A DNA stretch of 64,000 nucleotides, taken from positions 69,628-133,627 of the IMG/VR virus record IMGVR_UViG_3300047476_000597; one strand, 5' to 3'. The position numbers were made by a program, and so were the translations under genes. The notes under the pieces were generated by a model. It was given only the letters and a program-made list of their open reading frames with translations. It was not told where the DNA came from and did not search any database. Origin of the DNA: a virus. Of the stretch, positions 1 through 64,000 are shown piece by piece (the stretch's first letter is position 1; each line of letters begins with the position of its first letter).

Positions 1-2
1 AT

Positions 3-650
3 AAAGGATACTCACAGCAAAACCTTATTCCATTCTATTTTATGGAAAAAGATGATTATACTATTCCTTATTCACGCAGAGTAGAAATGACATACGCAAA
101 AGAAGAACCACAGTTTTCTGACTATAAGCAGATATGTTTTACAGATACTCAGCCTTTTATTGAGAAGTATTTTACTCCTTCTTATAATGTAGGTGATTTT
201 GCTTATATGTTAGGAGAAAAATACGAGCTGGATTATAATAATGTTTGTGCTGTTTTTTATAGAGGTAATGACAAAAATAGAGAAACTACTATAGCATCAT
301 ACAGTGTCTTTATAGACAAAGCAAGAGAGATTAAACAGCACAATCCCTCAGTAAAATTTCTAGTGCAGCCGGACGAAACAGAGTTCCTTATAGAGTTTTG
401 TAAAGCGTTTCCAGAAGATACTATATGGTTTACAGAAACACCGCACATGCCCAAGAAAGACAGCTGTATGTTCTTTGAATTACCACAAGTAGAAAGGGCC
501 GAGTATGGTGCTAAATATTTTGGTGCTGTTTTAGTATTAGCAAAGTGCAAGCATATGATAATACATTCTGGTAATGGGGCTTTTTGGTCTGTGCTATATA
601 GAGGTAATACAAATAATGTACATCAGTTCTTAGACAATAAATGGTTATAG
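3..650 (+). CDS. Glycosyltransferase, NodZ/fucosyltransferase-like (GT-B); probably truncated by the window start
   Basis: Frame is open from position 3 (KGYSQQNLIPFYFME...). AVFYRGNDK resembles the GVHxRGTDK motif and LAKCKHMIIHSGNGAFW resembles the C-terminal motif of GT11/GT23-type fucosyltransferases. Confidence 0.6.
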   Translation, partial: KGYSQQNLIPFYFMEKDDYTIPYSRRVEMTYAKEEPQFSDYKQICFTDTQPFIEKYFTPSYNVGDFAYMLGEKYELDYNNVCAVFYRGNDKNRETTIASYSVFIDKAREIKQHNPSVKFLVQPDETEFLIEFCKAFPEDTIWFTETPHMPKKDSCMFFELPQVERAEYGAKYFGAVLVLAKCKHMIIHSGNGAFWSVLYRGNTNNVHQFLDNKWL

Positions 651-652
651 TT

Positions 653-1243
653 ATGTATACACAAAACGATGAAGAGTTTTACATCTTAGGGTATTTTAAA
701 GATTTTGTAGGAACCTGTTGTGAGATAGGAGCCAATGATGGAAAATACATAAGTAATACAGCTGCTTTAATAGATAGAGGATGGAAGAGTTTTATGGTTG
801 AGCCATCTAAGGCTTTTAATAAACTAAAAGATAACTATGCTGATAATCCTAATGTAGTATGTGTAAACGCTGGTATTAGTACAAAAGATGAAGATGTTGT
901 GTTTTATGAAGGTAGTGATTCATTATTATCTACTACACAAGAAAAACTAGTAGAGTTTTGGAAAGAGTGTACTTTTACTCCTACTACTGTAAAGATGCTC
1001 ACATGGAAAACTTTCTGTGATACATACAATGCAGGTCCTTTTGATTTTATATCACTAGATGCCGAGGGAATGGACTGGGATATTTTACAACAGATAGATC
1101 TTTCTAATACTAGCATGATATGTATGGAATATACAGCTGGTAATATACAATCCTTTGAGTCTTATTGTAAAAAATATGGTATGGTTAAATTAACGCATAA
1201 TGGCGAAAACCTTATAATGATAAGACCCAAAAAGAATGAATAA
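653..1243 (+). CDS. FkbM-family SAM-dependent methyltransferase
   Basis: MYTQNDEE start (ATG 653; the track starts at 641), EIGANDG SAM-binding motif, SNT, VEP, and DFISLDAEGMD..IL motif typical of FkbM. Confidence 0.85.
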   Translation: MYTQNDEEFYILGYFKDFVGTCCEIGANDGKYISNTAALIDRGWKSFMVEPSKAFNKLKDNYADNPNVVCVNAGISTKDEDVVFYEGSDSLLSTTQEKLVEFWKECTFTPTTVKMLTWKTFCDTYNAGPFDFISLDAEGMDWDILQQIDLSNTSMICMEYTAGNIQSFESYCKKYGMVKLTHNGENLIMIRPKKNE

Positions 1244-4200
1244 AAAACCCTATATAAAAATACCTACTAACACTAACGGAGTATGGAGTTATACAGAGTT
1301 TCTTTCAAGAGACTCTTTTCGTGTTTTTGTTAAGAACTGTTTTAAAGAGCCTGGTACCTGTGGTTTTAATGAGGTATCTAAACGATTCAATGAACAAGCT
1401 AAGGTGTTTAGTAAGAAAGGGCTGTACTGTGAAGCACCTGAAGGTAGTAGGGACTATATAACATATTGGGATACTGAGAAAGAGAAATGTCGTAAAGGTG
1501 TTATATTCTCCGATGGTAGTAACAGCTGGTACCTACCTAGAGACTTGTATTTCTGGTGGAACTTTTTGAAGATAGCGGATAAAGAGAAAAAGACTGAGGC
1601 TTTTCCAGAGGTATGGGATGTTCACTACTACATGGCACTATATAACATACTAGCACAGCTGTATGACAAACATAGTGGTATACTGAAAAAGAGGCAGATA
1701 GGTAGCTCATTGTATCATATGGCTAAACTCATCAACCTATTGTGGTTTGAAAAATCCCAGATATTAAAGATGGGAGCATCTGCTAAGGATTATATCAACA
1801 ACGATAAGGGCAGCTGGTTGATTCTTGATTATTATAGAGATTTTCTAAACAAACACACTGGTTGGTATAGACCAATGAGCCCGGATAAGAGTGCATCTAT
1901 GTCCTGGCAACAGAGGTTGGAGGTTAAAGAAAACGGTAGGATTAGTTATGAGGGTAATAGTTCAAAAATTACTGGTACTTCCTTTGAAAAAAATGCTACT
2001 GCTGGTGTTGGTGGTCCCTGCTTATTAAAAGATTCTTTAATATTAATGGCAGATGCTTCCTATAAAAAAGTACAAGATATTCTACTAGGAGATCTTATCT
2101 GTGGAGCAGATGGTCTACCAAAAAAAGTAGTAGAACTATATAGTGGTGTAGACACTATATATGAGATAAAACAAACAAGAGGGGCAACCTATTATACTAC
2201 AGCAGATCACTCACTGTACCTATGGAATCATTATAAAAGCTCTTTTGTAAAAATACTAGCTAAAAATTTTAATAATCTATCTATATATAAAAGAACAAAA
2301 AAGTTAAGTGGAATAAAGTTTTCAGGTATAAAAGGACAAAAAAAAGAGCTACCTATAGACCCATATTATCTTGGATTATTTTTAGGTGATGGAACAAGAG
2401 GAGATTATAGAATATTAGTAAATGAAACAAAAGACCCTGAAATAGCTGAGTATATAACACAGCTAGCAGAAACTGAGATTGGGTATAGACTAACTAAAAG
2501 ATTTCGTAATCTTACTAGACCTGAATATAATGACACAATGACTGACTATGGAATAGTTAAAAAAGCAAGAGGGGTTAACTCAAAGTATTCTTTTACTTTT
2601 GATGAGTTAGGTCTAGAAAAAAAGCATATACCTAATATATATTATACTAGTTCTAAAGAACAAAGACTAGAACTATTAGCTGGTTTAATAGATACAGACG
2701 GCTATCTTAACAAAGAAAAAAAGAGATATGAAATATCTATAACTGATAAGGTATTAGCAGACGACATTGTAAAATTAAGTATTCAACTAGGTTTTAATAC
2801 CCAAAGATGTGTTATTGAAAATAGCGGTATAAAATCTACTGTATATAATAAACCTACTAAAAGCCATAGAATAAATATTACAGGAAATATCTCTATCATA
2901 CCCTGTAAAGTAAAAAGAAAAATAGCTACAGATGTTTCAACTATGGCTACTAACAATTACAGTAAACTACAAGTAACCAAGTGGGGAATAGATGAGTATT
3001 TTGGGTTTGCTTGTGAGGATAGTTTATTTGTACTGGAAGATGGTACTATTACACACAACTGTAGACTCTTCTTTCATGAAGAGGCTGGCATTGCCCCTAA
3101 GATGGGAGAGACCTTTGAGTTCATGAGGCCGGCTCTTAGTATGGGAGGAATACTCACTGGACAGTTTATTGCAGCTGGTTCTGTAGGTAATCTTGACCAA
3201 TGTAAGCCACTAGAAAACATGATTAAGAATCCTCACGGTAATAGTATATATGCTGTAAAGAGTACACTAGTTAATGAGAATGGAGATGAAGCCGATACAG
3301 GGCTATTCATACCAGAACAATGGGGTCGACCACCACATATAGATCAATACGGTAACTCTCTAGTACAAGAAGCCCTAGAGGCTATTAAGAAAGAAAGACA
3401 CGTATGGGAACATGGTAATCCTGTTACCGGAGAAAAACCTATTGATAAAGAAAAACTACAGCTACGTATATCACAACAGCCTATTAATATTGATGAGGCT
3501 TTTGCTATCCGAAAAACATCTCTATTCCCTAACCGGTATGTAAAACCACAGATACAGAGAATAGAGGATGGTGAATATAAGATGGAATACGTAGACCTAG
3601 AACGTAATGAATTAGGACAGGTTATTACAGTGCCATCTAAAAGACTGCCACTAGAGTATGGTTCCTCTATGACACTAGAGGATAAAAGGGCATGTGTTGT
3701 TATATACAAACATCCTATACAAGGTAAAATACCACTAAGAACATACCTAGGTTCTATTGACCCTGTAGCTGGTGATAAGAGTATTACCTCAGCATCATTA
3801 GCATGTATATACATATACGAAATGCCTATCTATCGTGTACATACTAACCCTGATGGAACAAAAGAAACTACTACAGAAGGCGGTAGGTTAGTAGCATCTT
3901 GGACCGGTAGGTATGATGATGTTAATGAAACTAACGAACAGTTGTCTATGTTAGTTGAGTACTATCAGGCGTATACAACGTGTGAGTATAATGTTGGTAC
4001 CTGGGTACAGTACATGATTGCTAAAAAAAGAACCAGATATGTAGCTGTTAAAGAAGATATGATGTATGATAAAGAGTTAGGAATAACCCAATCATCTATG
4101 AATAACTATGGTTGGTACAACGTTGATAGAGTATGGAAAAAGATGTTACAAGATTCTATAGACTATATAGCTGAAGAAATACTAGTAATAAAAGGAGAGG

Positions 4201-4565
4201 ACGGAGAAAAGAAAAAAGTAGAGTACGGAATAACACGTATTCCTGATATATGGTTATTAAGAGAGATGCAACAGTATCAAGAAAAGGATGGCCGAAACTA
4301 TGACCGTATAATAGCTTTCTGTGCTCTTGTAGCTTTTGTTAATATACGTCTTAGTACATTACCTGGTCTGTATACTGATACACATGTTAACAGTAGCAGT
4401 GAGCAAACAGACAAAGATAAAAAGATGAGTAGTAATGATAATATACGTATCTTTAAAGAGAACACACAAACATTTAGGAATCTTCTTGGAATGGACAGTA
4501 ATACCAGTGTTACTAGCGATTACAGCAAATACAAAAGAAGATCTCCTTTCAAAAACCTAAGATAA
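1236..4565 (+). CDS. terL: Terminase large subunit (crAss-like) with an intein; about 762 aa after splicing
   Basis: Walker A-like LKKRQIGSS, Walker B LFFHEEAG restored after intein removal, nuclease motif GSIDPV; lies directly upstream of the portal. Confidence 0.93.
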   Translation: MNKKPYIKIPTNTNGVWSYTEFLSRDSFRVFVKNCFKEPGTCGFNEVSKRFNEQAKVFSKKGLYCEAPEGSRDYITYWDTEKEKCRKGVIFSDGSNSWYLPRDLYFWWNFLKIADKEKKTEAFPEVWDVHYYMALYNILAQLYDKHSGILKKRQIGSSLYHMAKLINLLWFEKSQILKMGASAKDYINNDKGSWLILDYYRDFLNKHTGWYRPMSPDKSASMSWQQRLEVKENGRISYEGNSSKITGTSFEKNATAGVGGPCLLKDSLILMADASYKKVQDILLGDLICGADGLPKKVVELYSGVDTIYEIKQTRGATYYTTADHSLYLWNHYKSSFVKILAKNFNNLSIYKRTKKLSGIKFSGIKGQKKELPIDPYYLGLFLGDGTRGDYRILVNETKDPEIAEYITQLAETEIGYRLTKRFRNLTRPEYNDTMTDYGIVKKARGVNSKYSFTFDELGLEKKHIPNIYYTSSKEQRLELLAGLIDTDGYLNKEKKRYEISITDKVLADDIVKLSIQLGFNTQRCVIENSGIKSTVYNKPTKSHRINITGNISIIPCKVKRKIATDVSTMATNNYSKLQVTKWGIDEYFGFACEDSLFVLEDGTITHNCRLFFHEEAGIAPKMGETFEFMRPALSMGGILTGQFIAAGSVGNLDQCKPLENMIKNPHGNSIYAVKSTLVNENGDEADTGLFIPEQWGRPPHIDQYGNSLVQEALEAIKKERHVWEHGNPVTGEKPIDKEKLQLRISQQPINIDEAFAIRKTSLFPNRYVKPQIQRIEDGEYKMEYVDLERNELGQVITVPSKRLPLEYGSSMTLEDKRACVVIYKHPIQGKIPLRTYLGSIDPVAGDKSITSASLACIYIYEMPIYRVHTNPDGTKETTTEGGRLVASWTGRYDDVNETNEQLSMLVEYYQAYTTCEYNVGTWVQYMIAKKRTRYVAVKEDMMYDKELGITQSSMNNYGWYNVDRVWKKMLQDSIDYIAEEILVIKGEDGEKKKVEYGITRIPDIWLLREMQQYQEKDGRNYDRIIAFCALVAFVNIRLSTLPGLYTDTHVNSSSEQTDKDKKMSSNDNIRIFKENTQTFRNLLGMDSNTSVTSDYSKYKRRSPFKNLR
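2019..3059 (+). mobile_element. Intein (347 aa) with LAGLIDADG homing endonuclease, inserted in TerL
   Basis: N-terminal CLLKDSLILMAD, block B TTADH, endonuclease motifs PYYLGLFLGDG and LLAGLIDTDG, C-terminal ITHN followed by extein Cys (TGT 3060-3062). Confidence 0.95.
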
Positions 4566-7321
4566 TGGGAGTAGTTGATGCAGTACAATTAAAGAATGGT
4601 TATGTAGATAAACACAATGTTGCAAAAGGAATACTAATGCAACCATTGTCTTTTATACCTGATTCGCAAAAGGATATAAACTGGTCTGCTCGGTATATGG
4701 ATTATATTGAGTATGAAGGACTACGACAGATAAAAAGAAATGCTAGTAAGTTTATAAAAAACTATAACCTAGCTAATGGTACTATAGACCATACAGACTA
4801 TGTAAGAACTGATGGGGAACATGCAGAGCTAATACAATCTTGCCTAAAAGAAGGAACTGGAACTAGTGCATTACATTTTTATCCACTGGCAGATAACCTA
4901 GTAGAAGTTCTTACTAATGAGTTTTCTAAGAGGAATAGTAAGGTAACATTCGATCTCAGAGATGTGTATTCTCAGAATGAGTTGTTTGATGCTAAAACTG
5001 CAGAGGTAGAACAAACACTACTGCAGCAAGCTTATATTAAGCAACGACAGAAAATGGAGCAGTTAGGGTTTACTGAAGACAGTGAAGAGGGTCAGCAGCT
5101 GGTAGGAAAAAATGCTATAAAGAGTTTACCAGAGATACAGCAGTTTTATAACACTGGCTATAAGAACCAGCTGATCCACTGGGCTATGGACCGTATGCAT
5201 AAAGACTCTGATAGATTTTATATGCCAGAATTAGAACGACTGCAGTTTAAAAACATGTTGATTGTGGATAGGGAGTTTTGGCATTTTAGAATGTTAGAAA
5301 ACGACTATCAGGTAGAGATGTGGAACCCTTTACTCACATACTATAAAAAATCTCCTAGGACTAAATACATAGCAGATGGTCTTTTTGTCGGTACCTCAGA
5401 GTTATGGGCAATACCAGATGTAGTAGACCTTCTAGGGTGGATGATGACAGACGAGCAGCTGGAATCACTAGACCGCATATACCCCTCTACTGGTCTTAAC
5501 TATATACAAGAAGGAGTACAGAATGATGGAGCTATGTACGATAACACACAATCGTATGAGTGGAACTCGGAAGGGCCTGGTGTAGCTATGAGACAGTTTA
5601 TGTCTATGAAACAGGCTATGGGTGATCCAAACTCTTTTAATGGTGACATTATATACAAAGTTCTTGGAGAAGCTGAAGATATGAAAGGTAACTATCGTCA
5701 GTTTTTTGCTAGGGTATCTACTATATACTGGAAGACATATAGAAAAGTAGGTAGACTGATTAAGATAGATGAATATGGCAATCAGTTTCAAGAGTTTGTT
5801 ACTGAGGACTATGTTATTATGGATAAACCACTATATGATACTACTATAATAAAAACCAAAACCGCAGAAAACCTTATATACGGAGAGCACATAGAATGGA
5901 CATACAATACAGAGGTATGGGGTGGTGTTAAGGTAGGCCCTTGTTTACCAATGGGTTATACTGCTGCTAATCAAGGATTATTCAATCCTATCTATTTAGG
6001 ATTGAATGACAAAAAACCAGGTAGACTCCCTTTTCAGTTTAAAGGTACCGATAATACATTCGGATGTAAGCTACCTGTAGAAGGAGCAGTATTCCATGAC
6101 TACAATGTGTCTAGCAGATCCTTTATAGATAGATTATATCCATGGCAGATAGGCTATAACATGATGATGAACATGGTTATAGACCTCAACATAGATGAGT
6201 TAGGTAATATTCTTATACTAGACCAGAATGTATTACCAAAACACTCTCTAGGAGAAGAATGGGGAGAAGGCAATTTCTTTAAAGCACTAGGACTAGCTAG
6301 AGACCTTTCTTTATTGCCAGTAGATACTACTCGTACTAATACTCAACAGGCTATACATCAAGGGTTTGCTCAGAAACTAGACATGAGTCAAACTGAGAGA
6401 ATATTGGCAAAAGCCAACCTTGCCATGTTCTTTAAACAAGGAGCTCTTAGTTCAGTGGGTTTCACACCAGAAAGAATGGGTACACCTATAGACAGAGAGG
6501 TAACAGCTACACAGATCAACCAAGGAGTAGCTTCTTCATTTGCTCAGACTGAACAATATTTCATAGACCACTGTGATGGTCTTATGCCTAGAGTACACCA
6601 ACAACGTACAGAACTAGCACAATACTATACAGCTAAGAATCCTTCAGTACGTATTCAATATAGTACAGACAGCCTTAGTCAGGTAGTACTAGAAATGACT
6701 AGTGATAATCTGTTACTACGTGATTTTGGTGTTTATGCCAAAACAGATATTAACAGCAGACATATACTAGAGCAGGTTAAGCAGCTGGTAGTAGCTAACA
6801 ACACATCAGGAGCTTCTATATTCGACCTAGTAAGAACATTGAAAATAGACAATACTGCTGATATGGATACCCTTATGAACAGTATAGAAAAAAGAACACA
6901 GCAAGAACAACAAGCACAAGCACAACAAGCACAGGAGCAGTTTGAAAAAGAGCAAGAACAGCTGTGGGCTATACACGAAGATACTCAAGCACATCAGATG
7001 GAAGCTCTTAATATGAAACTAGCTAATGACCGATATGTAGCAGAGGTTAAGGCAGCTGGTATGTCAGGTTCAGTAGACCTAGATGCTAATAAGCAGAATG
7101 ATTACATGGACAACCTAAAGATGATACAAGGGCAAGAACAGCATAATGATAAGATGTCTTTTGATAGAGAGAAGGAGGTAACTAGAAATGCACTAGAGAA
7201 TAAAAAACTACAACTAAGACAAGAGGAGATTCAAGCACAGAATATGAGGACACGCCAGGAAATACAGGTAGCAAAGATCAATAACAAGGTAAAAGAAAAA
7301 GAAAAGAGTAAGAAAAAATAG
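4565..7321 (+). CDS. Portal protein (crAss-like)
   Basis: 918 aa, follows terL; FKNMLIVDREFWH..WNP, EVWGGVKVG and PWQIGYN segments and a coiled-coil barrel C-terminus match crAss/P22-type portals. Confidence 0.88.
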   Translation: MGVVDAVQLKNGYVDKHNVAKGILMQPLSFIPDSQKDINWSARYMDYIEYEGLRQIKRNASKFIKNYNLANGTIDHTDYVRTDGEHAELIQSCLKEGTGTSALHFYPLADNLVEVLTNEFSKRNSKVTFDLRDVYSQNELFDAKTAEVEQTLLQQAYIKQRQKMEQLGFTEDSEEGQQLVGKNAIKSLPEIQQFYNTGYKNQLIHWAMDRMHKDSDRFYMPELERLQFKNMLIVDREFWHFRMLENDYQVEMWNPLLTYYKKSPRTKYIADGLFVGTSELWAIPDVVDLLGWMMTDEQLESLDRIYPSTGLNYIQEGVQNDGAMYDNTQSYEWNSEGPGVAMRQFMSMKQAMGDPNSFNGDIIYKVLGEAEDMKGNYRQFFARVSTIYWKTYRKVGRLIKIDEYGNQFQEFVTEDYVIMDKPLYDTTIIKTKTAENLIYGEHIEWTYNTEVWGGVKVGPCLPMGYTAANQGLFNPIYLGLNDKKPGRLPFQFKGTDNTFGCKLPVEGAVFHDYNVSSRSFIDRLYPWQIGYNMMMNMVIDLNIDELGNILILDQNVLPKHSLGEEWGEGNFFKALGLARDLSLLPVDTTRTNTQQAIHQGFAQKLDMSQTERILAKANLAMFFKQGALSSVGFTPERMGTPIDREVTATQINQGVASSFAQTEQYFIDHCDGLMPRVHQQRTELAQYYTAKNPSVRIQYSTDSLSQVVLEMTSDNLLLRDFGVYAKTDINSRHILEQVKQLVVANNTSGASIFDLVRTLKIDNTADMDTLMNSIEKRTQQEQQAQAQQAQEQFEKEQEQLWAIHEDTQAHQMEALNMKLANDRYVAEVKAAGMSGSVDLDANKQNDYMDNLKMIQGQEQHNDKMSFDREKEVTRNALENKKLQLRQEEIQAQNMRTRQEIQVAKINNKVKEKEKSKKK

Positions 7322-7390
7322 AAATAGCTATAAATCACATTACTGGCTTTTCTGTTTACATATTATTGATGTAATAACGGACAAACAATA

Positions 7391-7399
7391 TATCTTTAA
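7391..7399 (+). promoter_or_regulatory. TATCTTTAA promoter-like motif upstream of the scaffold and capsid genes
   Basis: Intergenic; the same 9-mer recurs upstream of several genes; resembles the Bacteroidota -7 box TAnnTTTG. Confidence 0.65.
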
Positions 7400-7422
7400 C
7401 ATAGGAACCAAAATAATAAACA

Positions 7423-8664
7423 ATGGAAACATTACAAACAGTAGTAACACCACAAGAAATAGACCTCTCAGTTTTTGGGTTTAGAGATACTGTAGGTACG
7501 CCTATAGACACAACTAGTGACCAAACATTTCCTGGTGTATTAGGCAATACAGAGCCTTTTTCACTACAACCATTAGTAGGTAATGAACCAGCTGCTACAA
7601 CTAGTAGCACTGAAGAGCCTTTTTCTTTTTCTAAAGAAGATGTAGCACAGACAGAAACTACTACAGATGATGTAGATTCTACTGTAGGCAGAAAAAAGAT
7701 AGGTAAAGATGCTCTAGTTGAGTATCTGGCTGCTAAGGTGAATGATGGAGTATATGCTGTATGGGAAGATTATAAAGACGATGTACCTGTTACTGATTAT
7801 TTATCTTCTTTACCAGCTAAAAAACTACAAGAGCTGTTAGATGAGAATATAACCAATAGTAGAGAGGCAGCCCTTAAAGAAAAAGAAGATGTTTATACAC
7901 AAGAGATATTAGCTGCATTACCAGAGCAGTTTCAAGCAGCTTATGAATATGCTCGTAATGGTGGACAAGACTGGGATAGTTTCTATGCAGCAATGGGAGC
8001 TGCTAACAGAACGGCTCAATTAGACCCTAACAATGAAGACCATCAGGTAGAGATTGCTAGAGAATATTTGTATGCTACTAATTTTGGGGATGCTGCTCTT
8101 ATAGAAGACCAGCTGGCAGAGTGGAAAACATCTGGTAGATTAGCTGATAGGGTGCAACAGTTTAAACCAGCTCTTGATAATATGAGAGCGCAAGAACTAG
8201 AAGCATACAATAGACAGCAACAAGAGCAGAATAGGCTACAGGAAGAAGCTGCAAAACAGTTTATCAGCAATGTAGCTACAACAATAAAAACAGGAGACAT
8301 AGCTGGAATAAAACTAGATATTAAAAAACAGAAAGATGTCTATAAGGCTCTTACTATAGCAGACCAACCATCTATATTTGGTGCAACTACTACATCATTA
8401 GGAGCTAAGATAGAAAACCTAATGTATGTTAATCCAGACCCGGCAAAACTAGCATTAGTAGAACTATTACTATCAGACCAAGAAGCATTTTTTAAAGCAG
8501 TAGGACAACCCTTCAAGAACGAACAGGTAGCTGAGGACTTTAAGAAACTCAAAATGGTTAACCAAGCTGGTAATGCTAGTACTGGTGGGGCACCACAGAA
8601 TCAAGAACCTAAACCAAAAATAAAGAAAATACAAACTAACTCTTTTTCAGATCTTCTTAAATAA
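7423..8664 (+). CDS. Acidic helical protein between portal and major capsid, putative scaffolding protein
   Basis: Conserved position in crAss-like gene order; acidic disordered N-terminus and coiled coil. Confidence 0.6.
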   Translation: METLQTVVTPQEIDLSVFGFRDTVGTPIDTTSDQTFPGVLGNTEPFSLQPLVGNEPAATTSSTEEPFSFSKEDVAQTETTTDDVDSTVGRKKIGKDALVEYLAAKVNDGVYAVWEDYKDDVPVTDYLSSLPAKKLQELLDENITNSREAALKEKEDVYTQEILAALPEQFQAAYEYARNGGQDWDSFYAAMGAANRTAQLDPNNEDHQVEIAREYLYATNFGDAALIEDQLAEWKTSGRLADRVQQFKPALDNMRAQELEAYNRQQQEQNRLQEEAAKQFISNVATTIKTGDIAGIKLDIKKQKDVYKALTIADQPSIFGATTTSLGAKIENLMYVNPDPAKLALVELLLSDQEAFFKAVGQPFKNEQVAEDFKKLKMVNQAGNASTGGAPQNQEPKPKIKKIQTNSFSDLLK

Positions 8665-8687
8665 CAAACAATAAAACCAACAATAAC

Positions 8688-10325
8688 ATGACACCAAGTT
8701 TTAACAATGGGATTTTTCTCCGACAGACTAACATAGAGTTCGGCTCTGACTGGAACATGCAGCATATGATGGCTATGTCCAAAAACCAACAACCTACGGA
8801 TTTGGGTCCGGTTGAGTTTTGGATGCAGTTGAAAAAGATATGGGCACCTCTGTACTCTATGACTGCTTTTACTAGTAGCCAAAAAATACCAGTTACCGAT
8901 ATGGCTGGTAGGTATTCTTGGCAGGTACCAGAGCTTAATGATATGCCACGTATAGTGCGTGATGTTGAGCCTACTAACACACAAAAAGGTCGTGGTGGTA
9001 CACTGTTCAAAATAGCCCTTAACAGGAAGGCGTATGGTCTTAATGCTATTCTTACCTATGACAAGTTCAGTGGTATGGAGTTTATCGTAACAGATATTCA
9101 AGACTACTCTGACAATGAGTTTATCTATATCTGTCGTTTGGTTAACGGTAATAGCGATCTGTTTCTTCCTAATGATGTTCTTATACCACAGACACCTATA
9201 TTCAGAATGGGTTCTGCTAAAGGTGAGTATAGCGAGAACTACGACTCTATTAATACAAAAGCTAGTTACCGTGAGTATTATAACTATACTGCAACTGCAG
9301 AGGCTAACTTTGAGATGAGCATATCTGATAGGGCTCAGTACATAATGCACTCAAAAGCAGCAGCTGGTACTAAAGGTTTACCTATCCAAGAAGTTTGGAA
9401 ATTTGACCCTGAAACATCTAAGGATGTATCTACCTATGGTGTAGACCCTATTCTGAATAAATTAGGTTCTACTGAGGTTATGAAGCGTATACAAGACGGT
9501 ACTATATGGTACGGTTTCTGTACTCAACTAGAGTTGCAAGGACAAAAGAAAATAGCTGCTGATATTGAGAACTACGGCATGTGGGGTAAAGGTGGTAAAA
9601 TATCTATGCCTGATGGTCGTGATGATGCTCGTTTGCCTGTAGGTATATGGAGACAGCTGGACAATGCATACAAACGTGCTTATAACGTAGGTGTGTCTAT
9701 ATTGCCTATTCTAGAAAACCAGATCAAAAACTTCTTTAATGGTCGTGTTGATTTTGTAGGACCTGACCCAGAAAGAAAATTGATTATACAGACTGGTATG
9801 GGTGGTATGCAACAGGCCATGGCAGAGATTAAGAAAATGGCTAACAGCTCTGGTCTTGTACAAAATGCTTCTGAGATAGGTGCAATTAGTGGAAAGGCCA
9901 TGAGTCTTGATTTTGGGTATGCATTCCAGAGCTATGTTATACCGTTCTTGGCTAATGTTAAGTTCCAACTAAACCCGGCTCTTGATGCTGTAGAAGCTAA
10001 TGAACGTGAGAATCCAATGTTGAACGGTTACAGATTGTCTTCTTATGCTTACATCATAATGGATGTAACTAACAACCTTTCTGATAACATATTCCAGCTA
10101 GAAAACACTAACCTGAATCCAGCATTCAAATGGAGATATGTTAATGGTACAGCTGACTATATGATGAGAACATCTGGTTTCCAATCATCTGGCAACTTCT
10201 CAGGTTTCAAACTGTATATGACTCAGTTGATGAAGACCTTCTGGATTAAAGATCCGACTAAGGTTCTGAAAGTGGTACCAATCAACCCAATTACAAAACT
10301 ACCTTTTGGTTCTTTTTCATACTAA
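8688..10325 (+). CDS. Major capsid protein (crAss-like, HK97 fold)
   Basis: 545 aa; position, TDLGPV, MWGKGG and IIQTGMGG segments, C-terminal WIKDPTKVLKVVPINP; followed by a strong terminator. Confidence 0.85.
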   Translation: MTPSFNNGIFLRQTNIEFGSDWNMQHMMAMSKNQQPTDLGPVEFWMQLKKIWAPLYSMTAFTSSQKIPVTDMAGRYSWQVPELNDMPRIVRDVEPTNTQKGRGGTLFKIALNRKAYGLNAILTYDKFSGMEFIVTDIQDYSDNEFIYICRLVNGNSDLFLPNDVLIPQTPIFRMGSAKGEYSENYDSINTKASYREYYNYTATAEANFEMSISDRAQYIMHSKAAAGTKGLPIQEVWKFDPETSKDVSTYGVDPILNKLGSTEVMKRIQDGTIWYGFCTQLELQGQKKIAADIENYGMWGKGGKISMPDGRDDARLPVGIWRQLDNAYKRAYNVGVSILPILENQIKNFFNGRVDFVGPDPERKLIIQTGMGGMQQAMAEIKKMANSSGLVQNASEIGAISGKAMSLDFGYAFQSYVIPFLANVKFQLNPALDAVEANERENPMLNGYRLSSYAYIIMDVTNNLSDNIFQLENTNLNPAFKWRYVNGTADYMMRTSGFQSSGNFSGFKLYMTQLMKTFWIKDPTKVLKVVPINPITKLPFGSFSY

Positions 10326-10343
10326 GAGGTACAAAAATAAAAG

Positions 10344-10377
10344 AAATAAGAGAGCTAATAACTCTCTTATTTTTTTT
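10344..10377 (+). terminator. Intrinsic terminator after the major capsid gene
   Basis: AAATAAGAGAG-ctaataa-CTCTCTTATTT hairpin followed by a T-run. Confidence 0.85.
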
Positions 10378-10393
10378 ATTGTATACTATTACA

Positions 10394-10401
10394 TATCTTT
10401 G
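10394..10401 (+). promoter_or_regulatory. TATCTTTG, canonical Bacteroidota -7 promoter box
   Basis: Exact TAnnTTTG match between the terminator and ATG 10421. Confidence 0.6.
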
Positions 10402-10420
10402 AGTCACAAAAAGAACTAAA

Positions 10421-11470
10421 ATGGAAAAAATACAAAAACAGAGTTACAGCATCTCTCCTTTTATTCCTGCTGCATTTGACATAGGACAGAAAAAATACGG
10501 ACAGGTTCTATATGAAGGAGCCAAACAGGTGACATCTCCTACAGCTATCTATGAGAACAAAACTGTTACCTATATAACAGGACTCAATGAGACCGGACCA
10601 GAAGTAATGTCACTACCAGCAGAGGACAGACCTAAGAAGATTCTAGAGATTAGAAAATTTATAGCCCTCTGTGAAAACGAGCTAACTGGTAACTACGATG
10701 TTTCTCCTGATAATGTTGAAGACAAGGCATCGTTTTACAAAAATGTAAAAACATTCAAAAGCGTCATCCCTATAGAAAAAGACGAATATGGATATAATGC
10801 TACTACTATCTGGGATTCTTTTGAGTTAGAGCTTACTAACTACTCTCACATACTAATGAGTGATAACCTAAAAGACCGCATCATAGCTTACATAGCAGCA
10901 GCTGGTGGGTATTCTATGGTTGCAAGTTCTCTATCAGTAGCACAGACTACCGGCAAATACCTATTCTATTTTGATAGTACTGAAGAGTCTGCTAGTGATA
11001 GAATATCCCTGTCTAGAGAACGTAATAAAGCAGGTGCTTTGTTAGAGCTAATGTTAGATAAGAATACTAATAAGCTGTTCTATGTTACTAAACTGATTAG
11101 TAAGAATCCATTGCAATGGAGAACTGGTACCAATGCATCACCTGTTAATCTTATGTATGAAGCATGTGAACGTTTTATAGAAGGTGAAGGCAAGATAACT
11201 AGTAAAAAAGATGCTATTGAGAAATTTTTATCATTGGCATCTCCTAAAAAAGACCAAGATGATCTTCGTATAGAATGCTATATACAGGACGGTTTCTTGT
11301 TAGGACAGCTGCTAGTACAAACAGATGGTACTGTAGTACATGTTCCAACGCACACACCACTAGGAAAAGGAGGAGACAATTTGTTTGCTTATCTAAAAGC
11401 AGGGGGTGAATCAGAACCAGTCTATAAAGCATTAGCAGCAGCTGTTGAAAAAGAATGGAAAGGTGAGTAA
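10421..11470 (+). CDS. Conserved crAss-like protein downstream of the major capsid gene (function unknown)
   Basis: Gene order; YITGLNE motif; 349 aa. Confidence 0.6.
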   Translation: MEKIQKQSYSISPFIPAAFDIGQKKYGQVLYEGAKQVTSPTAIYENKTVTYITGLNETGPEVMSLPAEDRPKKILEIRKFIALCENELTGNYDVSPDNVEDKASFYKNVKTFKSVIPIEKDEYGYNATTIWDSFELELTNYSHILMSDNLKDRIIAYIAAAGGYSMVASSLSVAQTTGKYLFYFDSTEESASDRISLSRERNKAGALLELMLDKNTNKLFYVTKLISKNPLQWRTGTNASPVNLMYEACERFIEGEGKITSKKDAIEKFLSLASPKKDQDDLRIECYIQDGFLLGQLLVQTDGTVVHVPTHTPLGKGGDNLFAYLKAGGESEPVYKALAAAVEKEWKGE

Positions 11471-11487
11471 TCTAATAACTACTACTG

Positions 11488-12192
11488 ATGAATAACAGTA
11501 CTATACAGATTAAGATAAAAGAACGGCTTAATAAGGGAGATTCTGGTGACTATCCAGATCTCCCTTGTTGGGTTATAGCCGAGGCTTTTAATAAAGAACA
11601 ATCAGCTTGGACTAGAGAACAGCTGCAGGGTATTAATGGTCTACGTGCTGGTGCCGAAGGTTCTATTAGACGTATAGATGATTTAGAGCGACTATTAACT
11701 ACCTGGGATATTCCTATGACTGACATGGGTATATACTATGAGTCTACAGTAGGTGTACCAGCTGACTATCTTCAGTATAGTAGGGTGTCTGTTAGTGCTG
11801 TTTGTCCTAGCTGCCCACCTCGACCTATGGTAGTCTATCTAAAACCAGTATCTGATGTAGACATATTGCTGACTAGTCAAACTGAGCGACCTAGTTATGA
11901 GTGGAGAGAAACATTCTGTACTATGGCTGGTAACAATATCAGGATATATACCAATAACGAGTTTGGTCTTACTACGCCCTATCTTATATACTATAGACAA
12001 CCTAGGAATATAGAGATACTCGGATGTGTAGACCCATACACCGGCAATCCTGTTACTGTGGATGTAGAATCAGAACTACCAGACTCAGTAATAGAGATTA
12101 TCATTGATCGGGCAGCTGGTCTAGTAGGTGGGGACATAGAGAACAGTTTTCAGGTTCAACGCAATAATCAAGATGCTCAACAATCTACCTAA
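11488..12192 (+). CDS. Head-tail connector / ring protein (crAss-like)
   Basis: RRIDDLERLL, PSYEWRETF, YYRQP and ELPDSVIEIIIDRAA segments typical of crAss ring proteins; gene order. Confidence 0.7.
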   Translation: MNNSTIQIKIKERLNKGDSGDYPDLPCWVIAEAFNKEQSAWTREQLQGINGLRAGAEGSIRRIDDLERLLTTWDIPMTDMGIYYESTVGVPADYLQYSRVSVSAVCPSCPPRPMVVYLKPVSDVDILLTSQTERPSYEWRETFCTMAGNNIRIYTNNEFGLTTPYLIYYRQPRNIEILGCVDPYTGNPVTVDVESELPDSVIEIIIDRAAGLVGGDIENSFQVQRNNQDAQQST

Positions 12193-13667
12193 TGGTATCA
12201 GGTCTAGTATTTAAAGGAAAATGGAATGCATATAGTAACATAGCCACATTAACCAACAATGTTAATGTGGTTAATGCTTTACAGGACGGTGTAGGAACAT
12301 TAGGAGATGCTTATATTGTATATGCACTCAATAATGCCACATCGTATAATATATGGGACAGAGACCTTGGTTCTGGTTCTAAGAGCTGGATAGCACTATC
12401 TTACATATACTACGATGGGTCACAATGGAATCCATTAGAGTACTCTGGTGGAGGAGGCTCAGGCACTGTTAGTAATGTAGCCACATCTGCTCCTATAACA
12501 GGAGGTCCTATTACTACTACAGGAACAATAGGGATAACAAAAGCTAATACTAGTACAGATGGTTATCTAGACAAGGTAGATTGGAATACCTTTAATAATA
12601 AGGCAGATCTACCTATAGACCTTGCATCTGATGTTACTGGCAATCTTCCTGTTGCTAATCTTAATAATGGTACTGGTGCCGGCAGTACTACATTCTGGAG
12701 AGGAGATGCTACATGGGCCACACCAGCTGGTACTAGTCCTGGTGGTTCTAATACTCAGGTACAGTATAATAACGCTGGTTCTTTTGGTGGAGCTGCTAAT
12801 GTTAATATAGATACTGATGGTAGATTATTATTACCAGTGTCTACTGCCCTACCTACAGTGTCAGCTGGCGGTAAACCTTACGCTGATACTAATAGTGGAT
12901 TAGCACAATTAAGATGGTTACCACAATTAGGTATAGATGCTCCTTTGCAAAGAAAATTAGGATATGGTACAATAGGTATAGCTACACCTGCAGCTACTGG
13001 TACATTGTTTGCTGAGGGGCACTTTGCTGGTGCAGCTTTACAAAATACTGCTGGTACTACTACTAATAAAACATATAGTAATACAAGCGTTCTTAGTTGC
13101 AAAACAAGATATATAATGGCTGCTTCTACAGCTGCTAACCAGGTAGTAACCGTTAGAATGGGTAATACAGCTCCTAGTGGGCTTATTATAAATGACAGTG
13201 CTTATGGAGGCGGTACTCTTCTTACCATGACAATAGGTTTTCCTGTTTATAGTTCTGGCCAAAGGATATTTATGGGTTATCAGACACTTACTTCTAATAT
13301 TAGTGGTACAGTAGATATCTCTACTTTGGTCAACATGTTTGGTATAGGAAAAGATGTTGCTGACAGTACTTTACAATGGATGCACAATGATGCTACTGGT
13401 ACAGCCACAAAATCATCCACAGGAGTAACAGTTAATACTAATAATATCTATATAATAGAGATTTTTGTTCCTTCTAATAGTACTACAATATATGGAGTTT
13501 TGTATGAAATGACTAATGCTTCGTGTACAGTAGTTAGTTCTTATAGCACAAGTTCCAATATACCAGCTGTTGGTACTAGATTATATTTTCAGCAGTTTAT
13601 AGGGAATGCAACCACTGGTGTTGCAACCTCCCTAGCAGTTATAACAACAGTAGAAGAAAATTATTAA
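12192..13667 (+). CDS. Fibre-like virion protein
   Basis: G/T/S-rich; TSAPITGGPITTTGTIGI, FWRGDATW and PGGSNTQVQYNNAGSFGG segments recur in phage fibre proteins. Confidence 0.6.
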   Translation: MVSGLVFKGKWNAYSNIATLTNNVNVVNALQDGVGTLGDAYIVYALNNATSYNIWDRDLGSGSKSWIALSYIYYDGSQWNPLEYSGGGGSGTVSNVATSAPITGGPITTTGTIGITKANTSTDGYLDKVDWNTFNNKADLPIDLASDVTGNLPVANLNNGTGAGSTTFWRGDATWATPAGTSPGGSNTQVQYNNAGSFGGAANVNIDTDGRLLLPVSTALPTVSAGGKPYADTNSGLAQLRWLPQLGIDAPLQRKLGYGTIGIATPAATGTLFAEGHFAGAALQNTAGTTTNKTYSNTSVLSCKTRYIMAASTAANQVVTVRMGNTAPSGLIINDSAYGGGTLLTMTIGFPVYSSGQRIFMGYQTLTSNISGTVDISTLVNMFGIGKDVADSTLQWMHNDATGTATKSSTGVTVNTNNIYIIEIFVPSNSTTIYGVLYEMTNASCTVVSSYSTSSNIPAVGTRLYFQQFIGNATTGVATSLAVITTVEENY

Positions 13668-13669
13668 TT

Positions 13670-13936
13670 ATGAATAAACTGATAGAGCCAAAGTTAATAA
13701 ATGACCAATGGGCAACTTCCATAGAAATTTGGCAGACTTTTAATAGTATGGAACTTAATGTAGATATTGGAGGTCATGCTCTTATACAGTACACTATCTT
13801 AACTTCTTTAGGAAGTTCTATTACTAGTGGTCATATTAGATTAGACGGTGAGACATATACAATATGGACAGGAGATTATCAATATGCAGCTGATTATATA
13901 GCTGCAGAGTTAGATATTGCTTTTTTATCAGAATAA
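13670..13936 (+). CDS. Small hypothetical protein, possible fibre chaperone
   Basis: 88 aa, tightly packed after the fibre gene. Confidence 0.5.
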   Translation: MNKLIEPKLINDQWATSIEIWQTFNSMELNVDIGGHALIQYTILTSLGSSITSGHIRLDGETYTIWTGDYQYAADYIAAELDIAFLSE

Positions 13937-13941
13937 AACAC

Positions 13942-13950
13942 TATCTTTAA
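13942..13950 (+). promoter_or_regulatory. TATCTTTAA motif 3 nt before ATG 13954
   Basis: Exact intergenic copy. Confidence 0.55.
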
Positions 13951-13953
13951 CAT

Positions 13954-15393
13954 ATGGCACTAAGAGATCAGAATCCTAAAAACCTAGCATTTGCTTCCAA
14001 AGTAGATTGGAGTGTTGCTTGGATTGAGATATTAAAAGGACAGGTATGGGGACTAGAACAAAATGGTGGAGGTGGTTCTCTACAGGTTAACTCTGATTGG
14101 GATGCTACTAGTGGTGTAGCTGCGATACTCAATAAACCTAATGTAGTTGAGAATCCTTTTACAGAAGATATTAGTGCTGGTAGTTTTAAAATAACTAGTT
14201 TAGCTACACCTACAGCAGGTATGGACGCTGTTAATAAAGCGTATGTAGATACTTTTGTGCAAGGTCTATCGCCTAAAACAGCAGTTAGAGTGGCTACTAC
14301 AGTAACATTGGTTGGTACATATAACAATGGTGCCGGTACTTTTACCATGACTGCTACAGGTGTACTTACTGTAGATGGGATTAATCTTTTGCTGGGAGAT
14401 AGGGTACTTATAAAAGATCAGGTAGATCAGTCACAGAATGGTATATACAGTGTTACAACAGAAGGAATTATAGGAATAGCTACAGTATTTACTAGAACTA
14501 CAGATGCTGATACAGGAACAGAATTAGTATCTGCTTATGTACAAACAGGTTCAGAGGGATCTACACAAGCTAACAAAGGTTACACACAAGCTACTCCTAG
14601 TCCTATAACAATAGGTACATCTCCTATTGTATGGAATCTTTTTAATAGTAATACATATGGAGATGGTACTGGTATCACTATTGGTTCTGGTAATCTAATA
14701 AATTCCAATTTGTCTACAGGGGTACCCGGTCCTGGTAATACAGGACAGCCTGTTAGGGGAGGTACTACATCTGAAGGTGCTCTTACTATAGTAGGTTCTA
14801 TATCTACTGATCCACGTACTACTACAGCACCGGCTGTTATTGTTAGTAGTGCTGGCCCTTTAGGAGATGACAATACTGCTCAGGTACATATGTCAATACC
14901 TGTTACAGTTGCCCAAACTAGTACTGCTGGATATACTGGTCTTAAACTAGCTGTTACTGAAACATCGTTGGGTAGTGGTACTAAGAATCTTATGGAACTA
15001 CTAGCTGGTGCAGCTGGTACTTCTTCTAGGTTTGCAGTAGCTAATACGGGTACAATTACCGTAGTCTCTGGTGCTAATAGATTCGCTTTTAATACTAGAG
15101 AGGTAACAGCAGCTACTGATACATTTGTAATAGGAGATAATGAAGGTACTATTTTTGGTAATAGAGCTACTGCTCAGACCTTTACAGTTCCTCTTAATAG
15201 TTCTGTAGCTTTTCCTATAGGAGCTCGTATAGATATTATACAAAAAGGAGCTGGTAAGATTACTATAGCTGGACCTGGTGTTACAATAAACTCACAAGGT
15301 GGGTTTTTGTCTGTAGGTGCTCAATATGTAGGAGTGACTCTTATTAAAGAAGCTATAAATACATGGTACTTAATCGGCAATTTAATCACATAA
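13954..15393 (+). CDS. Fibre-like virion protein
   Basis: QVNSDWDATSG, DAVNKAYVD and DRVLIKDQ..QNGIY segments and a C-terminal TVP..VAFPIG..QKGAG domain common in phage fibres. Confidence 0.65.
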   Translation: MALRDQNPKNLAFASKVDWSVAWIEILKGQVWGLEQNGGGGSLQVNSDWDATSGVAAILNKPNVVENPFTEDISAGSFKITSLATPTAGMDAVNKAYVDTFVQGLSPKTAVRVATTVTLVGTYNNGAGTFTMTATGVLTVDGINLLLGDRVLIKDQVDQSQNGIYSVTTEGIIGIATVFTRTTDADTGTELVSAYVQTGSEGSTQANKGYTQATPSPITIGTSPIVWNLFNSNTYGDGTGITIGSGNLINSNLSTGVPGPGNTGQPVRGGTTSEGALTIVGSISTDPRTTTAPAVIVSSAGPLGDDNTAQVHMSIPVTVAQTSTAGYTGLKLAVTETSLGSGTKNLMELLAGAAGTSSRFAVANTGTITVVSGANRFAFNTREVTAATDTFVIGDNEGTIFGNRATAQTFTVPLNSSVAFPIGARIDIIQKGAGKITIAGPGVTINSQGGFLSVGAQYVGVTLIKEAINTWYLIGNLIT

Positions 15394-15394
15394 T

Positions 15395-16048
15395 ATGGCG
15401 TTCTCTATAGGAATATTATCGGCAGCTAGTTCATCTAGGGTATATGCTACACTAGACCCAGTAAGAAAAAGCCCTAATGTTACTGTTACTGGCAGTAATC
15501 TTACTGGTAATGGCACCACTACTGCTGTAGGTGTTGGTATAGCTACTATAGGAAAAAGTAGTGGCAAATGGTATTGGGAGGCTACTGTTAATAACTGTAA
15601 TCAGACTACCTATGGAAAGATTGGTGTAACTAATATACTAATGGTGCCTCCTTATAATTTACCTAATTCGTTAGGTGGAGGAGGTACTAGTGGCACTGGA
15701 ACAGTTGGTTATTGGGGTAGTGGGGCAGCTAATGGAACAACAAAGGCAAGCTATAATTTTGCAGGTTCTTCTGTTTTAGTTAATGGAAATGGGGGACAAA
15801 TAGTTAATGGAGATGTGTTAAGTGTGGCACTTGACCTATCTACTAACAATGTTAGTTTTTACAGAAATGGCACATTAGCCTGTACTATAGCATTGTCAGC
15901 TTCTACTTGGTATCCAGCTTTTGCAACTACGGCTATTAACCCAGTAACATCAGTTACATTTAATTTTGGTCAGAATGCTTGGAGTGCTACTACAGCTGGA
16001 ATAAGAGCTACATTATTTGCTAGTGGATATACAATAGGATTATACTAA
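15395..16048 (+). CDS. SPRY/B30.2 (ConA-like) domain protein
   Basis: TLDP, SSGKWYWE, GDVLSVALDL, FYRNG, WYPA and FNFGQ SPRY motifs. Confidence 0.8.
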   Translation: MAFSIGILSAASSSRVYATLDPVRKSPNVTVTGSNLTGNGTTTAVGVGIATIGKSSGKWYWEATVNNCNQTTYGKIGVTNILMVPPYNLPNSLGGGGTSGTGTVGYWGSGAANGTTKASYNFAGSSVLVNGNGGQIVNGDVLSVALDLSTNNVSFYRNGTLACTIALSASTWYPAFATTAINPVTSVTFNFGQNAWSATTAGIRATLFASGYTIGLY

Positions 16049-16060
16049 ACTACATAACAT

Positions 16061-16375
16061 ATGAACATTTCACAAAATTTTTACGATCTTGTAGACATTG
16101 CAACAGACACTATAGATGCTATAGGTCCACTAGTTATTACCCCTACTAATGCTTATGCATTATCTCAACAGATGCCAGGGCTATTTTCTATAGAAAAAAA
16201 TCCTAACGGAAAAGACAAACTATGTGTGCCTAAGATAGATGGAGAGCCATTAGACTTGTCTGTTAATATTAACACGACAGATGCCTATATAGCGTCTCCT
16301 GAGCCGTTTATACCGGTATATGTAATAGGCCCACACCCAGTTCGTATTTTTACATTGAAACCAGGAGGCAAATAA
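16061..16375 (+). CDS. Hypothetical protein
   Basis: 104-aa ORF, translationally coupled to the next gene (TAATG). Confidence 0.55.
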   Translation: MNISQNFYDLVDIATDTIDAIGPLVITPTNAYALSQQMPGLFSIEKNPNGKDKLCVPKIDGEPLDLSVNINTTDAYIASPEPFIPVYVIGPHPVRIFTLKPGGK

Positions 16376-17178
16376 TGAAAAAACTAGCTATAGGAATAAA
16401 AGAACAGTTTTGGTCCTTTATAATATACTATGGTCAAGAGATAAAAAGAGTACAGTGGTATGATAAACTAATCATACTGCTGTTCTTTTTACGTCCTATT
16501 AGTATTCCTTATGGTAGTGAGGTGATACCACAGCTACAGGAGTATGAGTACACATATCAGGAGTTCTGGTATTATTTTTCTTCTCGTCTTTTGGAGGTTT
16601 GTTTTATTTGGTCTATCTTTAAGAAAACAACACATAATATTGTTTTTCTAAGTTTCCTTTTACTAGGCATTGGAGCAGTAATAAAAGAGTTTACTGCTAC
16701 TACTTTTAGTTGGAACACCGAACAGTTTGTGTGGTTGTTTTCAGTGTTTTTATATACTTACGTCTATCATGTAATATCAGAAAAAAGATTAGATAAAAAA
16801 GAAAAACAACTAACAATGGATAATAAAAACTTGTTTGATTTTTGGTGGTCTGATGTGTGGGCCGTTATACTAAAACATCTCTCTATTATTGGACTACTAT
16901 TGTTAGGATTAGTAGGAAAATTCTCTTACGATTTTCTGCAAAATAAGAAATTTACAATAGGTTACATACTAGCCAATAGTGGTATATCTATTTTTGGAGG
17001 TTGGTTAGCTTCAGGGGTTATTGATAGGTTCTCTCCTGAAAACAGGAATGTTCTTATTCCTATAGCTACTATGTTAGCCTATAACTTTGTATCAGCCCTT
17101 ATGAGTGTAAACTGGGAGGCTGTTGCTAACAGGGAATGGAGAAAAGCATTTGATATACTACTAAAAAAGAAAGACTAA
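16375..17178 (+). CDS. Multi-pass membrane protein; C-terminal half holin-like
   Basis: Several hydrophobic helices, basic C-terminus, adjacent to lysis-type genes; possible internal start at 16816. Confidence 0.55.
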   Translation: MKKLAIGIKEQFWSFIIYYGQEIKRVQWYDKLIILLFFLRPISIPYGSEVIPQLQEYEYTYQEFWYYFSSRLLEVCFIWSIFKKTTHNIVFLSFLLLGIGAVIKEFTATTFSWNTEQFVWLFSVFLYTYVYHVISEKRLDKKEKQLTMDNKNLFDFWWSDVWAVILKHLSIIGLLLLGLVGKFSYDFLQNKKFTIGYILANSGISIFGGWLASGVIDRFSPENRNVLIPIATMLAYNFVSALMSVNWEAVANREWRKAFDILLKKKD

Positions 17179-17432
17179 TGGCTGTTTCTAGTAACAATGG
17201 TGGTATGGATCCCACTAGAATATTTTGGTTTATAGCAGGTTCTTGTGGGTTTGTATTTTTGTACATAACAGCAATTACTTTTATTCCTATACCAGAGAGT
17301 AACATACGTTTTGTAGATATTGCTTTATCATTTCTAATGGGTACCGTATTAGGTAACTCTAACGGTTATTTACTAGGTGGATCTCCTGAAAAGAAAAAAG
17401 AAGACAAAAAAGATGAAAACACTAATAACTGA
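17178..17432 (+). CDS. Holin-like protein (2 TM)
   Basis: Two hydrophobic helices, FLMGTVLG..GY.LGGS motif, charged C-terminus. Confidence 0.6.
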   Translation: MAVSSNNGGMDPTRIFWFIAGSCGFVFLYITAITFIPIPESNIRFVDIALSFLMGTVLGNSNGYLLGGSPEKKKEDKKDENTNN

Positions 17433-17775
17433 TAATCGTTTTATAGCCTTTCTTTTAGTGTTGCTAATAATAGCTGTGTATCTACTATCTACAAAAGAAA
17501 AAACTACATATAGTACTGGTTATCAACAGCTGCTCGATTCTATTAATACCATACAGCTAGGATATGATAGAAGGTTGCAAGAACTACAACAACAGTATAC
17601 GGATGATAGTGAACGTGCAGCTGTATTACAGACTATAGTTCCTACATACACTACAGCTGCTACTAACATAAAAACAAAGCACAATGAGATACGTCATTCT
17701 TACAACAATCTTCCTACTGATAGTCAGCTGGTCTTTTTCTCAAACTGGCTATCCAAAGAAGCTAGTACTAGATAA
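17413..17775 (+). CDS. Inner-membrane spanin-like protein
   Basis: ATG 17413 (MKTLITDNRFIAFLLVLLIIAVYLL), single N-terminal TM and coiled coil; overlaps the next ORF. Confidence 0.55.
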   Translation: MKTLITDNRFIAFLLVLLIIAVYLLSTKEKTTYSTGYQQLLDSINTIQLGYDRRLQELQQQYTDDSERAAVLQTIVPTYTTAATNIKTKHNEIRHSYNNLPTDSQLVFFSNWLSKEASTR

Positions 17776-18109
17776 CGGAGATACGGTTATTGCTATTACT
17801 ATTCAGCAGATGAATACATCATCTCTTGTGTATTTGCAGTATAAAGAATACAAAGAGCTCAACGATAGTCTACTACTGTATATGGACAGCTGTACTGCTT
17901 TGGTTAGCATACTCAACAGAATGAACAGCAACCTTAATCAGCAGCTGGTTGTTACTGATAGCCTTGTAGCTGGTAAGAATCATATAATAACAGAGGCTAC
18001 TAAGACTATAAAAAAGCAAGATAGGAGTATACGTAAACTACATATTGGTAACAGAGTATTGTATGGTATAGTAGCCGGATTATCACTAGCTGTATTACTA
18101 CTATTGTGA
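17684..18109 (+). CDS. Spanin partner-like protein (signal peptide, coiled coil, C-terminal TM)
   Basis: Overlaps the previous gene by 92 nt in another frame; signal ends SWSFS|Q; C-terminus YGIVAGLSLAVLLLL. Confidence 0.5.
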   Translation: MRYVILTTIFLLIVSWSFSQTGYPKKLVLDNGDTVIAITIQQMNTSSLVYLQYKEYKELNDSLLLYMDSCTALVSILNRMNSNLNQQLVVTDSLVAGKNHIITEATKTIKKQDRSIRKLHIGNRVLYGIVAGLSLAVLLLL

Positions 18110-18177
18110 TTTATAGCTATTTCTTTCTCTTACTGCAAAAACATTATTATGTTGCAGTTTAGCTAATGTTTTCTTTA

Positions 18178-18186
18178 TATCTTTAA
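18178..18186 (+). promoter_or_regulatory. TATCTTTAA motif upstream of the auxiliary capsid-like gene
   Basis: Exact intergenic copy. Confidence 0.65.
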
Positions 18187-18220
18187 TCCGAGGGATTGTC
18201 CTCACTAAAATTTTGTAAAA

Positions 18221-19543
18221 ATGACTAATGCACATGTTTTTAAGATGGAGTTTCTTGCTTCCACTACAGGAGGAGTAATTAACCTAGCACCATCTGGTAC
18301 TAATTTTTATGACCTGAGTAACGTACCTGGTCAGGTAGGTGTGTTTCCTACAGATTCCTACGGTATCTACAGTGTAGCTACTACAACAGCTACTGCACAA
18401 GATATTGTAATAGCAGCTGGTAGTTATATGACTACTGATATGATAACTCCGTATCTAGGAGGCTATCAAGAAACACCTGCATCTAAAAGGATTCAGTTGA
18501 ATCTAGTTACAAGGTTTGTTCATGATATTGCACATACTGGTCAACAGCAGAAGGTAGCTATTGGTTGGGATATGTCAGTAACCGGTGATACTGCAGATAT
18601 AGGCCCACGTTTCTTCTGTGGTCAGACCTATACTATCTTTGTACAGGTATTAGGAGATCCTGCTTTCCAGACGTTCTTGAAAGCAATGTATAATGAGTTT
18701 GAGGCTTGGGGTGGATGTTGCACTACAGGTTGTGCTACTGGTTGTACGTCAGATTATACAGATCCTGTGTGCATCATGCTTCAGTGGAAAGACCGTATGT
18801 ATCAAACACCAATGTGGTGTCCTATTACTGGTAGATGGGCTGGTTTTATATTACCAAAGGTCTATTGGAATAATAGCGGAGTGAAAACAGAAGCATTCTC
18901 TGCTCTTGATGTTCAAGAAGGTCGTGCTGGAGTTAACACCGAGTATCTATGTGATACTACCAACCCAGAAACGATTGTAGCTGGTATGGAGATTACTGTA
19001 GCTTATCTTGATACAACCTTTGGTACATGTACATGGTCTTATACAGATTCTTACAACATATCACCTGCATACATACAAGCTACACTGAAAACACAGGATT
19101 TTGACCCCTGTGCTATCAATACCACTATCAATACCTCAGTACCTAATATGTTTACAGAGCTACAAGCTCCTAGACAAGCTAAAGGTGTAGGTAACACTGT
19201 TATCAAAGGGTTGATAGAATCTGGTAACTACAGACAAGAGCTGTTTGCTGATGGTAACTGGACTATGAGTCTACGTATGAGAGAGATAGAAGGTAACAAC
19301 CCTGTATCTGATGTTACAACTGCTTCTGGTCTTGCTAACGGTAATGCTGGTCTTTTTGATAAGGTAGTACTAGAACATCAGGTACCTCGTAAAAGAAACG
19401 CAACAAGTGTTTATGATGTAGACTATTATATCATAATCATGCATGTACCTAATGGTACGAATGTTGATCCTTATACTAACCTTATATCAGCGTGTTTGTC
19501 AGCAGCTGGTAGTAATGTTACACTGGAAACACAACAACTATAA
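18221..19543 (+). CDS. Abundant structural protein, probably crAss-like auxiliary capsid protein
   Basis: 440 aa with its own promoter motif and terminator; FFCGQTY and PRQAKGVG segments. Confidence 0.6.
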   Translation: MTNAHVFKMEFLASTTGGVINLAPSGTNFYDLSNVPGQVGVFPTDSYGIYSVATTTATAQDIVIAAGSYMTTDMITPYLGGYQETPASKRIQLNLVTRFVHDIAHTGQQQKVAIGWDMSVTGDTADIGPRFFCGQTYTIFVQVLGDPAFQTFLKAMYNEFEAWGGCCTTGCATGCTSDYTDPVCIMLQWKDRMYQTPMWCPITGRWAGFILPKVYWNNSGVKTEAFSALDVQEGRAGVNTEYLCDTTNPETIVAGMEITVAYLDTTFGTCTWSYTDSYNISPAYIQATLKTQDFDPCAINTTINTSVPNMFTELQAPRQAKGVGNTVIKGLIESGNYRQELFADGNWTMSLRMREIEGNNPVSDVTTASGLANGNAGLFDKVVLEHQVPRKRNATSVYDVDYYIIIMHVPNGTNVDPYTNLISACLSAAGSNVTLETQQL

Positions 19544-19565
19544 TAACACTGCGTATCATCACAAT

Positions 19566-19597
19566 AAAGGGGAGTACTACAATACTCCCCTTTTTTT
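19566..19597 (+). terminator. Intrinsic terminator
   Basis: AAAGGGGAGTA-ctacaa-TACTCCCCTTT followed by a T-run. Confidence 0.88.
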
Positions 19598-19630
19598 CTT
19601 AAAAACTTTTTTCTTATTCTGTTATTGTTG

Positions 19631-19639
19631 TATCTTTAA
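19631..19639 (+). promoter_or_regulatory. TATCTTTAA motif 6 nt before ATG 19646
   Basis: Exact copy just after the terminator. Confidence 0.65.
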
Positions 19640-19645
19640 TCTGTC

Positions 19646-20197
19646 ATGGGAAAACACATTCTTGCTCTCAACGTACCTACTATCTATAATCCAGGTATAC
19701 TGGTTGTAGAAGACATATCTGTGTACGACAGTATACTACCTGTTTCATGTGAAACATTGCAGATAGTATACCCAGGTGGTTCAAGAGCTGTTCAGATTTC
19801 TGTTACTAAGGAGTTTAGGTCGGTACTCAATGCCTGTACACTAGGCTATACAATATCTACAGCATGTACTACCAGCTGTCCAGAAATACCGGATGGTATA
19901 TACAACATACAGTACAGTGTATCTCCTAATGACAAGGTGTTTGTAGAGTATAACCATCTACGTACAACAGCTGTTCTTAATAGGTGGAATAACATGCTGT
20001 GTAGGTTAGATATGAAAGCATGTCTACCGGGTAAAGAAGAAGAGTACCAGTTGCAACAGTTGTACATGATAAAAGGATTCATAGATAGTGCAAAAGCAGC
20101 TGTAGAGGTTTGTCATAGGAACGAGGATGGTATTAACCTACTCAGATATGCAGAACATCTAATGGATAAGATGAGTTTTAAAAACCCAATATGTTAA
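19646..20197 (+). CDS. Conserved crAss-like structural protein (tail-associated)
   Basis: DISVY and IPDGIYNIQYSVSP segments; gene order. Confidence 0.55.
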   Translation: MGKHILALNVPTIYNPGILVVEDISVYDSILPVSCETLQIVYPGGSRAVQISVTKEFRSVLNACTLGYTISTACTTSCPEIPDGIYNIQYSVSPNDKVFVEYNHLRTTAVLNRWNNMLCRLDMKACLPGKEEEYQLQQLYMIKGFIDSAKAAVEVCHRNEDGINLLRYAEHLMDKMSFKNPIC

Positions 20198-20198
20198 T

Positions 20199-20366
20199 AT
20201 GAAATGCCAAAACTGTAATACCACATTGTCCTGTAGCTGTCAGGTTAAGGTAGCATCAGATGGAAAAAGATGCTGCGGTAGTTGTATAGGGTCATACGAA
20301 AAAAAGAAACAAAATGCACAAAACAACGTACAGGTGTCCTTGCATAACCAGTTGCCCAGACCTTAG
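20199..20366 (+). CDS. 55-aa Cys-rich protein absent from the ORF track
   Basis: Hand translation MKCQNCNTTLSCSCQVKVASDGKRCCGSCIGSYEKKKQ...PRP*; starts 1 nt after the previous stop; 7 Cys. Confidence 0.7.
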   Translation: MKCQNCNTTLSCSCQVKVASDGKRCCGSCIGSYEKKKQNAQNNVQVSLHNQLPRP

Positions 20367-20553
20367 AGATAAGGAGTGTGAAGTAGCAGAAGACTATGTT
20401 AATACGTTCTATGCTGTTTACATAGAGGCATACTGGGGAATAGAACAGGCTAATAAAACAGTACCAATAAAACAGGCTAGTAAACAGTATGATATATTAC
20501 AATGGCAACTAGCTAACGATTGTGGTACATTATGTATAGAATCAAGAGTATAA
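20314..20553 (+). CDS. Small Cys-containing hypothetical protein
   Basis: 79 aa in a packed operon. Confidence 0.55.
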   Translation: MHKTTYRCPCITSCPDLRDKECEVAEDYVNTFYAVYIEAYWGIEQANKTVPIKQASKQYDILQWQLANDCGTLCIESRV

Positions 20554-20557
20554 TATT

Positions 20558-21175
20558 ATGATAGCAGTTAATAGTAACACAAAAAGCAAGAAGTGCTCTC
20601 ACGTAATGAGTAGCAGCTGTATAACCTGGGATGGTTGTAGGGTAGAGGGTCTGTGTGAACCTGTGTCATTGAATGATGTTATATGCAAGCTAAAAGAAGA
20701 TACAGTATCTACATTCCCTTGTTATACAGGTTCTTGGGTTAGTTTGGTGCCTACTATACCAGCTACTGGTACGGCTGGTGCTACTACTTGGACACTCAGT
20801 AATTTTGGTATATCACAAGAGTTTTCTTTGTCTGTTGACACAGAAGATGTGCCAGGATATAGATGGACTAAAGATGGTAATATACAGTTAAGAGGAACAT
20901 CTGATTTTACTTTTGTTGGTTTTGTTGGTACTGAGGTATTTTCTATCCCATTAGGAACTGTCTCCACAACTTGCTTACCAGCTGGTATGAAGGCTCAGTC
21001 ACATATTATATCAGTAGATCTTGTAGATGCTGACCAACGGTTTGTAATATTTTGTAAAGCCTATATACGTATTACTAGTTCTGGTACACTAGAGTTGTTA
21101 ATATCTATTCGTTCACTAGCTCCTTTTACTGGTAGATATGTACTAGGATTAGGAGGCGTAACATTCAATCTATAA
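20558..21175 (+). CDS. Virion protein with Cys-rich N-terminus and receptor-binding-like beta domain
   Basis: SSSCITWDG N-terminal motif; YRWTKDGNIQLRG resembles phage fibre head domains. Confidence 0.5.
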   Translation: MIAVNSNTKSKKCSHVMSSSCITWDGCRVEGLCEPVSLNDVICKLKEDTVSTFPCYTGSWVSLVPTIPATGTAGATTWTLSNFGISQEFSLSVDTEDVPGYRWTKDGNIQLRGTSDFTFVGFVGTEVFSIPLGTVSTTCLPAGMKAQSHIISVDLVDADQRFVIFCKAYIRITSSGTLELLISIRSLAPFTGRYVLGLGGVTFNL

Positions 21176-21178
21176 TAT

Positions 21179-22381
21179 ATGCCACCACCTCCAACATACG
21201 TACTCAACAAGAAGCAGTCGGTAGCTGCTAATCTTCGTTTTAAAGATAGTAATGGTATTCTTGTTACTGAGATGTACCCGGTAAACTCAATAGAAGGACA
21301 ACCAGATACACCAGAGACAGGTTATATTATGCATATAGGAGCTAGGTTATCAGCTTCTATAGACACTATTAACGCTATTAATACTATTATAGAATCTTAT
21401 TCTACTCGACTAGATAATCTAGAAGCTGAGGTATCTCAGATATTAGCATCAGGTGCCACTACTATACCTCTTGTTAATGGAGGATGCTTGAATAGTAACA
21501 CAGTAGATGAGGTACAAAATGTAGTAGGGTTACTAGTAGAAAATAGCTGTGACTATAACGAGGTATTGGGTTCTATTAGCCAACTTAATACAGCTATACT
21601 ATCTCAATGTGCTAACCTTAATACAGAAAATGCTTATAGTCAGAATACTGACATGGCCGGACTATCTGGTTGGTTTACTACACCAACTACAATAGGACAA
21701 TCATTGAGTAATCTGTGGCGTTCCTATTGTGATATGAGAACAGGAGTAACACAAGCACTGTCACAATCTAATATAACCTGTGCTAGTATAACAATGACTA
21801 TATCAGGGTACTATAACCCTAGTACTAGAGAGCTTACAGTATATACTGGTGGTAGTCACTTACCATCAAATTTCTCAGAAACAGGTAGTTCAGAGTTAGT
21901 AGTAAAAGATAGTTATGGTAATGAGACATCAATAACTATGGACATAGAGTCTGTATTGGCAGCTGGTTTTGTTACTATAGATCTAACATCTTCTGGACTA
22001 TCACAAACCTCTAACTATTCAGTATTTTTTACATGGGATGTTGAAAGTACTACTCCGGCTCTTGGTTGTAATGGTACTAGGGTAATTACTGTTACCAATA
22101 CTGTAGTAGTATGTACACCAGTCAGTATAACACCTGGGTCTACTACTGTTCAGTTTTCTTTTACTCCATATATAACTAGCAACGTCATATACACCTTACA
22201 GCTGTTAAGTGCTTCTGGTACCGTAGTAGAGGCTACTAACACATATGTAAACCCAACTATTAGTGTATCTGGCTCTTTTACTGGCCTTAGTACATCTACT
22301 ACATACTATATACAGTTAACTGTTAGTGTAGGCGGTGTAGAAACTATATGCCCATTGTACACCTTTAATACGACCTCATAA
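21179..22381 (+). CDS. Virion protein with coiled coil and C-terminal FN3/Ig-like domain
   Basis: NLWRSYCDMR segment; C-terminal FTGLSTSTTYYIQL is FN3-like. Confidence 0.6.
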   Translation: MPPPPTYVLNKKQSVAANLRFKDSNGILVTEMYPVNSIEGQPDTPETGYIMHIGARLSASIDTINAINTIIESYSTRLDNLEAEVSQILASGATTIPLVNGGCLNSNTVDEVQNVVGLLVENSCDYNEVLGSISQLNTAILSQCANLNTENAYSQNTDMAGLSGWFTTPTTIGQSLSNLWRSYCDMRTGVTQALSQSNITCASITMTISGYYNPSTRELTVYTGGSHLPSNFSETGSSELVVKDSYGNETSITMDIESVLAAGFVTIDLTSSGLSQTSNYSVFFTWDVESTTPALGCNGTRVITVTNTVVVCTPVSITPGSTTVQFSFTPYITSNVIYTLQLLSASGTVVEATNTYVNPTISVSGSFTGLSTSTTYYIQLTVSVGGVETICPLYTFNTTS

Positions 22382-22848
22382 TGTGTAACTGTTCTAATAC
22401 TACTACATGCAACAGATGTCAGAACAACCAATCGTGTGGTTGCCCTCCTGACTATTCTGTTCCATTGTTACCAGTAACTCCTTGTGAGTGCTGTCCTCCT
22501 GGGTACTATCCATTGGGTAATGGATACTGTTGTGCTGATGGTACTACTTGTAATGTAGCATCTCCTACTAATGTGCCTACTATACCTTGTACTCCCTGTG
22601 AAGATAGTGTAACTACTGACTGTGTTTTTGTAGCAAAAAACATAGATTGTTTAGGATTCAAGGAAGGTGTTACAATGACACAGGCTTTAGAGTTTCTATG
22701 TAAACCAGCTTTTACAGAGATCTTACTATCTAACATTAGTAATACACAACGACTATTAAACATTTTCTGTAACATAGTAGCCTCTTGTGGGCCTGCACCT
22801 GGTTCTAGCACACCAATTCCAGGTCCTATTGATTGGACTATACCATAA
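22381..22848 (+). CDS. Very Cys-rich protein (19 Cys in 155 aa)
   Basis: CxC, CxxC and CC clusters; coupled start (TAATG). Confidence 0.65.
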   Translation: MCNCSNTTTCNRCQNNQSCGCPPDYSVPLLPVTPCECCPPGYYPLGNGYCCADGTTCNVASPTNVPTIPCTPCEDSVTTDCVFVAKNIDCLGFKEGVTMTQALEFLCKPAFTEILLSNISNTQRLLNIFCNIVASCGPAPGSSTPIPGPIDWTIP

Positions 22849-22857
22849 TATTATAAT

Positions 22858-23412
22858 ATGAGCACTACAACAACTGCATCTTTCCCTTGGACATGTGATA
22901 ATACAACAGGTACTACCGCATTTAAGATAAGATATAGACTATCAGGTACATCAGTATGGACACAAAAAACAGTGGCACCTTCTGGTACTACTGTGTCTAT
23001 ATCTGGTCTGGACATTAACAGATTATATGATTTCCAGATAGTTAATGTTAATGGCGCTGAGAATCCAGCGTCTGTTGTTTTTCAGGGTATTAGTTTCACA
23101 GACCCTGAACCAGAGTTTTACCCTACTAATATACAGATAGGAGTAGAGTTTGCTAATCTATCAGAGGATATAGATACCTATACATTAACAATAGCAAAAC
23201 TCTCAACACCTGGTACTATTATAGAAACTAGAGTACTAACACCAGCTGATCCTAATACATATACACTAGAGGGTTTAACACCAGCTACTCAGTATGTTAT
23301 TACTATAACACCAGCTGCTAACCAGTTTACAAAAACATTCTCTTACTTTGTTACTACTGAAGCACTGGCTACCTGTCCGGCTCCTAATAATGTAACAGCA
23401 ACCTTGGCATAA
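22858..23412 (+). CDS. Tandem fibronectin type III domain protein
   Basis: W...FKIRYR...ISGLDINRLYDFQI and YTLEGLTPATQYVITI FN3 signatures. Confidence 0.75.
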   Translation: MSTTTTASFPWTCDNTTGTTAFKIRYRLSGTSVWTQKTVAPSGTTVSISGLDINRLYDFQIVNVNGAENPASVVFQGISFTDPEPEFYPTNIQIGVEFANLSEDIDTYTLTIAKLSTPGTIIETRVLTPADPNTYTLEGLTPATQYVITITPAANQFTKTFSYFVTTEALATCPAPNNVTATLA

Positions 23413-23413
23413 T

Positions 23414-24343
23414 ATGATACTATCAATAACATACGATACACCTACACCACCGGCTACCTGTGGTTTTAAGGCTCAATACAGAAAGAACACTGCAGCTGTT
23501 TATACAGAGATATTGGCAGAGGAATCTTCTACTGGTATGACTGCTACTATAGCTGCTCCTTGTTGTATAGAGGGTTATGTACAATCTGATTGCTGCGATG
23601 GTCTACTATCTGTTAACACTCCTTTTGGTATTAACAGCTACGTAGAGTTTGAAACAGAAGCAGGTAACAATACAGAGATTCAACAGTTTACTATTACAGT
23701 AACATCAGAGTATGCTAACCCATACGATACTCTGGTAGCTGGTACACTATCTTATACAGTAACAGGAGATCCGTACACACTAGACTACGATGTTACACTA
23801 CCAGCTGGTGAAACTACTATTACAGAGAATATAGGAGTAGCACCAACAGTTGCTATAATAACCAGTAATGTGGTCACTAGTTACTCTCCAATATTCTCAT
23901 ATGGTGGGGAGTTACAACAAACAGACCCATTGCGAACACCTGACTACTTTGCATTCATAGCATCTCCATCAGGCAGTGTATGGAATGGTTCTCCTACTAG
24001 CTTACCCTCATTTACACAAAATGCATTTATAGTAACAGAACAAGATGAGAGTGAGAATGTGACAGCTGGTAATCTACTGGTATCATGGATATATGATAGT
24101 ATCTACGAGGATGGGGTAACACCTTATGATAACGTTACATTTGAGGTATATGACAGCAATAGTGATCTTATAGGAACTAATATAGTATCTACTAGTACTA
24201 AAGGACTCAGGAATACTACAATAGCTCTTACTAAAAACAGTATACCACTGGTAGAAGATAACGAGTTTACAATGATTACCCGATGGGACGATAACAGCGA
24301 GATTGTTTCTAAGGTCTTTTATCTACCACCAGCTACAGTATAA
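23414..24343 (+). CDS. Ig-like / beta-rich virion protein
   Basis: T/S/V-rich acidic protein with N-terminal Cys pairs. Confidence 0.5.
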   Translation: MILSITYDTPTPPATCGFKAQYRKNTAAVYTEILAEESSTGMTATIAAPCCIEGYVQSDCCDGLLSVNTPFGINSYVEFETEAGNNTEIQQFTITVTSEYANPYDTLVAGTLSYTVTGDPYTLDYDVTLPAGETTITENIGVAPTVAIITSNVVTSYSPIFSYGGELQQTDPLRTPDYFAFIASPSGSVWNGSPTSLPSFTQNAFIVTEQDESENVTAGNLLVSWIYDSIYEDGVTPYDNVTFEVYDSNSDLIGTNIVSTSTKGLRNTTIALTKNSIPLVEDNEFTMITRWDDNSEIVSKVFYLPPATV

Positions 24344-24374
24344 CAGAGAGTGGTTCCCTCTGCTTTTGGCACAT

Positions 24375-24397
24375 ACCCTTCTCTACAGAAGGGTTTT
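24375..24397 (+). terminator. Intrinsic terminator
   Basis: ACCCTTCT-ctac-AGAAGGGT followed by a short T-run. Confidence 0.7.
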
Positions 24398-24443
24398 GCT
24401 ATTACATGTAAAATATTTATTTCTGTGTTGGAATAACATTAAC

Positions 24444-24452
24444 TATCTTTAA
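24444..24452 (+). promoter_or_regulatory. TATCTTTAA motif 3 nt before ATG 24456
   Basis: Exact copy after the terminator. Confidence 0.65.
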
Positions 24453-24455
24453 CCT

Positions 24456-25082
24456 ATGGAACCGGTGCAGTTAAAAAAACTAAGAACATATAATAAACCA
24501 GATCTTAATGCTCCTAGGTATAGAGAAGAATGTGCTAGAATGGATAGTAAACAACAGCTGCAGGAATTAAGAGAAAAATACCCTAATATAAAAAACTATA
24601 CAGATTCACAGATAAAAAAGATATTTAAAGAGTTCAACAGTACAACATTAGCAGAGTATATAAGAACGGAAAGAGAACCAATAGAGTTTCCATTCTCAAT
24701 GGGCCATATGTTCTTAGGTTCCTATGGAAAATGGTCTGATGGCCGAGTAGATAAGAAACTATCTACTAATATAGGACTAGAAGCACATCATAGGAATGGG
24801 GATAGCGATGGATATGGTCTTTATATTTTCTGGACTGCTTCAGGTGTGACTAGTAAAAAGGTGTTTGCTAATAACCACATGTGGGGCTTTACTCCTTGTA
24901 GAAATCTTTTGAGAGGTGCTAATGCAGCAGTAAGAGCAGTAGATGGTATGTGGAAGACATTCATTCCTGTTCGTAATAGTAAGTTTCTTAGAAGAGATGT
25001 TATACTAGGAAAAACAGCAATAAACAACAAGATGTTTAACCAAGAAGAGATAGAAAAATACGATGAGTTTTCTTTTGATTAA
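24456..25082 (+). CDS. HU/IHF-like DNA-binding protein (crAss-like)
   Basis: Basic protein, IEFPFSMGHMF and FTPCRNL arm motifs; typical position before the tail genes in crAss-like phages. Confidence 0.6.
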   Translation: MEPVQLKKLRTYNKPDLNAPRYREECARMDSKQQLQELREKYPNIKNYTDSQIKKIFKEFNSTTLAEYIRTEREPIEFPFSMGHMFLGSYGKWSDGRVDKKLSTNIGLEAHHRNGDSDGYGLYIFWTASGVTSKKVFANNHMWGFTPCRNLLRGANAAVRAVDGMWKTFIPVRNSKFLRRDVILGKTAINNKMFNQEEIEKYDEFSFD

Positions 25083-25092
25083 TAGGTAGAAA

Positions 25093-25773
25093 ATGGCAGC
25101 AACAAAAATAGGAACAGTAACTAGTAGGTTAAGAGGAATGGTTAAGGCACATAAGCAAGATGCTCAGGTGACTGATCGTTTTCTGTATTCTATATGGAAA
25201 AAATATGCTAGTGTTGCTATTAAGAGGATGGATATACAAGGCAGACTATTACCATTCTCATCAGTTTTTGAGACACTAGATATGGTAGAGTTAGAAGATG
25301 TTGATTTTGTAGAGGCAGCAGCTTGTGTACCTGTTAAAAGCTATAGAACACTAAAGAGAACTAAACTAGCTATGCCTATGTTTACTGAGGGTGCATATGG
25401 TCCTTTAGTCCGTAGCATAACATCATTAGATGGCAGTGTATCATTTACTATAACTACTATGGACACATGGTACCACATATCTAAGAGTAAGAACTACCGG
25501 TATGATAAGACAAAATATTGTTGGTTTATTAATGACCGGCTTTATTTTCCAGACACACTATTTCCAATGGTTAGAATAGAAGGAGTTTTTGAAGAAGATA
25601 TATCTGCTTTTACCTGTTGTGGTGAAGATAGATGTAAACCAAGACAAGAGCAATCTCTTAATGTGCCTGATTATCTTATGGCTGATATAGAGCAACTAGT
25701 ATTGCGTGATCTAGGGATTATTATTCAGATACCTACTGATACTGTACAGGACAATGTTAATATAGCAAAATGA
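25093..25773 (+). CDS. Tail ring / tubular protein
   Basis: ITSLDGS, DRLYFP, VRIEGVFEE and VPDYL segments; gene order. Confidence 0.65.
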   Translation: MAATKIGTVTSRLRGMVKAHKQDAQVTDRFLYSIWKKYASVAIKRMDIQGRLLPFSSVFETLDMVELEDVDFVEAAACVPVKSYRTLKRTKLAMPMFTEGAYGPLVRSITSLDGSVSFTITTMDTWYHISKSKNYRYDKTKYCWFINDRLYFPDTLFPMVRIEGVFEEDISAFTCCGEDRCKPRQEQSLNVPDYLMADIEQLVLRDLGIIIQIPTDTVQDNVNIAK

Positions 25774-26969
25774 GCACAAGACTAAAAGAGTTAAAGTGGA
25801 GAACATTTGATGACCTTATGAATGAGGTAAACATTGACATGTACTCATTCTCACAGGATAGTAGTATACAGCCAGCTCAGTTAATAAAGATGGTACAGCT
25901 GTGTAACAAAGAGCTAGGTGTTAAGATTCAAAAGACTAAAGAGACTGTGCTAGATGTTTGTGATAAAGCAGCTAAACTACCAGCTGATTTTGACCTTGCC
26001 AATTTTGCGTTAGTAGCCCATCACTGGAAAAGGCATGAATGTACTGATCCAGGTTATCTTACTGGTTATAGTGTTACTGAACGTTCAATATATCCTGACC
26101 CAACATTGACTACATGCCCTTGTTGGACTGTTGTGTCTACTGGTGCCCAGACTACTGTTAAACAATGTGATGGCACAGAAGAATCCGTATTCTTTCCAGC
26201 TAATGATGATAGTTCTGCAAAGACTACTAAGGTGTGTGCTATGAGTATTACACCACATGCTAATCTAGTATTAACAGAAGGCAGTGGTTGTTTTTATGAT
26301 TATGCTACTACTAGTTACAGCTGTACAAAACCAGTTGTTTGTAAGGTGTGTGAAAGAGCCCAACGTTCTTGTGGTGGTATTAACCCAGACCCATGGCATC
26401 AGAGCAGCTGTTATACAGTTTGCGATACTCAAAAAGACTGTATTACTGCTATACATACCACAGGCAGTGTTATAAGAGAATACTCTGGTTTTGAACAGTT
26501 CTATTTCTTACCCAGTAGAGAAGCATCTGCTTTTAATATCAATAGTCAGTTTAGAAACTGCAGATACCAAGGGCAGATTAAAAACGGTTTCATATACATG
26601 AATATGGACTGTTCTAAACTATACCTCAACTATCAAGGAACATTAGAAGATGAAGAAGGTAATCTGCTGCTAATAGACCATCCTATTCTTAATGAGTACT
26701 ATGAATACACTATAAAAGCACGTATACTAGAGAACCTTTTTATTAATGGAGAGCCTGATCTAGAAAGACGTTTTCAGTACATAAAAAAGGAGGCTTATGA
26801 TGCCAGACTAAAAGCACTGTCTCTTGTTAATATGCCAGAGGTATCTGAGATGATAAACGCCTACAAGACATTCAGGAGTGTAGCTGATTATAAATACTTT
26901 AGTCCTCTTAATAAAGCATATAGTAATACTCCTAGTATATACACACTAAACTCTTATACCATTGAGTAA
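25770..26969 (+). CDS. Tail ring protein with Cys-rich insertion
   Basis: AKLPADF, IKNGFIY and YQG...DEEGNLL..DHP..EYYEY motifs. Confidence 0.65.
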   Translation: MSTRLKELKWRTFDDLMNEVNIDMYSFSQDSSIQPAQLIKMVQLCNKELGVKIQKTKETVLDVCDKAAKLPADFDLANFALVAHHWKRHECTDPGYLTGYSVTERSIYPDPTLTTCPCWTVVSTGAQTTVKQCDGTEESVFFPANDDSSAKTTKVCAMSITPHANLVLTEGSGCFYDYATTSYSCTKPVVCKVCERAQRSCGGINPDPWHQSSCYTVCDTQKDCITAIHTTGSVIREYSGFEQFYFLPSREASAFNINSQFRNCRYQGQIKNGFIYMNMDCSKLYLNYQGTLEDEEGNLLLIDHPILNEYYEYTIKARILENLFINGEPDLERRFQYIKKEAYDARLKALSLVNMPEVSEMINAYKTFRSVADYKYFSPLNKAYSNTPSIYTLNSYTIE

Positions 26970-29900
26970 CCAAGATAACAGCATAGGAACACAGAATACA
27001 CTCACTGGGGGTTTACAAAAAGACTCTATAGACCTCTATAAAAAAGAGGGTAGTTACTCTCATGCTCGTAATGTAACAGTAGTATTACCTGATGGTCAAC
27101 GTGGTGCTTTACATTCTGAACCAGCTAACAAACTATGTGTAACATTTCCATATGAACCTATAGGGTTTATACACCTAGCAGAAGATCAGTGGGCTGTGTT
27201 TACTACTAATGATGTAGATAGTGAGATAGGAATATTTTATGATAACCAATGTCGATATGAGAGTATAACAAAAGGCTCTCAACGATGTCTTAATTTTAAC
27301 CGTAAGAATCTTATATATGGGACAGCTAGGAGAGGATTTGATTGTGGGTTTAATATTTATTGGGCTGATGGCCACAGAAACCCAGATAGGTTTATCAACA
27401 CTGCTAAAGTACCTTGGATACAAGATTGTACAGGGACTCCTCCAGGTTCTTCCTGTGTAATATGTGTAGATACTAATGTTATAGATTGTAATAGGTTACG
27501 TATTGCACCTGAGTACAATATACCTTGTTTACGACTATCTAAGAGTCAGGGGTCAGGGTTACTGTTGTCTGGTTCTTATCAGGTAGCAATAGCTTATACA
27601 ATAAACGGTATACGGTGCACAGATTATTGTGCATTATCCAACATACAGTCTATATTCCACCATAGTGGTACAGCTGGTGCTGTTAAACTAGAAATAACAG
27701 GTGCAGAACGTACAGTGTTTGATACTATGGAGGTTGTAGTAATCTCTATGATTAACAAACAGGTACAGAGTAAAAGACTAGGAATATACTCAACATCACA
27801 GACTACTATCTATATAGATGATATAGACCAGACTCTTGCAGCTGTAGATATAGGTACCATACCAACAGCTACACCGGCATATGAAAGTTCAGATGCTATT
27901 TACTCTGTTAATAACTATCTATTACGTGTAGGAGTTACAGAGCAACCTGATTTTAACTACCAACCTCTAGCCAATCAGATAGAGATTGACTGGGTAGCTG
28001 TAGAGTACCGTGGTAGTTATTACCATGATGGAGGTGCCTCAGAGCGTGTTGGTACTGGTCTTGGTGCCGATATTATTACCTATCCTATGAATGTAGGACT
28101 GATGAGAGGTGAGGTATACGCATTCTTAATACGGTGGGTATATACTACTGGGGATAAAAGTGCTGCATACCATATACCAGGTAATGCTTCTACTGGGCCT
28201 ACTCTTACTACTATAGGTGGTGGTACTGTAGACGGAGGTAGAATAGTTGCAGCTGGTCGTATGGGTGGTTACTACAGTCAAGAGTTATATCCCGACAATC
28301 AGTTCTCTGTTTGGGGTAGTTTGTGTGGTACTCGTATTAGGCACCATCGTGTACCATGGATGACTGATTTTGCTAGTACTAATGATCCTGTTACAGGTGG
28401 CTCAGTAACATCGCATATATCTAACCCTATATTCAATCCGGTTACTGGCGGTACTACTAACAACATCCGAGTGATGGGTATACGTGTTAGGAATGTACAG
28501 CTGCCAGTAGGACAGGATGGTATTACTCCACTAGGCAATATACAAGGGTATGAGATATTAAGAGCATCTCGTGAGGGACATATGAGTGTACTAGCTAAGG
28601 GCATGTTGAATAGTATGCGTACATACACAGATCCTTATTCAGGTAAACCAGCATTACTCCAGAACTACCCATATAATGACCTTAGACCAGATTACTATCT
28701 GACATCTGATTATGATACTATTAGAGTAGGACATGCTAATACTGCAGCTAACCCATCTCCTAAAAGGAATACTGCACCATTAACAGGGTATAGGAATGAT
28801 GTACTATCTTTTCATTCCCCTGATACAGTGTTTGATAATCCATACCTAGGACTAGGTAGATTAAAACTAGAGTGTCAGTTACGTGGTGAGACTACTGGTT
28901 ATTTCAGACAGGCATACAGGCATGGTAACTTTAAAACCATGACTGATATATTGGGTATTATATCTGCAGCTGTTAGTGCTATTATGGCTTTACTAGATGC
29001 TATTAATACAATAGCTGGAATAGCAGGAGGTAATACTACTCCTCTTACTGTAGCTGCTACAGAAGATGTTCCTCTTAGTGTTCCTTTGTATGCTAACAAT
29101 AGTTTTAGTACTATAATAGCCGGTGCAGACACTTCTCTATTTTGGAGAACTATCATAGCTGGTATTAATATAGCTATATACGCACTATGGGCTGGTATAA
29201 AATTCATAGTACTGCAAAGACAGTTGTTAACAATATTTAAGAGTTTAGTACCGGCAAGGGCATTTGCATGGCAATATGATAGTATTGGAGAGTATAATAG
29301 AATATCTAATGACCTTGTTGATGGTAACAGTGTATATGATATAACAGACTATCAGTATGTTAAGAGTGGTGTACAGTTTCTAGCTGGTGCCACTGTTAAT
29401 AACCTATGGAGAGGGGATTTTGTAGGACTCCAGTTATCGGCACCTGTACCAGACCTTGCTTCTGTACGTGAGATTAGCAGATTTACTATGGGGCAGCTGG
29501 GTGTAAGACCAGATGAGAATGAATCTACTATGGGGCCATATACATCTAATAGACTATCTGGTTCTGGGCCTTACGATGTAAACGAAACACCTTCTAGTCA
29601 GTTAGCTTCCTTTTATGGTGCTTATACTGTACCACAGGCTACTCAGTATGGACAGATAGATAGTACTAAGAATGTACCTATCTCTTGTGTGTATCCAGTA
29701 GATGTGACAGCTACTACACCATATACATCAGGAGTAATCTTTGGTGGTGATACATACGTGTGTCGGTACACAGAGAAAAACCCTATGTTCTTTTTTAACG
29801 ACTGGTTACAGAATGCTCCTGACGATTTTGAGTACAATTACCGTAACTACATCAACGTACCATACCCTAGGTTTTGGGTAGACAATACTAATGTGTACAA

Positions 29901-31764
29901 TGACCTAATAGCATTACCTAGTAGGTATAGACATCTTGATGCACAGGTTAACTCCCTAGCTATACCTATACCAATACCTTTAGTAGGAGCTATACCATTA
30001 CCAGGTTTCTATGTTAAGAATGGTGCTTTTTATCTGTTTTGTAATGGAGTACGAGATTTTTATGTAGAAACTACTGTGAATGTAGGATACAGAGATTGGG
30101 AAGATGAGATACCTAAGATGTTCTATAACCCATACGGAGAAACAACAGATACCTCATTACTATTCCGTAGTGACTATATAAAAGAACGACCATTCTATAA
30201 ATACGACTATAGTTTGTCAGCTGGTAAACTATATAATCAGTACATCTCATGGGCTCAGACATTACGTAGAGACTATGACCCTGAGCTAGCATATACATGT
30301 TTTCAGTACTATCCACGTAGAGTACGGTATTCTATGCCACAAGAAGAAGAACTACGTAGGGATAACTGGCGTATGTTCTTACCTAACAACTACAAGGATT
30401 TTCCATCTCGTGTTGTAGCCTTTCAGTCTATTAACAGGACCGGTGCCCTGATACTGTTCGATGATATGTCTCCGGCTATGTTTATGGGCGTAGACTCTAT
30501 ACCATCACAGACAGGTACTGATTTTGCTGTGGGTACAGGGTCTCTATTCAACCAAGCCCTACAGTCTGTTAGTAATGCTGATAGCGGTATGCAGTATGGC
30601 AGCTGTCAAAACAGACTAGCTGTTATCAACACTCCTTATGGTGTGTTCTGGGCATCTAGAGATACTGGTAAGATATTCCAATATGCAGATGGTGTAAAAG
30701 ACCTGACAGCTGACAGTATATGGTGGTGGAGTAGTAAATACCTACCTTCTATGTTGTTGCAACAGGTACCTAACTACCCACTAGCAGATAACCCAGTAGT
30801 AGGAATAGGAGTACAGTTGTCTTTTGATGCTACTAACCATATACTGTATGTATGTAAGAAAGAGTTTATTCCTAAGAAAGATGCTGCCAATTTCTCTAAC
30901 GGCCAGTGGTATCTTGGTCCATGTCCTCCGGGTTCTGCACCTTCAGGTATTGACCCTGTTACTGGTGGCATATTGTGTGTAGCATGTAGAACCGGTAGCC
31001 CATACTGTAAGGGTGTAGCTGTTACATACGGTGACCCACTATATTTTGAAGAGGTATCATGGACATTATCATACGATTGCAGAACACAACAGTGGATAGG
31101 AGTACATGACTGGTTTCCTAGCCTAACTATGTTCTCTAACAATCACCTACTAACATCTAAAGGTAGGCAGCTGTGGAGACATAATAGTAGGATGGACCTG
31201 TTCTGTAACTACTACGGTGTAGCTGCACCTATGGAGATAGAAATCCCTATTACTACAGGCGTAGAGAACACTACATTATCATCGGTACAGGTATTGCTAG
31301 ACTCATACCGGTATAGGGCTAACGGTGTAGATAAGTTTCAGGTATTCGATAGTTTCTTTGATGAGGCATTTATATATAACCCAGAACAAAACTCTGGTAG
31401 ATTATTACTATCTTTAAAACCATGGAACAATCCGTATCTTGCATTACAGTATCCTATAACAACAGGTACCGGTATTAACATACTGTTTGACAGAGTAGAG
31501 AGTCAGTATAGATTCAATACCTTCTATGATATGACAGCTAATCGGTTTATGTTTGGGTTAGGTACTACACAAGCTTTTAACACTGGTAATAATGGATACA
31601 CATTCACAATGAATACTCCTTATTATGATTTTGCAAAACCACCAATACAACAGAAAAGATTCAGATACATGGGTACCAAGATCTTTTTACGTAAAAATAT
31701 AGTTGATAACAATAGTATGTCAGTACGATACATCTCTACTAAAAACATACATTCAAAACGATAA
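26962..31764 (+). CDS. Tail stabilisation / muzzle protein (P22 gp10-like), TTG start
   Basis: 1600 aa; YSHARN, IYWADG..NPDR, IFGGDTY, YGSCQNR and SWTLSYD..W...HDWFP segments typical of the crAss muzzle. Confidence 0.8.
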   Translation: MSNQDNSIGTQNTLTGGLQKDSIDLYKKEGSYSHARNVTVVLPDGQRGALHSEPANKLCVTFPYEPIGFIHLAEDQWAVFTTNDVDSEIGIFYDNQCRYESITKGSQRCLNFNRKNLIYGTARRGFDCGFNIYWADGHRNPDRFINTAKVPWIQDCTGTPPGSSCVICVDTNVIDCNRLRIAPEYNIPCLRLSKSQGSGLLLSGSYQVAIAYTINGIRCTDYCALSNIQSIFHHSGTAGAVKLEITGAERTVFDTMEVVVISMINKQVQSKRLGIYSTSQTTIYIDDIDQTLAAVDIGTIPTATPAYESSDAIYSVNNYLLRVGVTEQPDFNYQPLANQIEIDWVAVEYRGSYYHDGGASERVGTGLGADIITYPMNVGLMRGEVYAFLIRWVYTTGDKSAAYHIPGNASTGPTLTTIGGGTVDGGRIVAAGRMGGYYSQELYPDNQFSVWGSLCGTRIRHHRVPWMTDFASTNDPVTGGSVTSHISNPIFNPVTGGTTNNIRVMGIRVRNVQLPVGQDGITPLGNIQGYEILRASREGHMSVLAKGMLNSMRTYTDPYSGKPALLQNYPYNDLRPDYYLTSDYDTIRVGHANTAANPSPKRNTAPLTGYRNDVLSFHSPDTVFDNPYLGLGRLKLECQLRGETTGYFRQAYRHGNFKTMTDILGIISAAVSAIMALLDAINTIAGIAGGNTTPLTVAATEDVPLSVPLYANNSFSTIIAGADTSLFWRTIIAGINIAIYALWAGIKFIVLQRQLLTIFKSLVPARAFAWQYDSIGEYNRISNDLVDGNSVYDITDYQYVKSGVQFLAGATVNNLWRGDFVGLQLSAPVPDLASVREISRFTMGQLGVRPDENESTMGPYTSNRLSGSGPYDVNETPSSQLASFYGAYTVPQATQYGQIDSTKNVPISCVYPVDVTATTPYTSGVIFGGDTYVCRYTEKNPMFFFNDWLQNAPDDFEYNYRNYINVPYPRFWVDNTNVYNDLIALPSRYRHLDAQVNSLAIPIPIPLVGAIPLPGFYVKNGAFYLFCNGVRDFYVETTVNVGYRDWEDEIPKMFYNPYGETTDTSLLFRSDYIKERPFYKYDYSLSAGKLYNQYISWAQTLRRDYDPELAYTCFQYYPRRVRYSMPQEEELRRDNWRMFLPNNYKDFPSRVVAFQSINRTGALILFDDMSPAMFMGVDSIPSQTGTDFAVGTGSLFNQALQSVSNADSGMQYGSCQNRLAVINTPYGVFWASRDTGKIFQYADGVKDLTADSIWWWSSKYLPSMLLQQVPNYPLADNPVVGIGVQLSFDATNHILYVCKKEFIPKKDAANFSNGQWYLGPCPPGSAPSGIDPVTGGILCVACRTGSPYCKGVAVTYGDPLYFEEVSWTLSYDCRTQQWIGVHDWFPSLTMFSNNHLLTSKGRQLWRHNSRMDLFCNYYGVAAPMEIEIPITTGVENTTLSSVQVLLDSYRYRANGVDKFQVFDSFFDEAFIYNPEQNSGRLLLSLKPWNNPYLALQYPITTGTGINILFDRVESQYRFNTFYDMTANRFMFGLGTTQAFNTGNNGYTFTMNTPYYDFAKPPIQQKRFRYMGTKIFLRKNIVDNNSMSVRYISTKNIHSKR

Positions 31765-31766
31765 CA

Positions 31767-32180
31767 ATGGCAGATATAAAGAAACTACCGGTAAAAGACA
31801 CAGGGTTATTAACACCTGACATCATAAGAAACAGACTATTCACTGACCATGCAATAGCACATGATTTTCATCTGGCTACTACATCTTTTGCACAACACAA
31901 TATGTTGAAAGAGTTGTATGAGTCACTAGAAGACAGTAAAGATGCTATCTGTGAGTATCTATTGGGTATGCAAGCACCTAAAAGGTTTGGTAAGATGGTT
32001 ATAGGAGAAACACCTATGTTTTCTACCAGTGCTCTTAGTAGATTCTTAGATGAAGGTGTTGCATTCAGTATGCAGCTCTGTGAGTATGGAGAGAGTAAGA
32101 ACTATGAAGAGTTAGTTAATCTAGCAAGCAATCTACAAGGAACATATGTTAAAGGAAAATACCTAAACACATTATCATAA
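31767..32180 (+). CDS. Ferritin/Dps-like protein (phage DUF5856-like)
   Basis: AHDFHLATTSFAQH..L.ELYE......DAICEY four-helix metal-site pattern; ends YLNTLS. Confidence 0.7.
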   Translation: MADIKKLPVKDTGLLTPDIIRNRLFTDHAIAHDFHLATTSFAQHNMLKELYESLEDSKDAICEYLLGMQAPKRFGKMVIGETPMFSTSALSRFLDEGVAFSMQLCEYGESKNYEELVNLASNLQGTYVKGKYLNTLS

Positions 32181-34936
32181 TGAGAAAATACAAACAGATA
32201 AAGAGCTATAAAAAAGGAGGTGTTGCTACTATAGATAGTAATACTCCTACTGGTGTGTCTGTTGGTACTCAACCATATCAAGACTGGGAACATAGGCCTA
32301 TTGCAGCCCCTTATAAAACCCCTGTAGAAAAACCAGATATAGATCTAAGATCACTAGAACAACAATATAATGACAATATATCTTATCTTAACAGTATACC
32401 AGAAAAAGGACTAAAAGAGTTTTCTGCAGCATATAACAAAAGAATGAAAGATATGTCATGGCAGGATCAATTACGTCTTGCTAATGAAAGAACAGAATTT
32501 CCTTTTAACCTTGCTACATTTCCTGCAGCTGCTGTTGCTAATCTTTCTCAACCATCAAGATATTTTAAAGACAGACAAGGGTATGCTGGTTTTATGGGGG
32601 CAGCAGAGGCAGCTGTAGACGTATCTTCTCTTACTCCTATTGTTGGAGAATATGTTGCGCCTGTTAAAAATGAGATAGCAGGTATTAGTCGTGCTATGCA
32701 ACAGGTAAAAAATATAAGAAAAAGAATGGTTCCTGGTGTGCCTCTATCAGCACAAGAGCAGAATCTTTTAAAAAATACCAGAGTTGTTGGTTCTATATAT
32801 AATGGTGGAGCAGAAGAATCTGCTAAACTGCAAGCTATACTAGCTAAGGTTGACAATCTTCCTGATGCTAATCTAAAAGCAGCTACAGGTTATACCAGAC
32901 AAGAGCTACAAGATAGGCTAGCTTTATTACAACAAGAAGCACCTGTTAAAAAGGCATCAACATCTACTATAGACCTAACAAGATATAGAAGACGTGGTAG
33001 TATAAGTGATATAGCTGCAGAAGAACAACAGGCACAAGAATATCTCAACAATGTAGCAAGTGCTCCTAGACCACAATATGCTCAACTAAACAACACATTG
33101 GCAGCCCCACCAGCTGAACTAGTTATAGACCCAAACCTAACAAACAATGTACGTAATTTTATAAACAATACATCTATAAACACTAGAAGAAGTTCTGTAG
33201 CAGAAAACTTAGTTAATAGTTTTTATGGTGATAATATGAAAGGGTTTTTACCAAAAACAACTACACCAGATACAAAATCTCTTATACATGGACTAGCAAA
33301 AGATGCAACTAATAATCCAGCCGCACAGATGCTGTCTGCTTATAAAAAAGTAAAAGATGCGCCAAAAGGAGAGTCTTTTATACCAGCACATTCTTTGTCT
33401 GCAGATAGTTATCCAATGTCTCTTAGGCTGATAGAGAAAGCAAAAAAAGAAGGATTAGGTGATATACAATACCATGGCTATAATAGGCTAAACAATATGG
33501 GTTTTCCTACTAGAGCAGAGTTACCAAAAGACCTGACTGTAAAAGAGATTAACCAATATATAGAAGGTATTAATAAAACAGCAAAACAAAAAATACCCTA
33601 TGCTTATATAGAAGAAGACAATATCTTTGCACCAACATTGACAATAAAAAAGAATCAATACGGTGGTACAATAAACAACAACAATATGAAAACAGGTGGA
33701 TTCTACCAAAAGAAAGGAATGTTCTGGGATGGTACTAAGATGGTAAAAGCAAAAGGATCAGGTACATACTCTGATGGTACATATTACCAAAACGGAGGAC
33801 AGACACCTACTGCTTTTTGGAATCTACCTAACCCAACAGATAACCCCGGTGCAGCTGGTATGGTAGACTATGGTTCTATGTACTCCCTACCTAACAGAGG
33901 GTTGTTTCAGAAACAAACAGCTGCATCTGAATGGGAGGGGTTCGGTAATCCAGCTAACCTAATAGGTAATCAGCAACAACAGCCGGTAGCACAGAACTAC
34001 CAGACAGCTGGTCAACCTATGCAGTATGCCACAGAGAATAAGAGTAGTTTCTATGAGGGGGCAGGAGAGAATAACTACTCTATAGATGCTATTAGACAAC
34101 AATCTATGGGTACTGGTGGATTATATAAGATGGGTAAACCTCGTTATGGTTCTGGTGGTATACATATCGACCCATCTAAAAAAGGTACCTTTAGTGCTGC
34201 TGCTGAAAAAAGAGGACAGTCTGTACAGGGTTTTGCTTCACAGGTTCTTGCTAATCCGGGTAACTATTCAGAGGCTATGAGGAAGAAAGCACAGTTTGCA
34301 CATAATGCTGCTGGCTGGAAAAAACAGTATGGTGGTATGCAGTATGCTGTTGGTGGGTTTAAACTATCTGTACCTACATCACCAGAAGGAGAAACAGAAA
34401 TACCAGCAGCAGCTGTCTCACAGAATCCTCAGCAGCCATATAATCCTGCTATGAATACTGGTGTGACTCAACCATCTAAGGGTGCTGGTACAGTACAACA
34501 AAACCCTGTATGGAGACAAGGTATGACAGATCAAGAAGCACAGGCTAACATAAACAACCGTCCTAGTACCGATGTGTATATGCAACAGTTTCAACAACCT
34601 GTACAACAACGTAGACCATTCGGACAAGGATTTAGTAACTTTACTAACGCTGCTATTGCAGCTGGTGGTATTGCTGCTGCTTTCAAGAGTGGTAGAGAGA
34701 TGAAACAGTTTGGTATTAAGAATGGGATGACCAATCTTAATCCTACAGCTGGTTCTAGAGGACAGTATAACCAACAAGGTCAGCTAATGCCACAGTTTCA
34801 ACCACCAGCTAGATACGGTAAACATGGTGGTAGAATGCCGGCACCACAATATAAAACAGGAGGCACCTACACAGTGTCAGCTGCAGAGATAAAAAGATTA
34901 CGGGATGCAGGTTACGATATAGAAGAACTAGGATAA
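32180..34936 (+). CDS. Cargo/ejection-type protein with repeated xxxGG motifs
   Basis: Q/P/G-rich; position between muzzle and RNAP genes; IHIDPSKKGTF..KAQFAHNA module; many YxxGG/xxYGG motifs. Confidence 0.6.
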   Translation: MRKYKQIKSYKKGGVATIDSNTPTGVSVGTQPYQDWEHRPIAAPYKTPVEKPDIDLRSLEQQYNDNISYLNSIPEKGLKEFSAAYNKRMKDMSWQDQLRLANERTEFPFNLATFPAAAVANLSQPSRYFKDRQGYAGFMGAAEAAVDVSSLTPIVGEYVAPVKNEIAGISRAMQQVKNIRKRMVPGVPLSAQEQNLLKNTRVVGSIYNGGAEESAKLQAILAKVDNLPDANLKAATGYTRQELQDRLALLQQEAPVKKASTSTIDLTRYRRRGSISDIAAEEQQAQEYLNNVASAPRPQYAQLNNTLAAPPAELVIDPNLTNNVRNFINNTSINTRRSSVAENLVNSFYGDNMKGFLPKTTTPDTKSLIHGLAKDATNNPAAQMLSAYKKVKDAPKGESFIPAHSLSADSYPMSLRLIEKAKKEGLGDIQYHGYNRLNNMGFPTRAELPKDLTVKEINQYIEGINKTAKQKIPYAYIEEDNIFAPTLTIKKNQYGGTINNNNMKTGGFYQKKGMFWDGTKMVKAKGSGTYSDGTYYQNGGQTPTAFWNLPNPTDNPGAAGMVDYGSMYSLPNRGLFQKQTAASEWEGFGNPANLIGNQQQQPVAQNYQTAGQPMQYATENKSSFYEGAGENNYSIDAIRQQSMGTGGLYKMGKPRYGSGGIHIDPSKKGTFSAAAEKRGQSVQGFASQVLANPGNYSEAMRKKAQFAHNAAGWKKQYGGMQYAVGGFKLSVPTSPEGETEIPAAAVSQNPQQPYNPAMNTGVTQPSKGAGTVQQNPVWRQGMTDQEAQANINNRPSTDVYMQQFQQPVQQRRPFGQGFSNFTNAAIAAGGIAAAFKSGREMKQFGIKNGMTNLNPTAGSRGQYNQQGQLMPQFQPPARYGKHGGRMPAPQYKTGGTYTVSAAEIKRLRDAGYDIEELG

Positions 34937-34946
34937 AACTATTAAT

Positions 34947-37073
34947 ATGCCACAAAAGAAAAAAATAAAAACAATATCACCAGAAGATGCTGTCATTAGT
35001 AACTATCTTATGCAAAAGAACAAAGACAAAAACTTTGTACAAAGAGCATATGACCCTAATAGACACTCTATACAAGTACCTGGTTATTTTGGTACTAGCA
35101 CTCATCTAATGGCATATGATCCAGCTTCACAAAGAGTATATCCAGAGGTTGTACAACACGAAGGACAGTTACAATATAAACCAGAAGATGCTGCTTGGAA
35201 TTATGCTGATAGTACTGGTGAGTATATTAATATGCCTAACAGCGAAAAAACTATGAAGATGTTTAGTGGTTACGGTTATAAACATGCAGCAGGTATGCCA
35301 ATATATCAAAACGGAGGAACTATTATGCAAAAGACTATAAGAATAAAAGCAGCACCACAATATGCAGTTGGTGGTTATGCTCAACAGGTAAAAGGTGAGT
35401 TATCTATACCGTGGTCGTGGGCTAATGGTAGACCTAGCAATGAAAGTCAGGTAGACGTACGTACTACTCTTCCAAAAGTTCCTAGAGATATGGCTAATGC
35501 TGTACTAGAGAATGATGAGATTGCTATGATACCTACAGAAGATGGTATGGGTGTGCAAAAAGCAGCCTCAGACTCTCATGCATCTGGTAATGACCATCCT
35601 ACTGTACTAGAAGAGGGTTCTATGATATTGTCAGATACTAAGAGCCTGAAAGAGAAAGATGCCGGTGCTCAGAAGATGTTTAACAAACCTTACAAGAAAG
35701 GTGGTTATACATACTCAGAGCTAGGTAAACCTTTTATGGGTGTTTTTAATAGGGCTGAGAAGGGTCTCAATAAAAAGGACATAGACCCTATGCAAGAGAA
35801 GACTCTTGCTATGAATCAGCAGAATGCTATGAATAAACTACAACAGGTGTTTCAGCTACAAGAAATGCGTAAACAAGAACGTGGTATTCCTACTGGCCCA
35901 ACTACCATGGCAGCTGGTGGACAATATAAAGGACCATACTCTCCTACATATTACCAACAACAACAGCATATACAAGATAAACCACAGGCTGTTATGTTAG
36001 CTAATCTGTTGTATGGTCAACCTAACGCTGGTCAGTATAGTGATGGTATAGACGGCTATCGTACTGATTTTGTTGAGAACTACAGACCTAATATTAATGC
36101 CGGAGATAATAGTAATATAGGAACACTACCAGCTGTAGATGGTGTAGTATCTCCTATTGTACAACAGAGAATGAACCCAGTGAGTATTCCTAGTAGCTTA
36201 TACCCACAGACTGGTACTAATAAAACAGATAAGACTGGTAGTGGTAAAAGCAGGGGTGTATCTAATGGCATAACAGCTGCTAATATCTCTGATGCTGTTA
36301 CAGCTGCTAAACTATTGAGTATTAAGAAACATCTACCGTGGGAACCAGCTGTTAATGTTAAATATCCTAATTGGCTACCAATATCAGATCAACCTATTAG
36401 GAACGTACTAGCTGAACAAACTAATCAACTAGCTAATGCTATGTATAGTGGGGATACTAAAGCAGGTAGAGCAGGAGCACAAAATGGGCAAGCAGAGTTG
36501 TTAAAACGCTCTGTACAAGCAGCTGGTGAGGTAGGCAATATAAATAACCAATCTTATAGTCAATATGAACAACTACGATCTCAATTAGGTACCAGTGAAG
36601 ACGCTGCTAAAAGAGAAAGAGCTAAGAGAATATATGATGGTACCATTATAGCTAATCAACAGTACACTAATGCTATGAATGCCGGTCTTGATGTAGTAGC
36701 TAAAACAGCTGCAGAAAGAGAAGAACAGGCTGCGTTCTTACACAACCAGAATATGACCAACCCATACTACCAGCTAGACCGTACTGGTAAACTACGTTGG
36801 AATAGCGAAAACACTAGAGATAAATACCTTAGTGAGGTACTGGCTGGTAGACCAGGTTCTGGTGTGTCTGGAAACGAAGGAGCACTATACAAACAGCTGG
36901 TAGACCAATACAGTGAGTACATGAGTACAGAGGCAGCAGAAAAAGCAGCATTCCAAAAAGTCTTTGGCACATCACAGACAGTTCGTGAAAAAACAAAGGT
37001 AGGTAACAAAGAAACTGTTAAAACAACTAAACAAAAATACGGTGGGTACATGAATAAGCTACCAAAAAAATAA
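34947..37073 (+). CDS. Cargo/ejection-type protein with xxxGG motifs
   Basis: ANAVLENDE..HASG..ILSD segment, coiled coils, terminal KYGG. Confidence 0.6.
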   Translation: MPQKKKIKTISPEDAVISNYLMQKNKDKNFVQRAYDPNRHSIQVPGYFGTSTHLMAYDPASQRVYPEVVQHEGQLQYKPEDAAWNYADSTGEYINMPNSEKTMKMFSGYGYKHAAGMPIYQNGGTIMQKTIRIKAAPQYAVGGYAQQVKGELSIPWSWANGRPSNESQVDVRTTLPKVPRDMANAVLENDEIAMIPTEDGMGVQKAASDSHASGNDHPTVLEEGSMILSDTKSLKEKDAGAQKMFNKPYKKGGYTYSELGKPFMGVFNRAEKGLNKKDIDPMQEKTLAMNQQNAMNKLQQVFQLQEMRKQERGIPTGPTTMAAGGQYKGPYSPTYYQQQQHIQDKPQAVMLANLLYGQPNAGQYSDGIDGYRTDFVENYRPNINAGDNSNIGTLPAVDGVVSPIVQQRMNPVSIPSSLYPQTGTNKTDKTGSGKSRGVSNGITAANISDAVTAAKLLSIKKHLPWEPAVNVKYPNWLPISDQPIRNVLAEQTNQLANAMYSGDTKAGRAGAQNGQAELLKRSVQAAGEVGNINNQSYSQYEQLRSQLGTSEDAAKRERAKRIYDGTIIANQQYTNAMNAGLDVVAKTAAEREEQAAFLHNQNMTNPYYQLDRTGKLRWNSENTRDKYLSEVLAGRPGSGVSGNEGALYKQLVDQYSEYMSTEAAEKAAFQKVFGTSQTVREKTKVGNKETVKTTKQKYGGYMNKLPKK

Positions 37074-37128
37074 CATGAAGAATGTTATACACCTAAAACA
37101 TTTATTCAATAATTATCATGTTATTGTC

Positions 37129-37137
37129 TATCTTTAA
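37129..37137 (+). promoter_or_regulatory. TATCTTTAA motif upstream of the large ejected-protein/RNAP genes
   Basis: Exact intergenic copy. Confidence 0.65.
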
Positions 37138-37174
37138 CCTGTAGTAACAACTACTACTGCCAATCTATTACAAT

Positions 37175-40100
37175 ATGGCTTCATATATCCAAGGTGTTAG
37201 CGACCAGTTTAACGACACACCTAGACCACAGCTGAACTACACTATGCTTGCTCAACAGCAGCAAACAGCTAATACTATGTTTGAACAGCAGGTACAATCA
37301 TCTAAGAATGATTACTCTGCTGCATTAAATATGCAGGTTACAGGACAAGCAGCAGAAGAACTAAAAGCTGGTTATATAACAGAGGCACAGAAAAAACTAA
37401 GAGAGGTTGCTACACAAGATCTTTTATTACCTAAAACAGCTGCACAGGCTCAACAGGTGTTTGAACCATTTTGGTCTGATGAGAGGTTGCTACTCAACAG
37501 TGGTCACACTAAGAATATGTCTGGTAGTATATCTAAAGTACAACGTGGTTTGATGTCTACTGACGATGATGAAAGAAAGATGTATGACCCATCTCAGTTA
37601 CAGTACTTACAGGGAACACAACTAGAGCTAGAAAGAGCTGGTACAGATCTTAATAAACTACGTGCTATCAGAAAGAGAGGGATTATACCTGTACGTAATA
37701 TTATGGACAACCTACGTGCAGCAGCTGCAGAACAAAAAATGACTGTAGAAATAGACCAACCTACAGGTGGTTATTACTTAAAATCAACAATAGGCGGACC
37801 AGACTCAGTTCCTAACTTTACAACATTTGCAGCTGGTATATTAAATGACCCATCTTGGAAGCAGCAGTTTGAGATGTATGGGCAGATAGATGTTGATAAT
37901 AGAAAACGTAATCTCCTAGCAGCTAATCCTAATCTAACAGATGAAGAACTAACTGTTATGGTACCTGGAAATATAATAGAGTCTATAGATAAAATGTATA
38001 CTACCCAAGCTGGGGAGGTTAGCTCTCAGCTAAAAACGTTACTAGAACAGAAACAACGTATTGAAAACAGTGCAGTACCAGAAAAACGCAGTAATGGAGT
38101 GACAGAACCTGTTATACTAAAAAGTCAAGCAGGTGACTATCAGGCTATACTACGTTCTATTGCTATGTTAGAAAATACTCAGATAGGCATAACTAGAAAA
38201 CAAGAGCAATGGAATAAGGACAAAATAACTAATAAAGACTACATATACCAGAATCCGGCTCAGTATATGGGTGAATTACAGAAACAACACTCTATACAAT
38301 CTTTTGCAGCTGTAATGTCTGCTAGTGAGAAGGTGACGTTTAAGAAAGATGAGGCTTATGAGGCTTTTCAGGACAATGTTTTAGAACAACAAAAAGAAGC
38401 AAGGTTAAGAAGAAAAGACGAACTAGACTATCAAATATCGTTAGGTACATTAGAGCAGACTAGTATTGGTAATCTTATAAAAGCATATGACTCAGGTATA
38501 ATACCAAAACAAGCATTTAAAGGTGTTTTTGGTAACATGGTTAATATAGGTGAAGATCCTTCTATACCTGAATATATGAAAGATGATATTAGTACAGCTG
38601 AAACGACTAATGTTTTAGATATTTTTAATAAACAAAATGAAGAGGATTATATGAATCTTCATAACCAGGTATGGGCAGCAGATGGTTTAGCTGGTTATCT
38701 AATAGGCAAGCAAGGTCCAGCTGGAGAGATAAATACTGCTACTATAAATACAGTAAACACTGCACTATGGAAAAAACAAAATGACTCTGATTATAAATAC
38801 AATGCTGCGGATAAAGCTGCTCTTAAAAGCGTAGCAGATTTTCTAGGAGTTGATAACTACGAAGACGGTGCTTTATTATATACTAAACTAAAAGGTTATG
38901 TAACTACTAATGCATCTGGTGTAACTAATGATCAAGAATATGCTGCTCTATTAGGTATAGATAAAATAGATGCAGACCTTAAAAAGATTAATGAAACAAA
39001 AACAGCTCTTAATAAAGCTACAGAAGCTGTTATAAAAACTGACTCTAAATACGCTATATTAAAAACAAAACCAGAAGACATACAAGATAATTTTCCTTCG
39101 ATAAACCTAGTAACACAAGATGGAACTAGAAAAACACTGACTGGAAAAGAAGTTGCATCTATGTGGCTAAAAGGAGAAATAGATCCTATGTCTACAGATG
39201 TTACTATAGGAAATAAACAGTATAAAATGGAAACTGTTACTAGTCCAAATGGCTACTCTATTACTAGAGCAGAAGACCCTTCTTTTGGTTGGAATTTTCA
39301 AAGAGATAGACTAACATCTTTGTATGGAGATCCTAAAACTAGTTCAAGGTTACGTAGAGAAGCTAGTAACCAGGTTCTAAAATCTATGCCTAATGGTTTA
39401 GATGCTCTTACTGGAAATAGAGGTAAGATAGCTACATTAACTCCTACGGCACCAGAAGCCATAAACATAGCAAGAGGTCTTTCTGTTCCTTCAGGTAGAA
39501 ATGGTATGTACTCAGGTATAGGAAGAGACATAAAACCAATAGATGACCCAGATGAGATGTTAGCTGTTACTACACTATTACAGACACTAGCAGGTACAGG
39601 CAAAAACACTCAGCTTGAGTATATGTCATCTGTACAGCCTACTACAACAAGAGCACCAGACGGTGGACCAGCTGTAGTATTTAACTTTGCTCCTTACAAG
39701 GAAGGAGATAAGCCAGTTAGGATAGGAGACGTAGATATTACTGACATTGTAAAAAAGGGTTCTATAACTATACCCATAAACACTAGTACAGATAACCCAA
39801 CTCTACAAAATATTATAGGTGCTGATTATAAGCTACGATATTATGATATGAAACAAGGTGCTTCTTATGCTCCCACACAAGGTATGCAAGCAGCTGGTTT
39901 TAAAGTAACAATAGCACCAGTTATTAGTGCAGGACAAGGACAAGCAAGCACAGTGCAGTTAACAGGTTCTTATAACTACTATAATCCAAAAAAAGGAATG
40001 TATGAACAAAAACCTTTAATAGATCCTACTACTAATAGACCGTATCAGTTTTCTTTTAGTCAATATACTCCAGAACAGATAAATGCTGCAAGAGATAGAA

Positions 40101-40216
40101 TATATAGACAGATAACACAGCAGAATATTAACAATAGAAAACTAGCAAACTCTGGTTATCAAGGAACAATGACAGCTGAAGAGTATCAACGAGAGTTTAA
40201 AAGAACCAATCAATAA
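37175..40216 (+). CDS. Large ejected virion protein preceding the RNA polymerase
   Basis: MASYIQGVSD start, DLLLP..AQQVFEPF segment; first of the three large crAss-type genes. Confidence 0.65.
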   Translation: MASYIQGVSDQFNDTPRPQLNYTMLAQQQQTANTMFEQQVQSSKNDYSAALNMQVTGQAAEELKAGYITEAQKKLREVATQDLLLPKTAAQAQQVFEPFWSDERLLLNSGHTKNMSGSISKVQRGLMSTDDDERKMYDPSQLQYLQGTQLELERAGTDLNKLRAIRKRGIIPVRNIMDNLRAAAAEQKMTVEIDQPTGGYYLKSTIGGPDSVPNFTTFAAGILNDPSWKQQFEMYGQIDVDNRKRNLLAANPNLTDEELTVMVPGNIIESIDKMYTTQAGEVSSQLKTLLEQKQRIENSAVPEKRSNGVTEPVILKSQAGDYQAILRSIAMLENTQIGITRKQEQWNKDKITNKDYIYQNPAQYMGELQKQHSIQSFAAVMSASEKVTFKKDEAYEAFQDNVLEQQKEARLRRKDELDYQISLGTLEQTSIGNLIKAYDSGIIPKQAFKGVFGNMVNIGEDPSIPEYMKDDISTAETTNVLDIFNKQNEEDYMNLHNQVWAADGLAGYLIGKQGPAGEINTATINTVNTALWKKQNDSDYKYNAADKAALKSVADFLGVDNYEDGALLYTKLKGYVTTNASGVTNDQEYAALLGIDKIDADLKKINETKTALNKATEAVIKTDSKYAILKTKPEDIQDNFPSINLVTQDGTRKTLTGKEVASMWLKGEIDPMSTDVTIGNKQYKMETVTSPNGYSITRAEDPSFGWNFQRDRLTSLYGDPKTSSRLRREASNQVLKSMPNGLDALTGNRGKIATLTPTAPEAINIARGLSVPSGRNGMYSGIGRDIKPIDDPDEMLAVTTLLQTLAGTGKNTQLEYMSSVQPTTTRAPDGGPAVVFNFAPYKEGDKPVRIGDVDITDIVKKGSITIPINTSTDNPTLQNIIGADYKLRYYDMKQGASYAPTQGMQAAGFKVTIAPVISAGQGQASTVQLTGSYNYYNPKKGMYEQKPLIDPTTNRPYQFSFSQYTPEQINAARDRIYRQITQQNINNRKLANSGYQGTMTAEEYQREFKRTNQ

Positions 40217-40224
40217 CACATACT

Positions 40225-43200
40225 ATGTTTAATAGCAATATCATATCTGAGAGTATTACACCAACATTAGTAGGAGCTGGAATACCTACACCGCACTTAC
40301 AACAACAGTTTTATCAAACAGGCTTGTTGCCATCTAATACTGAAAATGATGTGCCACCATTAGATATAATGGACTCTCTTATGGCAGACATGAAAAAAGC
40401 AGCACCTACAAAAGAAGCAGGTATGGCCCCAGACTATTTTAACTGGGATAAAAGTGGTGCTGCTCAATATGTTAATGATCGACATTTCTCCACTATAGGT
40501 TTTGATCCTTTTGCATCTGGTATTACTGATCCTACTACAGGCAAAACAGCTAATCCATATGAGATAAGATACCAACAAGCATCTGATTGGGGAGATGTTA
40601 TGGGTAAGGCAGCTGGTCAGTTTGTTGGTCTAGCTGGCCTAACAATCAAAGCAGGGTTACAGTCTGATGCACATCTTATTAACGCTCTATTCAATCCAGC
40701 CTCTTGGTCTGACTATCTATCAGGAAAAGATACATTTGTTAACAAACTAGCTGGTTCTCCAGAAGAACTGCTAGAAACAGATAAAGAGCTTAAAGATATA
40801 ATGAATAAATATCATATATACCAGACTCCAATAACACAAGAAGGAATATTCAATAAAGAGTTTCTTGGTGATATTGTAGGGCAGTTAGGATTCTCTGCTG
40901 GTGCAGCTGGTTATATGATGGGTACTGGGTTATTATTAGGAGGATTAGGACGTATTGTAGGTTCTGGTAAGAACATAGCTGCTATGACTCGTTTGGGTAA
41001 GGCTATGGAGCAGATGAAAGATGTAGGACATCTAGAGGATCTGAAACAGGTACAGAACCTGATGAGTAGTGGTAAAACAGCTACAGCAATATCAGAAGAT
41101 GTTAATATGGTTAAAAGAATGACTGATCTTGGTAAGAATCGTTCTTTTATTGAGGGTGTTGTTGAGAACTTTACTCCATTCTATCAAGCTATTACTGATG
41201 CAAGAGCTGTTAAGACAGCTGGTGGTACCAGTATGCAGATGTTCCAAGCTACTGTACCAGGGTTGATAAAGAACTATACGATGTTTTCAGCTGCTAGGGC
41301 AGAAGCATCTATAGAGGCAGCTGGTACCTATGGTGATATGTACATAGGACTCATGGATTCATTCTACGAGAAAGAAGGTAGACTACCGGATGCCACAGAG
41401 GCTATGAATATAAAGAATGCTGCTTATGGTGCTGCTACTGATAACTACATAGTGAACACTGGTCTATTAATGACCATGAACAATATACAGTTTGGTAACA
41501 TGATGAGTAAGTTCTCTAGTACTAAGAGATTATTCAGAGAACTAGCAGAAGCTAGTGATGATGGTCTTATGGCTGTGAAAGGTAAACTGAAAGACGGTGT
41601 TAATGATGTATACAGAGTCTACAATAAAAACTCATTCGGTGGTATAGGTGCTTACAACAAGGTACGTAAAGATTTTGGTCTTGGTACCGCTATGTACACA
41701 GTACTAAAAAATAATGCTAAGAACCTAGGAAAATGGGAGGTATCTGAAGGATTACAGGAGTTACTACAAGAAGGTTCTAATAGGTCTTTGACTGAGTACT
41801 ATACCAACATGTATCATGGTAATAAGGATGTAGATGGTAATATACTGAATAGAGTAGATCTTGCTAAGGGATTAGGAGACCAGCTGAACAAAGAGGGTTG
41901 GAAGACGTTCCTAATGGGCTCCGTTACTGGGCTATTCATGTCTCCACTAACGTCAGCTGTTATGTATGGTAAGACAGCTGGTGCAAAAGCTCTATACTCC
42001 AACGTAAGAGAAGCTGCAGAGAATAAAAAGAAAACTGTAGAAGCTAATAGACAGCTGCTAGAGACATTCTTCAATAATCCTGATACAGCTACAAAAGGAT
42101 TCAGCAGGTTCAAAGAGCAGATGAAGGTGTCTAAGAATATTGGAGATGCTGCTGCTATTAATGACCCATACATGAGTCACAACTCAAAAGACGATGCTAT
42201 ATCACAAGCAGCTGGTGCAGCTGTAAAAGCTGGTATGTTGGATGCTTTTGTAGATAACATTCGTATGATGGGTGATGGTAGATTCACACCAAAAGAGTTT
42301 ATGGAACAGTTTAATCTTACAGAAGAGGTTAATCCTAAACAATACACTGAGCAGCTGGCTACTAATATTGAACAATACTATATTAATTGGCAAAACCTAA
42401 AAGACCGTTATTCTGATCTTATTATACCTGAACTAGAAAAAGATCCGGCTAAACAGCTAGATGCACAATGGAAAAAAGCAGCATTAAATGAAGCTATAGA
42501 GATATTAGCATATAATACGTATCATGCTGGTTCTGCTATGACAAGAGCAGCAGAGATTAAAACTGCAGCTAGCCAAATACCTGGTATAGGACAAACTACT
42601 AGCAGAATATTTGATCTGTTTGGTAATAACAGTGAGTTGGACAAGGAGATCAAACTATTACAACTGAACCTAAAAACACTAAAAGACACAGCTACAGGAG
42701 ATCTTGAGCTAACACAACAGGTAAAAGCTACAGAGGACAGGATAAAGGCTTTAGAGTCATGGAAAGAAAAATATAATAGGTTACTAGACTCTAAAGAAGA
42801 GTCAGAAGAAATGGATAACCTTAAAACAGAACTACAACTCTATATGAGGTTATATATAGAATCTGACAATCAATCTAGTGGCAGATCTAATACTAATCTG
42901 CTAGACTCTGATTTTGAAAAAGCTTTTAAACTACTAGGAGATTATAACGCTCTTAACAGAGACTATAGTCAGTACATAGAAATACTTAATCTACTCTCTA
43001 ATCCTAAAAACTTTGTTACTATGCATAGTAAGCTGTTTGATGCTATGACAGCTGCTAGGGATACTGTAAAAGAAGAAGCTAAAAAAGAAGCTGACCTACG
43101 TGCTGATATTACTAACGGTGATCCAGTACCAGCAGACACAACAAAAGAAGATGATGAAGATGATGATTTTGCAGATAGTGATGTGTTACCTGTAGATACG

Positions 43201-46200
43201 TATACACCAGTAGAACCAAAAACAAAAGAAGATTTAGAGTTCGCTATAAAACAACTAGAAGATGCTTTTCAGGCTAGAGTAGCTAATCTTGTAGCTAATG
43301 GAGCTACAGAGCAAGATGCTAGAGATATTGCAGAAAAAGAAACACCACAAGATGATAAAGATGCACTAACATCATTAAAAGAAAAACTAGCTACACTAAA
43401 GAATACAGAAGAACCAGAAACTACCGAAGACGTAGAAGATGATGCAGATGGTCAACCTGTTGTATATACTAACCAACAAAACAAAGACAAGATACAGAAT
43501 ATCAATAACATGAATATTCTTACTCTTGCTGGTACAGCTGAACAAAAAGCTGCTAAAGATGCTGTATTAAGAGACATTACTCCTGAAGAGTTAAGAGCCG
43601 GGTTACGTCTTATTAGTAGACTGTCTGTAGACGATATAGAAAAAGTAGAACTACCTGATGGGAAAATACAGCTGTTAGATAAGAGAGTAACTACATCAGT
43701 AAAAGACCTAGGTACTTATGCTACTGAAGATGAAGTAGATGCTGCTATTAAAAAAGCTATGATGCCTTTTAAAAAAGGAGACTATGTACAACAGATGCGT
43801 AGTACATACACTGTAGCTGTATATTATAATGATACACTAATAGGCTATCTACAACCACCACAGCAATATTTGTTTACATTCAACGGACATCTAGTTGATG
43901 TTAATAGTTTGACACCAGAGCAGTTTGCAGCTGTTGCTATTATACCAGAAGGTATGACAGCTGAAAAGGCTCTTATTCAGTTTCAACAGAATGTAACTAA
44001 CAGCTTATCAGTATGGTCTGGACTAGAGCCATTATTATCAGCTGGTAACACTACTCTATCAGGAGAAGAAATACCATTCAGAATAACACCATCTAGAGGA
44101 GAGAATGATTTTAATAATGAGAAAGAGTCTATACAGTTTAATAATGAGATAGAAAAAATAGAAAAAGAAAGACAAGAAAAATTGTCTAGGGTACAGGATG
44201 TTCTTATAACACCAGCTGAAGATTTATCTTATAGAGAGGTTAAAGAAGATCCTTATTCAATACAAGAAAATATAAAAAAACAAATAAAGAAACTACAAGA
44301 CCATATAGAAACTCTTAAAAAAGGTAGATTGTATACGTATCTAAGGGACTATGGTACAACAAAACCTAAAACAGGTTTATATGCTTATTACATAGCACGA
44401 GACAATAGTACAAACCCAAATGTTTCTACTATAGGCAGAGTAACTGGTGTTTTAGGTAACAAATTTAAAACTGATAAAAATGATAAATTAATAGGAGATC
44501 AACAAACAATAGTTGGGTCAAACAACTATTATTATTTCCTTCCATTTGAAATAACCCAGGAAGAAGACACTAGTAAAGCTATTAACGACATAGAAAATAA
44601 AAAACAACCTTTTGTTGCTGAATTAGCAGAGATAGAAAAAGATATTGTTTATCTAAATAGACCAGTACTTAAACCTATTAAAACTAAGAACCAAAAAGCA
44701 ATAGACAGCATTAATGCAGATTATAATAAAAAAATAGCTGCATTAGAAGCTAGTATACCTGACCGTCCTACATTAGCAGATATACAAGCACTATATGAGG
44801 TAGAAGGAATAATAGATAACTCCGCTAATGAGGTGTACTATGGTAATCCTAGACTCATAGAAGAACAACCTGAGTATGCTAACAATCTAGGTAACTATCG
44901 TGTAGCTGTTAAACTACCTAATGGTCAGAGAGTTTGGTTACAAGCTAAGGGTATTAAGATGACTGATAGTGATGTCAAGGACATTGCTAAAAAGATTACT
45001 GCGTTTTTTGGTAAGAAAAAGAAAACAGTTAAGGACATAGAGACTCTTAATGAATTACTATCTACTATATTCATTACTGCTAGACCAGAAAATGCTAACG
45101 GTATATTCTTTGATTTCCGTATATCTGATAAGGGTAATCTTGCTGTTAGATGGTATGACCCTTTTATGAATGAAGGGCAGGGGGCTAGTGGAGTAATAGA
45201 TGTTGCTAAAAACGAGACTCCTTTTACAGATATGTCTTCTTTCACCACATACCTTACAGCTGTCATTAATACTGCTATGACTAGTGATGTAGCTGTTAAA
45301 GAAGGTGTTATGTGGCCCAAAGACGGTGTAGTATTCACTGAGTACAATGTACGTAAACAACCTGATGTGAATGCACTAGACCAGATGGAGATTACCTCTA
45401 ACATTGGTCTGGTTAAGAATATAGTACCATCAGTAGTACCAGAAACACCGGCACCTATTAAAGGACTGGAGGTAATACCAGCACAGACTGACATACCAAT
45501 AGAGCCTAGTGTAGAAGGGAAGAGTTCTGTAGATGTACCAGTAGCAGTTACACAAGAGACTAACGGTACACAACCTACTGTAGAGTCTTTGGCTCAGTTA
45601 GAAGATGATGACTGGATAGACAGTATTATAGCATTAAAAACAGTACCAGCTGATGAGGTTTTTACTGGGCAGTCTGTAGAGAATATAGGACGGTTTAGCG
45701 ATTACATAAAAAAGAACCTACCATCGTGGTTGACTATAGAAGAGGTTGATTCTTTTATAGATACATTATATAACAACAACATTACAGCTGGCGAGTTTAT
45801 GTACTACCTAGATAAGACTGGTAATGTGCAAGCTGTTATACGTACTAATAAAGACTCTGTAGGTAAATACCATGAGGCATTTCATATGGTGTTCCGTCTA
45901 TTGTTACCACAAGAGACAATAGATAGACTACTCAACGAGGTAGCTGGTATATATCCTGCAACACCAGCAAGATTACAGGCTCTTAGAGAGTCTTCTCCAT
46001 TATATACTGAGATGTCAGAAGAACAGCTGACTGAGATCTTGTACGAAGAATACATGGCTGATCAGTTTGATGCTTTTAGAATGGGGCGTACAGATAGAGT
46101 AACTACTGGTATTCGTGGTTTCTTTAACAGACTAACAGACTGGATAAACTGGTTGTGGGCTCAGTTTACTGGTGCTGATATGAAAGGACTATTCTATGAG

Positions 46201-49200
46201 ATAGAGCGTGGTTCTTTCAGGAATAGCACTGTACAGCCTAACCAGTATGTGAATAATATAGGTACCAGTGCTAATGTTGCTAAGAAGGTTATACCAATAG
46301 GTACTGAGACTATACAGACACCATCAGGACCTAAACAGGTTACTAAATACCTACCACAACAAGAAGGAGAGATAATATCTTCTACTATGGCTGCTTTGTT
46401 CCTGAAGAAAGCTCTATTAGAAGGTAGCTATAATACTAATGCAGTATATAAAGAGATACTAGATACATATGCTGCTATGTATAATCCAGCTGATCCAAAA
46501 TACCGGGAGAGAGCTAAAGAGATGTCTAGAGTAGACAAAGAAGCTGCTATACGTTGGTTTCTTAGACTGAAAGAACGTCACAACCTGTTTATATCTGATG
46601 CTGGTAGAACTGCACTAAAAGATGCTGCTAATGTCTACCTAAAAATATCTGGTATAAAAACAGAAATGGAAGAAGATGAGGTAGAAGATCTTACAGATGA
46701 CTACGGAGAACGTAATGTAGAAGATAGAAAACGTCCTACTACATACGCTGCCCTATCTGCATTCTTACGTCAGTTTATAGGTGGTACTACTGTAACATTC
46801 ACCGATGAGTTTGGTAATACAGAGTTTTCAGCAGGTGTTCCATTAGTACAGGCTATTAATGCTAATAAGGTGTACAATGGTATGATTAAACTGCTGTCTA
46901 ACCAGTCAGGTGCTACTGATATGATTAGTCGTATGTGGAGTATGCGTAATGATGATAGCAACCCAGAGACAGCTGCATTCATCAGAGAGGTAATAAGAGA
47001 AACTGGTCTAGAATATGATGATACTACTAAAACATTCACTACAGCTAAGAATAGTATACTCATACAACAAGTGATAAAAGGGTTCAACATGTTTGAACTA
47101 GATCATCTGTTTGTACAGATGGATAATAATAATAAGGTGCGTGTATTTTCAGCTAACTCACAAGAGGTAACACAGAATCAACTGAATGCATGGAGCTCAG
47201 AGTTTGAAATACGTCTAGGTAATAAACTAGTAGGCAAGAGCAAGAAAGATGTAAAAGAGATGGTGACTGCTGCTACTGGTGGTTTTGATGAGATGTTGTC
47301 TAATATGAATAACAAGACAGCACTAGCTACACATATTGGCACTGTTGAGCTGCAAAACCTTAGTAAACAGATAGCTAACAGAATATATGCTGGTACCGGC
47401 ATTAAACTGTCTCCTAGATACATAGAATATTCTATTGCTTTTGCTAAAGATGATAATGTAAGGACAGCTGAACAACGTGTACTGTTACGTGGTTATACTG
47501 ATGTGGAACCATTAACAGTTGAAGATATTAGGGGTATAAAATACTCGTTGCTAAAAGGAGATAATGTATTCATAGAAACAGAGGACAATAAAGGAGCTAT
47601 TGGTAGGTTAAAAACAATGGCACTGGGTAATGCACAGTTTGATGAGTCTGTGAATACCATGTCGTACCAAACAGCTGATGGGGAAACTGTGTACTCTCAT
47701 ACACTACCATCTTGGATTACTGTTATGACTAATAAACTGAACAATGAGATGTTCAGAGAAGACCTTATGCAAGATCCTGATAGACGTTCTTTCTTATTAG
47801 AGAGTGAACGTTTCTTAGAACTAGCTAGACAACGTAAGATAAAGGTTATAGGAGCAGATGGTTTAAAAAGAGTAGACATGTTTGAGCCTGGTGCTACTGT
47901 AGATGATATTGGTAGGGCTGTTACTAACACTGATGGTAAGGTGATGGGTGATTTTACGCCTAGAGAGTTTTTGGTCTACCTATTATCTACGTATGTAAAA
48001 CCTAAAAATGTTGTTACAACACAAAAACCCATAGAGAAATATACAGATGAAGAAGGTGTAGAGTATGCTACAGAGGCCTTTACTACTGCACCTGTTATGT
48101 TGCGTACTATAGAGGCTAAAAACCAGATGTTCTTTATGGAACTACCTATTGTTGCAGCTGTAGAGAATAATAGATTATCACAACAGGTAGTAGACATCAT
48201 GTATGACATGGTGCTGCAAGAACAACAGAGAATAGCTAGAGTAAAAGAAGAGATAAAGACTATAGCAAAACAAGCTACCAGACCACTAAAAGACGGTGAG
48301 GTTAGAGTAGAGGTAAAAGAAGGGTATCACACTGGTAAAAACCCAAGAGGATTAAAACTATTTAATACTGCTCTTATGATGGGTGACATGGCTGCTGATA
48401 TAGAAGCTGGAAAACCTATAGATAAGGATGCACTAACAGAACAGCTGAACAGATACTGGTTAGCAGAGACAGAAGCCCTTATTACTGACATGCGTGTATT
48501 AGGTCTTGTAAGAAAAGAAGAAGATGGTATCAAGAATCTGTTGGCACCAGAGTACCTATTCAAAGGGGAGAAAGGTGATTATAACCTAATACCTGGTGAT
48601 TTCTTTCATAATGTAATGCAGGTGTTTGTCAATGACTATGTGAATAGTGCTGCTGCTAATAAACTGTTATTAGGAGAAGAGGCTATGAGTTTCAAGAATA
48701 CCATAGATCAGGTTAAGAGAGCTTCTGGTTGGGCTGCTGCAGGACCTGATATGAGAGTATTAGTAACGGCACCAGAGTGGGGTATTAATCACACACTCAG
48801 TACATTCCACCACTTCACATTTGCTGATCCTAGGTTTAGAAAGATGACTGACGGTGTTGATAAGAATGGTAAACTAGAGGCTACTGGTGACAAAGCAGAT
48901 GCTCTGATGTACATGACTGAAAAAGCACAGAGATATGCACTATTCGGTTTTGGTACGCTCAACAAAACACAGGTAGATGCTCTTAATACTCTAGCTGATG
49001 GTAATCAGTTATCTAAAGAAGAGGTGTTTGGTTCTGACGGATTAATAAAAGCAGGTGCTTTTAACAGTATGAAACTGGTGTATTTTGATGGACAAAACTA
49101 TCTCAAAAACTCTACTATAACCCTATTCAAAACATTTACATCTCTACCAGACAGTAACGGAGAGTTCACTATACCATTCCCAGGTCTAGAACATCTGCAT

Positions 49201-52200
49201 GAGTTACGTCTTAAGATGGAAGAGTTTGAGGCTAAGAGTGATACTATAGTGTTTGGACACCCTGTTACTGCTTCTAAGGGCATGAAGGTAGATATAGCAC
49301 CTACTGTTTCAGCTGTTACTGATAGTAACTTCCAACAGCTAAATGCTCAGTACATGAGAAAACAGGTAGAGAATCCATCTAACAAGATACAGATTACCTC
49401 TCCTACTCAGGCTATGATTCAGATTATGGCTGAACAAAACCCTGATACTAAGGTTGTATTCTTAGGTAGTGAGAAAGACAGTGATGGTAATGACTGGACT
49501 GTAGGTAGAATACGTGACATATATCAAGAGAGTATAGCACAAAGGAAGACTAATAGTTTTAATACAGCTGTTAACGACATAGTAGATTATGAGGGAGCAT
49601 TAGTTGAGTTACAGACTAGTATAGACATACAAAAGCTGACTCCTAAACTAGGTCGCTTTATTAAGAATGCACAGGAGATGTTAATGGCTACTGGTGCTGA
49701 CAGCCAGACACTAGGATTCTTTGAGCTAGACGCACAGGGAGAACCTATATACGACATGAACTTTCCAGCTGTACTAACAAAATACACGCAGCTGTTCCTT
49801 AGTTATTTCTCTAAGGGCATATTATCAGAAAAGGTTCCTGGTATGTCAGTAGCTACTGTGTCACCATGGGGTATACGTAAGATTAAAATAGTGACTAGTA
49901 TATGGAAAGAAGGTGACAAGGGCTACAAGAAAGCACTAGAAGGACAACCACGTACATGGAAGGTAGTAACAGATGCTGAGATAAGAGCTAATCCAGCTGC
50001 ATATAGTAATCCTATTGACTGGAGTACACAAGATGAGTATGCAAGAAGATACGAGGGGCTACAGGTAGGAGATATATACGTAGATGATCTTAGACACAAC
50101 TATCCAAAATACGATGAGAAAGGTAATTACCTAGGACAGTTTTCTGAGTGTCTTATACCAGCTCATTATAAAGATGTTATGGATAAAATACCAGAAGCAT
50201 TACGGTTTATGTTTGGTATTCGTATTCCATCTGATGATAAGCACTCTTATGTAGCACTAGAGTATGTAGACACATTACCGGCTCAGTATGGTAGTGTTGG
50301 TGTATTCCCACAAGAGATTATAGAGATCTCTGGTATGGACTTTGATATAGACAAGATGTACATAGAGATGGCTGATACCTATGCAGAACTGCAAAGAGAA
50401 AACCAAGAAGAATATGATACGTTAAAAAATATAATAGACAGAACAAAAGCCAGATTAAACGAACTTTCTGGTATGTTTGAAAATACTCCTGGGTATTCTA
50501 AAGAAATAGCAGACAAAGGACGACAGATAAAAGAAGTAAAGAAATATGTTAAAGCGCAGTATGACAATCTAGTTATTACAGAGTCTGATTACATTGATAG
50601 AATACAAGAACTGGATAATGAGTTAGAGTCTCTTGGTACTATGGAAGGAGCAAAATATAGAAGACCTATCATACAAGAGATGAAATCTTTATCTGGACAA
50701 TTAGTAGGAATAAAAGCCAGAATAAAACAATTAACAGAAACATCTGTTAGAGTGGCTTATGGTTCAAAAACTGACACACAAGGAATATTTGATGAGTATG
50801 TAAAATGGCAATTTGCTAATAATAATGCATTTAGAGCTAAAATAAAAGAACTAGCTAGTATAGGACCAGTTGATGTAGGTGGAGATATAGTAGGTAATAT
50901 AAACTCAGACATTATAGCAGACATAGAAGATATTTATGAGTTATTATCTGCAACTTCTATAGATAAGATGATTCTTAAGACTGCTTTAGCAGAGTTAGGT
51001 ATGCCTACTGATGCTATAGAGTATTATAATATGACCCATGAAAATGGTGTACAGATAAAAGATCTCAACAACGGTGTGCTTACTAACAAAGCTCTATCTG
51101 CTAAACTAGCTATGTTAAATAACGATGATATTGCAGTAGATACAGAAGAACAGCTGTCTATACTCAACCAGGGTACGTCAGTAGACATCCTCAGTAGTTT
51201 AGTAGATGACCTTGTTGTAGAGTTTACTGCTATGCAATCTAACGAGAGCATACCAGCTGCAGATAAGAAGAACATCACTAGAGTACTGAAGGTTCTACAG
51301 GAACCAGATGTTAATGTGGATAGTCTTAGAGGTAAACTAGCTTCTAATATGAATAACAAAGAAGGTAGCCGTAATATTGGAGCAGCTGTTCTATCTATGT
51401 TGGTGTTCTCTACACTGAACCAGCACAATATGACACTGTCATCAACAGACTATCAGCTGTCGTTTGATGGTAAGGACTATTTTAGCTTCATAGATACTAA
51501 AACAACTGATGGTAAAAGAAAGTTTGCACAGATCTCTGCTATTGTGAATGCAATGACGGACAATGCTAAAGAAAGACTAGCAGCTAAACTAGGACTGAAC
51601 ATAGAAGCAGTTGGTTATGTATCTGCTATGGTGGCTCTTGGTGTACCTATTAAAACAGCTACACTAATGATGTTACAACCTATAGTAAGAACCTATTTTA
51701 AACAGCTACAGGCTACTAAGGGTAGTATAAAAACAGACGAAGAAAAAAAGGTACGTGCTTCTACTTTACTAGCTAACATAATAGACAGTGTTAAAAACAT
51801 TGGTGGAGTAGACCTTACAGATACTAACATGATTAGCAATATAGCTGGTGGTGACAATAACTCAGCTGTTAGTGCATCTGCTATACGTATGTTGGCTAGA
51901 GTAGATAAGGTATCACAAAACATTGCACAGATAGCTAAGGTTACTAGACTACAAAAGGGATTGCCAAAAACATATGAAGAGATTGATAGTATACTATCAA
52001 CTATAGCAACATTGTCAGATCCTTTTACACCGGCACCTATACCATTCTTTACTGTTATAGGTACTGATCCTATTATGCGTACTAACATACGTATATTGGA
52101 GCAGATCAACAGTATAGCACCAGCATTCTTTACAGAAAGAACGGCTGCCTTTAAGAACATAACAGACATCATACATGCTAACTTTGAACCAGAAAGAAGA

Positions 52201-53898
52201 GCTGATAGAGATAGGTATATAGCTACTGTTAAGAACGACCTACTATCTTTTCTAGCTATTAAGGCATATATGCACAGTATGGCTGGTAAACCAGAGGTTA
52301 AGAATAGTCTACGTCACTCACTCATATATTCTACAGCTGGTGAACAGACTATTGTAGATATAGTAAAAGAGCTCAGAGAGTTAATATCAACGGAGGGTAG
52401 TGGTAGGAATAGAAAGAACCTAATGATACACAACTTCTTGAATGCTGTAGATGCTAAGATAACAGAGACCGGTATAGATGAGTTACGTGCTAGAAACTGG
52501 ACTAAACTATCTGAGGGGTATATAGAATCATTAGCTGGTGCTTTTGTAGACCTATATTCTAACAGTATCACAGACAAGAATAATAAACCTCTTAATACTC
52601 ATACTCAGGCTATTGCTATATTCAACTACCTGTTAGTAAAAGACGGTGGTCAGTTTAAAAACAACAGTTTCTTACGTTACATACCCAACTTTGTATTCAT
52701 GGATCTGTTATCTTCTTCTAAAGAGGTTAATAAGATGATGAAGCTAGGTTATAGGGCTACTGAAGAAGATTACATGCGTGTTTTTGGTGCTTTATTGCAA
52801 GATGTTAGGAAACAGTTTATAGATAGTTATGGTATGCATACTAACAACTTCTATAACATTAAGAAGGTATCTGGTTATACTGGTGCTATTACTGTTACTA
52901 GAACTGATATTAAGATAAACACTATAGTAGCACCAGCCGTTAAACTGGATACTATTGGTGGCCTCTCTTACACTACTGAGATAAATGAGAACACTGGAGT
53001 AAAAGAGGTAATATACCAGCTGCCCTACTATGTTAAGATATTAGATAAACTATATAAACTCTCTACCGTAGATGGCGCAGCTGTAACAACAGGCTCTAGT
53101 ACTTCAATACAAACAGGTAAAGAGGCTGAGTATACTGTAGTATATGGTGGTTCTAGAGGTTCTAAGAATACATCTATGATGACTGGTGTATTTGGTGAGT
53201 TACCTATGAGACCTGGTGTAAAACCAGCTTATACACAAGGACAAACAGAAGCAGCACCAGTACCTGCAGTTGGTACTGGTAATTTTACACCTCAAGAAGA
53301 GTATTCAGCTCCTTTTGAAGATGAGTCTACTATATCTGCTCAACCTGTTGTATCTTCGCAACCTATGCAACCAGTGCAACAACCTACAGCTGCTCAGAAA
53401 ATAGTTAATGAGATTGTTACTCCTGAGTTACAAGAGAAAGCTATGGGAACAAAGGTATGGACTGAGTTTTCTGTTGGAGATAACATAAGAGGTGAAATTA
53501 TTGGCAATATAGAATATGCAGGTGATAATGGTTTTGCTCCCAAGATACAACTAACTGTTATGGAAGATAACGGAAAAACATGGAGTAGAGTGTTTTCTTC
53601 TAGTGATAATGATTCTTGGAGATATGAGAAAGTTTTTTATGATGTGTACAATAAGATACAAGATAACTGGAACAAAAAGAAGAAGCAACTATACAAAGCA
53701 TTAGAACAACCTACAGCTGGTACCACATTACCCGGCTCAGTATGGAAAACAGAACTAGCTGCTATATATAAAGAGAAAGGAGATAAAAAAGGAAGGACTG
53801 AACTAGAATGGACTGAGGCTGCTACTAGATTCAGAGACAAAGAAAGACAAACAGGAGCTACAGATCAACAGATATTAGACACTATAAAATGTATATAA
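40225..53898 (+). CDS. Virion-packaged RNA polymerase polyprotein (crAss-like, double-psi barrel), 4557 aa
   Basis: Catalytic ISGMDFDIDK at 50338-50352 preceded by GIRIPS; AMTDNAKE; zincin HEAFH at 45871-45885; hydrophobic N-terminal helices. Confidence 0.92.
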   Translation: MFNSNIISESITPTLVGAGIPTPHLQQQFYQTGLLPSNTENDVPPLDIMDSLMADMKKAAPTKEAGMAPDYFNWDKSGAAQYVNDRHFSTIGFDPFASGITDPTTGKTANPYEIRYQQASDWGDVMGKAAGQFVGLAGLTIKAGLQSDAHLINALFNPASWSDYLSGKDTFVNKLAGSPEELLETDKELKDIMNKYHIYQTPITQEGIFNKEFLGDIVGQLGFSAGAAGYMMGTGLLLGGLGRIVGSGKNIAAMTRLGKAMEQMKDVGHLEDLKQVQNLMSSGKTATAISEDVNMVKRMTDLGKNRSFIEGVVENFTPFYQAITDARAVKTAGGTSMQMFQATVPGLIKNYTMFSAARAEASIEAAGTYGDMYIGLMDSFYEKEGRLPDATEAMNIKNAAYGAATDNYIVNTGLLMTMNNIQFGNMMSKFSSTKRLFRELAEASDDGLMAVKGKLKDGVNDVYRVYNKNSFGGIGAYNKVRKDFGLGTAMYTVLKNNAKNLGKWEVSEGLQELLQEGSNRSLTEYYTNMYHGNKDVDGNILNRVDLAKGLGDQLNKEGWKTFLMGSVTGLFMSPLTSAVMYGKTAGAKALYSNVREAAENKKKTVEANRQLLETFFNNPDTATKGFSRFKEQMKVSKNIGDAAAINDPYMSHNSKDDAISQAAGAAVKAGMLDAFVDNIRMMGDGRFTPKEFMEQFNLTEEVNPKQYTEQLATNIEQYYINWQNLKDRYSDLIIPELEKDPAKQLDAQWKKAALNEAIEILAYNTYHAGSAMTRAAEIKTAASQIPGIGQTTSRIFDLFGNNSELDKEIKLLQLNLKTLKDTATGDLELTQQVKATEDRIKALESWKEKYNRLLDSKEESEEMDNLKTELQLYMRLYIESDNQSSGRSNTNLLDSDFEKAFKLLGDYNALNRDYSQYIEILNLLSNPKNFVTMHSKLFDAMTAARDTVKEEAKKEADLRADITNGDPVPADTTKEDDEDDDFADSDVLPVDTYTPVEPKTKEDLEFAIKQLEDAFQARVANLVANGATEQDARDIAEKETPQDDKDALTSLKEKLATLKNTEEPETTEDVEDDADGQPVVYTNQQNKDKIQNINNMNILTLAGTAEQKAAKDAVLRDITPEELRAGLRLISRLSVDDIEKVELPDGKIQLLDKRVTTSVKDLGTYATEDEVDAAIKKAMMPFKKGDYVQQMRSTYTVAVYYNDTLIGYLQPPQQYLFTFNGHLVDVNSLTPEQFAAVAIIPEGMTAEKALIQFQQNVTNSLSVWSGLEPLLSAGNTTLSGEEIPFRITPSRGENDFNNEKESIQFNNEIEKIEKERQEKLSRVQDVLITPAEDLSYREVKEDPYSIQENIKKQIKKLQDHIETLKKGRLYTYLRDYGTTKPKTGLYAYYIARDNSTNPNVSTIGRVTGVLGNKFKTDKNDKLIGDQQTIVGSNNYYYFLPFEITQEEDTSKAINDIENKKQPFVAELAEIEKDIVYLNRPVLKPIKTKNQKAIDSINADYNKKIAALEASIPDRPTLADIQALYEVEGIIDNSANEVYYGNPRLIEEQPEYANNLGNYRVAVKLPNGQRVWLQAKGIKMTDSDVKDIAKKITAFFGKKKKTVKDIETLNELLSTIFITARPENANGIFFDFRISDKGNLAVRWYDPFMNEGQGASGVIDVAKNETPFTDMSSFTTYLTAVINTAMTSDVAVKEGVMWPKDGVVFTEYNVRKQPDVNALDQMEITSNIGLVKNIVPSVVPETPAPIKGLEVIPAQTDIPIEPSVEGKSSVDVPVAVTQETNGTQPTVESLAQLEDDDWIDSIIALKTVPADEVFTGQSVENIGRFSDYIKKNLPSWLTIEEVDSFIDTLYNNNITAGEFMYYLDKTGNVQAVIRTNKDSVGKYHEAFHMVFRLLLPQETIDRLLNEVAGIYPATPARLQALRESSPLYTEMSEEQLTEILYEEYMADQFDAFRMGRTDRVTTGIRGFFNRLTDWINWLWAQFTGADMKGLFYEIERGSFRNSTVQPNQYVNNIGTSANVAKKVIPIGTETIQTPSGPKQVTKYLPQQEGEIISSTMAALFLKKALLEGSYNTNAVYKEILDTYAAMYNPADPKYRERAKEMSRVDKEAAIRWFLRLKERHNLFISDAGRTALKDAANVYLKISGIKTEMEEDEVEDLTDDYGERNVEDRKRPTTYAALSAFLRQFIGGTTVTFTDEFGNTEFSAGVPLVQAINANKVYNGMIKLLSNQSGATDMISRMWSMRNDDSNPETAAFIREVIRETGLEYDDTTKTFTTAKNSILIQQVIKGFNMFELDHLFVQMDNNNKVRVFSANSQEVTQNQLNAWSSEFEIRLGNKLVGKSKKDVKEMVTAATGGFDEMLSNMNNKTALATHIGTVELQNLSKQIANRIYAGTGIKLSPRYIEYSIAFAKDDNVRTAEQRVLLRGYTDVEPLTVEDIRGIKYSLLKGDNVFIETEDNKGAIGRLKTMALGNAQFDESVNTMSYQTADGETVYSHTLPSWITVMTNKLNNEMFREDLMQDPDRRSFLLESERFLELARQRKIKVIGADGLKRVDMFEPGATVDDIGRAVTNTDGKVMGDFTPREFLVYLLSTYVKPKNVVTTQKPIEKYTDEEGVEYATEAFTTAPVMLRTIEAKNQMFFMELPIVAAVENNRLSQQVVDIMYDMVLQEQQRIARVKEEIKTIAKQATRPLKDGEVRVEVKEGYHTGKNPRGLKLFNTALMMGDMAADIEAGKPIDKDALTEQLNRYWLAETEALITDMRVLGLVRKEEDGIKNLLAPEYLFKGEKGDYNLIPGDFFHNVMQVFVNDYVNSAAANKLLLGEEAMSFKNTIDQVKRASGWAAAGPDMRVLVTAPEWGINHTLSTFHHFTFADPRFRKMTDGVDKNGKLEATGDKADALMYMTEKAQRYALFGFGTLNKTQVDALNTLADGNQLSKEEVFGSDGLIKAGAFNSMKLVYFDGQNYLKNSTITLFKTFTSLPDSNGEFTIPFPGLEHLHELRLKMEEFEAKSDTIVFGHPVTASKGMKVDIAPTVSAVTDSNFQQLNAQYMRKQVENPSNKIQITSPTQAMIQIMAEQNPDTKVVFLGSEKDSDGNDWTVGRIRDIYQESIAQRKTNSFNTAVNDIVDYEGALVELQTSIDIQKLTPKLGRFIKNAQEMLMATGADSQTLGFFELDAQGEPIYDMNFPAVLTKYTQLFLSYFSKGILSEKVPGMSVATVSPWGIRKIKIVTSIWKEGDKGYKKALEGQPRTWKVVTDAEIRANPAAYSNPIDWSTQDEYARRYEGLQVGDIYVDDLRHNYPKYDEKGNYLGQFSECLIPAHYKDVMDKIPEALRFMFGIRIPSDDKHSYVALEYVDTLPAQYGSVGVFPQEIIEISGMDFDIDKMYIEMADTYAELQRENQEEYDTLKNIIDRTKARLNELSGMFENTPGYSKEIADKGRQIKEVKKYVKAQYDNLVITESDYIDRIQELDNELESLGTMEGAKYRRPIIQEMKSLSGQLVGIKARIKQLTETSVRVAYGSKTDTQGIFDEYVKWQFANNNAFRAKIKELASIGPVDVGGDIVGNINSDIIADIEDIYELLSATSIDKMILKTALAELGMPTDAIEYYNMTHENGVQIKDLNNGVLTNKALSAKLAMLNNDDIAVDTEEQLSILNQGTSVDILSSLVDDLVVEFTAMQSNESIPAADKKNITRVLKVLQEPDVNVDSLRGKLASNMNNKEGSRNIGAAVLSMLVFSTLNQHNMTLSSTDYQLSFDGKDYFSFIDTKTTDGKRKFAQISAIVNAMTDNAKERLAAKLGLNIEAVGYVSAMVALGVPIKTATLMMLQPIVRTYFKQLQATKGSIKTDEEKKVRASTLLANIIDSVKNIGGVDLTDTNMISNIAGGDNNSAVSASAIRMLARVDKVSQNIAQIAKVTRLQKGLPKTYEEIDSILSTIATLSDPFTPAPIPFFTVIGTDPIMRTNIRILEQINSIAPAFFTERTAAFKNITDIIHANFEPERRADRDRYIATVKNDLLSFLAIKAYMHSMAGKPEVKNSLRHSLIYSTAGEQTIVDIVKELRELISTEGSGRNRKNLMIHNFLNAVDAKITETGIDELRARNWTKLSEGYIESLAGAFVDLYSNSITDKNNKPLNTHTQAIAIFNYLLVKDGGQFKNNSFLRYIPNFVFMDLLSSSKEVNKMMKLGYRATEEDYMRVFGALLQDVRKQFIDSYGMHTNNFYNIKKVSGYTGAITVTRTDIKINTIVAPAVKLDTIGGLSYTTEINENTGVKEVIYQLPYYVKILDKLYKLSTVDGAAVTTGSSTSIQTGKEAEYTVVYGGSRGSKNTSMMTGVFGELPMRPGVKPAYTQGQTEAAPVPAVGTGNFTPQEEYSAPFEDESTISAQPVVSSQPMQPVQQPTAAQKIVNEIVTPELQEKAMGTKVWTEFSVGDNIRGEIIGNIEYAGDNGFAPKIQLTVMEDNGKTWSRVFSSSDNDSWRYEKVFYDVYNKIQDNWNKKKKQLYKALEQPTAGTTLPGSVWKTELAAIYKEKGDKKGRTELEWTEAATRFRDKERQTGATDQQILDTIKCI

Positions 53899-53902
53899 AA
53901 TA

Positions 53903-56900
53903 ATGGCAAGCTGTCCTAACTACAACGCACCAGAGTTTAAAGAAATAGAGGCTTTGTTTGGAAGAACAAGATCTACTCTTGCTTTTCATAAAAATAATGA
54001 TACAATACCATCACCAGAACTAGCAGCCCGACTATTACGTGTTAAACTAGAACCAGTACTAGATTATGAAGAAGCTGTTCAACGGTTACTAACAGGTTTT
54101 GAAAAAGGCTTAGTAGCAGTTACTAACACCCCAGATAGATATGTTTATAGAACTACTAAAGGTGGGTATACAGAAATAGCAGCTAAGGTAGCAGAGTGGA
54201 AAAACAAAACTACTGCTTTTAGTAAGGTTAGGGTAGAAGCCAGTGATAACTATGAAACCTTTCGTTTTGTTCGTGTTACTGAACCATATAGCAAACTAAC
54301 AGAAGATGAGTTTGGAGAGATATACCCAGAACCACTATCACCAGCTATACAGGCTCGTATAGAGAGAGAGGTAGAGGCTCTTATGTCTAATGAGTACTAT
54401 AATAAAGATGGTGAGCTAGTTAGTAGTGCAGATGATATAAAATACCAGCTTACTAATGCAACAACAGAACAACCAATACAAGACCTAGACAACATTATCA
54501 AAAGATTCGTAGCTGCTATGGGTGGTAATGTTACTAATGTAGGTGACATTGTTATTAACGGCAAAAAAATAGATGCTGTAGCTGTTGTTGATATTCTTAA
54601 TAGAGCTATACAGATAGCAGATGGTAAAGCAGACATCACTACTCTACCAGAAGAAGCAGTCCATCTATTCATAGAACTATTACCAGCTAACCATCCTCTA
54701 TTAAAAGAGATGCTAGCTGACATTAAGAAGAAACAGGTGTATCAAGATGTACTAGCTGAGTATGGTACTAACGAGTTTTATCTCAACCCAGATGGTACTG
54801 TTAACACAGATAAAATAGCTAAAGAGGCTATTGGTAAACACATTGCAGCTGTTATAGTAGGTAGATATAAAGACACTAAGAGTATGTCTTTTTGGAAGAG
54901 ACTGTGGAGATGGATCTCAGAACGACTAGCTGGTAAAAAACTAGATGCCTATACACAGGTAGCTAAGGATATACTAGGTGGTAAACTGAGTAAGATAGAA
55001 GAGACAGCTGCTAAAAAAGCTAATAAAGAAGGTCGTTATTGGTTCCAGCTACCGAAGAATACTAATGCTATTGTACAGGGTATTGCAGCTACCGGCACTA
55101 AACAACAAAAGGAGATAATCAGAGACTTGGTTATAGAACCAAAGGTTACATTCATAGAGAATAAAGCTCTTGGTGTACGAGAATATCGTAGTACTATTAT
55201 AGGTAATGAGGGTAGAACATATCCTGGTTTCTCATCACAGCTGGCTGTAGAAGGGCCACCTAATCCAGAAGAATATGAGATTAATAGACAATGGGGAGAA
55301 GACCTAGACTCTATACTAGCCGGTGTTATATTGAACCAAAAACTATCAGACATTAATACTCCTACTCTTAATGATACTATCAGACAAAAGGCATACGATC
55401 TGTTTGAAGAGTATCTATCACCATACAAAGAAGCTGGTTATGTAGCTGTACCACAGGTTATTGTCTATGACGATGCTGCTAATATAGCATCTGCTATTGA
55501 TCTGTTGTTAATATCTCCTACTGGTGCTCTAAAAGTTGTAGACCTAAAAAGCTCTTGGACATCTGCTGCTAATATACAAAAATACAAAGGAACAGCATGG
55601 CCGTTGTTACCTACCAGTAGAGTAATCAGCAATACACAATCTATATCAAAGTTCCGTCAGCATAATGTACAGGTTAATACCTACAACAAACTGCTACGAC
55701 TCATGGGCTATCAAGATATAGAAGATGCTGCTATTAAGAATATACAGATAATGTATAGGGACAATAACGGTGTTTTTACAGCTACTGATATAAAAGAGGA
55801 TAATGACCAAACAACAGCCGGCACTGGGTATGTAAAAGAACGTGTTGTAGATCCATCTGCTGAAGAGGGACTAGTAGAGCTTATGGTCCCTGTAGCTGTT
55901 GATTATACTAAAGACAACCTAGAGACCTGGGGAATAAAACCTAAGATAACAGCTAGTACAGAGCCGGAATCTAAACCGTATGAACGTATAGACGAAGAAC
56001 TAACAGCTGATGATAAGGATAGTCTATCTAAAGAGTTCTCTAATATGTTTGAGGCCCTTAAACAATATAGAACATTGTTAGCAGATAGAAGAGCAAAAGC
56101 TAGTAATGCAGAAGAAAAAACAGATAGGTCAAAAGCTCTAGACACACTAGAAGAGGTCATGAGTACTATGCTTGCAGCTGTTGATAATACTAAGAATGGT
56201 AGAGAGATAGCATACACACAGTTTCTTTTGTATGTTAATAAGGGACTAGAGGATATAATAACAGTACTGAGTAAAGAAGAGAATAAGCACAACCCACTGT
56301 ATCTACACTGGACTATTATGGCCGAGGCTTTTGTTACTCAGTTTCAGGGCTATACAGGTTTATTCAGATTCTCTAATAAAAAACAAGAATGGAACAACCT
56401 TATTACAGATATAGCAGATAAACTAAGAACAGTACAGCCTATTATTATAGACTCTTATAGACAAGGTGTGTTAACATCTGTAATAAAAAAATACAGTACT
56501 AGAGATGTTATACTAGAGTCGTTAGTAGAAAAAGATACAGATCTTACTAACATGGCTGCTACATTCATAGATATGGCTAATTCTCGTAATGCCATACTAG
56601 AGAATCTAGACAAGAGTTTTAAACATGATGTAGAGCTTATCAGGGAAAGTACTGATGCTATTGATAATAGAATAGTAGATGCTGCTAACCAGGTTATAAA
56701 AGCATTTGGTAAAAAAGATGCTAGTGTGTTTGAACTATTGTTTGAAAAAGACCGTCATGGTAATAAGACTGGTAGATTCATATCAGCAATAGGACCTGTA
56801 TACTGGGAAAAAGAAGAGGCTCTTAGAGAACCACTACTAGATGAAAATGGTCAGTATAAAGAGTATATAAAGAATCCTAAAACAAAAGAAGACCTACAGT

Positions 56901-59440
56901 ATAATAAAGACCTTGCAGCTGCTCGTAAAAACTCTTATATGTTCTGGACTGCAGAAGATAGAGTATATGATGAACAGACCAGACAATACAAAAATGTAGA
57001 AGGTACATACCATAGATATACTAAAGAATATCAGGATGCTCGTAATGAGGTAATGAGATGGAATAGTACTGAGGGAAAATGGGTACCTAAAACTACTAAT
57101 GCTGCTTATTGGAACTTTATTAATAAATACCACTCAGCAAAAGTTGGTTATTATATAGCTGATAGAAAAAAGAATAGTAAGGGTATGTACGAGTATACAG
57201 GCACACTAATGTATGTAGATGCTGTTAGATACACACCGCACCCACAGTATAAGGAGATACTAGAGACTAGTAACGATGGGCAAGATATGTCTAATCCGGT
57301 ATACAAAAAACTACAGAAAGCTACTGATGCTAAGAGTGTTGCTTTATGGAACTTCTTCAATGTCTATAGGAATATACTATCTGAACAACAAGATGCGCTT
57401 CCTACATATACCAACAGCTGGTTCTCTAGGAATAACATCCCTAGAATACAGGCCAACTGGTTGAACATGATGGCAAAAGAAGGTAGTAATAAGAGTGCTA
57501 TGATTAGTAGTCAGATTAAGAGCTTCTTTGAGATTACAGCATATACACATCAACCTGCAGTAGCTATGACTGGTGACTCTTCACAACAGTTACCACTATT
57601 ATTCATGGGTAGGTTACGTGACCAAGCTGTAGTACAGAGACTAAAAACACAGCTGGCTAAACACAATAGTATAGATACTACTAAAATGTCTGCTATTGAA
57701 AAAAGAGCATGGAAACAAGAGCAGAGTAGAATAGAAGAGAACATTAAAATAGAAAACGCTAGAATAACAGCTGCAGATATAGAGCCAGATCTAGTAGAAG
57801 GGTTACGTGCATTTGTACAGATGTCTCAATCTTTCAAAATAAAAAGAGCAGCAGAGGATAGGATTACAGCTGTAAAAAAGACTATAGATAACATGGTCTT
57901 TATACAGGAAAAGAAAAACATGCTAGGTAAAGTAGTATCTACTAAAGAGGTAGCTGGTGTAGACTCTAATGCAAAACAACGACTTTCCGACTACCTAGCC
58001 ATGAACTACTATAGTGGTGAGGCTGTTTCTAAAGAGTTTCTAGACATATTGGCTGACCGACTAATGAAGGTGACATCTACTATAGGACTAGGTTTTAACG
58101 TGTTCTCTTGGGCCAACAACGTTACTACTGGTGTATTGAACAACTATATAGATGCATATGGTGGAGAATTATACCAGAAAAGGTCTCTTAACAGAATGAA
58201 AAAAGAGTCTACTCTTGCTATTGGTGCATTAGTAAGACACAAGATGGATTCTGTTGTTAACAAGACTCTAGGGTATGATAAACAAAAACCTGTATCAAAA
58301 TACGAGGCACTGTCTCAGAGATTTAACATGATAGAACACCATATACAGCAGCACTCTGGTAAGGTAGACTGGATAGCTAAACTAGGTGGCTTTACTGGTA
58401 TGGAAAAAGGTGAGTGGTTAGTACAGAGTATGGTTGGTAATGCGATACTAGATTCTATTCAGGTTGAGTATACAGGCAGTGATCCAGCTAAAAAAGGTAG
58501 TAAGAAATCTCTATACGATGCTTATGAGTTTGATGAGAAAACAGGTGCTGTTACTCTAGAAGAAGGCTATGAGCTATCTGACCATGACCGTAGGGATATT
58601 ATTAATAGAATACGTGAGACTAATAAGAGAATACATGGTAACTATCGGGCTATAGATAAGGTTGTTATTGAAAAAGAATGGTGGGGCCGTGTTATGATGC
58701 AGTATCATAAATGGGTTATACCGGCATATTCAGCTAGGTTCCGTAAACTAAAATACGATGAAAACCTTGGTGGTGGTATGCATATAGAGGGTAGATGGAG
58801 ATCAGCTGGTAAGTTCCTAATGGCACTCAAAGACCGTACTATTACACTACAGACTCTTATAGATACTGTTAACACAGACTATACTAAGATGGACCCAGCT
58901 GCTCAGAAACAGTGGTTACTAGATGTCTGGAGTGGTCTTATTACAGCTGAAGAGTGGGATGAGATGTCAGATGAGGAGAAAACATCTTTAATAGCTCACC
59001 GAAAGAATAACCTACTCAAAGACCTGATGGACCTTGTATACATTGCACTACTATCTGTATTAGGCATATTGATTGCAGCTGTAGCAAGAGGTTTAGATGA
59101 TGACGATGAAGAGGTTAAGAAACTACTCAACTTCTTCAGGTACCAGGCAGACAGAAGTACAGCAGAATTAGCACTATTCGTACCTATCCTAGGTATCATA
59201 GAGGGCTATCAGCTGGTCAAAAACACCATAGCATCTACTAGTATAATAAAAGAAGCTGGAGAGTTAACAAAAGCACTACTGCAGTTTCCATTCATACCAG
59301 ACAGTGAGAAGACTATACAACGTGGTCCTAACAAGGGAAGATACAAGGTAGCCAAAGAAGCTGGTGATATAATACCTATCATTAAACAGCTACAACGTTG
59401 GAATGCCTTTGAAACTACTAAAGAGTTTTGGGTAAAATAA
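53903..59440 (+). CDS. Large ejected virion protein with degenerate zincin, PD-(D/E)xK nuclease domain and C-terminal TM
   Basis: TLPEEAVH; AIDLLLI..VVDLKS..QVNTY; RIHGNY; hydrophobic LVYIALLSVLGILIAAV. Confidence 0.75.
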   Translation: MASCPNYNAPEFKEIEALFGRTRSTLAFHKNNDTIPSPELAARLLRVKLEPVLDYEEAVQRLLTGFEKGLVAVTNTPDRYVYRTTKGGYTEIAAKVAEWKNKTTAFSKVRVEASDNYETFRFVRVTEPYSKLTEDEFGEIYPEPLSPAIQARIEREVEALMSNEYYNKDGELVSSADDIKYQLTNATTEQPIQDLDNIIKRFVAAMGGNVTNVGDIVINGKKIDAVAVVDILNRAIQIADGKADITTLPEEAVHLFIELLPANHPLLKEMLADIKKKQVYQDVLAEYGTNEFYLNPDGTVNTDKIAKEAIGKHIAAVIVGRYKDTKSMSFWKRLWRWISERLAGKKLDAYTQVAKDILGGKLSKIEETAAKKANKEGRYWFQLPKNTNAIVQGIAATGTKQQKEIIRDLVIEPKVTFIENKALGVREYRSTIIGNEGRTYPGFSSQLAVEGPPNPEEYEINRQWGEDLDSILAGVILNQKLSDINTPTLNDTIRQKAYDLFEEYLSPYKEAGYVAVPQVIVYDDAANIASAIDLLLISPTGALKVVDLKSSWTSAANIQKYKGTAWPLLPTSRVISNTQSISKFRQHNVQVNTYNKLLRLMGYQDIEDAAIKNIQIMYRDNNGVFTATDIKEDNDQTTAGTGYVKERVVDPSAEEGLVELMVPVAVDYTKDNLETWGIKPKITASTEPESKPYERIDEELTADDKDSLSKEFSNMFEALKQYRTLLADRRAKASNAEEKTDRSKALDTLEEVMSTMLAAVDNTKNGREIAYTQFLLYVNKGLEDIITVLSKEENKHNPLYLHWTIMAEAFVTQFQGYTGLFRFSNKKQEWNNLITDIADKLRTVQPIIIDSYRQGVLTSVIKKYSTRDVILESLVEKDTDLTNMAATFIDMANSRNAILENLDKSFKHDVELIRESTDAIDNRIVDAANQVIKAFGKKDASVFELLFEKDRHGNKTGRFISAIGPVYWEKEEALREPLLDENGQYKEYIKNPKTKEDLQYNKDLAAARKNSYMFWTAEDRVYDEQTRQYKNVEGTYHRYTKEYQDARNEVMRWNSTEGKWVPKTTNAAYWNFINKYHSAKVGYYIADRKKNSKGMYEYTGTLMYVDAVRYTPHPQYKEILETSNDGQDMSNPVYKKLQKATDAKSVALWNFFNVYRNILSEQQDALPTYTNSWFSRNNIPRIQANWLNMMAKEGSNKSAMISSQIKSFFEITAYTHQPAVAMTGDSSQQLPLLFMGRLRDQAVVQRLKTQLAKHNSIDTTKMSAIEKRAWKQEQSRIEENIKIENARITAADIEPDLVEGLRAFVQMSQSFKIKRAAEDRITAVKKTIDNMVFIQEKKNMLGKVVSTKEVAGVDSNAKQRLSDYLAMNYYSGEAVSKEFLDILADRLMKVTSTIGLGFNVFSWANNVTTGVLNNYIDAYGGELYQKRSLNRMKKESTLAIGALVRHKMDSVVNKTLGYDKQKPVSKYEALSQRFNMIEHHIQQHSGKVDWIAKLGGFTGMEKGEWLVQSMVGNAILDSIQVEYTGSDPAKKGSKKSLYDAYEFDEKTGAVTLEEGYELSDHDRRDIINRIRETNKRIHGNYRAIDKVVIEKEWWGRVMMQYHKWVIPAYSARFRKLKYDENLGGGMHIEGRWRSAGKFLMALKDRTITLQTLIDTVNTDYTKMDPAAQKQWLLDVWSGLITAEEWDEMSDEEKTSLIAHRKNNLLKDLMDLVYIALLSVLGILIAAVARGLDDDDEEVKKLLNFFRYQADRSTAELALFVPILGIIEGYQLVKNTIASTSIIKEAGELTKALLQFPFIPDSEKTIQRGPNKGRYKVAKEAGDIIPIIKQLQRWNAFETTKEFWVK

Positions 59441-59450
59441 TAATATTGAC

Positions 59451-59459
59451 TATCTTTAA
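59451..59459 (+). promoter_or_regulatory. TATCTTTAA motif upstream of ORF 59478 and the endolysin
   Basis: Exact intergenic copy. Confidence 0.65.
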
Positions 59460-59477
59460 ACTAATAAAACTAATACA

Positions 59478-59795
59478 ATGCCACAGAACGATTGTCTTTT
59501 TTTCTTTGTTCATTTGGACTCAACAGGTGCTCCGATTCCATCTACTATGTTCTCTAAGACTAATAACAAGATAGATAAAGGGTTTGAGTGTGTAGAAGCT
59601 CGTGTACCAGCTACACAGATGTCTAGGACTAACCAGTGCTTTCCAGCTAATGGCTTCAGGTACTACTACAAAACCCATAAGACTACCGGACGTATTCTTC
59701 CTAACAGTATGTATCAGTCACAAAAAGCTCCTAAGAGTTTCTGTACTGGTCGATATAACATCCTAGAGTTTATTGTTTATTCAACTACTGTATAA
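59478..59795 (+). CDS. Small hypothetical protein with internal duplication
   Basis: FFVHLDSTGAPIPSTMF and YYYKTHKTTGRILPNSMY halves; coupled to the endolysin. Confidence 0.6.
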   Translation: MPQNDCLFFFVHLDSTGAPIPSTMFSKTNNKIDKGFECVEARVPATQMSRTNQCFPANGFRYYYKTHKTTGRILPNSMYQSQKAPKSFCTGRYNILEFIVYSTTV

Positions 59796-60442
59796 TGACA
59801 GATAACAAACAACCATTTTGGAGCAAATTAGCTGGTAAAATACCTGATAGCATACTAACAGAGCTTACTACTATAGTTCCTTTGTTTGATATAGATGGGC
59901 CTAAGAGATTGTCTAATCTATTAGGACAAGCACACCATGAGTCAGGAGGTTTTAAACAGCTGTATGAGAATCTTAACTACTCGGCACAGAGTCTAGCAAA
60001 CACCTGGCCTACTAGATATGCTGTTGACTCAAAAGCAAAAGATAAAGTACCTAATGACCTAGCTAAGAAACTACAAAGAAAACCAGAAGCCATTGCCAAT
60101 AACTGTTATGCAAACAGAATAGGTAATGGTAATGAGACTTCTGGTGATGGTTGGTTGTACAGAGGTCGTGGGTATCTACAGACTACAGGAAAAGATAACT
60201 ACAAGGCACTAGGAAATTATCTGAAGATAGATCTCATAAAAAACCCAGACCTTGTAGCTACTATGTATCCATTAGCATCTGCAGCATTCTTTTTTATGAA
60301 TAACGTAAAATGGACTCTGTGTGACCAAGGTACTGATGCTATGACTATAGAACGTATTACTCGTAAGGTTAACGGAGGATTGCATGGTTTAGATGAGCGC
60401 ATTAAACACACGCAGCTGTATCATAAACTACTTACTGGATAA
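59795..60442 (+). CDS. GH19 (chitinase-like) endolysin
   Basis: LGQAHHESGGF..LYENLNYS, GDGWLYRGRGYLQTTGKDNY and ITRKVNGGLHGLDER motifs. Confidence 0.92.
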   Translation: MTDNKQPFWSKLAGKIPDSILTELTTIVPLFDIDGPKRLSNLLGQAHHESGGFKQLYENLNYSAQSLANTWPTRYAVDSKAKDKVPNDLAKKLQRKPEAIANNCYANRIGNGNETSGDGWLYRGRGYLQTTGKDNYKALGNYLKIDLIKNPDLVATMYPLASAAFFFMNNVKWTLCDQGTDAMTIERITRKVNGGLHGLDERIKHTQLYHKLLTG

Positions 60443-60451
60443 TAGTAGATA

Positions 60452-60793
60452 TTACTCTTCTATTACACTACATAGTTTTTTATATTCTCCTTTCCATATG
60501 GACAGTTGTCCATCGTTTCTGTTATCAATATACCTTACTATAATATCTCCATTTTCTTTAATACCGGCTACAAACGCTTCATCTTTAGTATTTTTTGATT
60601 CATTGTCCCAGATACATATTACATCTCTGTATCTAACAATAGGTTCTGTAATAGATACTCTAAACTTTTCAGGGTTTTCTTCTTTGTATTTTCTTGCATA
60701 TTCTTTTTGTTCTTTTTCATAGGCCTCTTGTCCTATTTCTTTTATTCTTGCGTCTCTGTCTTCATCGTAACAGTCTCTTGTAAATAGTCCCAT
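60452..60793 (-). CDS. Hypothetical protein
   Basis: 113-aa ORF ending the minus-strand cluster; A-rich leader. Confidence 0.65.
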   Translation of the reverse strand: MGLFTRDCYDEDRDARIKEIGQEAYEKEQKEYARKYKEENPEKFRVSITEPIVRYRDVICIWDNESKNTKDEAFVAGIKENGDIIVRYIDNRNDGQLSIWKGEYKKLCSVIEE

Positions 60794-60811
60794 ATTTTAT
60801 TGTTTTTATTG

Positions 60812-61273
60812 TTATAATATACCAATCCATTGCATAATCTTACGTAGTTCATTCTTACTCTTACACTCTCCCCAGAAGAGAGTATCTCCGAGTCCTTTCT
60901 GTAGTACAATACGTATCTGTCTAGTAGGATTATCTACAAGAAGAAATATCCTATCTTTATAGTCTCTAGCTGACATATTGTATCTACTAGTATTACCTTC
61001 TGTTATACCATCTATCCACCCTAACGACTCTATGTCTTCTCGGTCAAGGTATTTAGTTCTTACCCATCCTTGCTGTATATAATAGTTAGAAGGTTTACCG
61101 TAATATAACCCCCACTGATCCAGTATACTACATTCTTCTGGTTCTGTACCAGCAATATTTTTACTCCACTCACCTACCGATTCATAGTTTATTTTATTAC
61201 CATTAAACTCGTATTCATACCCTGGATATATATCTGCTGCATCAGGGGTATAGTATTTATTCTGTTGTTCCAT
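60812..61273 (-). CDS. Hypothetical protein of a family common in crAss-like phages
   Basis: KYYTP....GYEYE, RTKYLDREDIESLGW and FWGECKSKNELRKIM segments. Confidence 0.7.
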   Translation of the reverse strand: MEQQNKYYTPDAADIYPGYEYEFNGNKINYESVGEWSKNIAGTEPEECSILDQWGLYYGKPSNYYIQQGWVRTKYLDREDIESLGWIDGITEGNTSRYNMSARDYKDRIFLLVDNPTRQIRIVLQKGLGDTLFWGECKSKNELRKIMQWIGIL

Positions 61274-61454
61274 CTTTTAGTTTTTGTGGTCTATCAAGAA
61301 TATCCATCCATACAAAACTTAGATTAGCTCCTTTAAAAGGGTGGTTAAAACTTTGTACAATATCTCCGTCTTTTACTTCTTCTAGAAACTTACTATACTC
61401 TTCTTCTGTTATAGGATAGTTTAGCTCATGTACTTTTTTATTCTGTTGTTCCAT
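61257..61454 (-). CDS. 65-aa protein with a terminase Walker-B-like segment
   Basis: FKGANLSFVWMD; coupled to both neighbours. Confidence 0.6.
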   Translation of the reverse strand: MEQQNKKVHELNYPITEEEYSKFLEEVKDGDIVQSFNHPFKGANLSFVWMDILDRPQKLKDGTTE

Positions 61455-61684
61455 TATTCTAGTTTATTGTTTAGTTGGTTCATAATCTCTTTCCACACAT
61501 CTTTCTTTTCATACTCACACAGTACTTTACCACAGCTGGTTGTATACTCTATACAGTATAGATTGTTGTCTACCCATGATTGAATATTACAACCAGCTGC
61601 AGTGTTTATATGGCAGTGGAGTGTATCGTTTATATATACTTTTATGCGGTGATACAGTACTTTTACCTCTATCTTAGTTGGCAT
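61454..61684 (-). CDS. Hypothetical protein
   Basis: 76 aa, coupled stop/start. Confidence 0.6.
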   Translation of the reverse strand: MPTKIEVKVLYHRIKVYINDTLHCHINTAAGCNIQSWVDNNLYCIEYTTSCGKVLCEYEKKDVWKEIMNQLNNKLE

Positions 61685-61803
61685 CTTGTTCTTATTCTTT
61701 TGACCATTTTTCTACTCTTCTCTCTTAATATCCAACGGTACTGTTTCATCATTATATTATAACCTATCTGAAAAGGTAACATCATCTCTTCTAGTGTTTT
61801 CAT
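61669..61803 (-). CDS. 44-aa protein with a portal-like segment, absent from the ORF track
   Basis: Hand translation MKTLEEMMLPFQIGYNIMMKQYRWILREKSRKMVKRIRTRCQLR*; ATG overlaps the upstream TGA (ATGA) and fills the gap between neighbours. Confidence 0.7.
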   Translation of the reverse strand: MKTLEEMMLPFQIGYNIMMKQYRWILREKSRKMVKRIRTRCQLR

Positions 61804-61994
61804 TTGGATTTTATTATTACTTTTTGACTAGTTACATGTTTTACTACTTCTATAGCATATGCTTCCATTGCTTCTATGTAGCAGCTGTGCATACTACATA
61901 GTGGACAATCAGGTGCCGTTAACCCTCTATCTTTGTATGCTGGATCACAGTTACAGGATACATATTCTTCTAGTATTTCTTCAGCTGTTTTCAT
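61800..61994 (-). CDS. Small protein (MKTAEEIL...AMEAYA type) with CxC/CxxC
   Basis: 64 aa, ATGA-coupled on both sides. Confidence 0.65.
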   Translation of the reverse strand: MKTAEEILEEYVSCNCDPAYKDRGLTAPDCPLCSMHSCYIEAMEAYAIEVVKHVTSQKVIIKSK

Positions 61995-62557
61995 TGGTTT
62001 CTTCTATTTACTGTTATCTGGAACCACTCTTCTGCAGCTGGATTCTCTCTGCAGTATGTTACTATTTGTTCTTCTAGTTCTTTTATTCTTAATGCTTGAA
62101 TAAACAGCTGTGGTTTTGTTGTATCTATAGAGGATTTTTCTCGGTTTGCTTCTGATGACTCATGTAACAGGTATTCTTCAGCTTTTTTATCTGCTTCTGC
62201 ATTCCAGGGTATGTGCCTAGTGCTTTTTTCTAGTACTTCTTTAACAGAGTTGTTTTTTATTTCATAGTATTCTTCACTGAGTGGGTCTATTCTTCTTTCT
62301 TTTCCATTTTCATCTATATGTATCATACACTCTCCACAGATTAGTATATCATTGAACGTTTGATTTTCTATTTCTTTGACTGTATTATCTCCAGCTATTC
62401 TTTCTATTACCTTCCACATTTCTTCTTCGGAAGAGCTTGTTATTAGAGTTGCTATATCAGATATTGGTATACCATAAGATGTCACACCTTCTTTTACTAG
62501 TTTCTGTACTTTTTCTATTATCTCTTTTTGTTCTTTTGTCAATGTCGTTGTTACCAT
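61991..62557 (-). CDS. Hypothetical protein containing a portal-like segment
   Basis: Likely start 62557 (ATGGTAA overlap with the UDG-like stop); contains EIENQTFNDILICGECMIHI..RIDPL. Confidence 0.65.
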   Translation of the reverse strand: MVTTTLTKEQKEIIEKVQKLVKEGVTSYGIPISDIATLITSSSEEEMWKVIERIAGDNTVKEIENQTFNDILICGECMIHIDENGKERRIDPLSEEYYEIKNNSVKEVLEKSTRHIPWNAEADKKAEEYLLHESSEANREKSSIDTTKPQLFIQALRIKELEEQIVTYCRENPAAEEWFQITVNRRNQ

Positions 62558-63204
62558 ACTATGGGTGTTTGATTGTTTGCTTTTATCCACTCATTAGTTC
62601 TATTCCAGCAGTCTCTTGTATTGAGCTCTGGGTATGTACTAACATATATCTTTTTGTCTGTTTCTAGTAGATCTATTACGCTGGTTGTTCTAGTACCTAT
62701 GTGCATACATGGTATTTCTGGTTTAGCGGTATTCATCTTGTTTAGCATATAGGCTACAAACGGTTTCCATATCTTGTAGTGCGGTGTGCCGTACATTCTT
62801 GTTGTACATGACATTGGCATTATGAGTACTCCCTGATTACACCAGCTGCCTACATTCAGTGTTTCTCTTTTCTCTGGTAGTGACCCTAGCAGCTGTTTCT
62901 GGAGTTTACCCATGTTATTACTCTTATCATACAATGGTATACCGGTATTATTATTGAACAGGTTCTTATTGTCTGTATCCACTAACATTAGTACTGATAC
63001 ACTATCATATGGACACTCATACAACCACGAGAACATATCCTTTGCAGCTGGTACAAATTTCCCATTGAACACCCTGTCTTCATCTAGTGCTTCTATGATA
63101 CTCCTAAACTCAGGGCTTATCCACCACATCCACAGAGCATCAGACCAACCAGAAGGTTGTAATCTTTTTTTCAGTTCTTCTATTATTTTTTCTGTATTTA
63201 TCAT
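62551..63204 (-). CDS. Family-1 uracil-DNA glycosylase homolog with degenerate catalytic motifs
   Basis: ECPYDSVSVLM, WCNQGVLIM and HYKIWKPF match the UNG scaffold; GQDPY is replaced by VDTDN and HP by YP. Confidence 0.75.
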   Translation of the reverse strand: MINTEKIIEELKKRLQPSGWSDALWMWWISPEFRSIIEALDEDRVFNGKFVPAAKDMFSWLYECPYDSVSVLMLVDTDNKNLFNNNTGIPLYDKSNNMGKLQKQLLGSLPEKRETLNVGSWCNQGVLIMPMSCTTRMYGTPHYKIWKPFVAYMLNKMNTAKPEIPCMHIGTRTTSVIDLLETDKKIYVSTYPELNTRDCWNRTNEWIKANNQTPIVW

Positions 63205-63214
63205 TGGTTCTTAC

Positions 63215-63222
63215 TATTTTTG
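63215..63222 (+). promoter_or_regulatory. TATTTTTG (-7 box match) 4 nt before ATG 63227
   Basis: TAnnTTTG match in the divergent gap. Confidence 0.45.
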
Positions 63223-63226
63223 TACT

Positions 63227-63511
63227 ATGGATAACGCAAAGATACCGTATCTTAAGAAAGATGCAATAGTTTCAGTACAGATTGGCTCTGGTTTTCTAGA
63301 ACAGCTGTCTACTGTATACGCATATCTCACTGAGGGTATAACAAAAGAACAGGCTGATAGTATCAGTAATAAGCTAAAAGAAAAAAAGCCACTAGAGCTC
63401 AAAGAAGGAGCAATAGTGACTCTTAGTATGCTTATTAACAAGGTGTATGAACAGGCTAAAGAAACAGACCAGCTGATCTACAAAGACATTGAGACTCTAT
63501 TAGACAGCTAG
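63227..63511 (+). CDS. 94-aa hypothetical protein on the opposite strand of the accessory cluster
   Basis: MDNAKIPYLKKDAIVSVQIGSGF...; fits exactly between two minus-strand genes. Confidence 0.7.
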   Translation: MDNAKIPYLKKDAIVSVQIGSGFLEQLSTVYAYLTEGITKEQADSISNKLKEKKPLELKEGAIVTLSMLINKVYEQAKETDQLIYKDIETLLDS

Positions 63512-63512
63512 G

Positions 63513-63863
63513 CTACTGTTTATACTCGTACCTTCTCCATACAGGTTTTCCACCTCTTCTTTCTACTGTATTATCTGGTAGCCAGGAGAGGTATTTTTCT
63601 GGGTCGTTCTTGTCTGGTGGTTCTTGTGTTTCTATTGTTATTATCTCTCCCTTCATCTTGTATCCTACTTGTGCTTGCAGATTAATAACCTCTTCTAATG
63701 AGCCACACAGTTCTACACTACGTTCTTGTGTTTCTATAGGACCAGCTGCATGTAGCTGTATATCTTTTTGGTGTACCGTTATATAGTACGTATTATCTTC
63801 TCTTACAGTAATGGTACCACCTTTACCGTTATCCATTACTGTGGGTTGTCCTTTTATATGCAT
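63513..63863 (-). CDS. Hypothetical beta-rich protein, possibly OB-fold/SSB-like
   Basis: GEIITIETQEP..DPEK..GKPVWRR resembles a conserved crAss-like family recalled from memory; function uncertain. Confidence 0.5.
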   Translation of the reverse strand: MHIKGQPTVMDNGKGGTITVREDNTYYITVHQKDIQLHAAGPIETQERSVELCGSLEEVINLQAQVGYKMKGEIITIETQEPPDKNDPEKYLSWLPDNTVERRGGKPVWRRYEYKQ

Positions 63864-63874
63864 TTTTATATTGT

Positions 63875-64000
63875 TTACTCATCATCTTCTAACCAGCATA
63901 TATCAGGAGTAGGATCTTCTTCGTCTTCTTCATCTTCGTAGTCAATATCATCTATCGTTGGTATCCCTTTTATCTTTTCTCTGTACTCATTAACTGGTTT
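63875..64000 (-). CDS. 3' end of a gene with an acidic C-terminus (partial)
   Basis: KPVNEYREKIKGIPTIDDIDYEDEEDEEDPTPDICWLEDDE*, open to the window edge. Confidence 0.55.
   Translation of the reverse strand, partial: KPVNEYREKIKGIPTIDDIDYEDEEDEEDPTPDICWLEDDE

Follow-up and report, generated by a model that had tools for sequence, protein, structure and literature searches.

The window analysed here is a stretch of 64,000 nucleotides that makes up the second half of a virus record (IMGVR_UViG_3300047476_000597), which is itself a single contig of 133,627 bp with 36.6% G+C. An ORF of 1109 aa for the large terminase lies at 1236-4565, and our reading of its translation suggests an intein in mid-protein with a LAGLIDADG-type motif. 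The plus-strand block closes with two giant ORFs of 4557 aa (40225-53898) and 1845 aa (53903-59440) which, judging by their size and position, we take to resemble the large proteins that crAss-like phages package in their virions. Small minus-strand genes follow in a run that starts directly after the structural block and resumes at the other end of the contig. The short ORF that is the subject of this report, referred to below as the mini-ORF, sits within this accessory block on the strand opposite to the structural genes. The features considered are listed in Table 1.

Table 1. Features of the window that bear on the mini-ORF and on the portal segment that it resembles
Feature	Position	Strand	Basis
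Portal gene, 918 aa, crAss-like	4565..7321	+	PHROGs, tblastn, PDB, Foldseek
Portal residues 520-546, the outer (first) of its stem helices	6122..6202	+	AlphaFold2 model, comparison with T4 and crAss001
76-aa ORF downstream of the mini-ORF	61454..61684	-	16-nt overlap with the mini-ORF end
Mini-ORF, 44 aa plus stop	61669..61803	-	ORF list, AlphaFold2 model, relatives
Basic C-terminal tail, mini-protein residues 27-44, not portal-like	61672..61725	-	Alignment of five members, tail HMM
Stretch for which related phages have 37 other letters	61688..61826	n/a	Joint 61687 -> 61827
Portal-like segment, mini-protein residues 4-31 versus portal residues 520-548	61711..61794	-	hhalign, HMM alignment, identity counts
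64-aa Cys-rich ORF upstream of the mini-ORF	61800..61994	-	Stop overlaps the mini-ORF start (ATGA)

A preliminary description of this DNA had called the mini-ORF an ATGA-coupled minus-strand gene about 55 kb from the portal gene; the ORF list confirmed its coordinates and the overlap, and the distance is correct within the window. The last codons of the upstream Cys-rich ORF lie inside the variable stretch listed in Table 1. A scan of positions 60300-64000 for promoters and terminators returned 17 promoter-like sites, with 14.8 expected, and no minus-strand terminator. No Pfam family matched the mini-protein, and the searches of Pfam and PHROGs gave it no defence-related name. A weak match was found to an unnamed PHROGs family, phrog_2818 (E 0.0033, 18.3 bits, residues 12-44 versus positions 4-36 of a 56-position profile).

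The family of the mini-protein, as recovered from searches covering 5.8 and 1.84 billion proteins, comprises one 90% cluster of four members (44-46 aa, 75-95% identical) and one protein of 92 aa with 54% identity. The motif shared with the portal is kept in all five known members, including the one that is only 54% identical, so that the conservation check proposed earlier came out in favor of the motif. All five retain P-x-x-I-G-Y, Q21, W24 and I25 along with a run of basic residues, and of the 16 columns that are invariant, in a set of five sequences only, six (P10, I13, G14, Y15, Q21 and I25) coincide with positions conserved in portals. AlphaFold2 predicted a single helix spanning residues 4-43 (pLDDT 91.7). 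Within the family, conservation of the basic tail extends to residue 38. When an HMM of the tail was used to search the 898 six-frame ORFs, it found only the family itself (next ORF E 1.7), and the tail is therefore not a recurring tag in this genome.

Further searches for relatives returned little. Megablast of the gene cluster against a phage collection gave no match, tblastn against phages with either the mini-protein or P0005, the distant member of the family, gave none at E values up to 10, and a search of viral and metagenome contigs with the mini-family profile found no related locus. The same was true of a related-locus search for P0005 and a 217-aa neighbour. A homologue search with P0005 returned P0005 itself only, and the ESM Atlas gave no usable match. 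The third phmmer match, P0006, was considered as a family member and taken as spurious, being a 544-aa tandem-repeat protein in which the tail was matched in eight stretches. We also considered whether the downstream 76-aa ORF might be a split-off form of the C-terminal extension of P0005, and found no likeness (E 0.72).

The identification of 4565-7321 as a portal gene was upheld by PHROGs (phrog_6547, 4.6e-68), by PDB (7qog gp20, E 1.8e-8) and by Foldseek (7qoi, E ~1e-27). With tblastn the protein showed 27% identity to Leptolyngbya phage Lbo-JY46 and was matched less strongly by crAss-like phages of Cellulophaga and Bacteroides. AlphaFold2 modelled the portal with a mean pLDDT of 66.8 and placed residues 520-546 in a single helix, which is followed by a poorly ordered region at 547-606 containing a short helix and strands, a second helix at 607-631, a gap, and a long helix at 648-691. 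The same order is reported for the T4 portal, namely stem helix, clip, stem helix, tunnel loop and bent wing helix, and residues 519-541 are given as the inner stem helix of crAss001 gp20. The crAss001 gp20 helix that aligned to portal residues 520-546 lies about 100 residues before that inner stem helix, and the piece copied in the mini-protein is therefore the first and outer of the stem helices, the one that precedes the clip.

Portal residues 440-640, used as a query, retrieved 5,497 homologues, of which the best 120 were aligned. Among the resulting 121 portals the copied stretch is one of the most conserved parts of the protein: Q528, N532 and N536 are present in all 121, G530 in 119 and Y531 in 118. 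Over the helix as a whole, Q528, G530, N532, N536, D540, D544 and E545 vary in none or hardly any of the 121.

The likeness was originally noticed as PFQIGYNIMM in the mini-ORF (61747-61776) against PWQIGYNMMM in this phage's own portal (6140-6169, residues 526-535), and the 8/10 identity is correct. BLASTP extended the pair to 8/18 identities and 14/18 positives (23.9 bits, pairwise E 3e-4). The DNA does differ at synonymous positions, with 43 of the 87 aligned nucleotides identical and the third base common to five of the eight identical residues, two of them Met, and so it is the peptide rather than the DNA that is shared. The proposed extension of the likeness upstream (TLEEMML versus SFIDRLY) shares no identical residue with the portal of the phage itself and was sustained only as two identities, L and M, with the consensus of the portal family.

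Taken alone, the match to the phage's own portal is within chance. Against the 188-gene proteome its E value is 0.34, and in an all-against-all comparison 59 other pairs score at least as high. Windows with 8/10 identity occur in five real protein pairs, compared to a mean of 3.5 in 12 shuffled proteomes, and even by the measure that favors the finding most, the 10-residue BLOSUM62 sum of 47, which is the best in the real proteome, one of the 12 shuffles did as well. These counts are in keeping with the view that two amphipathic helices have come to resemble each other by chance or convergence, with no historical or functional tie to portals. The fact that the finding was picked post hoc from the whole window points the same way, as does the failure of P0005, when used alone as a phmmer query, to retrieve the portal (E 1.7).

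Against this explanation stand comparisons with the portal family as a whole, for which HMMs were built without the phage's own portal and run against all 898 six-frame ORFs of at least 30 aa in the genome. With an HMM of the segment, whose region was picked after the match had been seen, the mini-ORF was the top non-portal ORF at E 7.5e-6 (21.8 bits), with the next ORF at 0.42. It was again the top non-portal ORF with the full-length portal HMM, at E 0.0017 (12.0 bits; next ORF 0.072), a value that becomes roughly 0.1 after a rough correction for a genome-wide search with all families. Dropping the three closest portals as well left the ranking of the mini-ORF unchanged. None of 5000 shuffles of the mini-protein reached the real scores, the maxima being 7.7 bits for the segment and 5.8 bits for the full length, and the best non-portal scores among 4807 ORFs from 56 other phage loci were 6.8 and 4.9 bits, respectively. 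The HMM alignment pairs mini-protein residues 3-23 with portal-profile positions 517-537. A profile-profile comparison with portals by hhalign, one of the checks suggested at the outset, gave a probability of 91% and E 1.1e-6 over 29 columns (mini-protein 3-31 versus portal 520-548).

The reverse searches gave the same pairing. A profile of the mini-family, run against five related phage records, had the portal as its sole match in five of five (E 2.9e-4 to 6.8e-3), each time at the same helix and inside portal frames of 706-919 aa, and in its own genome the portal was the top non-family match (E 0.0033; next 0.23). The portal segment HMM also retrieved P0005 (E 0.0014). The mini-protein shares up to 13/30 positions with portals of the major clade versus 8/30 with its own portal, and where its own portal departs from the consensus the mini-ORF carries the consensus residue or a common variant at seven further positions, identities that the own portal could not have supplied. 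By these profile comparisons the likeness of the mini-ORF to the portal family is not chance, and we regard coincidence or convergence as very improbable. In profiles and in shuffles the match exceeds chance for the portal family, and for the phage's own portal alone it does not.

The stem-helix signature, namely P, Q-I-G-Y-N and a later Q, I and L, is present in the mini-protein according to the HMM, the shuffles and hhalign. The complete portal fold, a clip-stem-wing-crown arrangement that takes several hundred residues and builds a dodecameric ring (phrog_6547, P22-type PF16510), is not, as the mini-protein consists of 44 aa with one predicted helix and a match of 29 columns. Along the portal helix runs an invariant stripe of polar and acidic residues (N536, D540, D544 and E545), most of which the mini-protein has not kept, with K, W, E and K in their place. 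Only part of the surface of the portal helix has been copied.

We also looked for other portal-like fragments in the region. A six-frame scan of 59400-64000 with the full HMM recovered the mini-ORF segment and one weak, non-collinear match only, and the possibility of a decayed second portal gene was rejected. An island of packaging-protein fragments had also been noted in the window, with a neighbouring gene of 199 aa (61991-62590) as part of it. In that protein the full portal HMM aligned residues 13-69 with profile positions 720-775 at E 0.072, a score equalled or exceeded by 8 of 3000 shuffles, and for the segment originally named the segment HMM gave E 0.28 at rank 3, behind an antisense ORF. 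By these scores the portal likeness of the 199-aa protein is within chance for both segments, so the island was not borne out for this gene, and this failure counts to some extent in favor of coincidence for the mini-ORF too.

The DNA of the cluster was found in freshwater and lake metagenomes, where the mini-gene is present in some relatives and absent in others. An identical contig of 420 nt spanning the mini-gene was present in run X2, and of two 179-nt variants in run X6 one differs at 5 positions and the other at 24. Two contigs of run X4 carry a joint, 61687 -> 61827, with 37 other letters in place of the intervening stretch, and matching loose ends occur in run X5. The flanks of these contigs differ from the window by about 4-6% (X4) and 7-11% (X5), and the replacement shows that related phages exist without the mini-ORF. 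In these forms the two flanking genes abut, and the 64-aa gene has a different short C-terminus, as read by hand from the junction. In the RNA library X4 the form lacking the mini-ORF was present and there was next to no cover of the mini-ORF. A complete relative of 125 kb, whose portal is 47% identical, has no mini-ORF either, and the gene is therefore dispensable. Across the 3.5-kb cluster at 60400-63900 we counted nine joints among the relatives, with skips of 139-458 nt. This is a hyperplastic region in which whole small genes are present or absent, and given these joints and the absence of the mini-gene both from relatives that are about 90-96% identical and from the complete 125-kb genome, we consider the mini-gene to be an optional cassette.

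DNA repeats were noted at the starts of adjacent minus-strand genes. Owing to an exact repeat of 18 nt (61256-61273 and 61437-61454), two of these genes begin with the same six residues. Longer repeats of 41 nt (61784-61824 and 61975-62015) and 45 nt (61965-62009 and 63175-63219) have 71-78% identity. The repeats at small-gene starts, which fall into families D1, D2 and D10, could serve as recombination points for the gain and loss of cassettes. Separately, a 724-nt contig of otherwise different sequence in run X2 matched only positions 61737-61774, the 38 nt encoding the motif, with seven differences; it may represent a portal gene or another member of the family.

The mini-gene could be a captured fragment, derived from a portal gene by illegitimate recombination in this region of shuffled genes and either co-opted or left as a relic, with a likeness to portals that would now be incidental. 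It might then have an unrelated role, such as binding nucleic acid, binding a host protein or self-association, or have none and be on its way out. Several observations are in keeping with this. The nine joints in 3.5 kb and the repeats, which could drive the shuffling of cassettes, are among them, as are the loss of the gene in close relatives and in the complete related genome and the tiny size of the family. The mini-protein also has a net charge of about +9, and a hand count of identities between the window protein and P0005 shows the basic tail to be as conserved as the portal-like part (7/12 versus 13/24). On the other side, every variant found has an unbroken frame and retains the start coupling and the stop. 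In addition, a protein of one helix lacks an internal core, and any residues that it conserves must be there for contacts; these are the same residues that are conserved in portals. A fragment with an incidental likeness seems to us a tentative and somewhat improbable explanation.

Since the conserved residues of the mini-protein are largely those conserved in portals, we favor a mimic of the stem-helix site. Glycine within a helix allows helices to pack closely, and a glycine is among the residues that the mini-protein conserves. We propose that the mini-gene encodes a portal-derived mimic of the stem helix that titrates an interaction of the portal, with co-infecting related phages as its favored target, and we place the probability of this reading, which is drawn from sequence comparison and predicted structure, at about one in three. 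The mini-ORF would be a real, optional accessory gene in a hypervariable minus-strand block, probably expressed early, of a 134-kb crAss-like freshwater phage. The first two thirds of its product would be derived from the first stem helix of crAss-type portals, or be a close copy of it, down to the helix's most conserved residues (P, Q-I-G-Y-N and the later Q, I and L), and the last third would be a family-specific, strongly basic tail.

How such a protein might act can be outlined as follows. The free helix would dock on the surface that normally receives the portal stem helix, which might belong to an adjacent or still unassembled subunit of the portal, or to a protein such as the large terminase that holds the stem or clip. 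Docking would titrate that interaction in the manner of a natural dominant-negative fragment, with the tail perhaps strengthening the binding or making another contact. Since portals of the major clade are a better match to the mini-protein (13/30) than the portal of the phage itself (8/30), we infer that it would be aimed at packaging in related phages that co-infect, and not at the phage's own packaging machinery. An inhibitor of the portals of competing phages had been the second alternative in the preliminary description, and it fits this difference in match. The portal helix of the phage itself is identical to the consensus at 15/30 positions by hand count, versus 41-44% identity with most major-clade portals; it is thus not unusually diverged and shows no sign of escape from an inhibitor that the phage itself makes. 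A complex prediction for the mini-protein with residues 30-760 of P0035, a major-clade portal, run without controls, gave a score of 0.00 and a mark of 0.32 and speaks neither for nor against binding. Counting against a mimic of the stem helix are the tiny size of the family among billions of proteins, the dispensability of the gene, the loss of most of the acidic stripe, the ordinary divergence of the phage's own portal helix, the failure of P0005 alone to retrieve the portal, and the fact that the match to the phage's own portal is within chance.

The first alternative in the preliminary description was an immune decoy, in which the helix would imitate a portal epitope and occupy a host sensor that detects portals, blocking it or blunting its activation ahead of the synthesis of the real portal. 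Several STAND families are reported to sense portals (Avs4, Avs11), and the residues copied are among the portal's most conserved (Q528, N532 and N536 in 121/121), which is the kind of feature that a sensor would read. The location of the mini-gene in an accessory block on the strand opposite to the structural genes would suit such a role, and polymorphism for presence and absence is typical of counter-defence genes. Fusions with fragments of essential viral genes have also been proposed as decoys in Bodo saltans virus (PMC5871332). Avs sensors, however, are described in a 2026 preprint as reading folds via extended interfaces, in contrast to Lit and CapRel, which sense short motifs. A single helix is a poor copy of a fold and is therefore unlikely to be a good Avs decoy, which weakens this reading. 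Nothing in our analysis ties the mini-gene to Avs2 or Avs4, and among the anti-Avs proteins in the literature searched we found none that acts as a mimic of the target. A decoy thus appears distinctly unlikely.

It is tempting to speculate more broadly that phages keep dominant-negative excerpts of their virion proteins as weapons, that the mini-gene, made early, jams the assembly of the portal ring or the docking of the terminase in rivals, and that this crAss-like example represents a wider and undescribed class. We consider a generalization of this breadth rather unlikely. If the helix does compete for a portal contact, it would be a natural peptide inhibitor of an assembly step that is universal to tailed phages and herpesviruses, and the first stem helix would be marked as an exposed and targetable surface of unassembled portal subunits. 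It would also exemplify accessory genes of a new kind, through which a phage uses part of one of its virion proteins as a weapon against rivals or against host sensors, and would supply a rule for finding more, namely the search of small accessory ORFs with profiles of virion proteins. Should it prove to be a relic only, it would still show how the hypervariable regions of crAss-like phages take up gene-sized fragments of structural genes and preserve their reading frame.

In the literature that we searched, no phage gene copying a portal helix is described. The mini-protein can be compared with systems that share parts of its proposed behavior. The closest structural counterpart is the first stem helix of portals itself (crAss001 gp20, PDB 7qog, and the stem helices of T4 gp20). 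The two are linked by the 29-column profile match and the shared P and Q-I-G-Y-N, and the predicted helix of the mini-protein begins in register with portal helix 520-546 by hhalign and the models. The mini-protein differs in having no clip, wing or crown, in having lost most of the acidic stripe, and in its added basic tail. A functional parallel may be the clip peptide of T4 gp20, residues 288-311, a stretch of 24 residues reported to bind the terminase gp17 and inhibit DNA packaging (PMC4493910). Both would be short excerpts from the stem and clip of a portal that compete for one of its interactions. The T4 peptide, however, is a laboratory reagent taken from the clip, whereas the mini-protein is encoded by a natural gene, corresponds to the stem helix just before the clip, and is a competitor by conjecture.

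Virion assembly is also the point of attack of the SaPI1 protein CpmB, reported to compete with the scaffolding protein of its helper phage 80alpha for a site on the capsid protein (PMC5644958). CpmB is, as the mini-protein may be, a small helical protein of a mobile element that uses the contacts of a virion-assembly protein to compete for a site. CpmB, however, imitates the end of the scaffold, redirects capsid size and is encoded by a satellite, whereas the mini-gene is carried by a phage and proposed to act against rivals. The ankyrin proteins of Bodo saltans virus, which contain fragments of essential viral genes, resemble the mini-gene as excerpts of a virus's own essential proteins that the virus itself encodes, and their role as decoys is likewise a proposal (PMC5871332). 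They belong to a giant virus of eukaryotes and fuse fragments of catalytic domains to ankyrin repeats, whereas the mini-protein is a lone portal helix with a tail. Finally, dominant-negative effects at interfaces of oligomerisation have been reported for fragments of essential E. coli proteins (Savinov et al. 2022, PMC9245647). Such a fragment titrates the interactions of its parent by copying a native contact, often the one through which the parent oligomerises, and we suggest that the mini-protein is an excerpt of this sort, with the difference that those fragments come from engineered E. coli libraries and the mini-gene has apparently been kept naturally by a phage genome. The T4 clip peptide, CpmB and the engineered fragments are precedents for interference by short excerpts and in that respect favor the mimic. 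The mini-protein is thus neither a portal nor a member of any named family, and if it acts at all, it would act like a dominant-negative fragment.

Follow-up and report, generated by a model that had tools for sequence, protein, structure and literature searches.

The window analyzed here is a 64,000-nt stretch from the complete genome (133.6 kb) of a freshwater crAss-like phage (positions 69,628 to 133,627 of IMG/VR record IMGVR_UViG_3300047476_000597). Toward its end, on the minus strand, lies an ORF at 61991-62590 that encodes a mosaic accessory protein of 199 residues. The portal gene of the phage is located at 4565-7321; it matches phrog_6547 (4.6e-68), and the portal profile aligned over its full length with PDB 7qog_A (1.5e-33), which served as the source of the mapping onto residues of crAss001 gp20. 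The features are listed below, with residue numbers of the 199-aa protein unless the portal is named.

5171..5335, plus strand: portal wing segment, portal residues 203-257 (crAss001 gp20 ~164-216), resembled by module M
6737..6886, plus strand: portal crown and beginning of the barrel, portal residues 725-774 (gp20 ~638-682), resembled by the N-terminal part
61669..61803, minus strand: 44-aa mini-gene, copy of the portal stem helix (portal window 501-560)
61991..62590, minus strand: accessory gene, 199 aa from GTG 62590, or 188 aa if ATG 62557 is the start
61994..62095, minus strand: C-terminal module (residues 166-199), nearly invariant in 10 proteins with differing N-terminal parts
62096..62254, minus strand: variable linker (residues 113-165), without portal similarity
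62255..62419, minus strand: module M (residues 58-112), a helix, a beta-hairpin and a P-[YL]-S-E-E-[YW] helix; diverged copy of the portal wing segment
62279..62374, minus strand: peptide reported in an earlier note on this DNA (residues 73-104), the core of module M
62396..62548, minus strand: N-terminal part (residues ~15-65), probable crown and barrel-base portal-like piece

The accessory gene overlaps the final part of its upstream neighbor (62551-63204). The homologues P0007, P0008, and P0012 begin with MDKRKQSN..., in agreement with a start at GTG 62590, and P0004 and an ESM Atlas record start at the methionine that is residue 12 of the 199-aa protein. P0013 starts MEQQN. P0004 and P0007 are full-length relatives (62% identity at 93% query coverage and 42% at 98%, respectively). 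A scan for sigma-70 promoters was at chance level, with 19 sites found and 17.8 expected. The protein ends with a near-invariant module of ~30 residues, single copy in the genome, and 25 of the 31 alignment columns that were invariant among seven sequences lie in it, at residues 168-196. Four of the 10 carriers of this C-terminal module also possess module M, and six do not. The module is conserved at the DNA level as well, by our count with about 5 differences per ~95 nt from L001 and L002, both of which have a different N-terminal part and an additional 73-aa gene.

Module M, of ~55 residues, is conserved in a family of small proteins, and the 199-aa gene is intact. The module was common to 14 proteins of 50-277 aa whose identity to the copy in the window ranged from 26 to 59%. 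At least four architectures contained it: on its own, joined to the C-terminal module, joined to a longer portal piece, and as part of a 277-aa protein. The window copy holds the family pattern of a W-A helix, F-x-D-x-L, an M-[VI]-H-[IVF]-[DN] hairpin, and I-x-P-[YFL]-S-x-E-[YW]. In the family alignments H, I, and P were invariant and D, M, S, and E nearly so; following the P, the window copy has L and most family members Y. Conservation in the family was strongest in P-Y-S-E-E-Y-W-x-I-K, a motif for which the alignments showed no clear portal counterpart, suggesting that the family may have gained a function of its own.

The earlier note had described a portal-like peptide at 62279-62420. The peptide, EIENQTF...RIDPL, is indeed encoded in the minus-strand ORF, as residues 73-104, and is bounded by 62279-62374; the upper limit of 62420 is out of frame, and translation of 62279-62420 contains stops. 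A recount upheld the 6/20 identities with residues 222-256 of the phage's own portal (5228-5332). By pairwise methods the alignment was at the level of chance: the ungapped core scored 25 against the own portal, a score equaled or exceeded by 333 of 500 peptide shuffles, and BLASTP against this portal gave nothing supporting the alignment, its best match (E 46) being located elsewhere.

Reciprocal profile searches, by comparison, bore out the portal-like nature of the segment. An HMM of the portal segment, made without any module sequence, was run over 434 ORFs and ranked ORF 61991-62590 at E 7.9e-6 and 20.8 bits, the runner-up having E 1.6. HMMER placed the alignment at residues 71-102 of the 199-aa protein. 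Neither the 43,400 shuffled ORFs (top 14.8 bits) nor the 20,000 protein shuffles (top 12.6 bits) reached this score, and 11 of 14 module-family members outranked all unrelated ORFs with the same HMM. In the reverse direction, a module HMM from which the window's own sequence had been left out gave nothing but portals in the 24 ranks following the ORF itself. A domain was reported in 117 of 133 portals, and in all 117 the best domain started at residues 150-270.

Profile-profile comparison gave the same placement. With hhalign, module M aligned with 22 diverse Crassvirales portals at a score of 44.9 (P 2.7e-6, probability 88.5%), and the highest score among 150 column shuffles was 23.5. When the module family (12 sequences) was compared with 38 portals of the own lineage, the top match was portal 201-257 (P 2.6e-4); the module columns alone scored 37.0 against these portals, and 150 column shuffles peaked at 29.9. 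The probability grew with portal diversity, from 42.6-64% with the 38 own-lineage portals to 88.5% with the 22 diverse ones. For P0015 alone, the alignment with portal 203-304 extended to 93 columns (probability 85%) and took in another conserved block. A sliding scan with 43 portal windows, of the 434 ORFs and then of the 1,810 ORFs of the whole genome, returned as non-portal matches only ORF 61991-62590 and the 44-aa mini-gene, the next-best E values being 0.011 and 0.014. Module M shares W-A, E-L/I-E, F-x-D/N-x-L, and H with the portals. Identity in the hhalign alignments was low (14-17%), the portal-invariant residues D214, R217, D235, M243, and D247 were absent from the module in our alignment comparison, and four of 12 single family members favored a different portal region (426-466). 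These results identify module M as a diverged copy of the wing segment in the N-terminal region of Crassvirales portals, corresponding to residues ~203-257 of the phage's own portal.

A profile search with portal HMMs had been proposed as a check, and its outcome depended on the library. Pfam returned five sub-threshold families for the 199-aa protein and PHROGs three (E >= 0.055), with no portal in either set, while the purpose-built portal-segment profiles matched as described above. Searching the 12 family members individually against Pfam and PHROGs revealed no consistent family; four of the 12 matched phrog_27442 (best E 0.0087), and the sole portal PHROG match, with P0014, was no better than noise (E 0.072) and fell largely outside module M. 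PDB sequence searches with the family alignments gave no relevant match.

The AF2 model of the whole 199-aa protein was too poor for use (pLDDT 48.1). Residues 51-125 were modeled at pLDDT 73.4 as a helix (3-34), two strands (39-42 and 48-51), and a second helix (56-74). With this model, Foldseek against PDB and BFVD and a wide VIA-align search listed no portal; the rows were generic helix-hairpins or coiled coils, none with E <= 0.001 or Z >= 5 (best Z 4.5). A structure search of the ESM Atlas gave a 204-aa PF16510 cluster with TM 0.38 over residues 66-121, which we treat as a lead only. A control-free complex prediction with portal residues 1-760 and the module scored 0.00 and 0.00, and speaks neither for nor against binding.

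The peptide had also been said to fit portals of the P22 and crAss types better than it fits the phage's own. For the crAss type this stood, a Steigviridae portal HMM giving E 0.0039 versus 0.15-0.16 for own-lineage HMMs; with the family HMM in HMMER, Steigviridae portals scored at noise level. The P22 part was not sustained, as P22 gp1 matched neither module M nor the portal segment. P22 gp1 aligned with the Crassvirales portal profile weakly and outside the segment; the wing segment is therefore not mappable onto the P22 tryptophan belt described in the available portions of PMC9320234 and PMC13386823.

Capture of the segment from another phage, likewise suggested before, receives loose support. 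The module HMM favored the main (sister) clade of the portal family (median 9.6 bits; at least 8 bits in 69 of 112 portals), whereas the phage's own portal and its seven nearest relatives scored within the noise range (-1.2 to 4.3 bits). Since the family is diverged, at 26-59% identity, any capture would be old and the donor cannot be named.

The flanks of the peptide had been taken for unrelated charged helices. This holds on the C-terminal side; with the whole 199-aa protein, hhalign found no portal matches beyond the two segments treated here. The N-terminal flank is itself weakly portal-like. Residues ~15-65 are probably a copy of a second portal segment, that of the crown and barrel base, for which the evidence is again profile similarity: the N-terminal parts of P0001 and P0004 aligned with the 22 portals at a score of 32.2 (P 2.3e-4, probability 44%), and none of 150 column shuffles reached it (maximum 19.4). 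Three HMMER crown-segment HMMs each ranked ORF 61991-62590 first among non-portal ORFs, weakly (E 0.042, 0.02, and 0.36). Pairwise, the N-terminal part did not match the own portal significantly, 105 of 1000 shuffles scoring as high. The gp20 barrel is assigned to residues 672-739 in the accessible part of PMC10172136.

The earlier note had further held that this segment differs from a first portal-like one nearby, and the scan agrees: the 44-aa mini-gene corresponded to portal 501-560 (E 1.2e-5 and 3.4e-6 for diverse and own-lineage portals, respectively) and ORF 61991-62590 to portal 201-260. The two genes are on the same strand, in the same cluster, and two genes apart, and both are small, optional, and portal-derived, and were picked up by the same scan. 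The mini-gene differs in matching its own portal lineage well (3.4e-6), in contrast to module M (E 0.15-0.16). Along the minus strand, the portal-like pieces occur in the order 725-774, 203-257, and 524-545. A decayed second portal gene was rejected as an explanation, since this order departs from that in the portal.

The closest known counterpart is the Crassvirales portal itself (crAss001 gp20, PDB 7QOG, PHROG 6547; relatives match PF16510, P22_portal), with module M resembling the wing and the N-terminal part resembling gp20 ~638-682. Crassvirales portals are 800-920 aa in length, and the 199-aa protein is far too short for a portal. The full wing-stem-clip-crown architecture of about 700-900 aa was not found; only segments ~203-257 and, probably, 725-774 have counterparts. 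Without stem, clip, tunnel loop, and barrel, the protein cannot form a channel. It further differs from the portal in that its pieces are in a non-portal order, are joined to a non-portal linker and the C-terminal module, and are reached by no portal model in the libraries.

Portals are essential, low-copy, and conserved. The reading we favor, to which we assign a probability of roughly 45%, is that the 199-aa protein is a portal-segment homologue acting as a microProtein or dominant-negative portal fragment. As in microProteins, it is a small homologue of part of a larger oligomeric protein, the wing segment providing a putative interaction surface. The protein would be made apart from the late structural genes, perhaps early, and would present portal pieces that compete with the full-length portal for a binder. 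Candidates for the competed-for partner are portal subunits or an assembly partner, which might belong to a co-infecting relative, or else a portal-recognizing sensor of the host, so that assembly or immunity might be affected. The noise-range scores of the own portal clade against the module, next to a median of 9.6 bits in the sister clade, fit a mimic that spares the phage's own portal. According to the available part of Savinov et al. 2022 (PMC9245647), protein fragments act as inhibitors of their parent in that they titrate its native interactions, whether at oligomerisation interfaces or at folding contacts, and do so most easily if it is of low abundance. These too are short, separately encoded pieces of an oligomeric protein; they are laboratory-made from E. 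coli proteins, whereas the piece described here is natural, diverged, and fused to other modules, and its activity is putative.

Should phages encode interfering portal pieces, these would represent a new class of accessory genes for counter-defence or inter-phage competition, and a natural equivalent of the dominant-negative fragments made in the laboratory, and the pieces would mark portal surfaces important for assembly or sensing. Pairwise and library-profile searches miss such genes, which were found here only by running segment profiles of the phage's own structural protein against small ORFs.

A more ambitious proposal, which we consider unlikely, is that the phage carries an arsenal of portal look-alikes, the wing-plus-crown protein and the stem-helix mini-gene, that either poison the assembly of relatives or bait a sensor responding only to rings. 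In the first variant, portal assembly in co-infecting relatives would be hit and the own portal spared; in the second, a monomeric piece would occupy a host sensor that fires only on assembled portal rings. The greater closeness of the module to sister-clade portals than to the own portal would suit either a poison sparing the latter or a monomeric sensor bait. In both variants, dominant-negative fragments of a virion protein would have been put to use naturally, by evolution.

With respect to defence systems, the portions of the literature available describe portals as sensed by several, e.g. Avs4, Avs11, SpbK, and RAZR; Avs1-4 recognise large terminase and portal folds, Avs2 in particular senses terminase, and newer Avs families use extended interfaces. 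Such extended binding would make a piece of ~50 residues a poor Avs decoy, and by this analogy an Avs-type decoy role is doubtful. The accounts of these sensors gave no match at the level of portal regions. The phage protein Nip, which blocks the portal-triggered defence SpbK, as far as its description goes, addresses the same conflict with the portal as the immune trigger of SpbK, but it binds the SpbK NADase domain and is no copy of the trigger. An early substitute for a T7-type portal that binds RelA/SpoT was also considered and rejected, since in the accessible account this function needs the intact ring. A search of openly accessible article texts for portal-fragment mimics or decoys found none.

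The interference reading has to be weighed against three others. A module derived from the portal wing may by now perform an unrelated job, such as that of a protein-protein adaptor or regulator on a host target, with no competition with the portal; we regard this as rather unlikely overall. It would account for the lack of a portal counterpart to P-Y-S-E-E-Y-W-x-I-K, for the distribution of module M over at least four architectures, and for the 14-17% identity with loss of the five invariant portal residues. It has difficulty with the finding that portal pieces recur within 900 bp in another gene, and probably in another segment of the same protein, which is hard to understand if the portal origin is irrelevant to function. 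Moreover, W-A, F-x-D-x-L, and H, which the module shares with portals, are also conserved within the family. That the resemblance arose by chance or convergence, a common amphipathic helix and beta-hairpin scoring against portal profiles, we consider very improbable. In its favor are the chance-level pairwise match to the own portal, the hhalign probability of 42.6-64% with own-lineage portals, the generic helix-hairpin and coiled-coil rows of the structure searches, and the mutual relatedness of the family members, whose agreement is not independent evidence. Shuffles nevertheless never reached the real score (0/150, 0/150, 0/43,400, and 0/20,000), Bonferroni correction over the 43 windows still leaves about 2.4e-4, the reciprocal search was consistent in position for every one of the 117 portals in which a domain was reported, and P0015 lengthens the match to 93 columns with the second conserved block included.

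It is also quite improbable, in our estimation, that the gene is by-product mosaic DNA of little or no function, generated by a recombination hotspot that shuffles pieces of phage genes into short ORFs. Natural alleles with and without the module exist: in a contig of lake DNA, the N-terminal part and module M are absent and 62090 is joined to 62549 through 74 other letters, and public runs hold alleles lacking both parts, alleles lacking the mini-gene, and other joints. One run, X2, has no coverage of 61859-63021 and supports no conclusion. The differing N-terminal part and extra 73-aa gene of L001 and L002, the MEQQN start of P0013, and the DNA-level conservation of the 3' end of the gene, resembling a recombination joint, also suit such an origin. 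Yet module M is conserved at the protein level, with open frames and invariant positions retained among its 14 members at identities as low as 26%; the pieces, being non-collinear with the portal, do not represent a decaying portal gene; and in the allele lacking M the replacement preserves the reading frame (458-74 = 384 nt).

Relatives of the locus were sought further in public data. Two metagenome scans found none, nor did megablast of the locus against a phage collection. A viral-contig profile search with the module-family alignment gave no loci, and one with a second alignment (A2) gave two, both without module M. A contig from an RNA-library run spans 62181-62557 with 32 differences, and may be carried-over DNA.

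Downstream (3') of the GH19 endolysin gene (59795-60442), which closes the plus-strand structural block of this crAss-like phage, lies a cluster of small minus-strand genes that match nothing in the libraries. One of them encodes a small, conserved, optional protein that carries a diverged copy of a portal wing segment, and a second portal-piece gene lies two genes away.

Accessory gene and the peptide within it
61991-62590, minus strand: accessory gene; 199 aa from a GTG start, or 188 aa if the ATG at 62557 is used
62279-62374, minus strand: the peptide originally proposed as portal-like; residues 73-104 of the encoded protein

The window makes up the final 64 kb of a virus record (133,627 bp) judged complete by CheckV, and the public runs bearing the locus are labeled as freshwater or lake metagenomes. 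The phage's own portal (4565-7321, plus strand; 918 aa) matched phrog_6547 of PHROGs at 4.6e-68, and its profile matched crAss001 gp20 (PDB 7qog_A) over the full length at 1.5e-33. In the phage collection, the closest records were Leptolyngbya phage Lbo-JY46 (27% identity), Cellulophaga phages, and gut crassviruses. Pfam PF16510 was not reached by the portal at E <= 10, and is carried by some relatives 44-45% identical to it in precomputed annotations. Upstream of the portal, the translation of a 1,109-aa ORF (1236-4565, plus strand) shows LAGLIDADG-like motifs and a Cys that follows a hydrophobic stretch, and the ORF reads like a large terminase split by an intein-like insertion. Two giant plus-strand ORFs at the end of the structural block, of 4,557 aa (40225-53898) and 1,845 aa (53903-59440), presumably encode virion RNA polymerase or cargo proteins, as typical for crass-like phages.

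The earlier note had carried the peptide up to 62420, a bound that is out of frame. The 6/20 identities it claimed with residues 222-241 of the own portal are present, and this pairwise identity is not above chance, as 333 of 500 shuffles scored at least as high as the real peptide. BLASTP of the 199-aa protein against the own portal gave E 46 at a different place from that alignment, and searches of Pfam and PHROGs with the protein returned no portal match. Taken alone, the pairwise and library searches would have rejected the portal similarity.

Profiles were then compared using hhalign. An alignment of 12 sequences of the module containing the peptide (module M), set against 38 portals of the phage's own lineage, gave as its top match portal residues 201-257 (P 2.6e-4), exactly the place the earlier note had indicated. 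Using only the module columns, the score was 37.0 (P 6.4e-5), with 21.9 for the next-best place in the portal, 11.6 for the reversed module, and a mean of 14.7 and maximum of 29.9 for 150 column shuffles. When the family was split, the same place was found with the window's lineage (P 0.0057) and with the other eight members (P 3e-4). Eight of the 12 members favored it individually, and four favored portal 426-466. Module M has a lesser similarity there as well, at portal ~426-469 (5840-5971, plus strand; L-I-Y-G-E-H-I...; P 0.022), which may reflect either noise or a structural repeat within the portal. We then fetched 12 divergent named portals (crAss001, cr108_1, phi14:2, cr111_1, Dulem virus 41, cr85_1, IAS virus, cr128_1, cr116_1, Lbo-JY46, csAssE-Sib, and phi17:2). 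Against a diverse alignment of 22 portals the score of module M was 44.9 (P 2.7e-6, probability 88.5%), a value reached by none of 150 column shuffles (maximum 23.5). The signal thus grows with profile diversity, as homology predicts.

The 22 portals, with no module sequence among them, also served to build an HMM of portal residues 198-262, which was run over every one of the window's 434 stop-to-stop ORFs. The portal itself ranked first (3e-30), followed by ORF 61991-62590 (E 7.9e-6; 20.8 bits, residues 71-102) and then by a match at E 1.6. The best of 43,400 shuffled ORFs reached 14.8 bits and the best of 20,000 shuffles of the protein 12.6 bits. When the 14 family members were added to the ORF set, 11 outranked all unrelated ORFs. 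In the reverse search, with a module HMM lacking the window's sequence, the 24 places below ORF 61991-62590 were all taken by portals; a domain was reported for 117 of 133 portals, and in all 117 the best domain started at residues 150-270.

Because our own choice of region had to be removed, the portal alignment was also cut into 43 windows of 60 residues, each searched against all ORFs. Apart from the portal, just two ORFs of the window fell below E 0.001: ORF 61991-62590 (portal 201-260, E 5.5e-6) and, at 61669-61803, a neighboring mini-gene of 44 aa (portal 501-560, E 1.2e-5). The best match after these had E 0.011. Extending the scan to the entire genome, with 1,810 ORFs of at least 30 aa, recovered the same two (next E 0.014). 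With own-lineage portals only, the mini-gene still scored 3.4e-6, and ORF 61991-62590 fell to E 0.15. An HMM of Steigviridae portals only gave the window's protein E 0.0039. The family HMM scored a median of 9.6 bits against the main clade of the portal family, where 69 of 112 portals had at least 8 bits, and -1.2 to 4.3 bits against the own portal and its seven nearest relatives; 284 unrelated ORFs scored at most 5.9 bits. The proposal that the segment fits P22/crAss-type portals better than its own thus holds for other crAss-type portals and fails for P22, whose portal showed no similarity.

Aligning the portal profile with gp20 placed module M at gp20 ~164-216. Gp20 is described as having a capsid-adaptable loop at 268-319 and SH3-like wing loops at 337-380 that hold the cargo protein gp45 (PMC10172136). 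The counterpart of module M precedes both in sequence, which would put it in the N-terminal portal wing.

Judged by its relatives, the 199-aa protein is a mosaic. Sequence searches recovered few of them, six in a collection clustered at 90% and 15 at E <= 0.001 in a library of 1.84 billion representatives. Module M (residues ~58-112) recurs across 14 small proteins, 50-277 aa long, 10 of which lack the C module. Its signature is W-A, F-x-D-x-L, M-[VI]-H-[IV]-D, G, R-I-x-P-Y-S-E-E-Y-W-x-I-K; where the family has x-P-Y, the window has the 'DPL' of the earlier note. AF2 modeled residues 51-125, with 14 sequences, as a long helix followed by a beta-hairpin and another helix (pLDDT 73.4). The near-invariant C module, of ~30 residues, ends 10 proteins (57-199 aa) whose N-terminal parts differ. 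It occurs once in the window's genome and is conserved at the DNA level between 61994-62095 (minus strand) and the related IMG/VR loci L001 (6150-6250) and L002, with ~5 differences in ~95 nt, counted by hand; it could mark a joint left by recombination or serve these proteins as a common functional tail. A longer portal piece is kept by a module-M subfamily (P0015, P0016, P0021, and P0022). P0015 by itself gave a 93-column match to the portal profile at probability 85% (P 6.3e-6), pairing its residues 14-113 with portal 203-304 and taking in a second conserved block downstream of module M that is similar to the portal D-V-I-D-K-Y-G region. As this match extends past module M, the ancestral piece would have been ~100 residues long, with the first half retained in the window's protein.

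The N-terminal part (residues ~15-65; 62396-62548, minus strand), common to only one relative, P0004, aligned with own portal 725-774, the crown end and barrel start (~gp20 638-682, mapped through the gp20 profile alignment). Against portals it scored 32.2 in hhalign (P 2.3e-4, probability 44%), with none of 150 shuffles reaching this value (maximum 19.4) and the reversed profile at 11.3. Three HMMER models of the portal crown segment each ranked ORF 61991-62590 as the top non-portal ORF, weakly (E 0.042, 0.02, and 0.36). The pairwise comparison with the own portal was not significant, with 105 of 1000 shuffles scoring as high. We put the odds at roughly even that this part is a second portal piece, from the crown/barrel base. 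On the minus strand the portal-like pieces run crown, wing, an unrelated 64-aa gene, and the stem helix copied by the 44-aa mini-gene. This order differs from that of the portal, which rules out a decaying portal gene.

The locus also varies in nature. In a lake-water allele, 62091-62548 (N-terminal part, module M, and linker; 458 nt) is swapped in frame for 74 other letters, and in alleles from two public runs the mini-gene is absent, 61687 being joined to 61827 by 37 letters. L001 and L002 lack both module M and the mini-gene. The portal-like parts are therefore optional cassettes at a conserved locus. An RNA-library contig of a public run carries a module-region allele related to the window's, at 62181-62557 with 32 differences; since DNA may have been carried over, it speaks for transcription only weakly.

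The 199-aa protein, which probably holds a crown copy as well, could act like a dominant-negative fragment or microProtein. The portal is a low-abundance protein, present in twelve copies per virion. Dominant-negative fragments are reported to titrate native interactions at oligomerization interfaces or folding contacts, and to work best on low-abundance proteins (PMC9245647). One plausible target would be portal assembly, perhaps of co-infecting relatives, which fits the low module similarity of the own portal clade. Another would be a host sensor of portals, of which Avs4, Avs11, SpbK, and RAZR have been described. RAZR activation is reported to involve assembly around portal-sized rings, with T7 escape mutations clustered in one portal region. 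A sensor that assembles around rings in this way could in principle be blocked by a bait that is monomeric. Avs proteins are described as binding whole folds through extended interfaces, so the Avs decoy proposed in the earlier note appears less likely.

Other explanations were weighed against interference by a portal fragment. One is a portal-derived module exapted to an unrelated role, which we consider possible, if rather doubtful. Neutral mosaic debris, to which the swapped and missing cassettes might point and the recurrence of module M in 14 proteins would not, seems improbable. Chance similarity, the verdict of the pairwise shuffles and not of the profile controls, is more improbable still. 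A literature search on portal-fragment genes, with subscription journals and supplementary files outside its reach, found no description of one. Natural microProtein-like fragments are a known kind, of which this would be a portal-derived version with a putative function.

In L001, an extra 73-aa gene (6230-6500) lies between the homologue of ORF 61991-62590 and the next gene. A short junction sequence (AACAGTAAA.AGA...ATGAA) is repeated on either side of it, an arrangement that suggests cassette insertion at gene boundaries.
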